Source: an uncultured Planctomycetota bacterium (lineage in GTDB: Bacteria; Planctomycetota; Planctomycetia; Pirellulales; Lacipirellulaceae). From it: DNA of 64,000 nucleotides. The notes under the pieces were generated by a model that did no database searches, was not told the origin of the DNA, and was given only the letters and a program-made list of their open reading frames with translations. This document shows, in pieces, positions 1 to 64,000 of the stretch. Each line of letters opens with the position of its first letter. The stretch's first letter is position 1. The stretch spans positions 288,001 through 352,000 of the forward strand of contig CAVRBU010000004.1 of assembly GCA_963719315.1 (NCBI GenBank). The letters are read 5' to 3'. The position numbers and the translations under genes are program-made.

Positions 1-129
1 GAACCGCACGACTGGTTCAATGGAGCGAATCTCCTGCAATCGAAGTTGCCGATTCTGCTGCAATCGCGAGTTCGCGAACTGAGACGCGATGTGCGCGCGT
101 CGAAAAAGTCAGCGCCTGCGGACGCAGCA

Positions 130-1273
130 CTATTCGTGTCGTAGCGCCTCGGTCGGCGTTTGCCGCGTCGCTCGATATGCGGGATAGATACTGCCAATCG
201 CTGCCACCAAGCAGGCGACGAAGATTCCCTCCGCGATGGTGACCGGCGCGATGGAACCATCCACGACGGCCCGAAAAGTAGGAATGACCGCCAACAATCG
301 TGTGAGGAGTAACGCCGCCGACGTGCCGATGATTGCCCCCATCACACTCACAGCCAGCGCTTCGAGCATGATCATGCGTACGATCCGCGACTTGCGCCAG
401 CCCACGGCCCGCAGCACGCCTATCTCGCGCGTCCGCTCGAAGACCGACATCATCATCGTGTTCAGCACACCGATGCAGCCAATGACTACCGCGATCAACG
501 ACGTGATCCAAGCCATCGCCCGCCCCATCTTCACGAAGATGAAGTTCGATGCTTGTTCGGCGACGGGAGTGGCCGCGAGGTTCCAGTGCTTGCCATTGGT
601 ATCGTGAAGATCTTCGATCTGACGGCGAGTTTCGGCAGTTTTCGCTTCGCCGTCGTCGTTGAGAATGATTTCAAAGCCCGTGACTTGCCCCTGACGATCC
701 ATGATCTGCTGCAGGTCGGAAATCTTTACGAGCGCGCCGCCGTTTTCGAACGCATTTCCCACCTCGTAAATGCCGACGACTTCGAACGGCTGGCCGTCGA
801 TCACGACGTCATCGCCCACGGCCATGCGCATGTTTTGCGCGAGCAGCTTGCCGAGCATCATCACGTGCTGATCGCTTGCCGTGAATTTGCGGCCGGTCAT
901 GACCTTCACGTGGTCGAACAGCGGGCTGTCGGCGTACCACGCTTCGATAAACACACCGACGAGGTCGGAGTCCTGAAACGTGACAACGTCGAATAGCATC
1001 GGACAAGCGGCCGCGACGTTTGGCAACGCCTTGATTTGGGCGCCCAGCTTTTCCGGTAACGTTGCAATCACTTGCTCCGCCCGGCCACTCTTCAGCACCA
1101 CCAGATCAATGCCCTGCGTCGCATACGCGCTGACTGATGGAACCCACAAAGTCGTTCGAGAGGCCCACCAACGAGACGAACGTGCCGACGGCCAGCGCCA
1201 CGCCGAGCGCCGTGAGAATCGAGCGGACGGGCCGCCGCAATAAGTTTTTCAGCACAAAGGAAGTAAATCGCAT
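130..1273 (-). CDS. ABC transporter permease, MacB/FtsX family (one frameshift near 1140)
   Basis: N-terminus MRFTSFVLKNLLRRPVRSILTALGVALAV (ATG at 1273) lies in one frame. The periplasmic domain and FtsX motif NTMMMSVFERTREIGVLRAVGW...PAYRATRQTPTEALRHE lie in ORF 130..1149. Confidence 0.85.
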
Positions 1274-1436
1274 GGGGAGCGGGTGGTTGCGACTCTCGAT
1301 TTGAAGCCCTGATTGTTGAGTGACGCGCCGCGAGTGGAAGCAGGCGCGCGTTTGAACTTTGCGAGCTTGATCCGATTTGCATTCAGATCGCTGCAAGTGA
1401 AGCTACTGTTATCAAGTTGGCGGCGGGAACCAACGA

Positions 1437-2921
1437 CTACGCGATAATCTCGCGGATCACGTTGCCGTGCTCCATCTCCAGCCGCTTGCGGCCCGGAACT
1501 TCAAGCCGCCGCGAATCGAGACCGAGCTGTTGCAACACGGTAGCGTGGATATCGGTGACGTAATGACGGTTCTGGACGGCGGAGAAGCCGAGCTCATCCG
1601 TCGCGCCGTGCGCGATGCCTCCCTTGATACCGCCGCCGGCCATCCACACGCTGAAGCCAAAAGGATGGTGATCGCGGCCATCCGATTTTTCCGAGCCGGG
1701 CGACCGCCCGAACTCGGTCGCCCACACGACGAGCGTTTCATCCAACAGGCCGCGCTGTTTGAGATCGCGAATCAAACCCGCGATCGGTTTGTCGACTGCC
1801 GCGCAATTGTTGGCGTGATTGACGCGCAGGTTCGTGTGTGCATCCCAGCCACCGGCGTTGCCGTTGCCGCCATAATAAATTTGCACGAATCGCACGCCGC
1901 GCTCCACCAGCCGCCGCCCAGCCAGACAATGCTTCGCAAACGGCGCAGTCGTTTTGTTGTCCAGGCCGTAGAGCGTTTGCGTGTCGGTCGTTTCCTGTTG
2001 GAATTCGAACACCTCGGGCACTGCCCGCTGCATGCGAAACGCCAACTCGTACGATTTAATGCGGGCAAGCGCTTTGGCGTCGTCCGGATATTCGGCGATC
2101 GCCAGGCGATCGAGCCGCTCGAGCATCGCGAACTCGGCCTTCTGCTCCTCGCGGTAGACACCCTGCAGCGGCTGGCCGTATGCCAGCGGGTTCGCCGGAT
2201 CGGCGACGAGCGGCACGCCATCGTGCTCCGGCCCGAGGTAATTGGCGCGGTGCGCATCCTGGCCGCCGCAACAATCGGCAACGGGATTCCCCAGCACCAC
2301 GAATTGCGGCAGGTTTTCGTTGAGCGTCCCCAGCCCGTAATGCACCCACGAGCCGATCGTGGGGAAAACGCCATCCAGCTTGTTGCGGCCGGTATGAAAC
2401 TGAAGCTGTGCGCCATGATCGATGTCGTTGGTCCACATCGAGCGAACGATCGCCAGGTCATCGACGCAATCGCCGACGTGAGGCCACCAGTCGCTGATTT
2501 CGATGCCACTGTCGCCGCGCTTGCGGTAGCCGACCTGCAGCGGAAAAAGCTGCGCCAGGATCTTCCGCTGGTCCGGTATCGCGGTACGGACGTTGGCATC
2601 GAGAAACTTTTTATCGAGCACCGATTTGAACGGCGTGTCGGCGATCGATTTGCCGGCGTACTTATTAAGCGCCGGCTTCGGATCGAAGCTCTCTAGGTGG
2701 CTCACGCCGCCGATCATGAACAACCAGATAACACTCTTCGCCTTCGGCGCAAAATAGGGCAGCCCGGTGGGCGGCGACCAGCCGGCGGCATCGCTGGCGA
2801 AACCGTCGCGATGGAGCATCGCGCCCAGCGCGAGGCCCGTGAAGCCCATACCCAGGTCGGCCAAGAAAGTCCGCCGGGGCACGCGGCCGCAAGCGCTCGA
2901 CTGCAATTTGTACTTCGCCAT
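1437..2921 (-). CDS. DUF1501 domain protein with Tat-like signal
   Basis: PRRTFL twin-Arg signal; [47 protein letters not shown] and GRDHHP motifs. Start trimmed to the ATG at 2921. Confidence 0.9.
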
Positions 2922-2932
2922 GTGGTACGTTC

Positions 2933-5797
2933 CTACCGGATCGTGATGAAATCGTTGTGATTGTACAGCACCAACGTGAGATTCTCGCGAGCACGTTGCA
3001 CCGGGTCGGCCGAAGGCGGTACCGTGGCTTTCGCTCCGCCGGCGAACGAGGTCAGTTTGCCCGGATCTCGCAATAGCTCGGCCTGCGACTTCAGAAACTG
3101 CAGGCACTCGCTTAACTCCGCCTCTGATGGATCGCGACCCAGAATCTGCTCGTAGGCCATTCGCACGAACGATTCGTGCGGCCGCGTGTTATTACTCGCG
3201 ACCTCGCTGAGCTTCTTTGCCAACAAGCGCGATTCGTTGACCGACACGTCGCTGTTGGCGAGCGCCAGCGCTTGTTGAGGGACGATGCTCTCGCTGCGCC
3301 GATAGCACTCGTTGACGCTCGCGCTATCGAACAATTCCAGGAGTTGGTTTTCTTTCTCGTACGCATGCTGGAAGTAAATGCTGCGGCGCGGCGTTTCGGA
3401 CGCCAATTTGAATGCGATATCGGGGCCACCGCGCGTGAGGTCCAGATTGCCGGCCGTGAAGAACACGGCGTCGCGCACGAGCTCAGATTCCATCCGCCGC
3501 GTGTTCATCCGCCACAAATAGTGGTTGTCGCGATCGACCTCGAGGTTCTTAGCGTTCGCACTTTCGGAATTAGACGACAACCGGTACGCGCTGGAAGTAA
3601 CGATCAGCCGGTGGATGTGCTTCATTTGCCAGCCGTGGTCCATAAGTTCGACCGCCAGCCAATCGAGCAACGGCTGATTGCGCGGTTGCGGGCTGCGCAA
3701 GCCAAAGTCGAACATGTTGTCCACCAGCGGCGCGCCGAAGTGCCGCAGCCAGATGTGGTTGATAGCCACGCGCGCTGCCAACGGATTCTTGCGATCCGTT
3801 AGCCATTTGGCGAACGCCAGCCGGCGACCCGTGCTTTGATGCGGCAACACCTCGCCCAGCGGCTGATACTTTGCGCTCGGCTCGGCCAGCGCGGCATGCG
3901 CGGCGGTGAGGGCTGCAGCAGCGTCGGCAACTTTCTTCTCTGCGGCTGCAATGGTAGCGGCTTGCGCCGCATCTCTGGGTTGTTTCACCGCTTGGGCCGT
4001 TGCTAACTCCTGCCGTGCAGCCGTTTGCCGCACCTGCGCCTCACATAGCGCAAAATCGCGTTCAGCCTTTCCCGCGGCGGACGCGAGCAGTTCTTTGTCG
4101 GCGTCAGTCGTCAAACCGTATTTGGCCTTTTCCGCAGCGATGCGCGCCGATAACGATTCCTGTGCGGCCCGTGCAGCGGCGAGTTGCCGAGTCGCGAGCT
4201 CCGCAGCGGCGACGGCCGCATTCAACGACAGAGGCAAATCCGGTTTCGCGGCAACCTTGACTTGCGACGCAGTCTTTTCCTTGGCTTTTTTCAATTTGGC
4301 CGGTGCAGCTTCAACGGGATTCGCCGGTGCTGCGTTTACCCCAGTTGTACCATCGCCCTCCGTTTTCGCTTGCGCGACAACAGGCCCGGCCGAGGCAGAT
4401 ACTTCTGGCTTCTTTTGTGCCGCAGCCACCGCAACCTGTGCCTTGGCAAGCGCGCCCTCCGCGCTCGCCACTCGGTCGGCAGCTTGAGCCAGGTCTTCAT
4501 TCAACGCGAACTCCTGTAGCGCTGGATAATACGCGACCACAGGCAGATTGATCGGCGCCACATTCAACGGCAAACCGAACGACTCCGGCACGCCCGGAGT
4601 TATCACCTCGTCCTTTTTTGGACGCTTTTCGTCGCCGCGCTCGTAAAGATGCGTCGGCGCGTCTGGCTTCAAATCACAAATTCGCTGCAAACCGTCTTTG
4701 TCAATGTCGGGTTGGCCCGGCACGCGCTCAGTTCGCACATCGTGCGATTCGAAGATGGCTCGAAATCGGTAATACTCGACCTGGCTAATCGGATCGAATT
4801 TGTGATCGTGGCAGCGACAACAATTCATCGTCGCTCCCAGAAATGCCTTGGCCGTGTGCTCGACAGTATTCTGCAGCCACACGTCGCGACTGAATTTGTA
4901 CCAGTTGCGAACGAGAAAGCCCGTCGCGCGGAGCGTATCCGGATCCGTCGGCGCAGCTTCATCGCCCGCCAACATCTCGATCGCCATCCGATCGTAACCC
5001 TTGTCGGCATTCAGCGACTCGACGATCCAATCGCGCCACCGCCAGATATACCGAGCGCTGTCGCGAATTTCCTCTTTGTAGCCCGACCAGTCGCTGTAAC
5101 GCCATACGTCCATCCAGTGGCGCGCCCAACGCTCGCCGTATTGTGGACTGGCGAGTAAGCGATCGACGACCGACTCGTAGGCGCCGGGCGAGTCGTTCGC
5201 CAAAAACGCGGCCAGTTCTTCGCGCGTCGGCGGCAATCCGACTAAATCCAGGTACACGCGCCGCAGCAGCGTGGCTTTGTCGGCCTCTGCCACCGGCGTC
5301 AATTCGCGCGATTCCTGAGCTTCGGCAACGAACGCATCGATCGGGTTGCGAACCCAAGCGACTTTGCGAACGAGCGGCACCTCGGGTTGCACTGGTGGAT
5401 GATACGACCAGTGATCGCGCGGATCGGGCTGGGGCGTTTCCGTCGGCGCGTGGGCGCCCTCGTCGATCCACTTCTTGATCAGGGTGATTTGATCGGCAGT
5501 GAGCGCGGCTCCTTCGTTTTCCGGCGGCATCCGCGAACCCGACGCGCCCGTGAGCATATCGATGAGATAGCTCTCGCCCGATTTGCCAGGTTGCACCGCC
5601 GGTCCCGAATCGCCTCCTTGGACGAGCGCCGCCGCCGTATCCAGCCGCAGGCCCGATTTCTTACGCAACGCGCTATGACAGGCATAGCACCGCGCCACAA
5701 GTATCGGTTTGATCTGCTTGACGTAATCAACGTCCTCGCCGGCCGAGAGCCGCGGCACGAGCGCACCACACGCAATGAGGACGAGGAGCCGTCTCAC
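2933..5797 (-). CDS. Planctomycete cytochrome c / DUF1549 / DUF1553 (PSCyt1-PSCyt2-PSD1) protein
   Basis: CYACH heme motif, [58 protein letters not shown]. Typical partner of DUF1501. Start placed at GTG 5797, because the longer ORF runs into the att site. Confidence 0.9.
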
Positions 5798-5839
5798 GCT
5801 ATGCCTGGAGGTGGGGGTTCGGGAGGGAAGGATAGCTAA

Positions 5840-5885
5840 AATGGAGCCGAAGGGACTCGAACCCTCGACATCTGGTTTGCGAAGC
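5840..5885 (-). repeat. Degenerate copy of tRNA-Ala 3' half (distal att site of island A)
   Basis: AATGGAGCCGAAGGGACTCGAACCCTCGACATCT at 5840-5873 is identical to 40078-40111, then diverges by transitions through the anticodon arm. Confidence 0.9.
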
Positions 5886-6075
5886 CGAACAAAAAACCAC
5901 GGAATAGAAGGACTTTCAGTGTTTTCCCCGATGGTCAATGCATTGTAGGCCGTGCTCATAGGCGTTGCAATTCGTCACACTGAATTGCACTGAATTGCGG
6001 AAGTTGCTTCGATTGCCCGATCATAAGATGGAAGATTCCGTTTTGGCGCATCAACAATCTACCCGCCGCGAATCG

Positions 6076-7371
6076 CTAGAATTCCCGCTGCGGAGCGGCG
6101 GGTTGTTGCGATTCGGTGTCTTCGTCGCTCAAAACGATTCGTTTACCCCGTTTGTGCGTGAGCAGGTTCCAGAACCAATCCACAAACACGGCGCTCTTCT
6201 CTTCGGCGCCACTGAGCAAGGTCAAATGCACGCCCAGCCAGGCCAGCCAAGCCGTACGGCCGGTTAGCGTGCCACCGTTGGGCAATTCGACCACGGCGGC
6301 GCCGCGGCCAAGTTGTGCCATGGTTCCCTTATCGAAATATTCGAATGGCATGCACGTTTTGCCGGCCACCAGTTGGGCAATCGTTTTTCCAACGTGATGA
6401 CCGGCTTGAAGCGCAACGGCGCCGAGACCCGGCAGCGGCTTTCCCGTTTTGGCGTCTGACATAGCAGCGATGTCGCCGATCGCGAAGACGCCGGGATGGT
6501 CTTTCACTTGCAGATCGGGTCCGATCGGTACGCGGCTGCCCGGCGCGAGCTCGATGCCTAACGACTCGGCAACGGGATTGGCGTGCAAGCCGGCCGCCCA
6601 CACGACCGTTTGAGTTTTTACTCGGTCGCCGCTGGCCAACGTGATGTCGCTGGGTCCGACTTCTTTAACGTCAGCACTCGTGTGCACTTCGACGCCGCGC
6701 TCTTCGAGCGCTTGCTGCGCGTAATCGCGCAGTTTCGGCGCGAACGGCGCCAGTAGATGCGGTGAGTGTTCGTAGAGAATGATTCGCGCCTTGTCGATCG
6801 GAAGGTTCGGATAGTCTTTCGCTAGTTCAGCGTGCAGCAGCTCGGACATTGCGCCGGCAAGCTCCGTGCCGGTCGGGCCGCCGCCTACGATGCAGAATGT
6901 GAGTGCTCCGTCGTCCACAATCGCTGGATTCTTATCGACGGCATCAAACATTCTGGGGATGTGATCGTGCAGCCGAATCGCGTCGCTCATCGTGTAGAGG
7001 GGGAACGAATGCTCGGCGGCCCCCGGTGTGTCGTGAAAATTAACGACCGCTCCCAGCGCCAGCACAAGATAGTCGTATGCCAACGGCGCCATGCCGTCGG
7101 CTATGACTTGCTTGTTCGCCAAATCGATACGGCGGACCGCGCACACGTGAAACGCCATATTCTTGTGGCGGTGCAAGAGTTCGCGAATCGGGTAGCCGAC
7201 CTCCGCCGGCGCGAGCTCGTCGGTGGCTACTTGATAGAGCAGCGGCTGAAACGTGTGGTAGTCGTGCTGGTCGATGATCGTGATGCGCACCGGCGCGTCG
7301 CGCAATTTCTGTGCCGCTCCGATACCGCCGAAGCCGGCTCCCAAAATCACAACATGCGGCAGATCGGCCAC
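6076..7371 (-). CDS. ndh: Type II NADH dehydrogenase family FAD-dependent oxidoreductase
   Basis: VVILGAGFGG, HTFQPLLYQVAT, IVGGGPTGTELAG, VFAIGD, YFDKGTMAQLGR, AWLAWLGVHL. Confidence 0.85.
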   Translation of the reverse strand: MADLPHVVILGAGFGGIGAAQKLRDAPVRITIIDQHDYHTFQPLLYQVATDELAPAEVGYPIRELLHRHKNMAFHVCAVRRIDLANKQVIADGMAPLAYDYLVLALGAVVNFHDTPGAAEHSFPLYTMSDAIRLHDHIPRMFDAVDKNPAIVDDGALTFCIVGGGPTGTELAGAMSELLHAELAKDYPNLPIDKARIILYEHSPHLLAPFAPKLRDYAQQALEERGVEVHTSADVKEVGPSDITLASGDRVKTQTVVWAAGLHANPVAESLGIELAPGSRVPIGPDLQVKDHPGVFAIGDIAAMSDAKTGKPLPGLGAVALQAGHHVGKTIAQLVAGKTCMPFEYFDKGTMAQLGRGAAVVELPNGGTLTGRTAWLAWLGVHLTLLSGAEEKSAVFVDWFWNLLTHKRGKRIVLSDEDTESQQPAAPQREF

Positions 7372-7404
7372 GACGGTCTCCTCGATCGCTTTGAAAAAAG
7401 GTTG

Positions 7405-8172
7405 TTAGAGCCCGGGGCTGCTTTGCATGATGCCGCCGTCGGCGAAGATGGTGGTTGCCGTGATGTAGCTGGCGCCGTCGCCCGCCAGGAAGGCCACGAC
7501 GCTGGCAATCTCCTCTGGTTTGGCCATCCGACCTAGCGGAATCGCGGCATCGAGTTTTTTCAACAGTGCCGGGTCGTTCATCGTCGCAAGGTTAATGGGC
7601 GTCGCCACCGCGCCCGGGCCGACGCCGACGACGCAGATGTTGTGTGGCGCGAGCTCGACGCCCGCGGTGCGGGTGAGCATCCGAATTCCGCCCTTCGACA
7701 GGCAATATGGAGTGTTGTTCGGCATGGGCCAATCTTCGTGGACCGACGTGATATTGATGATTCGGCCGCCACCGCCTTGGGCGATCATTTGTTTGGCGGC
7801 GAGTTGCGTGCCAAAAAACGCGCTCTTGAGATTGATTTCGAGCACCTTTTCGTACTGGGCCTCGGTCGTTTCGAGCACCGAGGTACGCGTTTCGATGCCG
7901 GCGTTGTTGACCATGATGTCGACCCGGCCGAATCGCTTTACGGCGGTCGCCACGAGCTTTTCCAGGTCGGCCACTTTACTTACATCGGCATCGATGCCGA
8001 TTGCTTTGTCGCCGAGCGCCGCTACCTGTTTCTCCAGAGCCTCAGTGGCGTCCGGATGCGAGACGTAGTCGATGACGATGTTCGCGCCCTGCCGGGCCAG
8101 TTCCAACACAATCGCCATTCCGATGCCGCTGTTGCCGCCGGTGACGATAGCGACTTTGCCGTTCAAGCTCAT
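7405..8172 (-). CDS. SDR oxidoreductase, glucose 1-dehydrogenase-like
   Basis: TGGNSGIG, VNNAG, SVHE, YCLSK, IPLGR. Start at MSLNGK (8172). Confidence 0.85.
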   Translation of the reverse strand: MSLNGKVAIVTGGNSGIGMAIVLELARQGANIVIDYVSHPDATEALEKQVAALGDKAIGIDADVSKVADLEKLVATAVKRFGRVDIMVNNAGIETRTSVLETTEAQYEKVLEINLKSAFFGTQLAAKQMIAQGGGGRIINITSVHEDWPMPNNTPYCLSKGGIRMLTRTAGVELAPHNICVVGVGPGAVATPINLATMNDPALLKKLDAAIPLGRMAKPEEIASVVAFLAGDGASYITATTIFADGGIMQSSPGL

Positions 8173-8318
8173 GGAAATACTCCTCAGAGATCGCCTAGGT
8201 AATTGAACCGCCAAGAACGCGGAGAACGCCAAGATGATACACTGCCGTGTCCAGCATTACTTGGCGCGCTAAGTTCTTGGCGGTTCAAGTTCTATTGTAT
8301 CGAATTCGCATGGAATGA

Positions 8319-9866
8319 TCACAATCGTTCCAGTAAATGGTCGCCGACACGAAGCGCGTTGGCCATCGCCGTGAGGGCCGGATTCACTGCGCCGATGCTG
8401 GGGAAAAAGCTGGTATCGACTATGTACAAGTTGTCGAGTTCGTGAGCCTTGCAGTTTTCATCGAGAACGGAGGTTTTCGGATCGCGGCCGAAACGACAGG
8501 TGCCGGCCTGATGGGCCACGCCGCCGATGTCGATCTCGTTCTTCATGTACAGATTTCGCGGAATCAAGTGGTCGTGCAGATCGAGGTGGTTGAGCATAGA
8601 CTTTAGTTTGTCGTACAGCGTTTTCGCGGAGACTTGATTGCTCCGGGTGTAACTCAAGGTGATGTTGCCCTCGCCGTCGACCGTAATGCGGTTATTGGGA
8701 CGTGGCAGATCCTCGGTCGAGAGCCAGAAATCGACGGCGTGTCGGGCGACCATTTCGAGCGACCACTGTGGGGCGAGCGCCGTTTCGATGGGTTTTTCGC
8801 CGCGGAACATCGGCGCCTGCGACTTGCCGATCATCTGGATGTTGCCCATCGGGTAGTCGTAGCCTTCCATGCCGAAATAAAAATCATTGAGCCCGAGCGT
8901 CTTCTGGTATTGCGTGGGATTCGGCTCTTTCGATAACGCGAGCACGGCCTGGCTGTTGTGAAACATGTAGTTGCGGCCGACTTGATCGGAGCCATTGGCC
9001 ACGCCGCGCGGATGTTTTTCGCTGGCCGACATGAGCAACAGTTTGGCGGAGTTCGCGGCTCCGCAGGATACCACGACAACTCCCGCCGTGTACGTCTCCT
9101 GCTGGCCGTCGTGTTCGACGACGACTTTTGTGACTGCCGTGCCAGCCAGGTTTGTTTCCAGTTTCAGCGCCTTGGCATTTGTAAGCAGCGTCACGTTCGG
9201 ATGCTCGATTGCTGGCCGCACGGCGAGCACCTCGGCATCGCTTTTGGCATGCACCAGGCAGGGATGTCCGTCGCAATCGATGCAGCGAACGCAGCGGCTG
9301 AACGGCATCCGCGATTCGTCCAGCATGATGCCGCACGGCGAATGAAATGGTCGGTAGCCGGCGCGGGTGAGGTCTTCCGCCAGTTTGGCGATGCGCGGTT
9401 CGTGCGAAACGGGCGGGTGAGGGTACGGCGCGCTTGCCGGCGGCTCGGTTGGATCTTCGCCACGTGCGCCGTGTACGTGATACATCTGCTCTGCTTTGGT
9501 GTAGTACGGCTCCATCTCGCTGTAGCTGATGGGCCAAGCGGGTGATAGGCCGTCTTGGTGATGCAATTCGCCAAAGTCCTTTTCGCGAAGTCGGTAGAGC
9601 GCGGCGCCGTACATTTTCGTTGCGCCGCCCACGTAATAATGCACGCCGGGCTGGAACGGCTTGCCGTTCTTATCGTGCCAGATGTCGGGCGACACGTAGC
9701 GATTCTGGACGAATACTTCGTCGCAATTCCAATTCTCCGGCTCGCGCTTAAGCCAGCCGCCGCGCTCCAGGATCAAGACTCGTTTACCTGAGGGCGCGAG
9801 GTGGCAAGCCAACGTGCCGCCGCCGGCGCCGCTGCCGATGATGATTACATCGTAAGCATTGTCCAC
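8319..9866 (-). CDS. GMC family oxidoreductase
   Basis: YDVIIIGSGAGGG, VGGATKMYGA, CVRCIDCDGHPC, HQAGTCRFG, NPALTAMANALRVG. Confidence 0.9.
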   Translation of the reverse strand: MDNAYDVIIIGSGAGGGTLACHLAPSGKRVLILERGGWLKREPENWNCDEVFVQNRYVSPDIWHDKNGKPFQPGVHYYVGGATKMYGAALYRLREKDFGELHHQDGLSPAWPISYSEMEPYYTKAEQMYHVHGARGEDPTEPPASAPYPHPPVSHEPRIAKLAEDLTRAGYRPFHSPCGIMLDESRMPFSRCVRCIDCDGHPCLVHAKSDAEVLAVRPAIEHPNVTLLTNAKALKLETNLAGTAVTKVVVEHDGQQETYTAGVVVVSCGAANSAKLLLMSASEKHPRGVANGSDQVGRNYMFHNSQAVLALSKEPNPTQYQKTLGLNDFYFGMEGYDYPMGNIQMIGKSQAPMFRGEKPIETALAPQWSLEMVARHAVDFWLSTEDLPRPNNRITVDGEGNITLSYTRSNQVSAKTLYDKLKSMLNHLDLHDHLIPRNLYMKNEIDIGGVAHQAGTCRFGRDPKTSVLDENCKAHELDNLYIVDTSFFPSIGAVNPALTAMANALRVGDHLLERL

Positions 9867-9887
9867 GGTATCGCTCCTCTTCGCGGA

Positions 9888-11960
9888 CTAATCCGGGCAA
9901 CTAACCAACACAACCGATGATCGCGCCTGACAAGTGTATTGCCGCTGACCACCGGCCAGCAGCGCCGGCGGATCGCAAAAATCTTCGGGGGACTCGACGG
10001 CTGTGTCGATCAGCCGCCGCCAGGCTTGCCCCGTCACCGTCGCTGGCAGCTCAAACTCCAATGGTTCCCAGTAAGCATTGAGCAGCACGTGCAGATACTC
10101 CGGGCCGTCTGCATGGAACAACTCAAAGGCCAGCGAATGAGAGTTTTCGCCCCACTCTGGCTCGTTGAGCCGTACGCCATGCCATGTGATTTTAGTGGCT
10201 CCCGGCTGGCTCCAAAATGTGCGATCGCGAAAAACGCCCGATTTTTGGTGAAAATGAATCAGCGAGCGGACGAAATGTCGGATGTCTGCGTGCCGAGATA
10301 CATCATCCCAATCGAACCAGGAGATTTCGTTATTTTGGCAATAGGCGTTGTTGTTGCCGCGCTGCGTGCGTCGCACCTCGTCGCCCATGAGCAGCATTGG
10401 CCGTCCTTCGGACATCAGCAGAATCGTAAAGAAGTTTTTTATTTGCTGGCGACGCAGGGCTTCGATCGCGGGGTCGTCCGTCGGTCCTTCGAAGCCGCAG
10501 TTCCAACTGTCGTTGTCGTTCGTACCGTCGCGGTTGCTTTCGCCGTTGGCCTCGTTGTGCTTGTTGTTGTAGGCGACCAGATCGTTGAGCGTGAATCCGT
10601 CGTGGGCGGTAATGAAATTGACACTGCGGCTCGGGAGGCGGCCAGGCTGCTGAAACAAGTTCGCACTGGCTACCAGATTATCGCCGAGTGGGCCGACGGA
10701 GCCCGTGTTGCTCCGCACAAACTGCCGCACATGGTCTCGATATTGGCCATTCCACACGGCCCAGCGATCGCCGCCAAAATTCGCGAGTTGGTACAGCCCG
10801 GCCGCGTCCCAGGCTTCGGCGATGATCTTCGTCCCAGCCAGCACGGGATCGGTTTCGATGTCGAGTAAAATCGGCGGGTGAGCGAGCGGCTGACCGTCCT
10901 CGCCGCGCGATAGGCTCGCCGCCAGGTCGAAGCGGAAACCATCGACGTGCATTTGCTCGACCCAATAGCGCAGGCAATCGAGGATCATTCGCCGCACGAA
11001 CGGCTCGTTGCCATTGATCGTATTGCCGCAACCAGTGTCGTCGATATACTTCGCCTTGTCCGTCGGATTGAGAATATAATACGTCGGATTGTCGAATCCG
11101 CGGAGCGATAAGGTGGGCCCGGTCTCGTCGCCTTCGGCCGTGTGGTTAAATACCACATCGAGAATCACTTCGATGCCTGCCCGGTGAAGCGCCTTTACCA
11201 TATCGCGAAATTCGTGTACCAGGCCCAGTATGTCGGTGCGAGAACTGTACGCACGATGCGGCGCGAACCAGGCCACCGGCTGGTAGCCCCAGTAGTTCGT
11301 GCCGGTGGGCGAGGCCTGAGCATCGAACTGCTGCACCGGCATAAGCTCCACGGTCTTTATGCCGAGATCGACGAGGTACGGAATCTTGTCGATGAGTCCG
11401 GCGTAGGTTCCGCGTTTGGCAGGATCGACGCCCGAATTGGGATTCCTCGTGAATCCGGCGACGTGCAATTCGTAGATGACCGCGTCGAAGAACGGCCGAA
11501 CGATCGTTGTGTCGCCTTCCCAATCGTATTGCGACGGATCGACGACCACACTTTTCAAGGCAGCGGCCATGTTGTCGCCAGGCGCCGATGCTTTCGACCG
11601 CTGATAATTCTCGGTATTCGCGACAGCCAGCGCGTGTGGATCCAGGAGCAGCTTCTGCGGATCGAATCGCAGTTCGGCTGCGGGTTGGTTCGGTCCAGAA
11701 ACGCGATAGCCGTACAACTGGCCCGCCTCTACACCGGGGAGCAAAACGTGCCAGAAGTCATAAGTGCGGTTCTGCTGCGGATCAAGGGTAATGGTTTGCG
11801 AAGGTCGCGCATCGGCTGCTGAATCGAACAGCAACAGCTCGACCGCGGCAGCGTGCTTTGCGTACACGCAGAAGTTCGTGCCGCCATCGCACACGGTTGC
11901 GCCGATCGGATACGAACGGCCGGCGGCGGTGTTAAGCCTGAGGTTGGGATTGGCGATCAT
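9888..11960 (-). CDS. glgX: Glycogen debranching enzyme (GH13 isoamylase)
   Basis: IYELHV, NYWGYQP, ILDVVFNHTAEG, DGFRFDLA, IAEAWD, FITAHDGFTLNDL, GNNNAYCQ. Confidence 0.93.
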   Translation of the reverse strand: MIANPNLRLNTAAGRSYPIGATVCDGGTNFCVYAKHAAAVELLLFDSAADARPSQTITLDPQQNRTYDFWHVLLPGVEAGQLYGYRVSGPNQPAAELRFDPQKLLLDPHALAVANTENYQRSKASAPGDNMAAALKSVVVDPSQYDWEGDTTIVRPFFDAVIYELHVAGFTRNPNSGVDPAKRGTYAGLIDKIPYLVDLGIKTVELMPVQQFDAQASPTGTNYWGYQPVAWFAPHRAYSSRTDILGLVHEFRDMVKALHRAGIEVILDVVFNHTAEGDETGPTLSLRGFDNPTYYILNPTDKAKYIDDTGCGNTINGNEPFVRRMILDCLRYWVEQMHVDGFRFDLAASLSRGEDGQPLAHPPILLDIETDPVLAGTKIIAEAWDAAGLYQLANFGGDRWAVWNGQYRDHVRQFVRSNTGSVGPLGDNLVASANLFQQPGRLPSRSVNFITAHDGFTLNDLVAYNNKHNEANGESNRDGTNDNDSWNCGFEGPTDDPAIEALRRQQIKNFFTILLMSEGRPMLLMGDEVRRTQRGNNNAYCQNNEISWFDWDDVSRHADIRHFVRSLIHFHQKSGVFRDRTFWSQPGATKITWHGVRLNEPEWGENSHSLAFELFHADGPEYLHVLLNAYWEPLEFELPATVTGQAWRRLIDTAVESPEDFCDPPALLAGGQRQYTCQARSSVVLVSCPD

Positions 11961-12074
11961 GATGTGAATTCATCCTGCCTTTTGCGCTCGTCGCGGACAT
12001 TTTATGCGAAATGCGACGTGCGCGCTGAAGTTTTTTCCATTTGACACGTGCTGGGTGGCAACGACGATTTCAAG

Positions 12075-12083
12075 TGTTATACT
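12075..12083 (+). promoter_or_regulatory. Candidate extended -10 promoter of the cox/bc operon
   Basis: TGTTATACT about 90 bp upstream of the GTG start at 12170. Confidence 0.35.
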
Positions 12084-12169
12084 ATCGCACGACATCCGTT
12101 CAGCGAGCACAAATATGGAGACGCAACGTGGATTGCGTGGGACCAAGGATACTGACGGCAGGTGATAAC

Positions 12170-13153
12170 GTGCTGGCCCAAAGTCTTTCGATCTTTCATC
12201 CCGCTTCGCCGAATGCCTCTTCGATCGTCAATCTGGCGATTCTCACGCTAGCCATTGCGGGATTGATATTTCTCATCGTGGAAGGCGTGCTGTTCTACGC
12301 GATGTGGCGATTTCGACAGTCGCCTGGGCAGCAAGAGAGCGAGCCGCCGCAAGTTTATGGCAGCATGCCGATCGAAGTGGCTTGGACCGCCGCGCCCACG
12401 ATGATCGTGTTCTTTCTGGTGTTGGTCACCGCGCGGACGCTGTGGGACGTTGAGCCCAACGTGCCCAAGCCGGCGGACGGAGATAACACACTGTTCGTCA
12501 CGGTGATTGGCCACCAATGGTGGTGGGAATACGTTTATGAAAACTACAACGGCCGCACGCTGGGCATCATCACGCCCAACGAGCTTCATATCCCGGCAAG
12601 CGAGGGCGATACGCGCCGGCCAACCTATTTGACGCTGAAATCGGCCGACGTTTGCCACAGCTTTTGGGTGCCGCGGCTCGCCGGCAAGGTCGACCTGATC
12701 CCGGGTCGCGCCAATTCGCTCGTGCTCGACACCGAGGAAACCGGCGTGCATCTCGGCCAGTGCGCCGAGTTCTGCGGCGCACAACATGCAAACATGCGGA
12801 TACGTGTTTACGTGCATTCGCCGGACGAATTCGAGCAATGGTTGGCGCACGAATCGCAACCGGCGAAGGACGATCCCGCCGCGAGCGAAGGCAAAGCGAC
12901 GTTTCTGGCCGAGTCGTGCATCAATTGTCATCGCGTCCGCGGCACGATCGCCCGCGGCAGCTACGCGCCCGACCTGACGCACCTGATGAGCCGCGATACG
13001 CTGGCCGCAGGCGCCGTCGAAAACACACCCGAAAACTTGCACGATTGGGTCAAGAATCCGCAGAACGTCAAACCTGGCTGCCTGATGCCAGCCTTTGGTC
13101 TTGAAACGCAGCGGCTCGATTTAGTCGTAAAGTATTTGTCGACACTGCACTGA
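12170..13153 (+). CDS. coxB: Cytochrome c oxidase subunit II with C-terminal cytochrome c (caa3 type)
   Basis: GHQWWW, DVCHSFWVP, CuA motif CAEFCGAQHANM, C-terminal CINCH heme c. Start trimmed to GTG 12170. Confidence 0.92.
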   Translation: MLAQSLSIFHPASPNASSIVNLAILTLAIAGLIFLIVEGVLFYAMWRFRQSPGQQESEPPQVYGSMPIEVAWTAAPTMIVFFLVLVTARTLWDVEPNVPKPADGDNTLFVTVIGHQWWWEYVYENYNGRTLGIITPNELHIPASEGDTRRPTYLTLKSADVCHSFWVPRLAGKVDLIPGRANSLVLDTEETGVHLGQCAEFCGAQHANMRIRVYVHSPDEFEQWLAHESQPAKDDPAASEGKATFLAESCINCHRVRGTIARGSYAPDLTHLMSRDTLAAGAVENTPENLHDWVKNPQNVKPGCLMPAFGLETQRLDLVVKYLSTLH

Positions 13154-13174
13154 TCGTATTTCAGTACTATGCGG

Positions 13175-13243
13175 AGGAACGCTAATCCTCACTAATCTCC
13201 GCTAATCCGGAATTAGTGGAGATTAGTGAGGATTAGTGTTCCT
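13175..13243. repeat. Palindrome built from tandem 10-mers (CTAATC / GATTAG)
   Basis: AGGAACGCTAATCCTCACTAATCTCCGCTAAT pairs with ATTAGTGGAGATTAGTGAGGATTAGTGTTCCT between coxB and coxA. Confidence 0.8.
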
Positions 13244-13301
13244 GAATTTTGCTTCGTAACTTGCACTACTGTAATTCGCAATTCTGTTAGAGCGATTCGT
13301 C

Positions 13302-14975
13302 ATGTCCACCATGGAACCAACTCGTGGCGTCGAGCACGCCGGCTCTCCCCTTGAGAGTGCAGTCGACTTAGGCTGGACGACCTGGCTGCACGAGTGGGCC
13401 ACCACGGTCGATCACAAGAAACTCGGCATCATGTACGTCATGATGAGCATCGTGTTTCTAGTAGTCGGCGGTCTCGAAGCGCTGTTGATGCGGTTGCAGC
13501 TATTCTTTCCGCGCGGCAACGTGATCGGACACGATACGTTCAACCAGCTGTTCACGATGCACGGCACGACGATGGTGTTCTTCGTCGGCATGCCGATTCT
13601 GATCGGCATCGGCAACTACCTGGTGCCGCTGATGATCGGCGCTCGCGACATGGCCTTCCCGCGGCTCAACGCGTTCGGCTTTTGGATCACGCTGCTTGGC
13701 GGCCTGATGGTGTATCTGAGCCTAATCACGGGCGGCGCGCCCGCCTTGGGCTGGTTCGCCTACGCGCCGCTGACGGCAAATACATTTTCCCCCAGCGCCG
13801 CCACCGACTTCTGGGCGCTCGGCCTGGTCATCAGCGGCATCGGAACGATCAGCGCGGCGGTGAATTTCATCGCCACGATTCTCGGCATGCGCGCACCCGG
13901 CATGACAATGCGCAAGGTGCCGTTTTTCGTCTGGACGATGCTGTGGACCGCTTTTCAAATGCTGCTTGCCCTGCCGCCGCTAACTGCCGCGCTGATTATG
14001 ATCCTGTTCGATCGTCTATTAGGGGCGCATTTTTTCGACGTACCCAACGGCGGCTCGGCCTACCTGTGGCAGCACCTGTTCTGGTTCTTCGGCCACCCAG
14101 AAGTTTACATCTTGATCTTGCCGGTGTTCGGCATGGTGTCGGAGGTGATTCCCGTCTTTTCACGCAAGGTGCTGTTTGGCTACGAGTTCATGGCGGCGGC
14201 CACAATGGCGATTGCCTTCATCAGCCTCGGCGTGTGGGCCCATCACATGTACTGCGTCGGCATGGGCCGCACGCTCGACCTGTTCTTCGCCACGGCGACG
14301 TTTTTGGTATCAATTCCCACCGGCATCAAGTTCTTCAACTGGCTGGCCACGATGTACGGCGGGCGCATCCGCTTGGCCTCGCCCATGCTGTTCGCGTTCG
14401 GGTTCCTGTCGATGTTCCTCATCGGCGGACTCACTGGCGTGATGCTCGGCGCGGCGCCGTTCGATTTCCAACTTTCCGACAGCTATTTTGTCGTGGGCCA
14501 TTTCCACTGGGTACTGATCGGCGGCACGATCTTCGGCACGTTTTCAGGCATCTACTATTGGTACCCGAAGATGACTGGGCGGATGCTTTCGGAGCGGCTG
14601 GCCAAGTGGCACTTCTGGTTGCTGTACATTGGCTTCATTCTTACGTTCGGCCCGATGCACATCTCCGGCATGCTGGGCATGCCGCGACGAATCTACACCT
14701 ACGACGCCGGCCATGGCTGGGAAATCTGGAATCAACTCAGCACGATCGGCGCACTTTTGCAAGCGCCGAGCTACGCGATCTTCGTCTACAACCTGATCGT
14801 CTCTCTGCGGCACGGCAAACCGGCCGGCGACGATCCGTGGGACGCCTGGACGCTCGAATGGAAGACGACTTCGCCACCGCCCTCTTACAACTTCGAGGAA
14901 ACGCCTACGGTCCACAGCCGTCGGCCGTTGTGGGATATTAAACATCCGGAAGACCCCGATTGGCAGTATGAGTAA
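13302..14975 (+). CDS. coxA: Cytochrome c oxidase subunit I, A1 type
   Basis: TVDHKKLG, TMHGT, WFFGHPEVY, VWAHHM, VVGHFH, GMPRR. Confidence 0.95.
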   Translation: MSTMEPTRGVEHAGSPLESAVDLGWTTWLHEWATTVDHKKLGIMYVMMSIVFLVVGGLEALLMRLQLFFPRGNVIGHDTFNQLFTMHGTTMVFFVGMPILIGIGNYLVPLMIGARDMAFPRLNAFGFWITLLGGLMVYLSLITGGAPALGWFAYAPLTANTFSPSAATDFWALGLVISGIGTISAAVNFIATILGMRAPGMTMRKVPFFVWTMLWTAFQMLLALPPLTAALIMILFDRLLGAHFFDVPNGGSAYLWQHLFWFFGHPEVYILILPVFGMVSEVIPVFSRKVLFGYEFMAAATMAIAFISLGVWAHHMYCVGMGRTLDLFFATATFLVSIPTGIKFFNWLATMYGGRIRLASPMLFAFGFLSMFLIGGLTGVMLGAAPFDFQLSDSYFVVGHFHWVLIGGTIFGTFSGIYYWYPKMTGRMLSERLAKWHFWLLYIGFILTFGPMHISGMLGMPRRIYTYDAGHGWEIWNQLSTIGALLQAPSYAIFVYNLIVSLRHGKPAGDDPWDAWTLEWKTTSPPPSYNFEETPTVHSRRPLWDIKHPEDPDWQYE

Positions 14976-14981
14976 CGCGCT

Positions 14982-15605
14982 ATGAACCAAGCCGCCGCCA
15001 GTGAACTGCCCGTGCCGCCGGATATTGTGCCGGAACGCACGCTGAGCGCGCCTGAGTGGGGCATGGCCAGCTTCCTGGTTTCGGAAGTGGCATTTTTCGG
15101 CACGCTGATCGTGACCTACGTGGCATTCATGGGGCGCGATACCATCGGCCCCACGCCGGCCGAGGCGCTGTCGTTGCCACTGGTGATCGTTTCGACACTG
15201 TGCCTTCTATCGAGCAGCGCGGTGATTCATTCCGCCGAACGTGCTTTGGAGCGCAATGAACAGCGAGCATTCTGCTTCCTACTGGCGACGACAATCGCGC
15301 TGGGAATTGCGTTCTTGGTTCTCACGGGCGTCGAATGGTACGGACTTATCACCAAGCATCAACTCACGATTGGCCGGAATCTTTTCGGCACGACGTACTA
15401 CACGCTCGTTGGCTTTCATGCCCTGCACGTCACCGTAGGCGTCGTCGTGATGTCTATCGTGCTTGCGCTAGCGATGGGCCGCGAGATCACGGCGGCGCAT
15501 CGCACGGGCGTGAGGCTCGTCGCCTGGTACTGGCACTTCGTCGATGCGGTTTGGATCATGGTGTTCTTCGTGGTCTATATCGCCAGCCGGAGCAGCGGAG
15601 CATGA
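14982..15605 (+). CDS. coxC: Cytochrome c oxidase subunit III
   Basis: FLVSEVAFF, YTLVGFHALHV, AWYWHFVDAVW. Confidence 0.92.
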   Translation: MNQAAASELPVPPDIVPERTLSAPEWGMASFLVSEVAFFGTLIVTYVAFMGRDTIGPTPAEALSLPLVIVSTLCLLSSSAVIHSAERALERNEQRAFCFLLATTIALGIAFLVLTGVEWYGLITKHQLTIGRNLFGTTYYTLVGFHALHVTVGVVVMSIVLALAMGREITAAHRTGVRLVAWYWHFVDAVWIMVFFVVYIASRSSGA

Positions 15606-16888
15606 ACCACGACCCGCACGCCGCCGATGAAACCGACTCGGTCGACATGCCCAAGCCGACCGCTGCGCCGCTGGTGTTGGCCGTGGGAATCGCATTGTTG
15701 GCGATGGGCGTGGCGACCCGTCCGACGTTCCTTGTTGTCGGCGCCGTCGTATTTGTAATCGGACTGGGGCGGTGGATCAATCAGTTGCTGCCGGGGCGCG
15801 GCCATTGGCGCGAACCGCTTGTTGCGCCTGCGCAGCGTCCGCAACCGATGGCGCCCGCGCCGGGAGAAGTCGAGAAGTTGCGTCACGGCATGCCCGGCTA
15901 TCGGTTGCGGCTGCCCGTGAAGGTGCATCCCGTTTCGGCCGGTATCAAGGGAGGGCTTGTCGGCGGATTGGTGATGCCGCTGCCGGCGCTACTGTATGGA
16001 TATTTCAGTGGCCACGGCATTTGGTGGCCGGTGAACCTGCTCACCGGCATGGTGCTGCCTGGTGTCGGCGACATGAGCAATACTGAGTTGGAAAAGTTCC
16101 ACCCCACGCTGCTGGCAACAGGGGTTGTCATTCACATCGTCGTGTCGCTCACCATGGGCCTGATGTACGGCGTACTCATGCCGACGCTGCCGGACATCCG
16201 CAAGCCGCTGGAGTGGGGCGCGCTCTTGATGCCGCTACTGTGGACCGCAGTGAGTTTTTTCGCGCTCGGCCAGATACATCCCGGTGTTCGCGAGCGCATC
16301 GAGTGGCCATGGTTTGTGCTGTCACAGTTTGTGTTCGGCGTCGTGGCGGCGCTGGTCTTCATGCGATTTGAAAATCGCAGCCGAGTATTCGCCGGCCTGT
16401 TCGGCGGCGTGGCCGGTGGTTTGCTGATGCCGATCCCGGCGATTCTGTGGAGCCTGGCCGCCGGGCACGGCATGTGGTATCCGGTCAATCTGTTGGCCGC
16501 GATGGCGCCAAATCACTCGGCCGTGCCATCGCTCGTGGAACTCGAAGCATTTCACGCCGACTGGTTGGTCATTGCCATCGGCGTCCATGCTATCCTTTCG
16601 ATTATCTTTGGCCTGGCGTTCGCCTTCGTCTTACCGCGTTTGCCGACGATTCCGGGTCCGCTGGCCTGGGGCGGCTTACTGCTGCCGCTGCTGTGGACGG
16701 CGATGAGTTACGGGTTGATGGGTGTGGTGAACCCGGTGTTGCAGCAGCGCGTCAATTGGCCGTGGTTCATCGTGTCGCAATTCGTGTTTGGCATCGTCGC
16801 GGCGATCGTCGTCGTCCGCTCCGAACAAGTTCACATTCCACCGGCCGGGCAAGGGCCCGATCGGCGAGCCGACTTCGTCGCTAATTAA
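15602..16888 (+). CDS. Multi-pass membrane protein with internal duplication
   Basis: ATG overlaps the coxC stop (ATGA). Two copies of W(W/Y)PVNLL...H...LP...WG.LL.PLLWT...WPWF..SQFVFG.VAA. Confidence 0.8.
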   Translation: MNHDPHAADETDSVDMPKPTAAPLVLAVGIALLAMGVATRPTFLVVGAVVFVIGLGRWINQLLPGRGHWREPLVAPAQRPQPMAPAPGEVEKLRHGMPGYRLRLPVKVHPVSAGIKGGLVGGLVMPLPALLYGYFSGHGIWWPVNLLTGMVLPGVGDMSNTELEKFHPTLLATGVVIHIVVSLTMGLMYGVLMPTLPDIRKPLEWGALLMPLLWTAVSFFALGQIHPGVRERIEWPWFVLSQFVFGVVAALVFMRFENRSRVFAGLFGGVAGGLLMPIPAILWSLAAGHGMWYPVNLLAAMAPNHSAVPSLVELEAFHADWLVIAIGVHAILSIIFGLAFAFVLPRLPTIPGPLAWGGLLLPLLWTAMSYGLMGVVNPVLQQRVNWPWFIVSQFVFGIVAAIVVVRSEQVHIPPAGQGPDRRADFVAN

Positions 16889-16899
16889 ACATAACGGAA

Positions 16900-18224
16900 C
16901 AGTAGTGTCCCAACGTTTTCTCGTGGTTTGATTGTAAGTTGTTAATTGTTTCTAGTTTACGGAAGACCATGACCTGCTTCGATTTGAAATTGCCTTGGCC
17001 GATAATTTCCGATTTCCGGGATTTCGGAGGGGAATCGGTCTATGCACGCAGGCAAGTTGGTGTTCTCGCAGTTGATGGACTTTGTTCCGTGGCGCCGTTT
17101 CGAGACGTGCGTCCGTCGCTACGACGGCGATCACAAGATCAAAACGTTTCCCTGCGGCGAACATCTGCGGGTGATGGCCTTCGCGCAACTTACCTACCGG
17201 GAAAGCTTGCGCAATGTCGAAACCTGTCTGCGGGCCGTGCAGACCAAGTGGTATCACAGGGGGATTCGCGGCGGCGTCTCGCGGAACAATCTGTCGAACG
17301 CGAATCGAGTGCGCGACTGGCGGATCTACGCCGACTTCGCTCAGATTCTGATCGGAGAAGCCCGCGCGCTGTACGCCGCGGAAGACTTGGGCATCGACTT
17401 GGATGCCACCGTCTACGCGCTCGACGCCTCCACGATCGACTTGTGCCTGTCGCTGTTCCCTTGGGCCCGGTTTCGCCGGACCAAGGGGGCCGTCAAACTG
17501 CACACGCTGCTCAATCTTCATGGCAACATCCCCGAATTTATCCTGATTTCCGACGGAAAACTGCACGATGTGAACGTATTGGATTACCTGGTTCCATCAC
17601 CAGGCGCATACTACGTCATGGACCGCGGGTATCTCGACTTTGCTCGTCTGTACCAACTTCACCAAGCGAAAGCGTATTTCGTCACCCGAGCCAAGAAGAA
17701 TTTTACGTTTCAGCGACGTTACTCCCGCGAGGTCGACAGAACGACTGGCGTGCAGTGCGACCAGACGGTGGTCTTGGAAACGTTTTACTCTTTTCAAGGG
17801 TACCCCGAACCGTTGCGTCGCATTCGTTACTACGACCAGTCGCTCGGCAAGCGTCTGGTGTTTCTGACCAACGACTTCGAGTTGCCGGCGACGACGATCG
17901 CAGCGCTGTACAAGTCCCGTTGGCAGATCGAGTTGGTTTTCAAATGGATCAAACAACACCTGCGGATCAAGTCGTTCTATGGCACGAACCAGAACGCCGT
18001 GAAGGCTCAAATCTGGATCGCCGTTTCGGTCTACTTGCTCGTGGCCATCGCCAAAAAACGCCTCGGCATCGAAATGTCGCTTTACACAATTCTACAGATT
18101 CTGAGCGTCTCGATTTTCGAGAAAACGCCCTTAGGAGAGCTGTTTTCGCAAACCAACTACAAAATCCTACAACCCCATCCTCCTAACCAGTTGTCGCTAT
18201 TCGACTAACGTTGGGACACTATTG
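16900..18224 (+). mobile_element. IS4-family insertion sequence
   Basis: 18-bp terminal IRs CAGTAGTGTCCCAACGTT / AACGTTGGGACACTATTG (17/18 match). 9-bp target duplication ATAACGGAA at 16891-16899 and 18225-18233. Confidence 0.95.
17042..18208 (+). CDS. IS4-family DDE transposase (DUF4372 N-terminus)
   Basis: YALDASTI, KLH, VMDRGY, YKSRWQIELVFKWIKQ (YREK signature). Confidence 0.95.
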   Translation: MHAGKLVFSQLMDFVPWRRFETCVRRYDGDHKIKTFPCGEHLRVMAFAQLTYRESLRNVETCLRAVQTKWYHRGIRGGVSRNNLSNANRVRDWRIYADFAQILIGEARALYAAEDLGIDLDATVYALDASTIDLCLSLFPWARFRRTKGAVKLHTLLNLHGNIPEFILISDGKLHDVNVLDYLVPSPGAYYVMDRGYLDFARLYQLHQAKAYFVTRAKKNFTFQRRYSREVDRTTGVQCDQTVVLETFYSFQGYPEPLRRIRYYDQSLGKRLVFLTNDFELPATTIAALYKSRWQIELVFKWIKQHLRIKSFYGTNQNAVKAQIWIAVSVYLLVAIAKKRLGIEMSLYTILQILSVSIFEKTPLGELFSQTNYKILQPHPPNQLSLFD

Positions 18225-18232
18225 ATAACGGA

Positions 18233-18997
18233 ATGAAACAACTCGCTCGCACTTCCTGGCACCGCCGACAGCTCGCGCTATGCGTGTTGCCGTTGGCGCT
18301 GTGGGTCGGATGCGACTTGCCGGGTAAACCCAATCCGGCGAACAAACCCGAATTGCCGGACCAGAACCTGAGCTTCCACAAATTGTTCGTGGCCAATTGC
18401 GCCGGCTGCCATGGGGCAAAAGGAGAGTTTGGACCAGCGCCGCCGCTCAACGATCCACTCTTCGTGTCGATCGTGCCCGACGAGGATTTACTGAACGTAA
18501 TTCGCGCCGGCCGGCGCGGCACACCGATGCCGCCATTTCTGATCGACAACGGCGGTATGCTCACGCAACAGCAAATCGAAGTGCTAGTCGCGGGAATCAA
18601 ATCGCAATGGAACGCGAAAACCACAGACCTGGAATCACCGCCGCCGTATCAACTGACAAACGCCGGCGCCGTTCAATCGCCCGACGAACGCCAGCGCGGA
18701 CATGAGGTTTTCGCACGCGCTTGTGCCGGCTGCCATGGTGAGAACGGTCTGGGGAACAGCGCGGACCACGGTGCCGGCCCGATCAACGTGCCGGCGTTCC
18801 TCGCGCTCATCAGCGACCAAGCCATCCGGCGAATCGTGATTACCGGTCGGCCCGACTTGGGGATGCCGAACTATGCGGAAACCAAGGGGCGGCCCGACAA
18901 CTTCAAGCCGCTAACTTCCGCCGAAATCGGCGACTTAGTCGCACTGATCGCAAGTTGGCGCACGACCGGCGCCGTCGCGAGGTCGAATGGCCAATAG
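18233..18997 (+). CDS. Di-heme cytochrome c lipoprotein
   Basis: Lipobox LWVGC; two CAGCH motifs with downstream Met ligands (TPMP, LGMP). Confidence 0.88.
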   Translation: MKQLARTSWHRRQLALCVLPLALWVGCDLPGKPNPANKPELPDQNLSFHKLFVANCAGCHGAKGEFGPAPPLNDPLFVSIVPDEDLLNVIRAGRRGTPMPPFLIDNGGMLTQQQIEVLVAGIKSQWNAKTTDLESPPPYQLTNAGAVQSPDERQRGHEVFARACAGCHGENGLGNSADHGAGPINVPAFLALISDQAIRRIVITGRPDLGMPNYAETKGRPDNFKPLTSAEIGDLVALIASWRTTGAVARSNGQ

Positions 18998-19029
18998 ATA
19001 GTGCTCCAAAGAAGCAACGAGAATAAATT

Positions 19030-19595
19030 ATGGAAAACACTTCGCCCTGTACAGAAGCAATCGATGCTGCGGAGTTGCCCAGTCGGCGCACGGTTTTGCG
19101 CGTGCTAACGGGCTTGTTCGGCGCCGTTGCCGCGACCGTGCTGAGCATTCCGATGGTGGGTTACTTCTTTGGCGTGCGAAAGCGTACACCGGCATGGATT
19201 GATTTAGGCGGAATCGCTGATTTTCCGCTCAACGAAACGCGCCGGCTCACGTTCGACAATTCGATGCGTCAGCCGTGGGACGGCATGACGGCGCTCACCA
19301 TCGTGTACGCCCGTTATCAAGGAACGAATGACGGGAAGTCGGACCAGTTCCTAGTGCTGTCGGCCAATTGGCGCATCTGGGTTGCCCCGTCACCTGGTTC
19401 CAACAGTCGGGCCTGTTCATGTGCCCATGCCATGGCGGCGTGTACTACGCCAACGGCGAGCACGCCTCCGGCCCACCGCCACGCGGCTTGTACCACTGCG
19501 AATGGCGAGTCCACGATGGCCGGCTGCAGGTCCAATCGCCCCATTACCCGACACTTCAAGACCCACTCGTACCGCAACACCGCGAGACCGTTTGA
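19030..19595 (+). CDS. Rieske [2Fe-2S] subunit of bc complex (1-bp frameshift at about 19370)
   Basis: Tat signal SRRTVL plus TM helix. Restoring one C gives N-C-A-H-L-G-C, followed by FMCPCHGG and GPPPRGL. Confidence 0.88.
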
Positions 19596-19612
19596 CGGCA
19601 GCAGGATTCCTC

Positions 19613-21127
19613 ATGTTTGGCTGGCTTAAATCGATCGGCAAATGGGTGGATGTCCGCATCGGCTTCAGCGATACGCTGTTGCCGGTTATGCGGCACCCGA
19701 TACCGCGTGCCATCGACGGCCCGATCGGCTGGTGGTACGTGTTCGGCAGCGCATCGCTCACGTTCATGTTGATCCAAATCGTCACTGGCATCGGGCTGGC
19801 GCTGGTGTACGTTCCCGCGGCCGACAAAGCCTATGAGAGCTTGCTGTATTTGGACTACGAGCAGCCGTTGGGCTGGTACATTCGGGCGTTGCACTACTAC
19901 GCCGGCTCGGGCATGGTGGTGATGCTGCTGGTGCATATGACGCAAGTATTTCTGCAGGGCGCGTACAAATATCCGCGCGAGTTGACGTGGGTCATCGGCG
20001 TGTTCTTACTTGTGTGCGTGATGGGCATGTTCTTCAGCGGTCAGATTCTCCGCTGGGATCCGGACGCCTACTGGGGCCTGGCAGTCGCGGCGTCGATGGC
20101 CGGGCGCGTGCCGTACCTTGGGCCCTGGGTCGTGGAATTGCTGCTGGGCGGTCCGATCATCGGCGGCGATTCGCTTAGCCGATTCTTCGCACTGCACGTG
20201 TTCGTGATTCCCGCGGCGCTGTTTTTCTTTTTGGGCGTTCATCTGTGGCTGGTGCTGAAATGCGGGATCAGTTCTCCGCCCATGCCGGGCAAAATCGTCG
20301 ACCCACGAACCTACGATGCGGAATACCATCAAGAGATCGAACACGGCGTACCGTTTCTCGGCGACGCCATCTTGAAGGACATCATCTTCTCGGCGCTCGC
20401 AGTAACGATCGTCATCGTCATCGCGGCGCTCGTCGGCCCAAAAGGACCCACGGGTCCGCCCGATCCTGGGCTGGCCGACGCCAACCCGCGCCCGGAATGG
20501 CCCTTTCTGTGGCTGTTCGCGCTGTTGTCGCTCAGTCCGCCGGCCATCGAGACGTTCATTATGCTCGTGCTACCGGTCGTGATCGTCGTGGTGTTGCTGC
20601 TCGTGCCGTTCCTAAGCAATCGCGGCGAGCGGGCACCCAGTCGTCGGCCGGTGGCGGTGCTCGCGGTCGTTACCATTTATGCTACGCTTGCCGCGCTCTC
20701 CTATGAGGGCGTCCGCGCGCCGTGGTCGCCGAAAATGACGGCCTGGACCGCCGACCCGATCCCGAAACCGATTGTCGAGCGCTCGACGCCGCTCCAGTTG
20801 CAAGGCTCGCTCGTGTTCCAATACAAGAACTGTCGCAACTGCCACGCGCTCGACGGCATCGGTGGCGACCGCGGGCCGGATCTGACCCGCATCGGCACGA
20901 AAATGACCCGCAACCGATTGATCGACCAGGTGAGCAACGGCACGCCCGGTGGAGGCAACATGCCGGCCTATGGCAAGCAAATGAGCCCCGTCGAGATGGA
21001 CGCACTGGTCGATTTTCTCGTCAGCCTGCGACCCGAGGGCCAAGCGCCCGCCGGTGCCGGTGACCAATCGTTTGTCGCCGAAGACGGGATACGTCCCGTC
21101 GCACAAACCACCTCCCCCGCGCAATGA
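19613..21127 (+). CDS. Cytochrome b fused to subunit IV and C-terminal cytochrome c
   Basis: Heme b ligands RALH...VHM and FALH...VHL; PEWP at the PEWY position; C-terminal CRNCH...GGGNMP. Confidence 0.9.
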   Translation: MFGWLKSIGKWVDVRIGFSDTLLPVMRHPIPRAIDGPIGWWYVFGSASLTFMLIQIVTGIGLALVYVPAADKAYESLLYLDYEQPLGWYIRALHYYAGSGMVVMLLVHMTQVFLQGAYKYPRELTWVIGVFLLVCVMGMFFSGQILRWDPDAYWGLAVAASMAGRVPYLGPWVVELLLGGPIIGGDSLSRFFALHVFVIPAALFFFLGVHLWLVLKCGISSPPMPGKIVDPRTYDAEYHQEIEHGVPFLGDAILKDIIFSALAVTIVIVIAALVGPKGPTGPPDPGLADANPRPEWPFLWLFALLSLSPPAIETFIMLVLPVVIVVVLLLVPFLSNRGERAPSRRPVAVLAVVTIYATLAALSYEGVRAPWSPKMTAWTADPIPKPIVERSTPLQLQGSLVFQYKNCRNCHALDGIGGDRGPDLTRIGTKMTRNRLIDQVSNGTPGGGNMPAYGKQMSPVEMDALVDFLVSLRPEGQAPAGAGDQSFVAEDGIRPVAQTTSPAQ

Positions 21128-23413
21128 TCTCCACATTCGACGCATTTCTGCGGTCCTGGCCCGTCGCACCTTGGCTTGCCGCGACGCTCTTGGTTTCCGC
21201 TTGCCTCTACGCGCGCGGTTGGCGTCAGCTTTATTACCGCGACCCCGAACGCTGGCACGCCGGGCGTCTTATCGCATTTCTGGCCGGTCTTGCCGCTGTT
21301 TATCTGGCTCTTGCTTCGCCCATTGAACCGTTCGCGTTATTGCTGCTCTCGGTCCACATGCTGCAGCACCTACTGTTGATGATGATTGCCCCACCGCTGA
21401 TTTGGCTCGGTTGGCCGCTGTTTCCGCTAATTCGCGGTTTGCCCGAACCTGTGCGCACGTATTGGGTCGTCCCCCTGCTGCGATATCGCCCGTTGCGAAA
21501 CACGTTCGGCTGGCTCACGCACCCCTTCGTCGCTTGGACGTTGTACGTGGCCATGACGTGGCTTTGGCACATTCCGCCCATTTATGAACTGGGTCTTGCG
21601 AATGACGATTGGCACTTCATTCAGCACGCCTGCTTCATCGCGAGCGCCATGCTTTTCTGGTACCCGGTCGTGCGGCCTTACCCTGGCCGACCGCGCTGGC
21701 CTAACTGGTTGCTATTTCCGTACCTGCTACTGGCCGACGTGCAAAACACACTCCTGGCGGCATGGCTCACCTTCTCACCGCGCGTCCTGTACCCTCATTA
21801 CTTGCAAATCCCACGTCTCGACGGCATCTCGGCACTCAGCGATCAGCGCGTTGCCGGCGTGTTGATGTGGGTACCCGGCTCGATCGTCTTTCTCGTGCCG
21901 CTGTTCTGCCTCGGTGTCGCCTATCTATTTGGGACGGATCGCGAAACCAAGCGGCGACGCACGCGACTTCCTATCTTCAAACCACAGCCGCCGGTACCAG
22001 CATACGACCTGCTCACCACGCCGGTGTTTGGCCGCTTTTTCCGCTGGCGACACGCGCGTCGCACGTTGCAACTGGTACTCTTTGCCGTCGCCGCGATTGT
22101 CATCTACGACGGTTTACGCGGCCCGCAAGTTGCACCGGTGAATCTGGCCGGAGTGCTCCCGTGGATACACTGGCGTGGTGCGGTGATCCTGTCGCTCCTC
22201 GTTGGGGGCAACTTCTTTTGTATGGCGTGCCCGTTCACGCTGCCGCGCTTCGCTCGCCCGCCGTTCGCTGTTCTCCAGCCGCCCGTGGCCGCGGTGGCTG
22301 CGCAGCAAATGGCTCGCCGCCGCGCTGGTCGCCATCTTTCTCTGGAGTTACGAAGCGTTCGCACTTTGGGATAGCCCCTGGATAACGGCCTGGATCGTCA
22401 TTGGTTACTTTGTCGCCGCGTTTGTTGTCGATAGCCTGTTCACCGGTGCAGCCTTCTGTAAATACATGTGCCCAATTGGCCAGTTCAACTTCGTACAGTC
22501 GCTCATGTCGCCGCTCGAAGTCGCCGTCCGCGAACCAGCCGTTTGCAGCACCTGTTCCTCCAAGGAATGCATTCGTGGAAGTGAGAACATCCTCGGTTGC
22601 CAGACGCATCTCTTCCAACCGCACAAGCACGGCAACCTCGACTGCACGTTTTGTCTAGACTGCGTCCACTCCTGCCCGCACACCAACGTGGGCCTACTCG
22701 CGACCGTGCCCGGACACGCGCTCTGGACCGACCCCGTTCGTTCTGGAATCGGTCGATTCAGCCGCCGCCCCGACCTGGCTGCGTTGGTGCTCGTACTCGT
22801 TTTCGGCGCGTTCGCCAACGCGGCCGGCATGATCGAGCCGGTCGTCCAGTGGCAAGACCGACTCCGGCTTGCGCTCGGCGATCCGCCGCGACTGGTGATC
22901 ACCACCGCCAGCTACCTCGTCGCGCTCATCGTACTTCCGCTGGTCGTTGTCGCACTTGCCGCGACGATCAGCCGTCGCTGGGCCAGGCTTGCTGGTTCCA
23001 CAGTTACCACCGCCACGCGATTCGCCTTCGCCTTGGCGCCGATCGGGTTCGGCATGTGGCTCGCCCATTACAGCTTCCATTTCTTTACGAGTTGGGACAC
23101 GATCATCCCTGCCACGCAGCGCTTCGCCGCCGACCGCGGCTGGACAGCATTCGGTGAACCGGTCTGGCGATGCGCTTGTTGTCAGGGAACGGCCGCTTGG
23201 ATCCCCCGCGTTGAGATTCTGATGCTCGATTTCGGCTTGCTGGGCTCGCTGTACACCGGCTTCCGCATTGCCGAGGCAAGCACCTCGAGCACGGCCCGAG
23301 CGTTAAGGGCTTTCGCACCTTGGGCGACACTCATGGTGCTGCTATTCGTGCTGGGAGTGTGGATCGTGTTTCAGCCGATGGAGATGCGCGGTACGCTGAC
23401 GCTTTCGGGGTAG
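21124..23413 (+). CDS. Caa3_CtaG cytochrome oxidase assembly domain fused to a membrane polyferredoxin (NapH/MauN-like) domain; frameshift at about 22250
   Basis: HMLQHLLL, WH.P, HFIQH, DQ..AG.LMW in the first frame. CMACP, CKYMCP, CSTCSSKEC and CTFCLDCVHSCP continue across the shift. Confidence 0.78.
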
Positions 23414-23458
23414 AGCCCGCTCACTTCAAGACAACGTGATAGGCAGTAGAGGTAGAGA

Positions 23459-24135
23459 ATGTCTCACGCAAAGGCGCAAAGGCGCAAAGAATATCTTGGT
23501 GAACTTTGCGCCTTTGCGGCTTTGCGCGAAGTCTTCTTGAGTGTTTACAGCGCGCGACGCAATTGTCATTCTAGATTCGTTGCTCGAAGAATTGCAGCGA
23601 TCGTTTCGATACTCGTATTGTTCAGTGGCGCCGGTTGCGGGATTGCGTTCGCCGACGGCGGGAAATTGCGTGTGATGCAACATCATGGGGACCAGCAAGT
23701 GACGGTCTTCACTTCGCCCAATCCATTGCGCGCCGGTCCGATCGACGTAAGCGTACTGGTGCAAGACGCGAAAACCGGCCAGGCCGTCACCGACGCCGCC
23801 GTGATCGTCGAGCTCGCGCGGCCCGATGATTCCATCCCGCCCATCCGCACCGCCGCCACAACGGCCACCGCCACCAATAAACTTCTGTATGCCGCGCAAT
23901 TGGAACTCCCCTCCCCGGGCTTTTGGGACGTTTGTGTCCAGTGCAGCATCCCGCCGCAGACGAGGACAGAAGACACCTCACTGAGGTCCGATTTACGATG
24001 GAAGCCTCACCGCCGCTACCGCGCTGGCTCTTCGTTTGGCCGTGGTTTGCTTGGCCAATCGTCGCGGTGCTGCTGTTCGCGCTGCACCGAAAACTCGTCG
24101 CCCGAAGTACATCCGACGCCACGAGCTCCGGCTAA
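23459..24135 (+). CDS. Exported YtkA/FixH-like protein with C-terminal TM anchor (start uncertain; frameshift at about 23970)
   Basis: Signal peptide ending AFA-DGG, VTVFTSPNPLRAGPIDVSVLVQD, YAAQLELPSPGFW. TM tail WPWFAWPIVAVLLFALHR lies in the other frame. Confidence 0.55.
23462..23529. repeat. Palindrome of tandem CGCAAAGG / CTTTGCG units
   Basis: CACGCAAAGGCGCAAAGGCGCAAAG ... CTTTGCGCCTTTGCGGCTTTGCGCG. Confidence 0.75.
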
Positions 24136-24364
24136 GTTTGCCATGTGATCGCGCAAAATCGAGCTTGGTCCGTGCCGATCTGATACAGGCCGAGTACCGA
24201 GGCGCGCAAAGCCGGCAAGCCGGGTGTGACGGTGGCAGCGGCATGGCGCGGTTCTCCCAAGGTGGGAGCACAAAACGGAATCTTCCGTTTTCGCCTCTGA
24301 GAAACACCGCATCGCAGAACGCTCAGCCGGTAGGAATTGCGCTTGTTTCGGTGGGAATCTTACG

Positions 24365-24408
24365 AATGGAGCCGAAGGGACTCGAACCCTCGACATCTAG
24401 CTTGCAAA
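24365..24408 (-). repeat. Perfect 44-bp copy of tRNA-Ala 3' half (att between islands A and B)
   Basis: AATGGAGCC...CATCTAGCTTGCAAA is identical to 40078-40121 and ends in the anticodon loop. Confidence 0.95.
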
Positions 24409-24697
24409 TTTGGTCATGCACAGCCGTATACTAAGAGTTTTATTCGGCAATTCCTGTATCAAACGCTGATTGTACCAGCTTGCAATTCCATTGCAAAGCG
24501 TTGCAATTTATTCCGATGAATTGCGGTAGTTCAAGAGATGGGCTGCGCAAAGCGGTAGTTTACCGTTTTGGCTTTTCCAGAATTCACGCCGCACAGCCCC
24601 ACAGCCTTCCGATCCGATCCAGCGGAAGATAACTCACCCGCTGCCGTCGGAGCGTGTTACGTGACGACGTGGTCGGCCTCAGAGTATCATCGGCGCC

Positions 24698-24886
24698 ATG
24701 GCCCAAGATCGACGCCAAGAATTGATCCAACTGCTGGCCGACATCGACCAGCAGATCACCGAAGCCCAGCGGGTCATGGTTGACTGCCCAGAGGACAAGA
24801 TCATTCTCGCGGCGTCCGCCCAACTGATTGAGCTACGGGCCGCCCTAGAGCGGGTTGAGACACTATTTAGCGAAAGTCGGGATTAG
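24698..24886 (+). CDS. Small helical hypothetical protein (paralog family 1)
   Basis: 62 aa amphipathic helices; TATCAT lies 7 nt before the ATG; similar to ORFs at 25789 and 29369. Confidence 0.6.
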   Translation: MAQDRRQELIQLLADIDQQITEAQRVMVDCPEDKIILAASAQLIELRAALERVETLFSESRD

Positions 24887-25055
24887 CAGTCGCACAGGAT
24901 GCCCCAGGAATTGCGCCGACAGTTCATTGCGACATTGGGTAGGCCTGACCTACTGCGGCCTTTATTCTCCCCTGGTGGATATCTGGCATTAGGTGACAAT
25001 GTGGCTAACAGCCGCTTCGGCTACGTTGGATCATTCATCGAAAGGATTCGTTTCA

Positions 25056-25361
25056 ATGTCCATAGCATCCGCCGAGACGAACGCAGTCAGAGATTTGCAG
25101 CAGTTCGTTAACGACATTTGCGCATCGAATGGCGGCACAGTCTCGCACTCCGATACCGACTTTATAGCACGCATACCCGCCAGCATCGTGAGCCGTGCCG
25201 ATGTGCACAACACATTCCTGCAACTGCATCCCGAGCATGAGAAGTTCCGTAAACGGCTTTCGAGCGTGGGCATGAGCAATCCCCACCTTTGCGACGAGCT
25301 GTGGCAGGCGGCGCAAGCCCGAGCTCACAAAAACCATCCTGCCGCTCGCCCCATCCGTTAA
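25056..25361 (+). CDS. Hypothetical protein (paralog family 2)
   Basis: AAGGA RBS; shares VSRAD...F..LHPEH..FR with the ORF at 26557. Confidence 0.7.
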   Translation: MSIASAETNAVRDLQQFVNDICASNGGTVSHSDTDFIARIPASIVSRADVHNTFLQLHPEHEKFRKRLSSVGMSNPHLCDELWQAAQARAHKNHPAARPIR

Positions 25362-25493
25362 TCGCTGTAATTAAGGCAGCATCGACGTTAAGCTCTCCCT
25401 TTGCCGTAAATTGGTCCCTCTGGGTTGGCGGAGATGAGCGTCAAAGGACCGATAGTTGATACGTGGGAGTGGCGGAATGCTATACTGGTTTCC

Positions 25494-25688
25494 ATGTCAA
25501 TTAACTTGCGTTGCTCATTCTGTAACGAATCCGAACAACAAACCGGGCCCCTGCTGGCGAAGATGGATGCCAGCGTAAAGCGCAGCCCTATTCGCATCTG
25601 CAAAGGCTGTGCTAAATTGGCGATCGATGTCATCGATCGGGAAGTCCTGCGACGTGCTGGCGAACGCCCGCGACTCCGTGTGATATAA
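25494..25688 (+). CDS. Stand-alone ClpX C4-type zinc finger protein
   Basis: LRCSFCNES...PLL...IRICKGCAKLAIDVI matches the ClpX N-terminal zinc-binding domain pattern. Confidence 0.7.
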   Translation: MSINLRCSFCNESEQQTGPLLAKMDASVKRSPIRICKGCAKLAIDVIDREVLRRAGERPRLRVI

Positions 25689-25788
25689 CTTTCAGTCCCA
25701 CAATCGCGTCGAACGAGCGCCGATGGGTTGGACCGATGGTTGTTGTGTCCGGTTTTGGCCGCGTCAGCCGCCCCGCTATACTGGCGCC

Positions 25789-25965
25789 ATGGCCTTAGAC
25801 CGACTCAATCGCTTGGTCGCATTACCGGCCGAACTTGAGCAGACGGAGACCCAGGCTGAACACTTGGAAGTTGAAGGGATCGATACAGACATCAATGATC
25901 AATAGCGAGAATTGGTAGCTGCCGCTCGCGTCAAGATCGAAGGGGAGCTGCAATCCCAACAATGA
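25789..25965 (+). pseudogene. Paralog family 1 member with in-frame TAG at 25903-25905
   Basis: Read-through gives MALDRLNRLVALPAELEQTETQAE...DT...Q*RELVAAARVKIEGEL, which aligns with the 29369 ORF. Confidence 0.55.
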
Positions 25966-25989
25966 AACATGTGAACTGTGACTCGCAAG

Positions 25990-26223
25990 TCATTTGCTTT
26001 CACCTTTCTCTACAAGCTTTGCCACTAGGTCGTCGCGATTGTCGGCGTCATACGCATACTGCCGCCCGTCGGCGCTCACGATCACCCGCACACCGGGATG
26101 TTCGCCCTCAACTTCTGCAATGCCGGGTATGCTGAAATCTTCTTTTGATTCCACTCGAATGTTCACCGCGTTTGGATGACATACCTTTGCGGCAATTCGG
26201 ATGTCGTGTTTTGATGCGGGCAT
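25990..26223 (-). CDS. Hypothetical protein
   Basis: 77 aa with a strong AAGGAG RBS and protein-like composition. Confidence 0.55.
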   Translation of the reverse strand: MPASKHDIRIAAKVCHPNAVNIRVESKEDFSIPGIAEVEGEHPGVRVIVSADGRQYAYDADNRDDLVAKLVEKGESK

Positions 26224-26556
26224 TTTTATTCTCCTTGTGAGATGGGCTGCGGAACTACATCCTCAAGCCTATCGTAGTCGAACTCCGCCATTTCGTATTT
26301 AATCGTGAGAAATCCCAAATAAAACCCGGCTGCTGCCCCAACGGCGTCCTGTTCGTCAAGTTGAGTTAATGCTCGCTGATGCGTGGGGCCGCACATTCCG
26401 GGGTGACGCCCACTACTTCCCGAAAATCGGTACTTCAGGATGCCCCAGGAAATGCGCCGAAGGGTCGGGTCGATGGTTGATACCTGCCCTCTGGCGGTTT
26501 TTTGGCGTCGTGGTATCGTTGAGTGCGGGGCCGTACTATCGAACGGAGGCATTGCA

Positions 26557-26850
26557 ATGTCGGAAATGATTGATCGTCAGCGAGCCATTCACGATTACAT
26601 GGCTTTTGTATCTGATCATCGCGCCTCGAAGGCCCGCCACGTTCCTCCCACTGCCGAAGATTTGCCGCCAGTCGAGTCAATTGAAGTGAGTCGCGCGGAC
26701 GCTATGAAAGCCTTTTTTGAGTTACACCCAGAGCACGGTATTTTCCGCCTCGACGTTTCACACGTGTTTGAAGATCAACAGTTGTTTTCGTTCTCAAAAG
26801 AACGCTGGGAGAAAACAACGCGCAAACTTGCCAAGGCCAAGCCCAAGTAG
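26557..26850 (+). CDS. Hypothetical protein (paralog family 2)
   Basis: GGAGG RBS; homologous to the 25056 ORF. Confidence 0.7.
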   Translation: MSEMIDRQRAIHDYMAFVSDHRASKARHVPPTAEDLPPVESIEVSRADAMKAFFELHPEHGIFRLDVSHVFEDQQLFSFSKERWEKTTRKLAKAKPK

Positions 26851-26993
26851 AGTGCCATGCTAATTGAATTGTTGGCGCCGCCAAGGCGGGCCCCACGGCC
26901 AAATGCCTCAGGCCGCCCACGCTACATGATGGCGTGGGCTCTTGCTGTGGGCGTTCGTCAAGCAAATGATCCGACCGGAAGTCCGGCCATCAT

Positions 26994-27041
26994 GCCCGCC
27001 GGCTCGCGACTTCCGACGGGCTAATCGAATTGTAAAGGACC
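26994..27041 (-). repeat. Repeat A copy 1 (boxA-like sequence plus hairpin)
   Basis: GCCCGCCGGCTCGCGACTTCCGACGGGC...AATTGTAAAGGAC; other copies at 29276-29324 and 33945-33992. Confidence 0.85.
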
Positions 27042-27320
27042 ATTCTGCCGCGTTTCCTTCGCGGCCGCAGGGGTTGCGCCGACGGGTCGGGTCGATGGTT
27101 GATGCGCTGGGTTTTCCAGGCGCGCCAAAAACGGTAGTTTACCGCGTGTCTTTGATTCTCATCGCGGCCAATTGTTCCGGGCAATCCTCTAGGCCATTGG
27201 ATTTAGTATCTGTCTACTGCAATACTTTTCAATTATTCTGGAGGTTCCCGGGAGGGCTGTGCGGCTTATCTTTCGTTCGACGGGATTTTGACCGTTGCCA
27301 ACTTTCGACAATTCGAAAAT

Positions 27321-27980
27321 ATGGCGAAGACCAAAGCCGAGTTAGAGCTCGACGATCAGCGGCATCAAAAGTTGATGACCGACGCCCGCGCTGCACTGCA
27401 GCGAGAGTCTTATTTTGACGCAGTTCAAATGGCCGTCTCTGCGCTGCAGCACGTTGACGGAATGATGCAATATGACCGACGGTGGGGTAGCAAGTCTGAG
27501 TTCGAAACAATTGACAGCGTCGCGCTCGTGCTTCGCTATGCACCACTGATATTCGATAGTGACAGCTTGGATCAACTCGCGTCGCTGCTCAAGTCCCAGC
27601 GCCGCATCGACAAGAACTCCGCCGTGGATATCGCGTCAGATCTGGAGGCTTCTGTTTCCACGATGTGGGATGCACATCGTTTGTGGTCCCATTTGGAATG
27701 CGAACACGAGGTTCGCCAGGATGAACTTCGTCGTAAATTCGGCGGTGACCAGGACAAGTGGAGGTGGATTGCAGAAACTTGGGAGCGTATGGGTCTACTT
27801 TGCCGTGTACCAGAAGGCGGTTCATATCGGCTTTCCCTAGTTTCCCGACTAGAAACGCGTGTTCGTGGTAAATGTGCATCATGCGGTGTTACGGGCCAGG
27901 CTGACAAATTTCACTTGTTCCAAGAGATTCAGTGCCCGAAATGTAAAGCTTCCGGCTTTTGGGTGATCATGTTGAGTTGA
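27321..27980 (+). CDS. Hypothetical protein: helical N-terminus, possible winged helix, C-terminal Zn ribbon
   Basis: CASC...CPKC; ends 1 bp before the DUF4041 gene. Confidence 0.75.
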   Translation: MAKTKAELELDDQRHQKLMTDARAALQRESYFDAVQMAVSALQHVDGMMQYDRRWGSKSEFETIDSVALVLRYAPLIFDSDSLDQLASLLKSQRRIDKNSAVDIASDLEASVSTMWDAHRLWSHLECEHEVRQDELRRKFGGDQDKWRWIAETWERMGLLCRVPEGGSYRLSLVSRLETRVRGKCASCGVTGQADKFHLFQEIQCPKCKASGFWVIMLS

Positions 27981-27981
27981 A

Positions 27982-29265
27982 TTGACGCTCTTCGAAAGGT
28001 TTGTTGCAGTGTCTTATTTCATCGTGCTAATTGCTGGCATGGCCGGAGGGGCGCTATGTATGTTTTTCGCGCTTCAAAGAAAGCGCGATGCGATTGAAGT
28101 GTTGCGTCGGCGTCAAACGCAAGAAGCAGAACACCTAAAGAGCACTGCGTCACTTCTGGCGGATCGCGAGGCCCAATTTGGCAAAGAAGTCGATCAATTT
28201 CGCACCGCACAGAACGAGTTTCAGGAAGGCGTTATTTCCTACAAGAACTTGACTGACGAGAATCTAATTCTCAAACGAGACCTAAAGAACTTCGCCGTAT
28301 CTCTCCGCAAGACGAAACTCGATCAACTGACACAACAAAAAGCCCAGGAGACGCTAAATAGTCGGGTTCAAGTTCTAGGCAAGCGATACTTAAAGGACAG
28401 TGTAAAGTGGATTGGTGCATCGCTAAATGTAAATAATTTCGTGGCGTGCAAACAGCGCCTACAAAATAACATCGAACAGTTGCGCGGCGTCGGCTTTGAG
28501 GTAACAGCTAGTGAAGAGGCAGGCTACATCGTTGATTTACGCACCGAATATGAACTCCTGGTGCGGGCAGCATTCGAACGGGAGGAGCAGGCCAGAATCA
28601 AATCTCAAATTCGAGAGGAACAAAAGCTCGAACGGGAACTCCAGCTCGAACGGGAACGGATTGATCGCGAGAAAAAGTTAATTGAAGCAGCATTGGCCAA
28701 AGCAATGGCCGAAGCGAAAGATCAATACAGTGCAGAAGTCGAAAGCTTGAAGGCCAAATTGGCAGAGGCAGAGGCCAATCAGCGTGCTATCTCTCAAGCA
28801 CAAATAACAAAGGCTGGCTATATCTATGTTATCTCGAATATTGGATCATTTGGCGAAGGCGTCTTCAAGGTTGGCATGACGCGACGTTTCGAGCCGATAG
28901 AACGCGTACATGAATTAAGTGATGCGTCCGTTCCATTTCCTTTCGATATTCACATGATGATTTCGTGCGATAACGCGCCGGCACTTGAAAATGCCTTACA
29001 CAAAGCGCTCGTGAAGCAACAGGTCAACAAGATGAATCCTCGGAAGGAGTTTTTCAAGACGGACATTCACACAATTGCTGAACTCGTAAAAGAGCACCAT
29101 GGCGAAGTGCACTATGTGGTGGATGCGGAAGCGCCTCAATACAGGCAGAGCATTGCGATGTCCGACGAGGACATGAAGTTCATTGGGCAAGTTTTCGACG
29201 AGGCGGAAGAGGACAGTCCAGCCTTTGACGGGGAAGCATCGCACGAAATCGCATCATCCTATTGA
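27982..29265 (+). CDS. Membrane-anchored DUF4041 + T5orf172/GIY-YIG nuclease-domain protein
   Basis: N-terminal TM helix, coiled coil, EEQARIKSQIREE, RAISQAQITKAGYIYVISNIGSFGEGVFKVGMTRR, LSDASVPFPFDIH, VNKMNPRKEFF. Confidence 0.9.
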   Translation: MTLFERFVAVSYFIVLIAGMAGGALCMFFALQRKRDAIEVLRRRQTQEAEHLKSTASLLADREAQFGKEVDQFRTAQNEFQEGVISYKNLTDENLILKRDLKNFAVSLRKTKLDQLTQQKAQETLNSRVQVLGKRYLKDSVKWIGASLNVNNFVACKQRLQNNIEQLRGVGFEVTASEEAGYIVDLRTEYELLVRAAFEREEQARIKSQIREEQKLERELQLERERIDREKKLIEAALAKAMAEAKDQYSAEVESLKAKLAEAEANQRAISQAQITKAGYIYVISNIGSFGEGVFKVGMTRRFEPIERVHELSDASVPFPFDIHMMISCDNAPALENALHKALVKQQVNKMNPRKEFFKTDIHTIAELVKEHHGEVHYVVDAEAPQYRQSIAMSDEDMKFIGQVFDEAEEDSPAFDGEASHEIASSY

Positions 29266-29275
29266 GGGCCAGTAC

Positions 29276-29324
29276 GCCCGCCGGCTCGCGACTTCCGACG
29301 GGCCATTTCGAGTTGTAAAAGAAC
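29276..29324 (-). repeat. Repeat A copy 2
   Basis: Same 28-bp hairpin as copy 1, followed by TTGTAAAAGAAC. Confidence 0.85.
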
Positions 29325-29368
29325 GTGGCCGGCGCTTCCAACCGCTCCATCCTCGCTATACTGCGACC

Positions 29369-29560
29369 ATGCACCCCGACTACCGCAAAGCGCTGGTCGC
29401 TCACCTTGCCCGCCTCGACCGCATGGAAAGCGAGGCCGATGACATTCTGAGCGGCCCTGCTGATACATCGCTCGTGGCCCAAGCAGAAGAACTCCGCGAA
29501 CTCATCGTCGAGATGCGAGCGAGCGTTGAGGAGAAGCTGGACCGGATTACGGAGGCGTAG
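29369..29560 (+). CDS. Small helical hypothetical protein (paralog family 1)
   Basis: 63 aa; TATACT lies 6 nt before the ATG; stop codon directly precedes SRAP. Confidence 0.65.
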   Translation: MHPDYRKALVAHLARLDRMESEADDILSGPADTSLVAQAEELRELIVEMRASVEEKLDRITEA

Positions 29561-29562
29561 CA

Positions 29563-30219
29563 ATGTGCGGACGATTCACCTTGCGCCTCCGCTGTCGGTG
29601 CTAATCAAGCAGTTCGCGATCGAGTTGACGGCCGACCAGCAACGGCTGCCATTCGAGCCGCGCTACAACATCCCGCCGACCGTCGATATTCCGGCCATCA
29701 GATTAACGGATGGCGCACGACGGATCGCATTCATGCGTTGGGGCCTGCTGCCATCGTGGACGAAAGACATCAAGCGAGCGCCCCTGCTGAATAACGCTCG
29801 CGCTGAAACAGCCGTCGAAAAGCCTTCGTTTCGGTCTGCGTTCAAGTCCCGCCGTTGCCTCATTCCGTCCGATGGTTTCTTCGAGTGGAAGCGCAGAAGG
29901 TAAGGCTAAGCAGCCCTACGATTTTCGGCGGCCGGATGAGCGGCCGTTTGCATTCGCCGGTCTCTGGGAACAGTGGAATAAGATTGAATCTTGTACGATC
30001 ATTACGACGGAAGCCAATGAAGTGATGTCGCCAATTCACGACCGGATGCCGGTTATACTTAGCCGAAACGACTACGCCGTGTGGCTCGACCCAGCGGCGA
30101 CAGAACTGGGGAAGCTGCTGACGCCATACCCGGCGGACGAATTGATATGCTATCCAGTGAACCCCGTGGTCAACAACGCTCGCAACCAAGGAGCGCAGTG
30201 CATCGAGCCGGTTCAATGA
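29563..30219 (+). CDS. SOS response-associated peptidase (SRAP/HMCES/YedK family); two frameshifts at about 29585 and 29895
   Basis: MCGRFTL start, PRYNIPPT, RWGLLPSW, NARAET, RRCLIPSDGFFEW, FAGLWE, IHDRMPVIL. Confidence 0.88.
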
Positions 30220-30672
30220 GATTCCGCAAGCTGCGAATCGCGTGGTCGGTGGCGTGGGGCATACTCGCCGTGTTGCTCTGTGTGTTGTGGGTGCGGAGTT
30301 ACAAAATAGCCGACATCGTGTCGGGGCATATCACGACTTTCAAAACCTTCAGTATAACGTCGGACAAAGGGCGGTTTCTCGCATGGCTTAACACGGCTGC
30401 CCCTATCCTTCGTCCTCCTGCTCATTGGCACATGACTTACGTTCCTGGTGTTGTGAGCTGGAAACTTTGGACGTATGGCAAGTTGCCTGTTCCTTATGCC
30501 GGTTGGTACATCCATGCACCTCAAGGGCTGTTCATATTGTTGGCAGCCGCGACTCGCCATAACTCCGTGGATATCGTGGCCTAACCGCTTCAGCCTCCGA
30601 ACTTTGCTAATCGCCATGACGCTAATCGCGGTGGTGATGGGGGCGGCTGCTATGATGTTGAGGGGAAGCTGA
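30216..30672 (+). CDS. Planctomycete membrane protein (MRFRKLRIAWS...RFSLRTLL type); frameshift at about 30550
   Basis: N-terminal TM ...CVLWVRSY; C-terminal PW...RFSLRTLLIAMTLIAVVMG in a second frame. Confidence 0.65.
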
Positions 30673-30708
30673 GGGAGGCGCGATAGGATGGTGGCAACTG
30701 ATAGCTCC

Positions 30709-31179
30709 ATGACTGACACAACTCGCGCTCGCTGGTTTTCGTTTAGGCTGCGTACGCTGCTGGCAGTAATGACCGGCTGCGCCTTCGTTGCTTTTGTTGC
30801 GCAATGGATACTTTCACAAGCGGGCGGCGTGCGAACTGCCATCCTGGTCATACCGTGGGCGATTGGATCATTCGCCGGAATATATCTGGCTGTCAGATCC
30901 AACCGCAGCACACTACTTTGGGCGATGGGAGGCGGTGTACTAGGTTGCCTGCTTTGCCCCGGAACTCTCGTGGTATTCCTTTACCTCAATGACATGAATG
31001 GAGTTAGGAGCTTGTCCACTTTGTGGACGCAACTGGCGATTGCTGTCTGCGGTAGCTGGTTGCTGGCCGCTTTTATCGGCACTACGCGAGAAGGACTATT
31101 TTTTTGGCGAAAGTGCAGGCTAGTCGATCGTGATTCACGGCACATCCCACACACTAACTTACCACCGCCCACGTACTGA
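30709..31179 (+). CDS. Membrane protein with planctomycete FSFRLRTLL N-terminal motif
   Basis: RWFSFRLRTLLAVMT plus about four hydrophobic helices. Confidence 0.65.
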   Translation: MTDTTRARWFSFRLRTLLAVMTGCAFVAFVAQWILSQAGGVRTAILVIPWAIGSFAGIYLAVRSNRSTLLWAMGGGVLGCLLCPGTLVVFLYLNDMNGVRSLSTLWTQLAIAVCGSWLLAAFIGTTREGLFFWRKCRLVDRDSRHIPHTNLPPPTY

Positions 31180-31302
31180 ATCGGAACCGATCGCGAGCAA
31201 CCAACTTGCTTTTTGAAGGTTGGCTTTAGTAAGCTGGGCTTATACAGGCATTTCCCAACTAATAACTAGTTCGTCGCCTCCAACGCATCAGGAACCACCG
31301 CA

Positions 31303-31773
31303 ATGGCAAGCTCGTTTTGGAAACTCTCAATGGCCGGCGACGATTTCAAAAGCATTCTCGAGGTGCTGGACTGGATTCGACGCGGAGTTGTCCTCGTCCA
31401 CAAGGACACGCGTGCCAAAGGGACGTCCCAAACTTCCCAAGGCCAATACTTCACTGAGCTGGAACGCCTTGGTGATTACTTTTACCTTTGTCACGGCAAC
31501 CATGAACCCGCAGTTCTCTTCCTGGGCCAATTTACAGGGCCACCAAATCTCTTCTGTGAACGCGGGCACGGTTGGGCGGAACGATCGTTTCGATGGATTC
31601 GCACTTCGATCTCAACCAAAAACTACAACGGCCAAGCGAAATGGTGGGCTCCGAATCACAACAGCACATTTACGAAAATCCCCGAATCAGATCTCGATGA
31701 ATTTGAATCGGGTATATTGGCACCGTATTTCGACATGCACCTTGCCGACTTTAGGATCGACTATGAGTCGTAG
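31303..31773 (+). CDS. Hypothetical protein, possibly EVE/PUA-like (resembles N-terminal domains of McrB-type GTPases)
   Basis: FWKLS start, GDYFYLCHG, LGQF, WWAPN.NSTF, ILAPYF. The family link is from memory only. Confidence 0.55.
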   Translation: MASSFWKLSMAGDDFKSILEVLDWIRRGVVLVHKDTRAKGTSQTSQGQYFTELERLGDYFYLCHGNHEPAVLFLGQFTGPPNLFCERGHGWAERSFRWIRTSISTKNYNGQAKWWAPNHNSTFTKIPESDLDEFESGILAPYFDMHLADFRIDYES

Positions 31774-32159
31774 TACTATGATGGATGGCGAATCAAACGG
31801 CCGATGAACTAAACGGTGAGCCCCGGACAGCGCCGGCCGATGACGACGGTGGAGCTGACGCTAAAAGTCCAACGGCGCGGATGCCGTCCGCTCGACCGCG
31901 CTGAGGACGTGGAGCATGCCATACGGAGTGTGCTTCAATATCATCGGCGGCCGTTTCGGAAGGATGATAAGGGGCGGTGGGAAGTGGCAGAAAACTCAAC
32001 GAAAGCCAATTAAACCTCCCTTACCCCGTTAGGGGCGCGCCTTTTTTCGAATTCTGCCACATTATCTATTGCGATTAGCCTGCCCCGACGCCAAATATGG
32101 GAGTATCTGCTCTCATTTGAAAGGCACATATACAATTGTATGTGCTGGCGGGGGTTTGC

Positions 32160-32947
32160 ATGGCGGCACAGCCGAAGTACCTTTTCACAGCGATTGTTGA
32201 TCCTGATCCGCTCGGATTGAGCCAGGCTCACAAGCCGTGGGTAAAGGGTTATATTGCGGCTCGCCATAAATGGGACCGCTCGCTGGAGAGTCCATATTGC
32301 ATTGCCAACGAAGCGATTTGTGCAGAGCTGGGGCGGTACATCGGTCTTCCGATACCGCCTTACGCGATAACACGAACATTTAACAACGAGTTCAGCGACC
32401 GCGATTTGGTGTCGTTCCTTGATTTTAATTGGGGCAGGCGCAATCCGAGTCCAGTCGAACCCGACTACTGTTTGCAATCACTTCCACAAATTTGTGCAGG
32501 CATCGTGGTTTTTGATGTTCTAATTGCTAACCCGGATCGTCACGACGAAAACCTCGCCGTGGATCGAACGGATACGCCAAAGGACATGCGAGTATACGAC
32601 CACGATGTCGCGTTATTCGGAAACGTAGCAGGCAAGGGAATTCAAAGACTGAATGAGATGCAATCGCGACTCGGAATAACTGGCAGCACAATGACCGGCG
32701 GCAATCGCCACGTATTTTTGGACTCAATCACCACGAACGAACATTTTGAACCTGGGTTATTCGAATTGAAGAGATACCACACGGTTTTATTGAGCGGCTA
32801 TGTAATAGAGCAAAAGAATTCGGCATTACCCAAGAAGAAGCGGATCGTGCGCACACGTTCCTCTACAGGCGAAAGCTTGATCTTCGGGGAATTCTAAACA
32901 GACACAAGGCAGACTTTCCTGGAATTACGAATTGGCCATCGATATGA
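32160..32947 (+). CDS. HipA-like kinase; frameshift at about 32752
   Basis: ANEAICAELGRYIGLPIP, FDVLIANPDRHDENL, YDHD. The corrected frame ends ...NWPSI* with an ATGA overlap. Confidence 0.8.
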
Positions 32948-33741
32948 GCCACCCACCACGATTTTTGATCGTCAAATACGTTCCCGACTGGAACGAATGG
33001 AGCCTCGCAACATTGGAGTAATCTTGTGGAGCGAAGGCTACGTTGCTGCGCGGTTTTTCGGTGAAGGGGAAGATGGTTCGAGGCTACGCCCCCCGCCGTT
33101 TATTGAGAGGAGAAATCGCGTTGTGTATGGTGATTGGGTAAGGTACTGGCATCGTAATTTGGCAAAACCAAAACTAAACGGTATTGTCCGTGAGAGCGTG
33201 CAATTTGTCGATGCTGTTTGCTCAAAGTCTCGCGATAACTACATCGTTGTTAAGGGTGGACAACTCTTAACGACTCTTACCCCCGATGAATGCCGCGAGG
33301 CTGTAGATGAATTATTTGATCGGTTTGTGGGCGATGCGCCCTTCTGTAAAGCTTCGGCAAGCCTGCGACCTGGCTATTAACAACGCCTTAACAAAAGAAC
33401 AGTACGCCAAAAACTTTCTGTTTGAATGTCGCGTAGCTGGTAAAGTAACACACACATTTAAGTTTAATTACGCCGGCGTACAGCTAGGCAACCTGCCTCG
33501 CGCACTTTTTCAGCGGGTTGATCTAGATCAAGACGGGAGCGTGAATAGCGCAACGCTTATGTTTGAATCGGCAACAAAAAAAAACATTAGCAAAGATCAA
33601 TGCGGGGCTCTCATTGTTGATGGCACCTCAAACCACCAAAGCGCCTGGGATATGCTAGGCTCGTTTGCAACGTTTGTGGACGTGTCCAATCTGAATGAAG
33701 CGCGATATACGATTCGCCAAATGTCTGGACTTAACGGCTAA
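32944..33741 (+). CDS. DUF3037 domain protein; frameshifts at about 32995 and 33345
   Basis: FLIVKYVPD..MEPRNIGVIL N-terminal motif; translationally coupled to the kinase; C-terminal HTFKFNY. Confidence 0.7.
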
Positions 33742-33817
33742 CCAGGTGATAGCACCAATGTCTTGGCCGGAATGAAAAAAGCTCGCCTATCTCTGAAGTT
33801 CGCACGCTCTTCCTCTT

Positions 33818-33912
33818 GGAGAGCGGCTCGCGCCTTGGGGGCGTATCAGCCTTATACTCTACGATAGGTACCGCGCCCGCGGTTGGGTTCGATTCCCCCT
33901 CTCTCTCTGCTA
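33818..33912 (+). ncRNA. tRNA-like gene with 9/3 fold (allo-tRNA-like), probable anticodon UAU, partly degenerate
   Basis: Acceptor GGAGAGCGG/CCTCTCTCT, D-stem GCGCC/GGCGT, loop CTTATAC, long variable arm ACCGC/GCGGT, T-arm GGG-TTCGATT-CCC, 3' end GCTA. Confidence 0.65.
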
Positions 33913-33944
33913 AGCACGACCTTGCGCTGCAGCGGACCTCGGCC

Positions 33945-33992
33945 GCCGCCGGCTCGCAACTTCCGACGGGCTAATTCAAATTGTCAATGAAC
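33945..33992 (-). repeat. Repeat A copy 3
   Basis: GCCGCCGGCTCGCAACTTCCGACGGGCTAATTCAAATTGTCAATGAAC. Confidence 0.85.
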
Positions 33993-34011
33993 ACCGGCCG
34001 CGTTGGCTGTC

Positions 34012-34218
34012 CTCGCTCAGTTGGGACGACGTTCGCGGCCTTTGGCTCGCGTTCGTTTGGTACTGCTCGTAACGAACCTCTGTTCCATCAGCCGGTCGGA
34101 AAACTCTAGTCCGCCATCCAACTGTGTGCAGTGCGCGAATACGTCATCGCCACCGACTTCAGGACGGATGAAAAAATAGCCTTTATCGAGTCGCAAACTA
34201 ACTACGTGCGTTTCGCAT
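34012..34218 (-). pseudogene. Cold-shock domain protein, frameshifted (absent from the ORF track)
   Basis: Minus strand reads VVSLRLDKGYFFIRPEVGGDDVFAHCTQL...KAANVVP, i.e. RNP1 KGY.FI and RNP2 DVF.H. Confidence 0.65.
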
Positions 34219-35309
34219 GACGTTTTCCGTTGGGCTAATGCACGATCGCGATCGATGCATAGCTAACTCCATCGCTAACAGCATCGGGCAATCTTCCAGT
34301 TTCGCCGCAATCCGCAAGTCGTCGGGCACGTGCTTGTATTTGCGCTAGGGTGAAATGCTCGCGGCCAGTGAAATCTTATCGCTGACACGATGGCTAACAG
34401 ACGGCGACGCTTCTTCGCTGAAAACTAACTCTCTTGCGCAATGCGTCAAATAGTTGTGTGCGAGTTTTTCTATCGCGTCATGTAAATCTGGATCAACGTT
34501 TCATTGGTTTGCGCATGGCTTCTGCTGATCGCTCGAATTGATCTACGCTGCGCGCGAATCGACGCTAACTTCGTGGATCATGTAGCGGCTGCTGATGCTT
34601 ATCGTTACGCTGTTGCACGACGCACGCGATTAAGGTTCGAACTCGCGCTAAGCTATCGACGAAAGCATCTGTCTGGCGTGCGGGACATAATGACTTCGTG
34701 CATTGCTAAGGCTGTAAAAACGTCGCTACTATCTGAGCGAATGCGGAGTTCGATGTCAGCATGCTGGGGATCGAAAGCATCTCTTGGAGGATTTTCGTGA
34801 TTCGTCGGTGCTTTCGAGCGTACAACTAGACGACGGGCGCTCGCGCGCGGTTTGTGATGAGAGTCTTTGGACGTGCGCTGTCGTCCAGCAGATTAACGTA
34901 GTGGCTTCCTCGCGCAGTTGCTCGGCTCAGCGGTGCTGACGCTGATCCTGCTCAATCTCCATGAGTGTCAGCTCGCACGATTCCATTCGCGTAAGGCCAC
35001 ACGGGCTTGGCTCGTCAGCTATTTCCGGCCGGCGATGGCGGTCACTTCCATCCGCTCAAGCAACTCGGAGATTGGTGATGTTTGATTTCATGCTACTTGC
35101 TCTCTTTGTTGATGTTGTGTTAGTGTTTGATTGTTGGGAGTGATATAAGATACGTGTTTAGTTTATGCGTGTTTATTTGATGTGTATGTAGTTTTTTAAT
35201 GCTTGTATGTTTCGCTGTATGTGCGTAGTTTATATGTTAATTGATAGAAGATAGCGTTTGGTGTTAATGTTTGTTATGGTTTAGTTTTCTCACTGTAGTA
35301 TCGCTCTGG

Positions 35310-35525
35310 TTATATTACATTTCTAATTTTTGGTATCTCTACGTTAACTTTGAACGGCTCACGGCACGATCGGCAGATTGCAAGCCGGGTTCGCGAGCCG
35401 TCGCCGTTCGCCACGCTGCGAACAGTTGTATGTTCCGGGCTTCCGCAATGGGCGCACGTCACCGCATCGACCGTCACGATCGGGGCCGCTGTCCAGTCAA
35501 TGCGATGTGAGGCCGGGCCATTCAT
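35310..35525 (-). CDS. Ogr/Delta-like zinc finger protein
   Basis: CAHCGS...TVRS...RLAICRSCREPF; overlaps the TerS stop. Confidence 0.6.
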   Translation of the reverse strand: MNGPASHRIDWTAAPIVTVDAVTCAHCGSPEHTTVRSVANGDGSRTRLAICRSCREPFKVNVEIPKIRNVI

Positions 35526-35998
35526 CGAAGCAAGTCCTCTAGTTCGCGGTCACTATCCGCGAAAAGATTACGCCGCCGAACGCCGCTCGTTGTCGATGTC
35601 TGCGGGTCGATGCGAAGGCTAGAGCGTGATGTCGGCGTCAAACCGAACTTCTGGCCGATGGTTGTAATTTGCTCGATGCACTTGGATTCGATCATCAAGG
35701 CCGGATGTCGCCGGCCATCGAGAATGAGGCCGTCACGGCCGAGTATCTCGCGGGCCTCCGCTAGCCGCTGGTGAGCGTGGCAGTAGCACGCCAACGCCGA
35801 ACTATCCAAGGGACACAACAATCCCTCGATGTCGCTCAACTCGCCAACAACTTCGTCCCAAACTTTGGCCGCGATGGGGGCCAACCATTCAGGCTTGCGG
35901 GGTTCGCCGGCACAGGTGGCCAGCGGAATTCCGTCTTGCGTTTCGTCGTAACTTCCATCCATCAGTTTTGCTCCGATTGGTGCTCTGTTCCGTCCCAT
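35522..35998 (-). CDS. Phage terminase small subunit, P27 family
   Basis: PEWLAPIAAKVW, LDSSALACYC, HPAL, FGLTPTSRSSL; GGAGG RBS. Confidence 0.88.
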   Translation of the reverse strand: MGRNRAPIGAKLMDGSYDETQDGIPLATCAGEPRKPEWLAPIAAKVWDEVVGELSDIEGLLCPLDSSALACYCHAHQRLAEAREILGRDGLILDGRRHPALMIESKCIEQITTIGQKFGLTPTSRSSLRIDPQTSTTSGVRRRNLFADSDRELEDLLR

Positions 35999-36028
35999 TG
36001 ATCCTCCAAGTAAAAGCTATTTTTCGGA

Positions 36029-36450
36029 TTAAAATACGACACACTGTCGTGATGGTTTCCGTGATCGCGAGACCCGGAAAAATCCTTCCCCCGGTGGGGT
36101 GTTACTGCTAGCCGCTGATTCCCTTGCGGTTTTTCTCGAATGGCAGGACCAGCACAGTGCGCGGAGATTCGCCCAGCAATACAGCAACTCCTCATTGCCT
36201 TCGTGCGGTGTTACGTGATCCACGCACTCAGCCGCTTTAGTAATGCCGTGCTCGACACACTCCTCGCACAATGGGTGCGCTGCTAGGTAGGGCTTCTGGT
36301 AGTGGTCGTCCATCTGCGGGTATATCCACGCTGGCTACGCGATGGGCGGGTGTCTGGTGTCCGTTGCTTGGCGTGGATCGCACAACGGCTGGAACCGTCT
36401 GTCAGTCTCAGGCAGCCGGGCGACGAGCATATTGACTTGGCTCTGTTCAT
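36029..36450 (-). CDS. Phage HNH endonuclease (HK97 gp74-like); frameshift at about 36300
   Basis: N-terminal CSSPGC...RCAIH, RGY...W, HPLCEEC, VDHVTPHEG, NLRALCWSCHSRKT. Confidence 0.85.
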
Positions 36451-36574
36451 TGCGTCACCATCCCACGTCCGTCACGTTGCGGTACGCTTCGAGCTCGCGG
36501 TTGAACCAGTAAAGAGCCAGCGCAGGATAGTCACGGGTGCTGTCGCCTTGCGGCGCTTGTGCTGTCCGCCGAGG

Positions 36575-37590
36575 TCACGCACCGAGGGCCTTGAGCTTCT
36601 CGGCGCATTGGCGTTTGCGTTCCTCGATGTCGATGGTCGATAGGTCGCTGCAATCCGGTTCTTCTGCATTGGTTTTCTCCTCATGTTCAAAAAAAACGTC
36701 CACAGCGGACACCGCGACAAGCGGTTCCGCTGTTCCTTTAAGAGTTCCATTAAGAGTTCCTTTAAGAGTTCCCTTAAGTAGATGGCTCATTTCTGCACCC
36801 CCCCTGGTCCATTTCTGCCCCCCGTGGCTCATTTTTGCGCGGGTCGTGGCTCACTTTTAGGCCACGGTGAAGGGTTACCAAAGGGTTAGCTAACTGTTCG
36901 CAGTGGCTCATTTCTGCGCTTCGGTGGATTAGCTCGTTTGGCACCTGGAAGTCGGGGTTGAGATACAGCGTGTCGGCCATCGTTCGGCAGCGCCCGTAGT
37001 CGTCGCGATACCACGCGGCCGGGTCCACCAAGAGCAGCCCACGATCCACGAGTTTCGCCTTGGCAATCGAGATCGAACGCTTGGATAATCCGCTATCCTT
37101 GGCTAGCGTCGCCACTGGATATTGCAGCCGGTTGTAAACGTCATCGCCTTCCGCGGAGCCATTGGTGATCGCATCATTCAATGAGTCCCTGGACACGACG
37201 AGGGCGAAGACAGCACGCTCGGCCCAACTCGGCAACATCTGGGCCGCCCATCGTGGAAGGATCGCAAACTTAGCGCCGTGGTTTGCGCTCAGATACCCCT
37301 GCGACACGTAGTACGTTGCTGTGCGCCGCCGCTGCCGCCCTTTGTGTTTCAAGAGTACGGCCTTGAGGAGCTGTTCAACGTGCCGCTTAACGGTCGGACG
37401 GGGCACGCACGCCTTAGCAGCTATCACTGCCAGGCTAGCAAACGTCTCGCCGCTGTGCTTGGCGAGTGCACGGTACGCCGCGAAGGTCTGTGCTGCTGGT
37501 CCGACCATCTGCATCACTTCCCGTGGAAGTCCTCAGCGCGTCATAGCGCTTAACTTCCGACAACGGCGTTGTTGTGGTATCCTGACTCAC
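36575..37590 (-). CDS. Winged-helix replication initiator-like protein (frameshifts at about 37530 and 36830)
   Basis: Two HTH segments (FASLAVIAAKACVPRPTVKRHVEQL; YPVATLAKDSGLSKRSISIAKAKL). Iterons lie inside the 3' half. Confidence 0.65.
36732..36917. promoter_or_regulatory. Putative replication origin: five iterons plus four tandem AT-rich 12-mers
   Basis: TGGCTCATTTCTGC-like units at 36783, 36805, 36825, 36847 and 36904; GTTCCHTTAAGW x4 at 36732-36779. Confidence 0.7.
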
Positions 37591-37647
37591 TGAACTTCCA
37601 TGTAGCCCGGCGGTTCGATTGGCGTTGGGCCGCCGGGCATTTAATTC

Positions 37648-37926
37648 TTACACGCCCAGTTCCGCGGCGCGCTTTTCTGCGCACTCGATTGACCTTTGAC
37701 GTTGGCGGGGAGTTTCGCCGTTCACGATCGGCACGCCGTTGATCGCTGCGACCCATCGCTCGTATGCGGGCGACGTCGTGAACTTCTTGCCGCCGATGCT
37801 GAAGGATTCGAGCACGTGCCCCTTGCAGCCTCGCAAGGACCAACGCCAAACGGTTGAGAGATGGACGCCTTCACGGCGAGCCAGAGCGGAGAATGAGATG
37901 CGGGGCTCAGATAGAATCGAACTCAT
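37648..37926 (-). CDS. DUF1580 HTH protein (excisionase/AlpA-like)
   Basis: VHLSTVWRWSLRGCKG..LES..IGG...TT, C-terminal AAELGV. Confidence 0.8.
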   Translation of the reverse strand: MSSILSEPRISFSALARREGVHLSTVWRWSLRGCKGHVLESFSIGGKKFTTSPAYERWVAAINGVPIVNGETPRQRQRSIECAEKRAAELGV

Positions 37927-38044
37927 AGCAATCCTCGCAATGAAAGTAAGTGACTACTTCCATTGTCGAGTAACTGCTATTGAACGCGATTCAATTCAGC
38001 GTCTCACGCGGACAGATGTACTTATTTCCGTGGAAGAATGTACT

Positions 38045-38617
38045 TCATTCCGCAATGCCACGTTTTCGCAACTCCTCACTAATTGTTTTGCTACTGACTA
38101 CTGCTCCGCCGCGGTGCCGAACGACATCTTCCGTGACACACTTCAACCAATCCTTTTTGCCGGTGTGCTTTGCATACGCTACTTGCAAAATAAGGTCGGG
38201 GACACCACTCAATTTTGTCTTTCCCTCCTTAGTAAGACGCCTTTGTGTGTGATATCGCGACAGCTCACGATGCGCTTTGTGCGCGCCCATTCCCCACTGC
38301 CAAATCCGCTCTACTTCGTGGAGATGAGCGTCAAAGGTAAAAGCCATCCGAATTACCTTAGCCATATCTCCGGCTTTGCGAGCGGCTTCTAACTGATAAA
38401 GACATTGAAGCGCAATAACTGTATGGGTTGTTTCATACGATGTCTGACCCATGAGATACGATCGCTTGCCCTTGAATTCGAGCATCTCATCGGTTTTCTT
38501 TTTCGTCACATAGGGTGCAATCTTTTCCTCCAGAATCTCACGCCACATACGAATATGTTGTTCATCTGAAACAGCCGCCGGGTCATTCGCCCGAATATCC
38601 ACACATCTGTAGTCCAT
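38045..38617 (-). CDS. Hypothetical protein
   Basis: 190 aa with AAGGA RBS, between integrase and xis; possible C-terminal HTH. Confidence 0.65.
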   Translation of the reverse strand: MDYRCVDIRANDPAAVSDEQHIRMWREILEEKIAPYVTKKKTDEMLEFKGKRSYLMGQTSYETTHTVIALQCLYQLEAARKAGDMAKVIRMAFTFDAHLHEVERIWQWGMGAHKAHRELSRYHTQRRLTKEGKTKLSGVPDLILQVAYAKHTGKKDWLKCVTEDVVRHRGGAVVSSKTISEELRKRGIAE

Positions 38618-38730
38618 GGCATCATCCTTTCAGCCGGGCCGATCGGCCGGCGCCGTGGCGATGATGTTTCCACAGCGGCCGGCCAATCGTGTGCGGTAAA
38701 TTACTCCGCGACCCGAACAATAAATAAATT

Positions 38731-39960
38731 CTATCCGATCATCTTCGCTACTTCGATTGCTCGTTGCCGGTCCTGCTCGGCATAAATGCCGGTGGTGTTT
38801 AGCTGCGAATGTCCAAGCAGCGTTTTCGCCGCCTCGATACCCGCTTCGCGGCGCACGCGCAGTCGCCATCGCGTGCCGCAACTGATTGGGCGACCAGCGG
38901 TGCTCACGCTCCCACTTGGCGACGGCTTCCGGATCGTCGGCAAGATCATCGGGAACCGGAAACGCCTTATCACTGGCGCGACGGACGGCAACCAGATAGC
39001 TTTGCGGGGTGTACCGCTCGCCTACTTGCCGCTTGGTACGGGGAACCTTGGAACCGGGCCGGTTGCCACAACTCAGCGGAGTCTTACGGGCCAGGTGCAA
39101 TTCGGCGCGCCGCTTGGCTTCGCTATCGGCTGGCGAAAAGCAGAACGCCTCACTGTCCCGCAAGAGATAGGGCCGCAAGATTTCCTGCGCCCTGGGGCCG
39201 ATGTAGACGATCCGCTCTTGCTCCCGATTCTGGTTTTTGTGTTGGGTCGGCTGGTACTGCCAAACGTCGGCGGTGCGGTCGATGTCCGCGGGCCGCATGA
39301 TACACAACTCGCCGGGGCGCATGCCCGTCATCTGCTGCAATTCCACCATCGACCGAACTATCGGCGGTAGGTAGGGCAGGGTGGCATCAACGAGCTTCGT
39401 ATCGGCCGGCTTGACCCGCTTGTTCTCTCGGGCCGCCGTATGTCCGCGGCGGAGACCGGGAACCATCGCCAATGCCTGCGGAACGTCGGGCGGGATCATC
39501 CCCTCACTCACGCCCCAACGGAACACGCGGCCGATCCGTTGGACGCTGGCGTTGATATGCTTTCGGGAGTGGCCCAGGGCGAGATACTTTTCCCGAATTG
39601 CTTTCAGGTGAAGGGGGCCGAACTCGCGGGCGGGGAGACGACCGTACAACTCGCGGAGCGGCCGGAGCGCGTGCCGCATGTTGGCACACTCGCCACGGTT
39701 GCCGGGGCCGTAGTACGCCTTGGCGTAATCCAGGTAGGCGACAACCAGTTCGACCACGGAGACGACGTGCTCAGGCACGCCGTAGGATGGACGACCGGCC
39801 CGACGCCAGCCATTCCGTGATCCGGCGGTCGTATTCGATCCGGCTAGCCTTGGTGCCATGAGGACCGAGGTAGTGATCGCGGCCGTTGACCGTGACGACG
39901 GCCTGCCCGGTGGCTTTGTGCTTTGCGATACTTGGGGACGGATTCTATAAGACGCGGCAT
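38731..39960 (-). CDS. Tyrosine recombinase/integrase (frameshifts at about 39922, 39795 and 38865)
   Basis: MPRL...YRKHKATGQAVV...YLGPHG N-terminus, TGMRPGEL, HKN, PNQLRH, LLGH...TGIYAE. Confidence 0.9.
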
Positions 39961-39983
39961 AGTGCGAACCTCCAAAAAATGCC

Positions 39984-40003
39984 AAAACGGTAATTACCGT
40001 TTT
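39984..40003. promoter_or_regulatory. Perfect 20-bp palindrome between att and integrase start
   Basis: AAAACGGTAATTACCGTTTT; related sites at 24553, 27126, 24272 and 6030. Confidence 0.7.
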
Positions 40004-40079
40004 GCGCTTCGAGGAAACGCCGCACTGCCGAACGTCGGCAGGTAACTTAAACTCTTGTTTCGGTGGTACTTACAACCAA

Positions 40080-40152
40080 TGGAGCCGAAGGGACTCGAAC
40101 CCTCGACATCTAGCTTGCAAAGCTAGCGCTCTCCCAACTGAGCTACGGCCCC
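40080..40152 (-). tRNA. tRNA-Ala(TGC)
   Basis: GGGGCCGTAGCTCAGTTGGGAGAGCGCTAGCTT-TGC-AAGCTAGATGTCGAGGGTTCGAGTCCCTTCGGCTCCA; G3:U70. Confidence 0.97.
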
Positions 40153-40159
40153 GCAGGGA

Positions 40160-40224
40160 GCCGTCAGCCGCCAGATTTCGGCCTTCAGCAAAAAACTGAC
40201 GGCTGACGGCTAACGGCTGACGGC
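40160..40224. repeat. Tandem heptamer (CTGACGG) palindrome between the tRNAs
   Basis: GCCGTCAGCCGCCAG ... CTGACGGCTGACGGCTAACGGCTGACGGC. Confidence 0.7.
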
Positions 40225-40232
40225 TTTTTCAG

Positions 40233-40306
40233 TGGGCGCGCCAAGACTCGAACTTGGGACCTCGGCCTTATCAGGGCCGCGCTCTAACCAACTGAGCTAC
40301 GCGCCC
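40233..40306 (-). tRNA. tRNA-Ile(GAT)
   Basis: GGGCGCGTAGCTCAGTTGGTTAGAGCGCGGCCCT-GAT-AAGGCCGAGGTCCCAAGTTCGAGTCTTGGCGCGCCCA. Confidence 0.97.
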
Positions 40307-40618
40307 GGTCCACTGCAAGCAGACTATTCTAGTTTGGACGGGCCGGGTGCGGAAGGTGCCCGAACTTCGCCAGTACGTTGAGCTTCGGATGATCCGGCCG
40401 ACCGTATTGGAACTCGCTGGCAGAGGCCATCGTCGAGCTTCACCCGACTCGACCAAACTGCGACCGGCTGGCATTCGCGAAATCGCCAGGAATCCGTATA
40501 TACTCAACCTGTTCGCAGCCGTTTCCGGAGGCCGCGATAGGCGGCTGGCCGAAATCGCTCGCGCCCGCAGCCAGCATTGCTAATTAATTGACCCGTTTTT
40601 TCTGAGGAGGTTCCACGG

Positions 40619-42574
40619 ATGGATACGCGACGATTGACAAGTGCGGCGATTATCTTGTTGGCGATGGCAGTCGCGGGCGCGGTTCGCAGCACCTCCGCGG
40701 CCGACGCGCCGACACCGGCGGACGCACTCAAGTTGACGCCGATCCAACAATTCGTCGAATACACGACCCCTTCCGCGGACGAAATCGCGCAGTGCACGAT
40801 CCGCCCGGAAAAGGAAAACAACGTCACGTCATGGGTGGTGCGCAATCGGCAAGGCGAAATTCTGCGCCGCTTCGCGGACACCAACAACGACAACTACGTG
40901 GACCAATGGTGTTACTTTCTGGGCGGCCTCGAGGTGTACCGCGATATCGACTCGAATTTCAACAACAAAGCGGATCAATATCGCTGGTTCAATACGGCCG
41001 GCACGCGGTGGGGAATCGACAAGAACGAGGACGGACACATTGATTCGTGGAAGGTGATATCGCCGCACGAAGTTGCGGAGCAAATCGTATTTGCCCTGAA
41101 GTCCCACGACCCGGCCCGATTCCAACTGCTGCTGCTGACGCCGGAGGAACTCGGCTCGCTCGGCTTTGGTCAAGAACGGGCGGCCAGCCTTGCAGCCAGC
41201 GTGAAGGCGGCGCCTGCCGCGTTTTCGAAAACGATGGCGGAGCAAAAGATCATAACGTCGCAGAGCCGTTACATCGACTTTGGCAGCGCACGCCCCGGTA
41301 CGATTCCTATTGGCACGGGGGGCTCGACGAAGGATGTGACCGTCTGCGACAACTCGGCCGCCCTCGTGCAAACCGACGATAAACACGAGCAGATTTTCTT
41401 GGGCACGCTCGTGGCGGTCGGCGACGCCTGGAAATTAATTGATGCGCCGGCCGTCGGTTCCGACAACCAGCCCCAAGTAAGCGGCCTCACCCAAAACTCT
41501 CAATTGCCGGGTGGGGCCGGCGGCGACAACGGCCCGTCCAACGAAATTCAGCAGCAAATGGCCGAGTTGGAGAAACTCGATAAAGAATCCGACACGCTGC
41601 CGCCGGATCAAGTTGCCGCCAATATCGACAAGCGCGTCGCCGCGTTACAAAAACTTACCGAAATCTCGTCCGCAAAGGACCGCGACCAATGGCAGCGTCA
41701 ACGCATCGATGTGCTGAGCGTGGCCGTCCAATCGGGCAATTACCCACAGGGGATCGACGCGCTGGATAAACTTCAAAAAAGCCTCGCCGACGCCGGCGCG
41801 GACTCCGACTTGATCGCCCATGCCGTTTTCCAACGCATGTGGGCGCAATACGCGCTCAGCCAGCAAGCCCCCGGGGCCGATGCGGCCAAGCTGCAGGACA
41901 AGTGGCTCGCCGATTTGCAGGCGTTCGTCGGCCAATACCCGAAGAGCGCCGACGCCGCGGAAGCGCTTTATCAGTTGGGAATGTATCAAGAGATCGTCGG
42001 CAAAAGTGATGAGGCCATGAAACTTTACCAACAACTCAAAGACGGGTTCCCCACCACCCGTCCGGCAGAGAAAGCGACCGGCGCTCTGCGCCGACTCGGC
42101 TCGTTGGGCCGGCCGATGGTGCTCCGAGGAATCGACTTCCAGGGCGGTCCCGTCGATCTAGCGTCGCCGCAATATCGCGGCAAGGTCGTGCTCATTCAGT
42201 ATTGGGCCACCATGGGCGAACGCTGGAAGGACGACATGGTCCTCCTCAAAGACGTTTATGCCAAGCGCGGCGGTCGCGACTTCGATATCATCGGCGTGTG
42301 CCTCGACGACGAACCGGCCGCGGCCAAACAATACGTGGCGCAGAACAAATTCCCCTGGAAGCAGATTTACGAAAAGGGCGGACTCGATGGCCGACTCGCC
42401 AACGAAATGGGCGTGATCACGCTGCCGCTAATGATTCTCGTGGACCAGAGAGGTAATGTCGCCAATCAGAACGTACACGTTGCCGAATTGGAAACCGAAC
42501 TCGCGAAGCTGATTAAACCCGCAGCGGGCACTGCGAACGCGAACGCACTGCGCACGCCGCCGACGCCGCGCTGA
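40619..42574 (+). CDS. Exported TPR + TlpA/redoxin-fold protein
   Basis: Signal peptide, DxNxD repeats, TPR-like helices, YRGKVVLIQYWATM...GVCLD...LP. The canonical CxxC is absent. Confidence 0.8.
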   Translation: MDTRRLTSAAIILLAMAVAGAVRSTSAADAPTPADALKLTPIQQFVEYTTPSADEIAQCTIRPEKENNVTSWVVRNRQGEILRRFADTNNDNYVDQWCYFLGGLEVYRDIDSNFNNKADQYRWFNTAGTRWGIDKNEDGHIDSWKVISPHEVAEQIVFALKSHDPARFQLLLLTPEELGSLGFGQERAASLAASVKAAPAAFSKTMAEQKIITSQSRYIDFGSARPGTIPIGTGGSTKDVTVCDNSAALVQTDDKHEQIFLGTLVAVGDAWKLIDAPAVGSDNQPQVSGLTQNSQLPGGAGGDNGPSNEIQQQMAELEKLDKESDTLPPDQVAANIDKRVAALQKLTEISSAKDRDQWQRQRIDVLSVAVQSGNYPQGIDALDKLQKSLADAGADSDLIAHAVFQRMWAQYALSQQAPGADAAKLQDKWLADLQAFVGQYPKSADAAEALYQLGMYQEIVGKSDEAMKLYQQLKDGFPTTRPAEKATGALRRLGSLGRPMVLRGIDFQGGPVDLASPQYRGKVVLIQYWATMGERWKDDMVLLKDVYAKRGGRDFDIIGVCLDDEPAAAKQYVAQNKFPWKQIYEKGGLDGRLANEMGVITLPLMILVDQRGNVANQNVHVAELETELAKLIKPAAGTANANALRTPPTPR

Positions 42575-42658
42575 TCAGCGCAGCGATTGGTTGTCGCTGC
42601 CTTTAGCAGTACACCAAGGTCACGGCACGATAAACTGGCCGAGCGACTTGCACCCGAA

Positions 42659-42855
42659 CTACCAATCCCAGTGGCGATTCCGCCGGCTGCCGATGCCGCA
42701 ACCCGGATGCGCCGCCTTAGGCGATTTGCGGCGCTTCGGCGCACAGACCGCTGCTGCCGATACTGCTTGCCACTGACGCGTTTCTGGACCTCGTCGGAGT
42801 CCGCGTCGAAAAGATTCTCCGCGTCATAGCGGAATTCATGATCGCGATATTCCAT
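42659..42855 (-). CDS. Small basic hypothetical protein (frameshifted)
   Basis: GGAG RBS; MEYRDHEF...; other frame ends HPGCGIGSRRNRHWDW. Confidence 0.45.
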
Positions 42856-43042
42856 CACGTTACTCCTGCCCATGGTCGAATTCATCAGCCACCTTTTGTC
42901 CGTCGAAAGAGGGACCGATCAAATCCCGATCCGCTGCCGGGCCTGACCCGGTAGGCGTCTCAAATTGATTTTCTAACTCGATTCGTTGATCGGGAAAATA
43001 TCAATCTGCAACTCGCGCGCCGCTGCTGGCACGGGGTCCGCC

Positions 43043-43168
43043 GGGTGGTGTCCCAATTTGGCACTGTTCGGACCGGAATTTTGTAGCACGGACTTCAGTC
43101 CATGGTTTTCGTACGGACTGAAGTCCGTGCTACAAGCTTGTTGTGCCGCAAATTAGGACGCACCACCC
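43043..43168. repeat. MITE-like element containing a GTAG-type REP doublet
   Basis: Outer IR GGGTGGTGTCCCAATTT / AAATTAGGACGCACCACCC flanked by GCC on both sides. Inner perfect 21-bp IR TTGTAGCACGGACTTCAGTCC at 43081-43101 and 43115-43135. Confidence 0.75.
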
Positions 43169-44038
43169 GCCGATGCAGTTTGGAATAGAACCAACACGGG
43201 AGGCGTTAAGGAAAAAAATTGTCGCGCGAAAAAATTCGCGAGTCGAAAGCAATACCAGCGGCCACCCCGTTGCACAAAAACAGGGAGGAGGTCCTCACCA
43301 AAACAGTGAGACCTAGTCGCCGATAAACCATCGGCTTCGGCTCAAATTGAGACGGTCGGCGCTGCGCCCTGCCTAGGTCGATACGGGAAATATTCCCGAA
43401 ATCTTTCGACGAAAGAGTTTGTGCGGAGAGAGCGCAGCACCGCGACTGACTGATATTTCAGCCGTTTCAATGAGAGTAGTTCAACAGTAGCTGTTCCGAG
43501 GAAAAGAGGCCGCCGGCTATCCGCCGGTTGACCGGATGGAGATTGTGTCTTCTCAAAGTCTAAGTCATTCAGTTCCTGAACTTGAGGTTCGGCAGTCCAA
43601 ATTGGCAATTTGCGTGCCAGGGCTCTCGCAGCCCAATTCGCGACCACCCGTGGGGGTAGGCTTTCCCGAAAGCGAGCGATTGGACCCATCCACCGCTCCG
43701 CCTCCCAGGTGCAACGATGACCTTCCCTAAATTCTGCCCAGTTCAGCCTGCCGAGATACTCAGCGCAATGTGTAAAAGTTGCAAATTCGGCACGTTTTGA
43801 CAATCGAGCCACCCCGGGCGCCTCCAAAAATCGCGTCCTCGAGACTTATGTAAGTTGTTCGTTACCAACCGCTTCGGCTCTCACACTGCTATTCTGTCTG
43901 GCTCCACGAAGCGTTATGGTACGGCACTCGCTTACCCGCCTACGACCCGACCCCGCCTAGGCTCTGAATCGGCTCAATGATTGAGGCCGATCCCCCCCGC
44001 CCGCTGGCACGGGAAATGGATTTCCCGGAGGAACCCGC

Positions 44039-44329
44039 ATGGATGCTGGATACGCTTGGATTGTGTTCGCTTGGATCGCGCTTCATTTGGCTGCACTCGC
44101 GGCCGCTTATGGGACCCGCGTGGCCGCCGGATCGCGGCTGGAAAACTTGGCCCAACTCATGTGCCTCGCGGCCATGTTGCTCGTTGGCGGCGCCATCTGG
44201 ATTTGCCAGCAATCCCAGGCCGGCTCTTGGGGCTTATCCGCCGTCACGTTGATGGCCATGGTACTGACAGCAGTCGTCGATTTCCGCAAATTCCACGACA
44301 CACCGCATCCAACGAGCGAAGCCGTCTAG
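44039..44329 (+). CDS. Small three-TM membrane protein
   Basis: GGAGG RBS, three hydrophobic segments; the stop codon is the IS630 target. Confidence 0.65.
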   Translation: MDAGYAWIVFAWIALHLAALAAAYGTRVAAGSRLENLAQLMCLAAMLLVGGAIWICQQSQAGSWGLSAVTLMAMVLTAVVDFRKFHDTPHPTSEAV

Positions 44330-45563
44330 TGGTCTGTCGTTGTTCAGTAGTTAGGGGATAGCATAACGTCTTCAGGTTTTTCACAGGAGGCGAGAAAATG
44401 AACTACAACACGAAGTATGTGGTGCGGTTGACTGGGGAAGAGCGAGAGGAATTGGCGGCGGTGGTGGGACGAGGCAAGGTGGCGGCGGGCAAGCGTCGCC
44501 GAGCCCAGGTGCTGCTCAAGGCGGACGCCGGCGTCACGGGGTCGGGTCGGACCGACCAGGAGATTTGCGAAGCGTTGGACGTCAGCGTGGGATTGGTGCA
44601 TGACGTGCGACAGGCGTACGTCGAGCAGGGCCTGAACGTTGCCTTGGAATGGAAGCCTAAGAGCCGGCATCGCCCTCGAAAGTTGGACGGCCAACAGGAG
44701 GCCCGCTTGATCGCCGTGGCCTGCGGACCGGCTCCGGAAGGACGCGCCCGCTGGACCTTGCGACTGCTGGCCGACAAGTTGGTCGAACTGGAGATCGTCG
44801 AGTCGATCAGCAAGGACGCCGTGCGCAGCGCACTGAAAAAAACGAGCTTAAGCCCTGGTTGAAAGAGCAGTGGGTTCTGCCTAAGCCGCATGACGCGGAC
44901 TATGTTGCCGCGATGGAAGACGTTCTGGAGGTCTATCAGCGTCCCTACGACGAGCAACGGCCAGTCGTGTGCGTCGACGAAGCCACCAAGCAATTGGTGG
45001 CCGACGTCACGCCGCCGCTGCCGATGGAGCCGGGGCAGCCGGCGCGACAGGATTACGAATACGAACGGCGGGGAACAGCGAATCTGTTCATGGTCTGCGA
45101 ACCTTTGGCGGGCCGCCGCCGGGTGAAGGTCACCGAACGTCGCGCGAAGGCGGATTTCGCCGACCTGCTGCGCAACATCGCCGACGAGCAGTACCCGACG
45201 GCGGAGAAGATCGTGCTGGTCATGGACAACCTGAATACGCACAAGCTGTCCGTGCTGTACGCGATCTTCCCGCCTGACGAGGCGCGACGGTTGTGGGAGC
45301 GGTTTGAAGTGCATCACACCCCCAAGCACGCCAGTTGGCTGAACATGGCGGAATGTGAATTGTCCGTGCTGGGAAGGCAGTGCCTGGACCAACGGATCGA
45401 TTCCCGAGCCCGCCTGGAGAGCGAAGTTCACGCATGGGAACAACCCCCCCGCAACCAACAACCAGTCCGCGTCGACTGGCAATTCACCGCCGCCGATGCC
45501 AGGATCAAGATTAAACGACTTTATCCCGTACTAGCACCCGTCAACTAAATCGAGACAGACCAC
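44329..45563 (+). mobile_element. IS630-family insertion sequence
   Basis: Ends (CTA)GTGGTCTGTC / GACAGACCAC(TAG); TA duplication at 44327-44328 and 45564-45565. Confidence 0.92.
44398..45548 (+). CDS. IS630 transposase, orfA/orfB joined by -1 frameshift at A7C (44836-44843)
   Basis: HTH region RWTLRLLA; LKK-NELKPW junction; DDE motifs VCVDE, VMDNLNTH, SWLNMAECE. Confidence 0.92.
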
Positions 45564-45955
45564 TAGGACTGTTAACTCCCGTGGTTGCAATGCCCTTCGC
45601 CGCTCTGGGCGTAGACATGACGTTGAGGTCCGATGGGCGTAGTGCACTGGAACATGGATGCTCGCTCGACATAGGTCCGTGGGAGCATGCCACTCGTCGT
45701 GCGGAACACCTCGGAGCCTTGCTATCGCTCACCCCGATTGCCCGCAAAGTTTCCCCAGACTTCTGGCGCACCCCCGGCCGACCTGCAAAATCGGAAAAAA
45801 ACTCCCTTTCCGTACGACCGTTAGCCGAAAGAACCAATCGGGCAAACTCGCTCGGCGCGTAGAACACAGTGTATCCACGCCGCCCGGTAATGCTCTTTGC
45901 TTGCTCGCTACGGACCGTGACGCGCGAGTTAAGTTCTTGTCCTAGGGGGAAAACA

Positions 45956-46892
45956 ATGCGTAGATTCGTATATTTTGCCGTGCTGGCGGCCACGCTCGTG
46001 CCAGCAGTCACTGCCTCGGCTGAAACAGCCAGCGAAAAGCACGTGGCCCAACAGATCGGAGTCCATCTCAAGCAAAGCGGCCAGTTACACAACTACCGCA
46101 TTGGCGTGAAGTATCACGAAGGCGTCGCATATCTGGCCGGCAGTGTTGCCAACCAGGAGCAGCGCGAGATCGCGGTGCATTTGGCGCAGCAGATGGAAGG
46201 CGTTTCGCACGTCGTCTGCAAGCTCGAATGCGCCGGCGAAAGCGAGCCCGCGCCCAGCAACTTCAAATCGAATGCCGAAGGCGATCGTCCGCAATTAAGC
46301 CAAGAGCTGAACCGCGACTTCCTATGAAGGTGCTCAGAACGATGCCACTGGTGTAATGCAAGCTTACCAGCAGGCAGGAGAAGCGCAAGTCGCTCCGATC
46401 CAACGAAATTCGATGGCCCCGCGCCAAATTGCCCGCCCGTTCGCCCCGCAATCGCGGCGCAGCAACATGCCGGTACCCGCCGGCCGGATGCCCGGCATCA
46501 TGCCAATTGGCCAAAACTGTCCTTCAGGCGTATGCCAAGCCAGTTGCCCCACTTGCAACGGTGGCGGTATGGGTATGGGACCTGCGATGGGCGGCCCAGG
46601 CATGGGCGGAATGGGTGGCGGGCCGGCCCCGGCCGGCTTCGTGCCGAGTGGTTCCGGCCGCGGTCCCAGCTACGACAATCCACAGATGCCCGGTTACGCT
46701 TGGCCCAGCTATGCTTCGTACCCGAACTATGCTGCCTTGTCATATCCGCAGCAGTATTCGCCAACCGCCTGGCCGTACATCGGCCCGTTCTATCCTTATC
46801 CGCAAGTGCCGCTGGCATGGCGGAAGGTTTCGCTGGAATGGGATGACGGTTGGTGGTTCCTCGACTTCAGTGCTCATAATTCGAGCCACTAA
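45956..46892 (+). CDS. BON domain protein with Gly/Pro-rich C-terminus (frameshift at about 46320)
   Basis: Signal peptide, BON pattern GVAYLAGSV...GVSHVVCKL, tail YAWPSYASYPNYAA...LEWDDGWWFLDF. Confidence 0.75.
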
Positions 46893-46940
46893 AGTTGCGT
46901 AGCAGACGGACGGTGCATACCTCGAACGACAGAAGAAACA

Positions 46941-46976
46941 AACCCTCGTCGCGAACAAATCGCGGCGAGGGTTTTT
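46941..46976 (+). terminator. Intrinsic terminator
   Basis: AACCCTCGTCGCGA-ACAAA-TCGCGGCGAGGGTT followed by a T run. Confidence 0.7.
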
Positions 46977-47188
46977 CGCGCGCGGTGCTGGCGCTAGCAC
47001 GCCCGACTGACCGTTTTTCCGCCGCAATCGGAAAAACCCGCAAGTTTTCTCCAGTCTAACACGATAACTACGGCTAGCGGTCGTTAGGTACGTTACGTAC
47101 CGCCGCCGCTCGCGCCTCAGCACCACGGACAGTGGCTGTGGCCGCGATCGAGAAAACAAACACTCGCTTGTTGGAAAAGGGACTCGCG

Positions 47189-47767
47189 ATGGCAAGGATG
47201 AAGACCACCGCATTCGGCATCTTACTGGTGACGTGGTCCCTGACCACCACCGGCTGCTTCTGGGGATTCACGACGGGCGGTCCGAGCCTGGGGATCCTGT
47301 CCGTCCCCATTCCAATCAGTCCGTACTTCCAGAACAAGAAAGAAGATCAGTACTGGGAACATGAGCGGTACGATCGCGTGCCGATATTGGGACCGATCAC
47401 ATCCGGCGGACCACCGGTCGCGCTCGATCCGCCGAGCGACGACGAGGTGATGCGAGCCCTCGAAAAAGTGCATCCCGTCCAGAGCGGAATCCCCCTGCTG
47501 TGGGAACGCAACCGCAATCACGTCCACATCGTAAAGTGCAAGATCGCCGATTACGTCGATCCGCCACGGGTGTATCCGCTCATCGGTCCCGCCCAACAGC
47601 ATCACGCTCACTACAAGTGCACCGTTTATTACGAAGACGTCCGCCGTATCGGCTGGCCCGTACCGCACACGCTTCGCGATTTCGAGGCAGAGGAAGTCCT
47701 CTACATCGACCACAACCACTTGCACATGGTCGGCGACGTGGACACCGGTTGCAACGCCAAGTTCTAG
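47189..47767 (+). CDS. Conserved planctomycete lipoprotein
   Basis: Lipobox TTGC; IPISPYFQ, DPPSDDEVMRALE, YIDHNHLHM. Confidence 0.75.
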   Translation: MARMKTTAFGILLVTWSLTTTGCFWGFTTGGPSLGILSVPIPISPYFQNKKEDQYWEHERYDRVPILGPITSGGPPVALDPPSDDEVMRALEKVHPVQSGIPLLWERNRNHVHIVKCKIADYVDPPRVYPLIGPAQQHHAHYKCTVYYEDVRRIGWPVPHTLRDFEAEEVLYIDHNHLHMVGDVDTGCNAKF

Positions 47768-47794
47768 GTCTTAAGCTAACTCGCACGCGGAATA

Positions 47795-47881
47795 GGACAA
47801 GGAGACAAGGAGACGGGGAGACAAGGAGATGCACTTGGGTGCTTTTTCTCCTCGTCTCCTTGCCTCCCGGTCTCCTTGTCT
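47795..47881. repeat. Palindrome of tandem GACAAGGA octamers
   Basis: GGACAAGGAGACAAGGAGACGGGGAGACAAGGAGA ... TCTCCTCGTCTCCTTGCCTCCCGGTCTCCTTGTCT; similar element at 61324-61390. Confidence 0.8.
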
Positions 47882-47905
47882 TGCTAACCGAAAGATAGGG
47901 GTTTC

Positions 47906-48628
47906 ATGGCGAGTATGTTATCAATGCTGGCCGCTGCAAACCCGCCAATCCCCACGCGCAGCCTGTTTGAAATGCTGCTCGCTGGTGGGCCTCTCATGTT
48001 TCCGATCCTGCTCGCGTCGTTCGTGATGCTGCTGATCGTGTTCGAGCGGATGATCAGCCTGCGGCGGCGGCGGGTGATTCCGCGGCTATTCATCGAACGG
48101 TTCCTGTTGCAACTCCGCGAAGGCGCCCTGGACCGCAGCGATGCACTGGAGCGTTGTGAGGACGAATCGAGCCATATTGCCCGCGTGTTTGCCGCAGGTA
48201 TACGAAAGTGGGGCAAGTCGGCCGTCGAAGTGGAGCAGGCAGTGCTCGACGAAGGCGAGCGAATCGCAAACGTTCTGCGGCGTTACTTGCGGGTCCTCAA
48301 TGGCGTTTCGACCGTCTCGCCACTTTTGGGTTTGTTGGGCACCGTCTGGGGAATGATCCAGGCGTTCAACGTCATCGCCAACAGCCCGGCTATGGGCCGC
48401 GCCGAATTGCTGGCCGGCGGAATCAGCGTTGCCCTCCTCACCACGGCCGCCGGCCTCCTCGTCGCCATTCCCGCACTCATTCTCTACCTGTTTTTTGTGG
48501 GTCGCGTGGACAGCCTCATCATGGAAATCGATCGCTACGGCCAGGAGCTCGTGGATTTGGTCTCCAACGAAGGCCTCGAAGATCGCAAAAGCACACGCCT
48601 CTCAATCGCAAGACGCAAAGCCGCGTGA
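47906..48628 (+). CDS. exbB: MotA/TolQ/ExbB proton channel protein
   Basis: GGPLMFPI, SPLLGLLGTVWGMIQAF, GISVALLTTAAGLLVAIP. Confidence 0.9.
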   Translation: MASMLSMLAAANPPIPTRSLFEMLLAGGPLMFPILLASFVMLLIVFERMISLRRRRVIPRLFIERFLLQLREGALDRSDALERCEDESSHIARVFAAGIRKWGKSAVEVEQAVLDEGERIANVLRRYLRVLNGVSTVSPLLGLLGTVWGMIQAFNVIANSPAMGRAELLAGGISVALLTTAAGLLVAIPALILYLFFVGRVDSLIMEIDRYGQELVDLVSNEGLEDRKSTRLSIARRKAA

Positions 48629-48636
48629 AATGGTTG

Positions 48637-48718
48637 AGGGTCGAGAGTCGAGGGTCTAGGGCCAGAGCAATACCCTCGACCCTCGACCTTCGACCTTCGA
48701 CCTTCGACCCTCGACCCT
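48637..48718. repeat. Palindrome of tandem TCGACCY heptamers
   Basis: AGGGTCGAGAGTCGAGGGTCTAGGG ... CCCTCGACCCTCGACCTTCGACCTTCGACCTTCGACCCTCGACCCT; partial copy at about 62555-62584. Confidence 0.8.
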
Positions 48719-48726
48719 TACTCACC

Positions 48727-49164
48727 ATGCCCCTCAAGCTACAACACGACGAGATGCCGGCGCTGAATTTGACGTCGATGATCGACGTGTTGTTCCTGCT
48801 CATCATTTTTTTCATGGTGGCCACCAAGTTCGATGAGATGGATCGAAACATCCAAGTGGCGGTCCCGCAAGTCGCGCAAGCCGGAGAAGACACTCCGCCG
48901 CCGCGGCCGCTGGTTGTGACCGTTTTGGCCGACGGCAAAATGGATCTCGACGGTAAGGCCGTGACGGAAACAGAACTCACCTCCCGTTTGGCCGCCGCAC
49001 GCACGCCGCTCACCGATCCTACCGTTGTCATCCATGGCGACGCAAAGTGTGCGTTTCAACACGTAGCCGCTGCCCTCGGCGCCTGCCGGCAGGCCGGCAT
49101 TTCGGAATTGGGAATCACCGTCCGCATCGCCGCCACGGGCGGCAACGGCAACACGAAGCGCTAG
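48727..49164 (+). CDS. exbD: Biopolymer transporter ExbD
   Basis: LNLTSMIDVLFLLIIFFMV, VVIHGD. Confidence 0.9.
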   Translation: MPLKLQHDEMPALNLTSMIDVLFLLIIFFMVATKFDEMDRNIQVAVPQVAQAGEDTPPPRPLVVTVLADGKMDLDGKAVTETELTSRLAAARTPLTDPTVVIHGDAKCAFQHVAAALGACRQAGISELGITVRIAATGGNGNTKR

Positions 49165-49173
49165 CCGAACCAC

Positions 49174-51023
49174 ATGCATGCGCCTGCTTCATTTTTGTTT
49201 GACGGCGTGAACCCCTGTTTTGCGTCCATGCAACTGACCTACTGGCTGCTGTGGGGTGGTTCGCTTGCGCTAAGCGTCACGCTCGTAATTCTACTCTGGA
49301 CGCGCTGGGGCCACTCTCGCCCGCTGCATAAGTGTGCCGCCCTGTCGCTCATCGTGCACTTGATACTCGCCTTCCTGACCATGACCGTGCGGATCGTGAA
49401 CGGCGATGGTGGGGGTGACGGCGGCGGCGGGCCACCAATCCATGTCCGCATTGTTGAGGAAGCCATCGCTCCGCCGGCGCCCGCCGATGCCAGTAACGCC
49501 AGAGCGACACCTGCGATCGAAGACATCAGCGAAGTGGCTCCGCCCCCGTTGTTCGATCCACCGACGCCCGAAAAAGTAGAGCCGCCGCCATCGACCGAAC
49601 CAGAAGCCGCACCGCCGATTGCCGATCTGCCGCCAAATGTGCCGGCCAAGAAAACGGAAGCGCTCAATGTCGCCAAGGAAGCGCCGACCGCGGTCGCGAA
49701 AACAGGAGAGGCCAAGCCGCTAGAAAAGCCGGAGTCGAAGCAAACGCCGCCAACACAACCCACCGCTGCCAAAGTTGATCCACCGAGTGGCGTTGCCGTA
49801 ACTTCTGCGACCAAGAGCGTAGATTCCGAATCAACGACTACGCCGATGTCTGCCCGAGCCGTGGAATCTGCCACGGCAATTGCCTCCACCCCATACTCAC
49901 TACGTAGTGCGCCGGACCGGCTGGGCCTCGTCGCGGGGCAAGGCGGAAACGCGGAAACCGAGGCGGCCGTCGCCGCCGCACTGCGCTGGTTGGCTGCCGC
50001 ACAAGCCCGCGATGGTCGCTGGGTCGCCGTGCAGTTTGGCGCAGGTCAAGAAGAGTTGACGCTCGGCCAAAACCGGGGCGGGGCAGGGCGGAGCGCCGAT
50101 ACCGGCATCACCGCGCTGGCGCTGCTCGCGTTCCTGGGCGCGGGCCATTCGCACGTTCAGGGCGAGTACCAGGAAACTGTCCGGCGCGGTCTCGATTTTC
50201 TTCTCCGCGCCAAGCGGCAGACGGCAACTTGTTCGGCGACGCCACGCTCTACGCGCGAATGTATTGCCACTCGATGGCAACATTCGCGCTGGCCGAGGCG
50301 CAAGCCGTGACCGGCGATCGGCGACTAGAAGCGGCCGCAATCAAAGCCGTCAACTTCAGTCTGGCCGCGCAAAACTCCACGACCGGCGGATGGCGCTATC
50401 GCCCCGGCGACACGGGTGACACCAGCCAGCTCGGATGGCAAATCATGGCCCTTGCTAGCGCACAGCGGGCGGGCATCAACGTGCCGAGCGAGACTTGGAA
50501 TCGCGTCGAACGATTCCTGCGCACCGTCGAACGCGGTAATCGCGGCGGCCTGGCCAGCTACCGTCCCGATAGTCCAGTGAGCACGTCGATGACGGCCGAA
50601 GCGCTGTACTGCCGGCTGGTTTTGGAGGAGATGGGCGGAGCGAATCTGGTCGAACCCGCCGCCGCCGAGGCGACAACACAACTGCTAGCCATGCCGCCCG
50701 GCGCGGATCGGTTCAACCTGTACTACTGGTATTACGCCACGCTCGCGCTCCATCGCCGCCAACATGCGAATGATGCTGCAACAGCTGCGTGGCGAACTTG
50801 GAACGACGCCATGACAGCCACACTCACCAAGTCGCAGCTCGCCGATGGAAACGATGCCGGTAGTTGGAACTCCAACACGATCTGGGGCGGATACGGCGGC
50901 CGCATTTACACGACAGCGATGGCGACGATGTGTCTTGAAGTGTATTACCGCTACGCGCCCGCACCTCCCCGCGGCGGCACGGGGTCCGCAGCACGCCCCC
51001 AAACTCAATCAATGGCGCGCTAG
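49174..51023 (+). CDS. Membrane-anchored prenyltransferase/squalene-cyclase repeat protein (frameshift at about 50212)
   Basis: TM SLIVH, Pro-rich linker, ALRWLAAAQARDGRW, TALALLAFLGAG, MYCHSMATFALAE, GGWRY, YYWYYATLAL, GGRIYTTA. Confidence 0.8.
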
Positions 51024-51109
51024 AACCCTCGCCCTTTGAGATAGGGCGGGGTGAGGGTGCATTGGTCGCTGGTAACTCGCCGCGCAGAAAGCACGACTCG
51101 ATACAGCGT

Positions 51110-51460
51110 CTAAGCTGCGATGCGTAACCGCACGTGCGGCACAGGCACCGCCACGACCGGGTGCAACTTCAATTGCTGCACGACGAGATGAGTCGCCTGT
51201 TCCAGCGCTGCCGCGGCCAGTTCGGCGAATGCTTTCGCCGGCCACTCCCGGCCAACGAGCTGTGTGGCTTCCTCACGCACGAACGATATCGCGTGGGCAT
51301 GCACGTAACCGCGCAACTCCGCGGCCGACATCCTGACGGTATCCGCGCTGAGCTGCTCCAACGTCGCCTCGACGCTTCGCTCAGCGATTTCGCGGGCCAA
51401 AGTGTCTCTCGGCAAGCTTGCCCGTTGTTTGCGAATGCTAAGCATGATGTCATCCCCCAA
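51110..51460 (-). CDS. Hypothetical protein
   Basis: Helical ORF with MSAAELRGYV motif; start uncertain. Confidence 0.55.
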   Translation of the reverse strand: MGDDIMLSIRKQRASLPRDTLAREIAERSVEATLEQLSADTVRMSAAELRGYVHAHAISFVREEATQLVGREWPAKAFAELAAAALEQATHLVVQQLKLHPVVAVPVPHVRLRIAA

Positions 51461-51556
51461 CTCGCCTGAACTTGACCAGGTTTCCCTAATCGCTTAATTT
51501 TTAAGCAAGTTGGCTGTTGGAAACGGTCGAAACGGTTAGAGTGATTTTGGGTGTAC

Positions 51557-51628
51557 GGCGCCGTAGCCAAGTGGCTAAGGCAACGGATTGCAAATCCGTC
51601 ATCCCCGGTTCGAATCCGGGCGGCGCCT
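51557..51628 (+). tRNA. tRNA-Cys(GCA)
   Basis: GGCGCCGTAGCCAAGTGGCTAAGGCAACGGATT-GCA-AATCCGTCATCCCCGGTTCGAATCCGGGCGGCGCCT. Confidence 0.96.
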
Positions 51629-51632
51629 CTAG

Positions 51633-51674
51633 AAGCCACCTCGGAAACGACGGCGTTTGCGAGGTGGCTTTTTT
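51633..51674 (+). terminator. Intrinsic terminator after tRNA-Cys
   Basis: AAGCCACCTCG...CGAGGTGGCTT followed by TTTT. Confidence 0.7.
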
Positions 51675-51925
51675 ATTGGCCCCCACCGCCCGACGCAAGC
51701 CCGACTAGTGCTAGCGTTCGCTTCTGCTGAGTGGAGCAATGGTTCGGAGACCGCAGCGCAAGCAATGGACTTCGGCCGGGTGAGCGCACAACTCTCTTGC
51801 CTGCGATCCGGTCCAACGTCTGGCAACTCGCCTTGCGGGAGCTCCGCACCATCAGTATCCTTCGCGGCCTCGTCTCCGCCCTTAACTCTCTTCTCAATGG
51901 GGCGATCGACCGCGAAGGAGAATCG

Positions 51926-52597
51926 ATGGACCGTTCCCACGCTCGAGTTGCTGCCGCAAATCGAATCGTCGCCCTGCTGCTCGCCGCCACGCTGCTCATC
52001 GCGAACAGCGGCTGTCCGGCATTGCTGGCAACCGGTATCTATGTTTGGGAGGGAGGCAACTTTGCCCCGGCCGAATTCGAGGGTCTCAAAGGCCAGCGGG
52101 TTGTCGTGATGTGCAAGCCGCCGTCGTCGCACGAGTACCGGCATGCCGGCGCATCGCGGAACATCTCCGCGCGCGTGAGCGAGCTATTGGTCAAGAACAT
52201 CCGAGACATCGACGTCGTGAACCCGCGCGAAGTCGACAAATGGGTCGACGAAAGTGACTGGGGCGATTTCCGCGAACTGGCTCAAGCCGTGCATGCCGAC
52301 AAGGTCGTGCACATCGAACTAGCCGACTTCGAGCTGTATAAGGGCAAGACGCTCTATCAAGGCCGTGCCGACGTAACCGTCACGGTTTACGACATGAAAG
52401 ACCATAGCAAAGTATTGTGGGACAAACACCTGGGCGAAGTCCTCTACCCGGTGAACAGCGGTATCCCGGCCCAAGACAAGCCCGTACAACAGTTCGAACG
52501 TGAATTCATCGAGATTGTCTCCGACAAAATCGCGATGAGCTTCTATCGCCACGATCCGAACGAGCAATTCGCCATCGATGCCACGGCGAATCGATAG
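51926..52597 (+). CDS. Conserved planctomycete lipoprotein
   Basis: AAGGAG RBS, lipobox NSGC. Confidence 0.7.
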   Translation: MDRSHARVAAANRIVALLLAATLLIANSGCPALLATGIYVWEGGNFAPAEFEGLKGQRVVVMCKPPSSHEYRHAGASRNISARVSELLVKNIRDIDVVNPREVDKWVDESDWGDFRELAQAVHADKVVHIELADFELYKGKTLYQGRADVTVTVYDMKDHSKVLWDKHLGEVLYPVNSGIPAQDKPVQQFEREFIEIVSDKIAMSFYRHDPNEQFAIDATANR

Positions 52598-52682
52598 ACG
52601 GCGTTGGGTATGAATTACTATTGTAAGTGGGCAGTACAAAGTAGCCTCACGTGCAATCACCGCCTATCGCTTGCGGCTTAGC

Positions 52683-54737
52683 TTACAATGGCGGCGGATC
52701 GCGGCGCGGCTTCTTCGGAGGGTCCATGCGCTCCGGTTTCGGACGATTCTTATTCCTTTCTGCCCGCGCTAGCCGGCCCCGCACGTCCGTAAACATCTCG
52801 TGCCACTCCCAGCCGAACGGTTGCCGCAGCTCCTTCTCTGCGTCCATCGCCCAGGGAGTGCCCTTGTGATCCGTCACCACACGGGTCAGATACTTCTTCG
52901 CTTCCTCGGCATCTCTTGCCAGGGCGCTGCTCACGGTGACCGACTCAGAAGGCTTGAGCTCCCAAGTGTCGCTCTGCTCTTCTTTAAACTTCATGCCTTG
53001 CTTCGCGATCGCAAGCATTGCATTGTAGCCCTCGGTCCGCACTTTTACGGCCAGCGCTCGGCCGATCGCCAGGTCGAAGCCGGCCTGCCAGCGGGGTGTG
53101 GCGACTTTGTCCCGGTCGCGCTCGCCTTGCCTCAAAATGCCGGACAAGGCCTCGATTTTCGGCTCCAACTTCGCCGCATCCCGCTGCGCGGTGGAAAGCT
53201 CGCGGGCGAATTGGCCATCGTCCACGCGCGGGAACCGAAGTCGCACGTTTTCCATCGGCGTCGTGGCCGAGAGACGCGAAGCCTCGACCAGCGCTGCACA
53301 TGCCTTGTTTGATTTGAGCAACTCGTAATACTGTTTGGCCGACACATAGTCGGGCCGGTAGTTCCGCATCACGCGTTCATCGAAAAACAGCGAGATATAC
53401 GACGACATGGCCGCCGTTTCCCAAGGCTGTACCTTCTTGCCCGATTCCCGATTCGGATGGACCGTGAAATACAGGCCGCCCGTTTCGTACGCCAGTCGGC
53501 TCAGCCCAAACGGACCGAAGCCCGAATCGACCTGTTCCTCGTCCTTGGCCGTGCCGCCGAAGAGCAGCATCAACCGTTCGGGCAGCAGCGATTCCGGCCC
53601 TTGGTGCACCGGCACCTTTTGCGGCGTTTGATCGTACTTCGGGTCCGGATCGACGTATTTCACAAACGCCGTCTCGCGACCAAACGGGGACGGTACGCCG
53701 ATCACGTACACCGGCATTTCATATTTGCGACACACATCCACTGCCGCATCGAGCGCTTGAATATCGTCGCCCGCTTCATCCGTGAACACGACGATCATCA
53801 CGTTCCGCCGCGGCGAAGCCAAACGCTGCATGCGAAACTTGTCGGCCAGAAAGCCAACCGATTCGAACACATTTTCTTTCCCGTCGCCGTTCGGATCGTC
53901 CTCGATGGCACGCACCGCTGCCTTGATCTCCTCCAAATCGGCCGTGGGTTTGGGCGTCAACAACTTCACGGAACTGCCAAACTCCGCGATCGAAGTCAGC
54001 AGCGGCTGTTGGCCATGTCGCTTGAACGCCTCGTTGCCAGAAGTCTCAATAATGCCAAGCTCCTTGTACACGCGATCGAAACGCTTGGCGATCGATTCGC
54101 GCTGTGGCTTAAGACTGCCCGACTGGTCGAACAACCAGGCCACGAGCGTGGGCCGCTCATCGAGCGATAACACGATTTCGTGCGTAATGCGATCGACCGC
54201 CCCGGTTGCCCCGGTCGTGCCGGCGGTGCCGGAACCCTTAGTGATCACATTATCGGGCAGATTCGGGCCTTCGAGGATCGTGCGATTGAACTCGTGGACC
54301 TCAATGTTGCCGACGGCAGTCGTAGGCTCTAGCTCGTATGAAATCCGGGATTCCGCCGCCTCGATCGGCGCGGAAGGCCGGGCTGCGTCCAATCCGCTCT
54401 CGCTGAGCGCGCCCACTTGCTCGTGCACATCCGGCGAGAAGTGAAATTCCTGCGCCAGCGGTGTATCGTCGAGTTCCTCGAGTGGGGCCGTTGTGAGCAG
54501 CAGTTTGTCGCGAATCGGGATGTAAAGCGTGAGTGACGCCAACACGACGATTACGGCCAGATGCACCGTAAAGCTAACAAGCCAGGCGGAGAAATCGCGG
54601 AACGTAGGCAACCCTGCGCGAAAGGCGCCTAGTTTCGACCACAGCCGCGGATTTTCGACCGTCGCCACGTCCAGTCCCTCACCACCGTTCCGCCGGCCTG
54701 CCGCGGGGCTCGAACCGGCCTTCCCAGCCACTATCAA
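52683..54737 (-). CDS. Membrane-anchored VWA domain protein
   Basis: TM SFTVH, MIDAS LFDQSGSL, VFTDEAGDD, VYVIGV; start uncertain. Confidence 0.85.
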   Translation of the reverse strand: MIVAGKAGSSPAAGRRNGGEGLDVATVENPRLWSKLGAFRAGLPTFRDFSAWLVSFTVHLAVIVVLASLTLYIPIRDKLLLTTAPLEELDDTPLAQEFHFSPDVHEQVGALSESGLDAARPSAPIEAAESRISYELEPTTAVGNIEVHEFNRTILEGPNLPDNVITKGSGTAGTTGATGAVDRITHEIVLSLDERPTLVAWLFDQSGSLKPQRESIAKRFDRVYKELGIIETSGNEAFKRHGQQPLLTSIAEFGSSVKLLTPKPTADLEEIKAAVRAIEDDPNGDGKENVFESVGFLADKFRMQRLASPRRNVMIVVFTDEAGDDIQALDAAVDVCRKYEMPVYVIGVPSPFGRETAFVKYVDPDPKYDQTPQKVPVHQGPESLLPERLMLLFGGTAKDEEQVDSGFGPFGLSRLAYETGGLYFTVHPNRESGKKVQPWETAAMSSYISLFFDERVMRNYRPDYVSAKQYYELLKSNKACAALVEASRLSATTPMENVRLRFPRVDDGQFARELSTAQRDAAKLEPKIEALSGILRQGERDRDKVATPRWQAGFDLAIGRALAVKVRTEGYNAMLAIAKQGMKFKEEQSDTWELKPSESVTVSSALARDAEEAKKYLTRVVTDHKGTPWAMDAEKELRQPFGWEWHEMFTDVRGRLARAERNKNRPKPERMDPPKKPRRDPPPL

Positions 54738-54977
54738 TCATCTTCCATCGGCGCGGTTTCGGCAACTAGAAGGCAGCAAAGTGGCAGGCATGCTCCGCAT
54801 GCTGTGGGCCGCCGTTCGGAAGCGACATTTTCCTTGCCCCATGACGACACGCGAGCGGACCTACTACTTTGGCGACCATTCGTTTGCCGCTGCAAATCCG
54901 AGTATAATAGGGCTGACCCCGGCCCGAATTCGAGAAAAATCAACCGCCGGCTATCGAGTAAGTGCAGGAGCTTGTTC

Positions 54978-55949
54978 ATGAACATCGGCCAAAACCTAAT
55001 CCGACTGGCATTGATCGTTGGTTTTATGGCAGCCACCGCCGGCCCAGCCGCTGCGCAGGATCGCGAAGGTCCGCCCGCCGAACCCGTCAATCTGGTCACT
55101 AAAGATGGCGTGCAACTCAAGGCGACCTACTATCCGGGCGCCGCTCGCAAGGGTTCCACGCAGGCGAAACAAACTACACCCGTCATCCTGCTGCACGATT
55201 TCAAGGGCACGCGGGCCGTGTACAGTCAACTCGTTGCGAAGCTCCAAGCTTCCGCCGAGCCAGGCGTCGAGCACCCGTACTTTGCCATACTCGCCGTCGA
55301 TCTTCGCGCTCACGGTGCAAGCACGAAGCAGTTTTCGCCCGACGGCGCCGTCACCGATCTCGACGCCGCCAAACTTTCCAAGGAAGGCCTTTTCGCGATG
55401 GCTAGCCTCGACATGGAAGCTATCCGCAGCTTCCTGGTGGATAAGAACGACGCCGGCGAATTGAACATCAATAAGTTGTGCCTCGTCGGCTCCGGAATGG
55501 GGGCGAGTGTCGCGGTAAACTGGGCCGCCATCGATTGGGCGGCACCGCCGCTAGCCGTTGGTAAACAGGGTCAAGACGTGAAGGCAGTCGTGCTCATTTC
55601 GCCCCGCTGGTCGTACAACGGCCTGTCGATGCAAGAGCCCATGAAATTCGCGCTCCTCAAAAAGAACGTGGCTTGGCTACTGATTTGTGGTGGTCAAGAC
55701 AGCAAGGTCAAAGCAGATTTCGAGCGCGTTCAGAGTCAATTGGAAAGATTTCACCCGGCCACGGAAAAGAAATCCGGCACTCCCATGCGTAGTGGCTTAG
55801 TGACGAGCCTGATCCCCTCCAGCCTGCAAGGCGATAAGCTTCTCTCCCAAACGGGCGATGTGATCGACGACCAGATCGTCAAGTTTCTCACGGATAACGT
55901 GGCCGATTTGCAGCATCCCTGGACCAGCCGCCGCAATCGCCTACCATAG
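54978..55949 (+). CDS. Exported alpha/beta-hydrolase-fold protein
   Basis: GGAG RBS, signal peptide, VILLH, AVDLRAHG, LVGSGMGA, VVLISP. Confidence 0.8.
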   Translation: MNIGQNLIRLALIVGFMAATAGPAAAQDREGPPAEPVNLVTKDGVQLKATYYPGAARKGSTQAKQTTPVILLHDFKGTRAVYSQLVAKLQASAEPGVEHPYFAILAVDLRAHGASTKQFSPDGAVTDLDAAKLSKEGLFAMASLDMEAIRSFLVDKNDAGELNINKLCLVGSGMGASVAVNWAAIDWAAPPLAVGKQGQDVKAVVLISPRWSYNGLSMQEPMKFALLKKNVAWLLICGGQDSKVKADFERVQSQLERFHPATEKKSGTPMRSGLVTSLIPSSLQGDKLLSQTGDVIDDQIVKFLTDNVADLQHPWTSRRNRLP

Positions 55950-55981
55950 TTTCGCCGCGCCGAGGCAGATCAAGTTGAGAG

Positions 55982-57013
55982 CTATTCAAACGGCACTGGC
56001 CGCGCAAGTTGTGCCCGCGGGATAATATCCTCGCCGGATGACATCGCTCGAACTGGAACCAAGTTACCGCTGGCCGCTTCTCGCACCGAGCTGCCGTTCG
56101 GAAAACTGGCCCGACGACTTTGCCAGTCCCAAGACGTGCGCAACGCGCGATCGGGCATTTGGAGTTCGGCGCCGATCGGCAACAAATCGGGATTCGACAA
56201 GAGCCCGCGATTCAGCTCGAAGATCTCGGCGCTGCGCTGCGGATCACCAAGGTACCGGCCGGCCAGCTTCTCCAGGGAGTCGCCATCGACGACCACGTGA
56301 ATACGCGGCTCTTCGCGTTCTTCGGTAGCTGGCCAAGGGGGCGCGGCGAGTCGGTCGTTGTCCGCAACTTTTGCGGGCACATCGTAAGCCGCGTTTGTGG
56401 CCGATGTGGCACCACCGTCGCTCGCAAAACTTGTTGGCAAGAGCTGCGGTGCTTGCCCATCCGCATTCACGTTGTATACATCATCGTTGTGCGAGAACGC
56501 GAGATGCTCCGATTCAACCGGTGGCGTCCGGCGAATCGTAGCCGGGCTGCGCGGTTCATTGCCGATCGGCCGCGGCGCCTCGTGGCGTAAACTCGCCCGA
56601 GGAGCGCCATTGAACCACGGCCCGAATCGATTCGATTCCGCAACAGCAGTCGCACGCGGCGGAGTGATCTCAGTAGCATGCTCGCCGATCGTTGCTGCGA
56701 TCGGAGCAAGGTGCGGTTCCAACAGCGGAGCTTGCAGCGCGTTGGGCGTTGTAATTGCAGAATCGGCGGCAGCCGCATCCGGCACCAGGCGAACGCTGCT
56801 CGCCGGCCAGGCGCCGATCGCCGGTTCGACCGGCGCGGCTCCGACCAGATGCCCCAGGTTCGGCGTCGCTGAATTTAGCGCTTGCTGAAGGGCAGCCGGC
56901 TCGCCCAACAGAACGGCGACGCCGAGGCCGGTCCCCATCAGAGCAGCCGCAATGAACAACTTACGAAACGCAGTCACGTCGAAACCTCGAAATCGAGCGA
57001 ACGCGGGATTCAC
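55982..57013 (-). CDS. LysM domain protein
   Basis: N-terminal TM; HVVVDGDSLEKLAGRYLGD...IFELNR...LPIGAELQMP. Confidence 0.8.
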   Translation of the reverse strand: MNPAFARFRGFDVTAFRKLFIAAALMGTGLGVAVLLGEPAALQQALNSATPNLGHLVGAAPVEPAIGAWPASSVRLVPDAAAADSAITTPNALQAPLLEPHLAPIAATIGEHATEITPPRATAVAESNRFGPWFNGAPRASLRHEAPRPIGNEPRSPATIRRTPPVESEHLAFSHNDDVYNVNADGQAPQLLPTSFASDGGATSATNAAYDVPAKVADNDRLAAPPWPATEEREEPRIHVVVDGDSLEKLAGRYLGDPQRSAEIFELNRGLLSNPDLLPIGAELQMPDRALRTSWDWQSRRASFPNGSSVREAASGNLVPVRAMSSGEDIIPRAQLARPVPFE

Positions 57014-57258
57014 CAGCCCGGTGAAACCAACGTCCAGCTTGCGACGGGTTCGTCCGTGAACTTACATCGAGACCGCGCCTGTCGCGCAGTCTGCTCTATT
57101 CTTCGTCACGCAGCGTGCCGTAGTTCGCGCGCAAGTAGGGTGGGCGCCCGGTTTTCGTGATCGCACAATCCGTCGGCGTGCAATAGAGAAACTATTCTCG
57201 ACGGGCAAATTGTGCCGATTGTGACGATCGACGCGTCCGAATCCGACTGGGCAAGATG

Positions 57259-60200
57259 TCAGCGCGCCGGCTGCATCCTGCGCGTCGTTGTTGCCGGCGC
57301 CTCGGGAACCTGCGCCGCACTTACGCCGCTAAGCCACAACAGCACGGGTGAAGCAACATAGATCGAACTGTACGTACCGACTACGACGCCCACCAAGAAC
57401 GCAAATGCAAAGCTGTGGAGTCCTGCGCCGCCGTAAAGGTATAGAACGACCACGACGATGAACACGGTAAACACGGTCAGGATCGTCCGGCTCAACGTCT
57501 GATTGATGCTGTCGTTCACCATCTTAGCCGTCAGCCGCGGCGTCTTGCCTTTGATCTCGCGCAAGCGGTCGAATGTCACGATCGTGTCGTTCACCGAGTA
57601 GCCGATGATCGTCAACAGCGCCGCGACGATCGTCAGGTTAATCTGGAACGAATCGATTCTCAGCGCGTGAGCCAGCGCGGGCACCGCCTCGACGATGTAA
57701 TAACTCAGGGCGATCATGCCGATGGTCATCAGCACGTCGTGAATTAATGCCACTCCGGCAGCGATCCCGTAGGCCGGTTTGTGGAACCTGAGCCACAGGT
57801 AGATAATCATCGCCACGATGCTGATGGAGGTCGCCAAGAGTGCCTGAAATTGCATGTTCGCCGACACTCGCCCACCGATCGTATTGGCCAACGGAAACAG
57901 GGGCGTGTTTTGCAATTCGGTTTGCAGATGTTCGAGCACGCCGCGCGTTTCGGCTTCGTCGAGGCCGGTAAACCGAGCCGTCCATTGAGGAAGTCGCACA
58001 CTACTGCCCGTACGATGTTCCGGGTTGGTCAACGTGACGCGCACCCCCGGATGGCCCTGCTTCGCGAGCGCCAATACGATTTGATCCTCGAGCGCATCGT
58101 GGGTCATGCCTTTCTCATCCGCGTACTCCGGCCCGGCATTCACCAACAGCTTGGCCTCGGTCCCCGTAAAGTCCGCGTCGGCAACCGGCTTCAAGCCCTG
58201 GAACTCAAGCGAATACCTTTTGAGCTTATCGCCGAACTCCTTGACGATCGCGCCTTTGACCTTGTCCACCTCTTGCTCGCTGGTATCCACGGTGTACCCG
58301 GTGTTCTTGTCGCCGCGCCCGACGATCAGGAGGTTTTTATCGGCGAGATCGGTTTTTACCAGCACGTTCCGAACGTCTGCCAGCGACATCTTGTCTTTGT
58401 CGTTCAGCGTGAATGTGACCGACGACCCGCCCGTGAAGTCGATATCCAGCAGTTGCGAGCCGCGGAAGTAGGCCGCGATCATCCCAATTCCAATCAGTGT
58501 CCAGGACCCGACCAGCATGATCCACCGCAACCGCAGAAAGTCGAAATTCGGCTTCGAGAAAATGTGCATCATGCGGAGCTGCTTGATCCAGCCGCGTCGC
58601 TCGGCAATATCAAAGATCAAACGCGCCACGAAGATGGCAGTGAACATGCTGGTCAGAATGCCCAACACCAACGTGATGGCGAAGCCCTTCACCTGGTCGG
58701 TGCCGATGTAAAATAGCACGATGCCGGAGATAATCGTCGTCAAATTCGAGTCGACGATCGCGCTCATCGCGCGGCCGAAGCCGTTGCGAATGGCCATTCG
58801 CAGCGCGGCTCCGTTATCCAGCTCTTCGCGAATTCGTTCGTAGATGAGCACGTTGGCATCGACCGACATACCGACCGTGAGCGCCAAACCAGCCAGGCCC
58901 GGCAACGTGAACGCGGCTTTGATCAGCACCATCAACGCCAACACCATCAGCAGGTTGAGAGTGAGCGCCATGCAGGCGACGATGCCGGCGAATCGGTAGT
59001 ACACGATCATGAAGGCCACGACACCCAAAAGCGACGCAATGATCGCTCGCTTGCCTTGCTCGACCGTCTGCCCACCCAACGTCGGGCTGATGATTTCCTG
59101 GCTGATCGGCGTTTTGTTGATAGCCGCTTGTAAACTTCCCGCGTTGAGTACCTCGACGTAGAGTTCTACTTCGCGGTCGGTCATCGATCCTCCGCTGATT
59201 TGGCCGCGGCTAGAGATAGTCGAATTGATGCTGGGCGCGTTGACAAGTTTTCCATCGAGTAATATCCCCAATAACCGCTTCTTCTCCGGCGTCGCAGGGT
59301 TCGGCAAGTTATGACTCGTGAGTCCTTCAAACCGCTGAGCTCCGGCAGCATTGAAGGAAAACTGCACATCCGGATTGCCGCGATCGTCTATACCCTTTGT
59401 GACGCTGCTAAGATACGCGCCCGTTACGTTGTAGCTGTCGATGAGCACCAGGATTTCAGGCCCGTCAATTCCTGTCCGTTTTACGAATCCATTTTGCCGA
59501 TCAACCGGACCGAACTCTTTGGCTTCCAGGTCATAGGGTACCCATTTGGCGATCAATCGACCGCCCAGCATCACCTCTTGCTTGTTAGGCGGCACAAGTT
59601 TCGCGGCATCGATTGCGGGCTTATCCTTTGGCGTTTCCGGATCAGCAGTGATTCGGAATTCAAGCTGCCCCATCTTCGTAATTTTTTCCTTCACGAAGTC
59701 CATCTCGTCTTGACCAACCTGAGGAATAATTATTTCCACTGCTGGTCCATATTCGCGAACCGTGATTTCCTTGGTCCCGTCTGGATCCAAACGCTGCTTG
59801 AGCGAGCCGATGAGTTCCACCATCGTGAATTCCCGGCCTCCACTTATTAGCCTTTGCGCACTAGCCGTTGTATTCGAATTCTGGGGACCAGACACGGCTT
59901 TTGGCGCATCCTGCAACTCGTAAATCAGCGTGATGCCGCCGGCCAGGTCGGGCCCGAATTTGAACTGACCGAACGTGCACACCAGGATCGAACCTGCCAA
60001 AATGCCGAGCGTTAGACTGATCTTCCAGGCGTGATCGGGCATCTTCCAGATCCGCCCCAGGTAGTTGCCCGCCAAGATCGGTAACACGAACAGCGCCAAC
60101 AGCGTCAATAACAAACTCCACGGTCCCCACCCGCTGTTTGCCACGTCCCCCGGCTTGGCTCCAGCGGCTTGAGCCGCTTTGGTGGCGAGCGAGTCCGCCG

Positions 60201-60558
60201 TTTTTCCGGCCGGCATCGACGTTCCGCTCTCAGCTTTCTTCTCGTACGTCGTAGCTGCCGAAGCCGGCGTGCTCGTGATGGCGGGAGTGCTCTCGGCTGC
60301 CGGCGCGTTTTCCGCAGCCTTCGCGGGCGCGGCCGGCTGCTCGTCGCTCTTCGTGGCCGGCTTCTCTGCCGACGCATTCGCCGGTGCATCGGCGTGAGTT
60401 TTCTCGGCCGGTTCGGCCGCCGCCGGTTTCTCATCGGCCTTGCCGGCCGTCTTCGTGTCCTGGCCCCAGCCGATTGCCGAGTTCATCAACACAGCCGTTG
60501 CCACGACCGCCGTCCACATCCACCAACGCCCGACCGATTTTGTATCGCAATTTCTCAT
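57259..60558 (-). CDS. secDF: Protein translocase SecDF fusion
   Basis: GPDLAGG, FTLPGLAG..TVGMSVDANVLIYERIREE, IDFTGG, IIGYSVNDTIVTFDRLRE. Confidence 0.95.
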   Translation of the reverse strand: MRNCDTKSVGRWWMWTAVVATAVLMNSAIGWGQDTKTAGKADEKPAAAEPAEKTHADAPANASAEKPATKSDEQPAAPAKAAENAPAAESTPAITSTPASAATTYEKKAESGTSMPAGKTADSLATKAAQAAGAKPGDVANSGWGPWSLLLTLLALFVLPILAGNYLGRIWKMPDHAWKISLTLGILAGSILVCTFGQFKFGPDLAGGITLIYELQDAPKAVSGPQNSNTTASAQRLISGGREFTMVELIGSLKQRLDPDGTKEITVREYGPAVEIIIPQVGQDEMDFVKEKITKMGQLEFRITADPETPKDKPAIDAAKLVPPNKQEVMLGGRLIAKWVPYDLEAKEFGPVDRQNGFVKRTGIDGPEILVLIDSYNVTGAYLSSVTKGIDDRGNPDVQFSFNAAGAQRFEGLTSHNLPNPATPEKKRLLGILLDGKLVNAPSINSTISSRGQISGGSMTDREVELYVEVLNAGSLQAAINKTPISQEIISPTLGGQTVEQGKRAIIASLLGVVAFMIVYYRFAGIVACMALTLNLLMVLALMVLIKAAFTLPGLAGLALTVGMSVDANVLIYERIREELDNGAALRMAIRNGFGRAMSAIVDSNLTTIISGIVLFYIGTDQVKGFAITLVLGILTSMFTAIFVARLIFDIAERRGWIKQLRMMHIFSKPNFDFLRLRWIMLVGSWTLIGIGMIAAYFRGSQLLDIDFTGGSSVTFTLNDKDKMSLADVRNVLVKTDLADKNLLIVGRGDKNTGYTVDTSEQEVDKVKGAIVKEFGDKLKRYSLEFQGLKPVADADFTGTEAKLLVNAGPEYADEKGMTHDALEDQIVLALAKQGHPGVRVTLTNPEHRTGSSVRLPQWTARFTGLDEAETRGVLEHLQTELQNTPLFPLANTIGGRVSANMQFQALLATSISIVAMIIYLWLRFHKPAYGIAAGVALIHDVLMTIGMIALSYYIVEAVPALAHALRIDSFQINLTIVAALLTIIGYSVNDTIVTFDRLREIKGKTPRLTAKMVNDSINQTLSRTILTVFTVFIVVVVLYLYGGAGLHSFAFAFLVGVVVGTYSSIYVASPVLLWLSGVSAAQVPEAPATTTRRMQPAR

Positions 60559-60649
60559 ATTCCACTCATTCCGCCGGTGTAGCCCGCTCGCTCCGCGAGC
60601 GGATTACTGCTCGCAAAGCGGGCAGACTACACTCAAGATTTCTCAATTG

Positions 60650-61117
60650 TTATGACTTGGTTCCGCCCGCCGCGCCGTCTTCGTCTTCGCCAGTCACTAC
60701 GCGAGCAATGGCCGACATGTTGAGCCGGATTTTTGTTCCCGTCGATTCGTCCACCCGAATCGTGACGCGCTGCGCGTCACGCTGCACGTTGGTGACGACG
60801 CCATAAATGCCGCCAATCGTGACCACGCGCTCGTTTTCTTTCAAACCGCCGATTTTCGCGCGGAGTTCCTGCTCCTTCTTCTTCTGTGGTCGCAGCATGA
60901 TGAAGTAAAACAGAATGCCAGTGATCAAGATCATGATCAGCAGGCGCGGCCCATCGGGCAGACCCTGAGGCGCCTCCGGCGCCGGAGCGGGGTTCGTTCC
61001 GGCAGCGGGCGGCTGCACCGGCGCTTTAGCGGCCGCGGGAGCCGGTGCGGGCGGTTGTGCCGGCGTCTCAGCCGCCGCTTGGGCCAGCAATATGCAGTGG
61101 AGTAAATACGCGATCAC
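60650..61117 (-). CDS. yajC: Preprotein translocase subunit YajC
   Basis: FYFIMLRPQKK, VVTIGGIYGVV; tgt-yajC-secDF synteny; start estimated. Confidence 0.9.
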   Translation of the reverse strand: MIAYLLHCILLAQAAAETPAQPPAPAPAAAKAPVQPPAAGTNPAPAPEAPQGLPDGPRLLIMILITGILFYFIMLRPQKKKEQELRAKIGGLKENERVVTIGGIYGVVTNVQRDAQRVTIRVDESTGTKIRLNMSAIARVVTGEDEDGAAGGTKS

Positions 61118-61389
61118 TGGGGCAAATATCCGGATGGAAAAAGAGCCTGATTTTGGGCGGCAGAACTGCCCCTTTGGGGCGTCCGCCGAGACGCTGTTTC
61201 GGAGCGGGTCAATCATCATAAGGTCAAGCGCCGCAACGGACAAGGGCGGCTCATCCGGTGCCGCCAAGCAGGCTCCGCGCCTGGACTGAGTTGGTTGAAG
61301 TTACCGGGCGGCACTGGAGGAAAAGACAAGGAGACAAGGAGAGGGGGAGACAAGAAGATTCGGTCGGGTGCCAGTGTCTTCTTGTCTCC

Positions 61390-62514
61390 TTACTCGCAAG
61401 TCGTAGTCCACCCGCGTCGACGCTCGATGAGGAGCGCTGCATACCGATCCTCGGCGATCGCCTGCCGTGCCTCCGCCATTAGCCTTTGATAATACGTCAG
61501 GTTGTGGATCGAAACCAACATCGGGCCGAGCATTTCGTTCGCCTGGAACAGGTGTCGCAAGTAGCCGCGACTATGCCGGCAAGCAGGGCAGCGGCACGAC
61601 ACATCGAGCGGCTCGCGATCGTGCGCGTGCTGCTGGTTGCGCAACCGAATCGGGCCGGTATCGGTGAACGCCAACGCATTGCGACCATTGCGCGTTGGCA
61701 TCACGCAATCGAATAAATCGATTCCCCGGCCGATCGCCTCCAACAAATCGATCGGCCGGCCGACGCCCATCAGATACCGCGGCCGATCGCGAGGCAGCAG
61801 CGGCGTCGTCACGTCGATCGCGACATACATTTGGGCCGGCGGCTCGCCCACACTCAAGCCGCCGATTGCGTAGCCGGCGAAATCGAGTTCAACCAGCCGC
61901 ACGGCGGACTCGGCCCGCAATTCCGCGTCCAAACCACCTTGCACGATGGCGAACAAAGCCTGGTCGGCCCGCGTGGCGGCCGCCTGGCAACGTTTTGCCC
62001 AACGCAAGCTGCGGCGCATAGCGTCGGCCACCACGTCGCGATCATTGGGGAGCGCCACCACGTGGTCGAACACCATCGCCACGTCGCTGCCAAGCTGTTC
62101 TTGAATTGCCACGGATCGCTCGGGCGTAAGCTCCACCGCCGCGCCGTCGATATGCGAGCGAAAGCGGACTCCACTCTCATCGAACTTCATTCGATCGGCC
62201 AGGCTGAAAACCTGAAACCCGCCGCTATCGGTGAGAATCGGGCCGTCCCACCCCATGAAGTTGTGCAGCCCACCGAGCGCCGCGACAGTTTGCTCACCCG
62301 GCCGCAGCGCGAGGTGATACGTGTTGGCGAGAATCATCTGTGCGCCCGTCTCGCGCAGCCGCCCCGGATCGACGCCTTTTACTGTGCCGAGCGTCCCCAC
62401 CGGCATAAACGCCGGCGTTTCCACATCCCCGTGCGGCGTTCTGAATCGCCCCAACCGTGCGTGCGATTCGGCTTCTTCGTGCAAAACGTCGAAGCCAAAT
62501 GCCGAGGATGTCAT
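61390..62514 (-). CDS. tgt: tRNA-guanine transglycosylase
   Basis: [61 protein letters not shown]. Confidence 0.96.
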
Positions 62515-62586
62515 TGAATTGCGCCGGCGAGAGCGATTTGGCTCGATTTTCGGCTCTCGACTTTCGACCCTCAGGTCTCGACCCGT

Positions 62587-63912
62587 TCAATCGCCGCGCA
62601 GCTTCAGTCCCTGAATCGTCAGCTTCTCGCGCACCTCATTCAGACTCGTAACGCCGAAGTTCTTGCACTCCAGCAAATCGTCGCCGGTGCGGCGCAGCAA
62701 TTCGCCGATCGTCGATAGACCGAGCCGCACCATGCACTTGCGGGCCCGCACCGAGAGGTTCAAATCGGCGATCGGTCGATCCAACATGGCCCGCTCGTCG
62801 GCCGAAAGTGTTTCGGGATCGTAGACCGGCTCCTCTTCGCGAATCTGGTCCGCAAACTGCCCCAACTCCAGACCCTTCGATTGCAGCATGTCGCTAATTT
62901 CGACGAGCGATGTCTCGCCGAAGTTCTTGCTCGCCAGCAATTCCTGCTCGCTCGTTCTCGTGAGATCGCCGAGCGTCATGATGCCCATCTTCTGCAGGCA
63001 ATTGCGGCTGCGGACAGAAAGTTCGAAATCGGTGACCGGAATGCCGAGCACCTGGCTGAGCCGATCCTGGCGGCGCCGAGCGTCTTCGTCGTAGTACATG
63101 TCGCGGGCGGCGTCGGCGTCCTTCAGAAACAGCCGAGCTCGCGGATGGTCCGGAAACACCTCTAATATCCGCCGGTAACACTGACGCGCCTTTTCGTAGT
63201 GCTGCATGTCTTCATACAGCACGCCGAGGTTGAGCAGCGTGCCGAGGTTCGTCGGAAACTGTGTCGCCGCGCGTTCGTACAGGTCGCGGGCATAGCTATC
63301 GTTCCCGTGACGATCGTTTTCGAGCGCCAGGCCAAACAGGGCTCCGGCGTGACTGCCGTCCGCGGCCACGGCCCGCTCGAGTAGTGCGACCGCTTCGGTC
63401 GGATTGCCGCCCAGCGCAGAGACCGTGGCGGCTCGTTGATACAAATACTCCGCTGTCTGTTCGACCGCGCCGGACAATCGATTGAGCGCGTCCATCGAGT
63501 CCTGCGCGCGACCGTTGTACCGCAGCGCTTCGGCCTTCGCGATCGCGACTTGATCGCGCGAGTAACCGGCCTTCTCGGCCGACTCGTAGGCCGTCAGCGC
63601 GTCCGCATATTTGTCGAGCGCCAAATACGATTTGCCCAAGTAGAAATGCGTAAGCGCGCCGCCATCGCTGTGGGACAGCATTTCGATCGCGTCGCTGTAC
63701 CGGCCGAGCAGGTACAGGCACACGCCCAACCGGGCCGACGTTGCCGGACTGCGATTCGGCTGATCTTCCAACTCGCCTGCCGCTTCCCGCAGTTCGCGAT
63801 AGTTCGAATAACTCTTGCCGATCGCGCCAACGATCTGCACGATCTCGTTCGGCCCGAACGCACTCGGCGACAGGACGATTTGCTTTACGACGGATTCGGT
63901 GCCAATCGACAT
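62587..63912 (-). CDS. TPR protein with two RNA polymerase alpha C-terminal domains
   Basis: TPR repeats followed by LSVRSRNCL...KNFGETSL and LSVRARKCM...KNFGVTSL. Confidence 0.9.
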   Translation of the reverse strand: MSIGTESVVKQIVLSPSAFGPNEIVQIVGAIGKSYSNYRELREAAGELEDQPNRSPATSARLGVCLYLLGRYSDAIEMLSHSDGGALTHFYLGKSYLALDKYADALTAYESAEKAGYSRDQVAIAKAEALRYNGRAQDSMDALNRLSGAVEQTAEYLYQRAATVSALGGNPTEAVALLERAVAADGSHAGALFGLALENDRHGNDSYARDLYERAATQFPTNLGTLLNLGVLYEDMQHYEKARQCYRRILEVFPDHPRARLFLKDADAARDMYYDEDARRRQDRLSQVLGIPVTDFELSVRSRNCLQKMGIMTLGDLTRTSEQELLASKNFGETSLVEISDMLQSKGLELGQFADQIREEEPVYDPETLSADERAMLDRPIADLNLSVRARKCMVRLGLSTIGELLRRTGDDLLECKNFGVTSLNEVREKLTIQGLKLRGD

Positions 63913-63956
63913 ACTTCGACGCTCCTCAAGTCCACGATTCGTTTGCGGTATACGAG

Positions 63957-64000
63957 AGCCAGCGGTCGGAGTCGAACCGACAACCCCCGCATTACGAATG
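63957..64000 (-). tRNA. tRNA-Thr(CGT), 3' part only (runs off the window)
   Basis: Reverse complement CATT-CGT-AATGCGGGGGTTGTCGGTTCGACTCCGACCGCTGGCT. Confidence 0.8.

Follow-up and report, generated by a model that had tools for sequence, protein, structure and literature searches.

The closest described systems to the RNA gene reported here are the allo-tRNAs (Mukai et al., Nucleic Acids Res 2017, PMC5389517). In the accessible portions of that source, the group with the anticodon UAU has an 8/4 fold and a length of about 84 nt and derives from Acidobacteria-type soil data, whereas anticodons for Arg or Leu, or ones reading UAA, occur in the species with a 9/3 fold (e.g. UCU, CCU, UAA and CAA). 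Some of the 9/3 allo-tRNAs were shown there to insert Ser or Ala in E. coli (PMC5389517). The available part of a 2020 review repeats this picture of 2017, and our literature search did not find 'allo-tRNA' together with 'transposase' or 'Planctomycet'.

A further group of described systems concerns the genes located directly upstream of the RNA. According to the accessible text of PMC13092281, DS-6/HipAD is a pair of a HipA-like and a DUF3037 protein that acts as a stand-alone, toxin-antitoxin-like anti-phage system, and kinases of the HipA family act on the translation apparatus. At the Retron-Sda1 locus (PDC-M66), the HipA-like/DUF3037 pair defends alone, deletion of the adjacent ncRNA being without effect in the portion of PMC12548924 available.

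In the window, i.e. the whole stretch of 64,000 nucleotides from an uncultured Planctomycetota bacterium that was analysed, the RNA gene starts 76 nt past the stop codon of the DUF3037-like ORF and lies on the same strand (Table 1). Its full sequence reads GGAGAGCGG-CUC-GCGCC-UUGGG-GGCGU-A-UCAGC-CUUAUAC-UCUAC-GAUAGGU-ACCGC-GCCC-GCGGU-U-GGG-UUCGAUU-CCC-CCUCUCUCU-cu-GCUA. All features listed in a preliminary description of this DNA (a 9-bp acceptor with eight of nine positions paired, the D-stem, the loop CU-UAU-AC, the variable arm, the T-stem, the GCTA end and an extra CT) are present in this sequence. Our reading of the locus combines membership in a family of allo-tRNA(UAU)-type RNAs, the origin of that family in a transposon unit, a relic status of the copy in the window and the lack of a three-part system with the neighbouring kinase; as a whole, we give it a probability of roughly 0.6.

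Table 1 Features of the window at and around the RNA gene (positions count from the first letter of the window)
Feature	Position	Strand	Basis or remark
Integrated island, 15.7 kb, holding the RNA, the kinase pair and remnants	24362..40121		47-nt direct repeats
IS1-type transposase remnant, 17 codons (LTNAHSKSPRHHVAWAA)	26911..26961	-	tblastn 82% identity, E 2e-5
HipA-like kinase ORF, 253 aa	32136..32897	+	Pfam HipA_2 27.1 bits (cut-off 27)
DUF3037-like partner gene, broken	32941..33741	+	overlapping ORFs 32997-33380 and 33307-33741; N-terminal ~20 codons in third frame
(9/3) allo-tRNA(UAU)-like RNA gene, slightly decayed solo copy	33818..33912	+	sequence, R2 model, paralog, family covariation
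Acceptor GGAGAGCGG	33818-33826 with 33898-33906	+	8/9 paired; C7.U mismatch
D arm	33830-33844	+	stem GCGCC/GGCGU, 5 bp
Anticodon arm	33846-33862	+	loop CU-UAU-AC; anticodon TAT at 33853-33855
Variable arm	33870-33883	+	ACCGC/GCGGU, 5 bp
T arm	33885-33897	+	GGG-TTCGATT-CCC, 3-bp stem
Inserted CT	33907-33908	+	followed by G and CTA, 33909-33912 (end GCTA)
RHH-gene 3'-end remnant, ~30 nt, no open frame	33913..33941	-	alignment of copies 1 and 2; BLASTN of intact element to 33941
47-nt repeat	33946..33992		two further copies in the island (26996-27042, 29278-29324) and one on contig C2
Integrase (Phage_integrase)	38630-39985	-	Pfam
tRNA-Ala	40080-40152		ARAGORN

Standard searches passed over the RNA. 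ARAGORN reported three canonical tRNAs in the window (tRNA-Ala, tRNA-Ile and tRNA-Cys) and missed 33818-33912, and an Rfam scan of the whole window at gathering thresholds returned three canonical tRNAs only. The canonical tRNA model (RF00005; 7/5 cloverleaf, A73) had no match above gathering at 33818-33912, where the discriminator is G. The tRNA-Sec model (RF01852) gave 19.5 bits (E 0.44) for the window copy at a gathering score of 47, and 26.0 and 36.9 bits, both below 47, for the second copy of the same genome and for a copy in genome G012. An identity as tRNA-Sec was rejected on these scores (19.5-36.9 vs 47 bits) and on the anticodon, which is UAU where UCA is expected. The single-sequence minimum free energy (MFE) fold lacked the cloverleaf and was no better than shuffles (z -0.10). 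Given this fold and the misses of ARAGORN and Rfam, the window sequence taken by itself is at most suggestive; since the MFE fold is uninformative, the support for the RNA comes from comparison and not from thermodynamics. A covariance model built from 44 homologs, with the window copy left out (R2), matched the window copy with 77.4 bits (E 4.7e-15 over 64 kb) and spanned exactly 33818-33912, the second-best match in the window being the genuine tRNA-Ala with 20.5 bits. In the R2 alignment, the window copy has three broken pairs in the anticodon stem, i.e. two of the five family pairs are left, and the insert 'cu'.

The family was approached through a second copy in the same genome, located by BLAST on contig C6 with 76% identity and a match confined to the RNA. 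This copy is cleaner than the first, with a perfect 9/3 register, the anticodon stem GCGA/UCGC, the loop UU-UAU-GA and G-CUA after the acceptor. A covariance model from these two copies with a hand-drawn structure (R1) matched four places in its own genome; besides the window copy, these are a complete unit on contig C11, the copy on C6 with a transposase in pieces and a truncated RNA on C1. Of 101 related Planctomycetota genomes, 42 gave R1 matches, frequently two to six in a single genome. Beyond the order, one of 150 genomes of the phylum had a match (E <= 1e-6, stricter filters). Among the genomes searched, the RNA family is found mostly in one order of Planctomycetota.

The cloverleaf is maintained across the family by compensatory change. 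In alignment A4 (44 homologs; fitted, as was alignment A3, to a model begun from the hand-drawn structure on two sequences), 92.1% of the cells are paired and both-side changes occur in 22 of 27 pairs, amounting to 133 cells; none of 500 shuffles attained this, and slid partners gave at most 31 such cells. All five helices are supported by covariation: both-side changes affect six of the nine pairs of the acceptor, two of the three pairs of the T stem and all five pairs of the variable stem, and the 5-bp D stem, which encloses a 5-nt loop (UUGGU/UUGGG), is paired in 99.5% of the cells. The frequency of U.G pairs (23 of 44 sequences at one D-stem pair) indicates that the tRNA-sense strand is the strand under selection. 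Irregularities are conserved as well: 29 of 44 sequences retain the C7.U mismatch, and in 23 of 44 the innermost pair of the anticodon stem is open. The UAU anticodon in its canonical 7-nt loop is almost invariant: the core TTATA is present in 33 of the 34 sequences of A3 (the exception reads TTTACAC), typically as CUUAUAA or a near variant. In almost all homologs, as in the window copy, the base after the acceptor stem is the discriminator G. A GAU displayed in the extra arm was dropped as a family trait, the consensus there being CGUAGG and GAU being limited to the window copy. That 33818-33912 belongs to this allo-tRNA(UAU)-type family is almost certain.

With the published allo-tRNA(UAU) group, the family has in common, as far as the accessible text of PMC5389517 extends, the tRNA-Sec-like cloverleaf with a 12-bp acceptor/T branch, the long variable arm, the CUUAUAA loop, the acceptor start GGAGAG... 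and the discriminator G. Stem-weakening mismatches, a location near toxin-antitoxin and transposon genes and sub-threshold matches to tRNA-Sec are likewise shared. In contrast to that group, the family has a 9/3 fold and a length of 89-99 nt, resides in Planctomycetota and possesses a 3-nt connector, a 5-nt D loop and seven extra bases before the variable arm. The 9-bp acceptor stacked directly on a GGG-TTCGATT-CCC T arm, together with the discriminator G, recurs in the (9/3) allo-tRNAs, but none of those in the accessible text has UAU. The same text gives for the class a tRNA-Sec-like D arm with a long stem and a tetraloop, where the present family has a 5-bp stem and a 5-nt loop, and a discriminator G73 or U73 (Ser-type identity), which is G in the family. 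Three family-specific 11-13-mers had 0 occurrences in the available sequence tables of PMC5389517, and neither the fixed RHH/IS1-transposase partnership nor the AUA link described below appears in the accessible part of that paper. Judged by sequence and fold, the family is best regarded as a new 9/3 UAU variant of the allo-tRNA class, outside the published UAU subgroup.

According to the preliminary description, the gene is allo-tRNA-like, has a 9/3 fold, a UAU anticodon and a long variable arm, and would probably be missed by standard scanners. The R2 score and the family covariation bear out the gene and its fold, and the silence of ARAGORN and the tRNA-Sec score below gathering agree with its prediction on scanners. 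The proposed search with covariance models had a divided outcome, positive with the family model and below threshold with the tRNA-Sec model of Rfam. Its account of Mukai et al. was essentially right for the class, with the nuance that in the accessible text of PMC5389517 the allo-tRNAs with UAU are 8/4, and those with a 9/3 fold have other anticodons.

The RNA family is regularly accompanied by an RHH gene that converges on it and by an IS1-type transposase. In a neighbour survey, in which the ORFs within 1.5 kb of 32 RNA copies were clustered, a small opposite-strand ORF of the RHH type ended at +88 to +97 in 20 of the 32 loci, abutting or overlapping the last bases of the RNA; among the small ORFs, five of 21 were NikA-like and five of 21 affiliated to RHH_1. 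In the 1.5 kb downstream of the RNA, 23 of the 32 loci had transposase genes or fragments (an ORF of ~320 aa on the strand of the RNA). All four proteins tested matched Pfam DDE_Tnp_IS1 (PF03400) with 35-42 bits (cut-off 24.1), and the distance from the 3' end of the RNA to the start of an intact transposase gene is 283-422 nt in 25 of 26 cases. The intact unit of ~1.45 kb consists, in this order, of the RNA (the first ~95 nt), the convergent RHH gene, whose stop codon borders the RNA's 3' end, a structured leader and the IS1-family DDE transposase, encoded on the same strand as the RNA. Within and across genomes, the homology between copies begins at the first base of the RNA and ends at about +1430 to +1480, near the transposase stop. 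No terminal inverted repeat was found in 24 copies, the best inverted match of the RNA-end 30-mer between +1000 and +2200 reaching at most 18 of 30 positions, and for this reason we speak of a unit and not of a proven insertion sequence. An Rfam search of the conserved leader found nothing, and no promoter was found.

Upstream of the RNA, the DNA of the copies shows no homology. Of 44 loci, 21 have their nearest upstream ORF in the orientation of the RNA and 23 have it in the opposite one, and co-transcription with upstream genes was rejected on this lack of an orientation bias. Upstream genes are often of the toxin-antitoxin type (Panacea, XRE-HTH, PIN, HicA/HicB and DUF433), others being metabolic genes or ORFs without a family; the Pfam survey behind this statement covered 86 of 172 upstream ORFs and 15 proteins, many of them without a family. 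An upstream 'anti-acceptor' motif with 9/9 pairing was present in a subset of seven of 48 loci vs 1.8% of shuffles, a modest excess.

The copy in the window has lost most of this unit. The minus-strand translation past the RNA is full of stop codons, and no match to an RHH gene or a transposase was obtained downstream of the window RNA beyond the short RHH remnant of Table 1. The 47-nt repeat at 33946..33992 lies where the RHH/transposase part of the element stops, and the 17-codon transposase remnant is 6.9 kb from the RNA on the other strand. All these features are located in an integrated island bounded by direct repeats (24362-24408 and 40075-40121, 98% identity) which copy the 3' half of the tRNA-Ala gene. 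Besides its integrase, the island carries HNH, Terminase_4 (small terminase), T5orf172 and an SRAP gene split in two (Pfam). One of the three broken anticodon-stem pairs of the window copy is commonly open in the family, and two further pairs are lost. The loss of RHH gene and transposase, the broken stem and the CT insert in the 3' acceptor strand suggest a relic, which would have little or no activity; that the window copy is a relic rather than a working gene is probable. The frameshifts and the extra CT in the window could be assembly errors.

The kinase ORF is at the threshold of its Pfam family and was matched by the PADLOC models PDC-M03A (E 7.8e-8) and PDC-M66A (E 1e-4). It shares 41% identity over 172 aa with a kinase of genome G069, its last ~45 aa being unmatched, and contains the motifs DRHDEN and DHD, which we take to be catalytic. 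Both ORFs of the partner gene match one intact 272-aa protein of G069, with tblastn pieces in at least three frames. A search of genome contigs for loci related to this G069 protein retrieved nothing besides the record of the protein itself. Neither Pfam nor PADLOC called DUF3037 for the partner ORFs of the window; their kinship to DUF3037 rests on the ESM Atlas match of a homolog in genome G084, which was placed among DUF3037 clusters (0.96; 29 of 30 hits in the set), and on weak BLAST links. With HipAD/DS-6 (PDC-M66, PDC-M03), the locus shares the order of a HipA-like kinase followed by a DUF3037-like partner and the residence in a mobile island. It differs in a kinase at the Pfam threshold and a partner that is uncalled and frameshifted, and the published systems, in the accessible parts of their descriptions, need no RNA. 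Judged from these distant matches, the pair is best described as a HipAD/DS-6-type two-gene module.

Two other explanations of the window locus were weighed, of which one concerns the nature of the RNA and the other its neighbourhood. The RNA might be suspected to be a chance cloverleaf or what remains of an ordinary tRNA, for instance a fragment of the island's att site, because tRNA-Ala is the integration site of the island, which contains a 47-nt duplicate of the 3' half of this gene, because the MFE fold is at the level of shuffles and because the 3' strand is a low-complexity CT run. However, the att repeat sits elsewhere (24362-24408), and the full-length match to the independent family model (E 4.7e-15) and the compensatory changes across dozens of homologs already refute this explanation, to which we leave practically no probability. 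The preliminary description had further proposed that kinase, DUF3037 protein and RNA form a three-part cassette, in which the RNA serves as decoy, antitoxin or mistranslating tRNA. In the window the three genes are indeed encoded on one strand with short gaps, and the activity of HipA-family kinases on the translation apparatus (accessible text of PMC13092281) would fit such a cassette. In G084, moreover, a distant pair, composed of a kinase fragment and the DUF3037-like gene, lies 30 nt upstream of an RNA copy, and two of nine pairs with the RNA are far above random placement in a genome of ~5.5 Mb. Yet that RNA copy comes with the usual RHH gene and transposase and hence belongs to their unit. 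A DUF3037-like homolog is present in nine of 401 genomes of the order, and the scan of these for the RNA within 1.5 kb retrieved it in the window and G084 only, with seven of nine genomes lacking it, including G069 with the closest homologous pair, beside which no RNA was found. Conversely, a DUF3037-like gene is upstream in two of 48 RNA loci (again the window and G084), the other 46 having other neighbours, and the upstream genes show no orientation bias (21/44). The DUF3037-like gene of the window is itself frameshifted, and published HipA-like/DUF3037 pairs defend alone in the accessible parts of PMC13092281 and PMC12548924. The excess of two in nine over random is in keeping with a shared residence among mobile toxin-antitoxin and defence genes and not with a dedicated system. 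Kinase, DUF3037-like gene and RNA are not parts of one machine; we found no support for the three-part system and regard it as very unlikely. The window RNA would adjoin the kinase pair since such elements sit beside toxin-antitoxin and defence genes in mobile islands.

A possible function of the family is indicated by the codons of its transposases. In host ORFs of at least 400 aa, AUA occurs at 2.69 per 1000 codons and makes up 5.6% of the Ile codons; in 26 BLAST-verified transposase genes linked to the RNA it reaches 10.55 per 1000, the ORF L036.0 (370-1327), which is not a transposase homolog, being left out of this set. The codon is concentrated at fixed positions. In the first Ile column of the motif YSPAT-I-I, ATA accounts for all 18 Ile codons, the remaining eight sequences having ATG; in the second, all 13 Ile codons are ATA, and at a third site of the transposase 14 of 24. 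Twelve other Ile-rich columns of the transposase contain no ATA, and among the 18 sequences all 46 other invariant residues (Met and Trp excluded) vary synonymously. After the addition of 80 metagenome transposase homologs, two of which have the RNA in its canonical place and both of which read ATA ATA, the first Ile column, hereafter the key column, of 28 RNA-linked genes held ATA in 20 and ATG in eight cases, with no ATC or ATT. In 59 RNA-less genes, defined by at least 700 nt of upstream sequence, it held ATA in two, ATG in none, ATC in ten and ATT in two cases, with codons for Val, Cys, Phe or Leu in the remainder. Taking the three sites together, one or more ATA codons were present in 28 of 28 RNA-linked vs five of 59 RNA-less genes. 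The linked transposase genes thus keep AUA, the rarest Ile codon of the host, at fixed positions where RNA-less relatives use AUC or AUU. Against the link, loci L123 and L142 have ATA at the key site without the RNA, and at locus L025 the transposase retains ATA ATA although the RNA has UAC in its loop; a co-change of anticodon and codon found no support, as this sole UAC variant retains ATA. The RNA-linked transposases may essentially be one clade, in which case the contrast between genes with and without the RNA does not represent independent events, and the synonymous control within the clade is the stronger argument.

The host encodes TilS and three tRNAs with CAU, and no UAU tRNA was detected by ARAGORN; with TilS and these CAU tRNAs, the host is already able to read AUA. 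Its tRNA genes lack an encoded CCA, so that the GCTA end does not speak against a tRNA; the overlap with the stop codon of the RHH gene accounts for the CTA. The acceptor of the family (GGAGAG.../...CUCUCC with G73) resembles that of the host tRNA-Ser(GCU), which is GGAGAGG/CCTCTCC with G73, and by the reasoning of Mukai et al. in the accessible part of PMC5389517, charging with serine is predicted. With this acceptor, the G73 and the long extra arm, the RNA would perhaps be charged with Ser rather than Ile. Serine, however, is found at the key column in none of the 59 RNA-less homologs, which have Val, Cys, Ile, Phe or Leu there, and this counts against a role as a Ser-charged decoder.

We propose tentatively, at somewhat less than even odds, that the family RNA decodes AUA, acting as the element's own AUA-reading tRNA or as a tRNA mimic at AUA codons, and that it would thereby tune the amount of active transposase made. 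If charged with Ser, it would be a missense brake and not a supplier. The decoding role is the least certain step of our reading. A control of this kind is known from the bldA type of Streptomyces, in which a tRNA-Leu UUA, a rare-codon tRNA, gates specific genes. Common to both would be a dedicated tRNA for the rarest codon of the genome and target genes that keep this codon at fixed places. In contrast to bldA, tRNA and target would here share one mobile unit, and the putative tRNA is non-canonical and may carry a 'wrong' amino acid. The alternative to decoding is a tRNA-shaped element with a structural or regulatory function in the mobile unit, e.g. a signal for processing or stability, an RNA with toxic or antitoxic action that the RHH protein restrains, a decoy for tRNA-binding enzymes or a site of recombination or end recognition, the AUA codons serving otherwise, for example as a translational pause. 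Such an element would suit the homology between copies, which begins exactly at the 5' end of the RNA as at an element boundary, and the RHH stop codon that abuts the RNA end in 20 of 32 loci, as well as the retained C7.U mismatch (29/44), the open innermost anticodon-stem pair (23/44), the 'anti-acceptor' motif in its subset of loci (7/48 vs 1.8% of shuffles) and the retention of ATA in L025 despite its UAC loop. The inactivity of six 8/4 allo-tRNA(UAU) variants in E. coli translation, two of them being toxic (Mukai et al., accessible part of PMC5389517), also counts against a decoding role. However, the near-invariant UAU in a canonical loop with U33 and A37, the canonical T loop and the GG in the D loop correspond to the needs of a decoder more than to those of a structure, the position-specific synonymous conservation of AUA tracks the RNA, and no terminal inverted repeat matches the RNA end. 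On this balance, we consider a non-decoding element unlikely, if by no means far-fetched.

Based on these observations, tRNA-like genes overlooked by standard scanners lie unannotated in dozens of Planctomycetota genomes. In the window itself, the copy would be a relic within an island in decay, and there would be no three-part kinase system. The fixed IS1-type transposase partner, which keeps the codon that the RNA would read, provides a concrete testable handle on the family. Speculatively, and as a possibility rather than a probability, a mobile element with its own non-canonical tRNA could control its own transposase, either by the supply of a scarce decoder or by the insertion of Ser at essential hydrophobic positions, and relic copies could perturb the AUA decoding of the host or serve intact elements in trans. 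If the link between RNA and codon is real, the family would represent transposon self-regulation via a private, oddly shaped tRNA, possibly with deliberate missense decoding, and a source of orthogonal tRNA scaffolds.

The 15.7-kb island that carries the window copy of the (9/3) allo-tRNA(UAU)-like RNA is flanked by 47-nt direct repeats, which are 98% identical and represent copies of the 3' half of a tRNA-Ala, and it encodes an integrase. A second 47-nt repeat (CCGCCGGCTCGCGACTTCCGACGGGC...) has three copies inside the island and a fourth outside it in the same genome. Of these, one adjoins the transposase remnant and another lies directly after the RHH remnant beside the RNA. The gene for an SOS-response-associated peptidase (SRAP) is split: one ORF matches profile positions 17-111, and a second ORF, which overlaps the first, matches positions 112-213. 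Either a frameshift or an error in the assembly accounts for this split, as with the DUF3037-like gene.

In the related genome G069 (locus L057), the gene after the kinase/DUF3037-like pair is convergent and encodes an IS1595-type transposase (PF12762, 133.8 bits), a family different from the RNA-linked IS1-type; the RNA was not found after this pair.

On C2, another contig of the window's genome (G000), ARAGORN predicted an 83-nt tRNA-Ser(GGA) of non-canonical appearance; the second repeat has its C2 copy 3 kb away. Its 8-9-bp acceptor (GGAGGGTAA.../...ATGCCCTCC) and its T arm (GGG-TTCGAGT-CCC) resemble the allo-tRNA-Ser type. At two metagenome transposase loci (L145 and L120), 9/3-like RNAs lie just upstream of the transposase gene on the opposite strand. 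One of these RNAs carries UAC in its loop, and its CCA end is encoded in the gene; at the other locus the RNA loop is CUUAUAA and the transposase contains 6 ATA among 23 Ile codons.

Locus L036 (G043:C12) holds three RNA copies on a single contig, two of them inverted with their 5' ends toward the intervening 4.2-kb stretch, a composite-transposon-like layout. Genomes G067, G004 and G033 each contain two copies in direct orientation, 1.4-5 kb apart.

Between the RHH and transposase genes, exemplified by locus L054 and alike in other units, AT-rich repeated motifs adjoin the RHH start and conserved hairpins occupy the ~150 nt upstream of the transposase start. The hairpin stems vary in sequence among copies (e.g. 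CCCCG...CGGGG versus GGCTTTCGCC...GGCGAAAGCC). In G008, 125 nt of the leader are 99% identical in two otherwise diverged copies. An Rfam search with the conserved leader gave no match.

Coordinates of the features in the window and the compared loci
Feature	Location	Strand
Island-bounding direct repeats	window 24362-24408, 40075-40121	
Integrase of the island	window 38630-39985	-
Second 47-nt repeat	window 26996-27042, 29278-29324, 33946-33992; G000:C2:113747-113802	
SRAP gene	window 29526-30219	
IS1595-type transposase	L057:2255-3217	-
tRNA-Ser(GGA)	G000:C2:116625-116707	
Opposite-strand 9/3-like RNAs	L145:1469-1563; L120:1981-2069	-
RNA copies in L036	7910-8007; 9579-9674; 13839-13934	-; -; +
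Region with the leader hairpins and AT-rich motifs	L054:7315-7718	-
CCGYTCTCY-like motif	-30 to -1 region of RNA copies, e.g. L047, L037, L070, L071, L062, L082	
CCGYTCTCY-like motif at window RNA copy	window 33804-33812	

Many RNA copies are preceded, 4-20 nt from their 5' end, by a CCGYTCTCY-like motif complementary to the 5' strand of the acceptor. Pairing between motif and acceptor was complete (9/9) in 7 of 48 loci, as against 1.8% of shuffles. The motif could form a leader hairpin in competition with the acceptor stem.

Follow-up and report, generated by a model that had tools for sequence, protein, structure and literature searches.

A C-depleted, T-enriched tract over the probable remnant of a small gene in a phage-satellite-like island, a candidate case of one-off deamination of a single strand

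A short tract carrying T where ordinary DNA of the same genome carries C was found on the plus strand of a 64-kb window (C4:288001-352000), the whole stretch of DNA analysed here, which belongs to a 5.93-Mb genome in 20 contigs that is 90.7% complete. On balance, the tract is probably the remnant of a small gene, named orfX here, which would have been converted from C to T by a one-off deamination of the plus strand while that strand was single-stranded. The recount of the plus strand between 35101 and 35280 gave C 9, T 89, G 48 and A 34 (n = 180), exactly the figures of the first-pass annotation. The averages over the window are 29.6% C, 21.6% T, 28.6% G and 20.1% A. The fractions of C+T, of G and of A in the tract were equal to those of ordinary genome DNA, and the sole change was the swap of C for T. 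This is the footprint of C lost and T gained on one strand, with G and A unchanged.

Comparison with the rest of the genome was carried out at three scales. The C count of 180-nt intervals of the window had a mean of 53.3 (sd 7.6), and its minimum of 7 lay at the tract. When 150-nt intervals with 12 or fewer C or G were collected across the 5.93 Mb, six places (seven rows) were obtained, the tract included; the remaining five were tandem arrays, of heptamers or octamers, or a run of A. The ratio C/(C+T) in 200-nt intervals was 0.11 at the tract, compared with a genome mean of 0.587 (sd 0.067), and the next non-repetitive intervals showed values of at least 0.28. A genome search for similar tracts had been suggested in the first-pass annotation; no other non-repetitive one was found, the tract being the sole non-repetitive C- or G-depleted stretch of the genome.

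The two edges of the tract are different: the change is abrupt at 35105 and graded toward 35336, and minus-strand G was found at normal density outside the core and the shoulder (Table 1). The Cs that survive between 35101 and 35280 are followed only by G (5) or T (4), as had been noted before. Among the seven survivors of the core, five stand before a G and five after one, a small set in a sequence whose converted sites are indistinguishable from native T. The Markov likelihood of the collapsed tract was typical of native DNA, in a test that cannot separate native DNA from shuffles. A second copy was not detected in the own genome, where C/T-collapsed BLAST stayed at or below a background of 63 bits. 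A C/T-collapsed IUPAC pattern with three mismatches allowed recovered only the tract itself among 401 genomes of the order, and no unconverted allele was recovered with collapsed IUPAC patterns from metagenome or viral contigs. Rfam and tRNA scans returned nothing in the tract, a promoter and terminator scan gave nothing above shuffles, and the GC skew of the contig was uninformative about the direction of replication.

The tract sits in an integrative, phage-satellite-like island of about 15.7 kb at a tRNA-Ala gene. The limits of the island, about 24409-40077, were set by the 44-nt att repeats found at both ends. An integrase at the tRNA, replication and small-terminase genes are present, with no full virion module. 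Leftward from the tRNA, the minus strand encodes the integrase, an unknown ORF, a DUF1580 helix-turn-helix protein and the HTH_36 protein, and further left on the same strand the HNH endonuclease, the Terminase_4 small terminase and a 71-aa Zn-ribbon protein. The direct repeats at 36732-36920 are likely iterons of the island origin. Like phage-inducible chromosomal islands and satellites, this element combines a tRNA integrase, a 44-nt att, a replication protein with repeats, an HNH gene and a small terminase, and has no capsid gene; this copy appears to have decayed to a remnant. On the left side of the tract, about 900 nt free of ORFs are accompanied by a degraded cold-shock-domain gene, by small repeated elements and, on the plus strand, by cargo genes.

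Three statements of the first-pass annotation concern the genes beside the tract. The packaging-type genes that it placed beside the tract were confirmed as the small terminase and the HNH gene. The name "Ogr-like", given there to the 71-aa protein, was not upheld: its only Pfam match at threshold was Zn_ribbon_PaaD (27.4 bits for a cut-off of 27), and the matches with E ≤ 0.01 were Zn_ribbon_PaaD, Cys_rich_CPXG and Zn_ribbon_3 only, Ogr/Delta being absent. The bias had been said to begin inside the 3' end of this gene. It does begin within the reading frame, namely in an 8-codon tail absent in relatives, but the conserved part of the gene ends before the bias.

Table 1. Positions in the 64-kb window of the tract, the features around it and the island that carries it
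Feature	Position	Strand	Remarks
Converted core, 184 nt	35105..35288	+	7 C on the plus strand (7 G on the minus strand)
Shoulder, partial depletion	35289..35336	+	8 minus-strand G in 48 nt
Palindrome remnant (damaged TTCCAAC..TTGGAA)	35321-35335		within the shoulder
Putative orfX remnant (pseudogene)	35093..35277	-	aligned to relatives with A<-G reversion
Zn-ribbon gene, 71 aa	35310..35525	-	last 8 codons enter former intergenic DNA
Small terminase subunit, Terminase_4 (E 3e-16), phrog_83	35522..35998	-	
HNH endonuclease	36029..36313	-	domain scan
12-nt and 14-nt direct repeats	36732-36920	-	four copies of each unit
Replication-initiator-like HTH_36 protein	36774-37517	-	direct repeats at 3' end
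Tyrosine integrase	38630..39985	-	beside tRNA-Ala
Att repeat over the 3' part of tRNA-Ala	40078..40121	.	identical to 24365-24408
tRNA-Ala	40080-40152	-	overlaps att repeat
Distal att repeat, 44 nt	24365..24408	.	100% identical
ORF-free stretch, ordinary composition	34197..35092	.	relative G021 has a ClpP-like protease gene at the equivalent place
Degraded cold-shock-domain gene	34017..34196	-	23.4 bits, below the cut-off of 27

Homologues of the Zn-ribbon gene were found in 8 of 23 genus-mates, the proteins sharing about 40% identity with that of the window. In six of the ten fetched loci, orfX, a conserved gene of about 70 aa that belongs to no Pfam family, follows at 3-71 nt past the Zn-ribbon gene. 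When the orfX protein of relative G012 was used as a database query, only five proteins were returned, all unnamed, three of which lie outside the profile described below. Relatives of the small terminase were found at one locus in genome contigs and at none in metagenome or viral contigs. In the window's genome, an orfX profile search of the sequence as read gave no match. In four of the ten loci (L029, L031, L033 and L034), the Zn-ribbon gene and orfX are separated by a conserved palindrome, TTCCAAC..TTGGAA, which may serve as an operator or in packaging; its damaged counterpart is seen in the shoulder. The island of relative G021 is collinear with the window: its Zn-ribbon gene and orfX are accompanied by genes for a ClpP-like protease and a cold-shock protein, and it shares a 47-nt repeat with the window. 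Unlike in satellites, orfX is followed by genes of a capsid module in relatives G021 and G016. Both have a ClpP-like protease, called in G016 from the ORF and its place only, and G016 also has a capsid-like ORF named from its sequence only. Downstream of the Zn-ribbon gene the composition was ordinary in all ten related loci, and a G-poor stretch was found there in none. Homologues sharing the G/T-rich sequence, which the first-pass annotation would have counted against conversion, are thus absent from these loci.

The same loci bear on the possibility that the tract is a functional G-poor, A/C-rich RNA or DNA element, formed from a dead orfX by selection or by slow strand-biased mutation, for instance a packaging site or, at the 3' end of the operon, an unstructured region for Rho loading (rut-like). 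Its place at the end of the int-to-Zn-ribbon transcription unit, adjoining terS, would suit such a role. The minus-strand RNA is also nearly structure-free (-11.8 kcal/mol over 261 nt) and contains far more C than G, which is typical of rut sites. However, this fold energy is no different from that of shuffles (z 0.84), and the same was observed for either strand. A Rho-utilisation-like element would be without positional conservation, as 0 of 10 related loci have such a stretch and a coding gene is found there instead, and nothing similar follows other operons of the genome. The swap of C for T alone, with normal G and A, is furthermore unlike selection for AT-richness. A functional origin is therefore regarded as quite unlikely.

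The relationship of the tract to orfX was evaluated by a reversion alignment, in which the minus-strand codons were aligned to orfX and each A was allowed as a former G. With a six-member orfX profile, the A<-G reversion scored 45.9 against 28.2 ± 4.6 in shuffles, and none of 200 shuffles reached that score; the tract as read scored 17.2, a value reached by 38 of 200. Dinucleotide shuffles with the same profile gave z 3.64 for A<-G (0/150) and z -0.97 for A<-T, and the scores of the remaining minus-strand rules and of twelve plus-strand controls were reached by 5-128 of 150 shuffles. The A<-C control also scored with this profile (z 3.29). Three metagenome relatives outside the profile were used as well, and with each of them the A<-G score was reached by 0 of 300 shuffles. 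For the same three relatives, the corresponding numbers out of 300 were 14, 3 and 3 for the sequence as read, 16, 13 and 4 for A<-C, 248, 216 and 37 for A<-T (not significant) and 16-93 for three further control rules; here A<-G was the only reversion that added signal over the score as read. Over 26 family proteins, the reversion z-score dropped with distance, from 4.05 in the closest subfamily to about 0 and below, as is predicted by true homology to that subfamily.

The reversion alignment runs in a single frame from 35277 to about 35100, and reversion raised the identities from 14 to 28 of 69 columns. In this alignment the former start reads ATA (35277-35275), three in-frame TAA codons are present, the end is a TAG (35095-35093), and an in-frame gap of 15 codons (45 nt) separates the remnant from its relatives. 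The same register (offset 35271) was selected by an ungapped DNA scan, in which the first 28 family codons were slid along the tract and the shuffles were also maximised over offsets; it was matched by 1 of 400 shuffles with plain identity and by 2 of 400 after A/G collapse. Three tests gave a different outcome. No signal was obtained with a 21-member profile from across the taxonomic family (157 of 1000 shuffles reached the score) or when the tract was added by MAFFT --add to a fixed alignment of six relatives (81 and 62 of 150), and the reversion alignment to the divergent 104-aa protein of G016 alone was not significant (39/150). Homology of the tract to orfX is supported at roughly p = 0.003 by the successful tests, which share data and are not independent of each other. 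It gains credibility because strand, position, spacing and palindrome remnant match the synteny of the relatives.

The lack of signal in the first two of these tests would also be expected from an unrelated AT-rich insert, foreign or junk DNA in which the resemblance to orfX arose by chance. The absence of any match in phage and plasmid collections points the same way, as does that of a period-3 signal in the tract, although the latter test is uninformative, since 6-12% of native intervals are equally low. However, one and the same register emerges at p ~0.003 or less from several tests with overlapping data, the relatives show the same position, strand and spacing behind the Zn-ribbon gene and the palindrome to which the remnant corresponds, and no flanking repeats marking an insertion were found around the tract. 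An insert of this kind is considered very improbable. Because of the orfX homology, it is unnecessary to invoke sequencing adapters or mitochondrial-type DNA as the source of a G/T-rich sequence.

The spectrum of changes was determined base by base in an unsupervised MAFFT alignment of the tract and three relatives, scored at the sites where all three relatives agree. None of the 24 conserved G was kept in the window's sequence, which has A at 19 of these sites, C at 3 and T at 2; the relatives' own retention of G was 26/30, 26/34 and 26/45. Conserved A was kept at 14 of 17 sites and conserved T at 13 of 18. At conserved C, 9 of 24 sites were kept, with 9 changes to A and 6 to T. When compared with re-aligned shuffles, the tract showed more T kept (15 vs 7.5 ± 2.1; 0/200), a higher identity (49 vs 37.9; 3/200) and more G-to-A changes (21 vs 14.0; 6/200), and C was kept at chance level (11 vs 10.7 ± 2.6; 110/200). 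The C-to-A, C-to-T and G-to-T differences are not plus-strand deamination. They are assumed to reflect the divergence of distant relatives, at about 40% identity in the neighbouring gene; the extra differences could come from third-position G/C swaps and from the use of other Ser, Gly or Cys codons, which become A-rich on collapse. The first-pass annotation had expected near-exclusive C-to-T differences in a collapsed alignment to homologues; with these distant relatives the picture is mixed, conserved G being mostly replaced by A and conserved C being lost to A and T as well.

The alignment was also considered in relation to a diversity-generating retroelement. A target of such an element was rejected, as no second copy was detected with C/T collapsed, the changes are at G/C and A is kept at 14 of 17 sites. 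The earlier observation that no reverse transcriptase is visible was reproduced among the 21 ORFs of the window that were scanned.

A sequencing or assembly artefact, namely a consensus of about 200 nt built from one or few damaged or chemically converted molecules and absent in the population, is judged unlikely. Trust in the assembly is affected by another of its sequences: at C2:1601270-1601380, a gene coding for calcium-binding-type repeats contains (TA)5 and then a run of about 100 A, an artefact-like insertion. However, ordinary sequence adjoins the tract on either side within one 840-kb contig, the tract coincides with one gene remnant, and no other such tract occurs in the 5.93 Mb. Read damage, moreover, does not produce a graded shoulder and an in-frame gap of 45 nt. 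Should the tract prove to be an artefact, it would be a useful warning on local conversion errors in assemblies.

According to the favoured reading, deamination of a single-stranded plus strand, nearly all plus-strand Cs would have become T over about 184 nt, together with a partly affected shoulder of 48 nt. The plus strand is the template strand of orfX, and on the sense strand the change reads as G-to-A, which would have inactivated the gene through loss of its start codon and gain of stop codons. Most probably, the plus strand became single-stranded in a single episode and was deaminated almost to saturation, either by a cytosine deaminase acting on single-stranded DNA or through prolonged exposure, the uracils being copied as T ahead of repair. 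The composition, the uniqueness in the genome, the homology to orfX and the specific loss of G are what the analysis shows; the deamination chemistry, the single event and the single-stranded intermediate are inferred from them. An exposure time falling toward higher coordinates would fit the abrupt edge at 35105 and the fading toward 35336. The intermediate could have been a gap whose filling along the template proceeded from 35336 toward 35105 or, alternatively, a cDNA-like plus strand begun at 35105. Two other routes were rejected or disfavoured. Exposure of the non-template strand during orfX transcription is excluded, since the converted strand is the template strand of the operon. Resection from a break near the terminase side would edit most densely beside the break, and the sharp edge at 35105 with fading toward 35336 argues against it.

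The first-pass annotation had put forward a deaminase-based activity against mobile elements as one possible cause, next to long-lived single-stranded DNA near the packaging site, and the profile searches of this genome (90.7% complete) did not support the former. The DddA-like, YwqJ, APOBEC_N, DYW, Toxin-deaminase and XOO_2897 families gave 0 matches each (PF14428, PF14431, PF08210, PF14432, PF14424 and PF14440). Three of these profiles, the DddA-like and DYW ones among them, had no match in any control genome either. MafB19-deam (PF14437) did match in this genome, as well as in 12 of 14 control genomes, and these matches look like housekeeping proteins. A DNA cytosine deaminase of the families searched was thus not found in the cell; the enzyme may have come from a competitor, another cell or a former host.

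Dense C-to-T editing confined to one strand characterises both the innate immune response of vertebrates to retroelements and the mutation clusters that deaminases produce in cancer. The term kataegis designates strand-coordinated clusters of APOBEC/AID mutations. The DNA deaminases of bacteria are familiar as toxins and also serve as tools. Like the products of APOBEC3G and kataegis, the tract shows one transition type on one strand, clustered and dense, and as with APOBEC3G, its sense-strand G-to-A change would destroy coding capacity via start and Trp-type codons. Unlike these products, it lies in an integrated island gene of a bacterium and is near saturation over only about 184 nt. It also differs from APOBEC systems in that the window's genome has 0 APOBEC_N matches and no clear context preference can be read from as few as seven survivors. 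APOBEC3G is described as causing G-to-A hypermutation of retroviral DNA (10.1101/2021.04.26.441389). That planctomycetes or competitors disable mobile DNA in an APOBEC3G-like manner, with an enzyme outside all families searched, is a decidedly doubtful proposal. A single-stranded copy of the island gene would then be deaminated to saturation and afterwards fixed in the chromosome, the copy being either a cDNA-like plus strand, with its priming site close to the 3' end of the orfX mRNA, or a gap template. The sense-strand G-to-A change and the sharp 3' edge fading toward the 5' end would fit this proposal.

Counterparts in bacteria were also compared. The toxins SsdA and DddA convert C to U in DNA and mutagenise surviving cells; DddA is a dsDNA deaminase toxin, and SsdA (BaDTF2) acts on ssDNA in all four contexts (PMC7901873; PMC12494967). 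Activity in all contexts, as described for SsdA, would make the near-complete conversion of one strand possible. In the available text of these sources, however, the C-G-to-T-A changes caused by the toxins are plotted along the whole E. coli chromosome and no local saturated tract is described. In addition, the window's genome gave no DddA-like or DYW family. The anti-phage dCTP deaminase defence resembles the proposed event in directing a deaminase against mobile DNA in bacteria. It operates by nucleotide depletion, and C-to-T editing of phage DNA was sought and none was found, according to the available text (10.1101/2021.04.26.441389), whereas the footprint of the tract would need editing of the DNA itself. 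As far as the text of the literature searched was available, no natural saturated one-strand deamination footprint in a prokaryotic genome was found. If the favoured reading is true, dense one-strand editing happens naturally in bacteria, on a mobile element, and such tracts can be detected simply by scanning base composition and then comparing the candidates with relatives in a three-letter alphabet.

The conversion had previously been extended leftward to about 34200, as GC-rich DNA in which several genes were destroyed. This description is supported for one gene, orfX, as aligned via A<-G reversion, but not for the leftward stretch: 34197-35092 lies outside the converted tract, given its ordinary C and G content and its lack of resemblance to the proteases of relatives, and no relative was detected with or without reversion. 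The comparison of 34197-35100 with the ClpP-like proteases of G021 and G016 was not significant, as read or reverted; one borderline alignment (4 of 120 shuffles) runs against the composition of the region. Searches of the left stretch by tblastx against all fetched loci gave nothing. The degraded cold-shock-domain gene has an intact relative in G021, with a score of 49.5 bits. The leftward enrichment in CTAA words was verified, as 9 occur in 34191-34730 compared with 0.55 expected, and TTAG does not occur. These words match a GCTAACA-type word that is tandemly arrayed elsewhere in the genome. Reassignment of a stop codon was rejected, since no long frame appears in 33700-35400 when TAG is translated as Q.

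Intergenic tandem arrays with units of 7-8 nt (CCCTTAA/CCCTCAA, CCACTACT and GCTAACA/GCTAAGA) were observed at C19:13720-14090, C4:604950-605060, C4:579590-579720, C11:148920-149025 and C4:827105-827205. In the array at C19:13720-14090, G is absent for more than 300 nt.

Further observations were made in the island and around it. A third copy of the tRNA-Ala att, 34 nt long, is present at 5840-5873 and suggests a second, older tandem island at 5874-24364, a stretch that also has cytochrome b/c and CtaG genes. The cargo on the plus strand includes a T5orf172-domain protein (27982-29265; phrog_1847, E 8e-82) and a HipA-like kinase-fold protein (32136-32897), which may be defence or addiction genes. 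The 47-nt repeat occurs in three copies in the island (26996-27042, 29278-29324 and 33946-33992). It was also found elsewhere in the genome, on other contigs, and in several relatives, among them G021 with its collinear island. The tRNA-Ala(TGC) forms a pair with a tRNA-Ile(GAT) at 40080-40306 on the minus strand, of the rRNA-spacer type, and no rRNA is found in the 64-kb window.

Finally, a tRNA-like element of about 90 nt with a long extra arm was detected at 33819-33907 on the plus strand. It matched tRNA-Sec weakly (19.5 bits, E 0.97, for a gathering score of 47) and was not called by ARAGORN. About 20 of the 29 DNA matches of a 2.7-kb query (17 of 61 genomes) fell on this element, with identities of 72-81% and several matches per genome. 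The copy in G012 was called by ARAGORN as a 90-nt tRNA-Ile with anticodon TAT (L008:1500-1589). The element at 33819-33907 may be an unusual long tRNA of the allo-tRNA kind.
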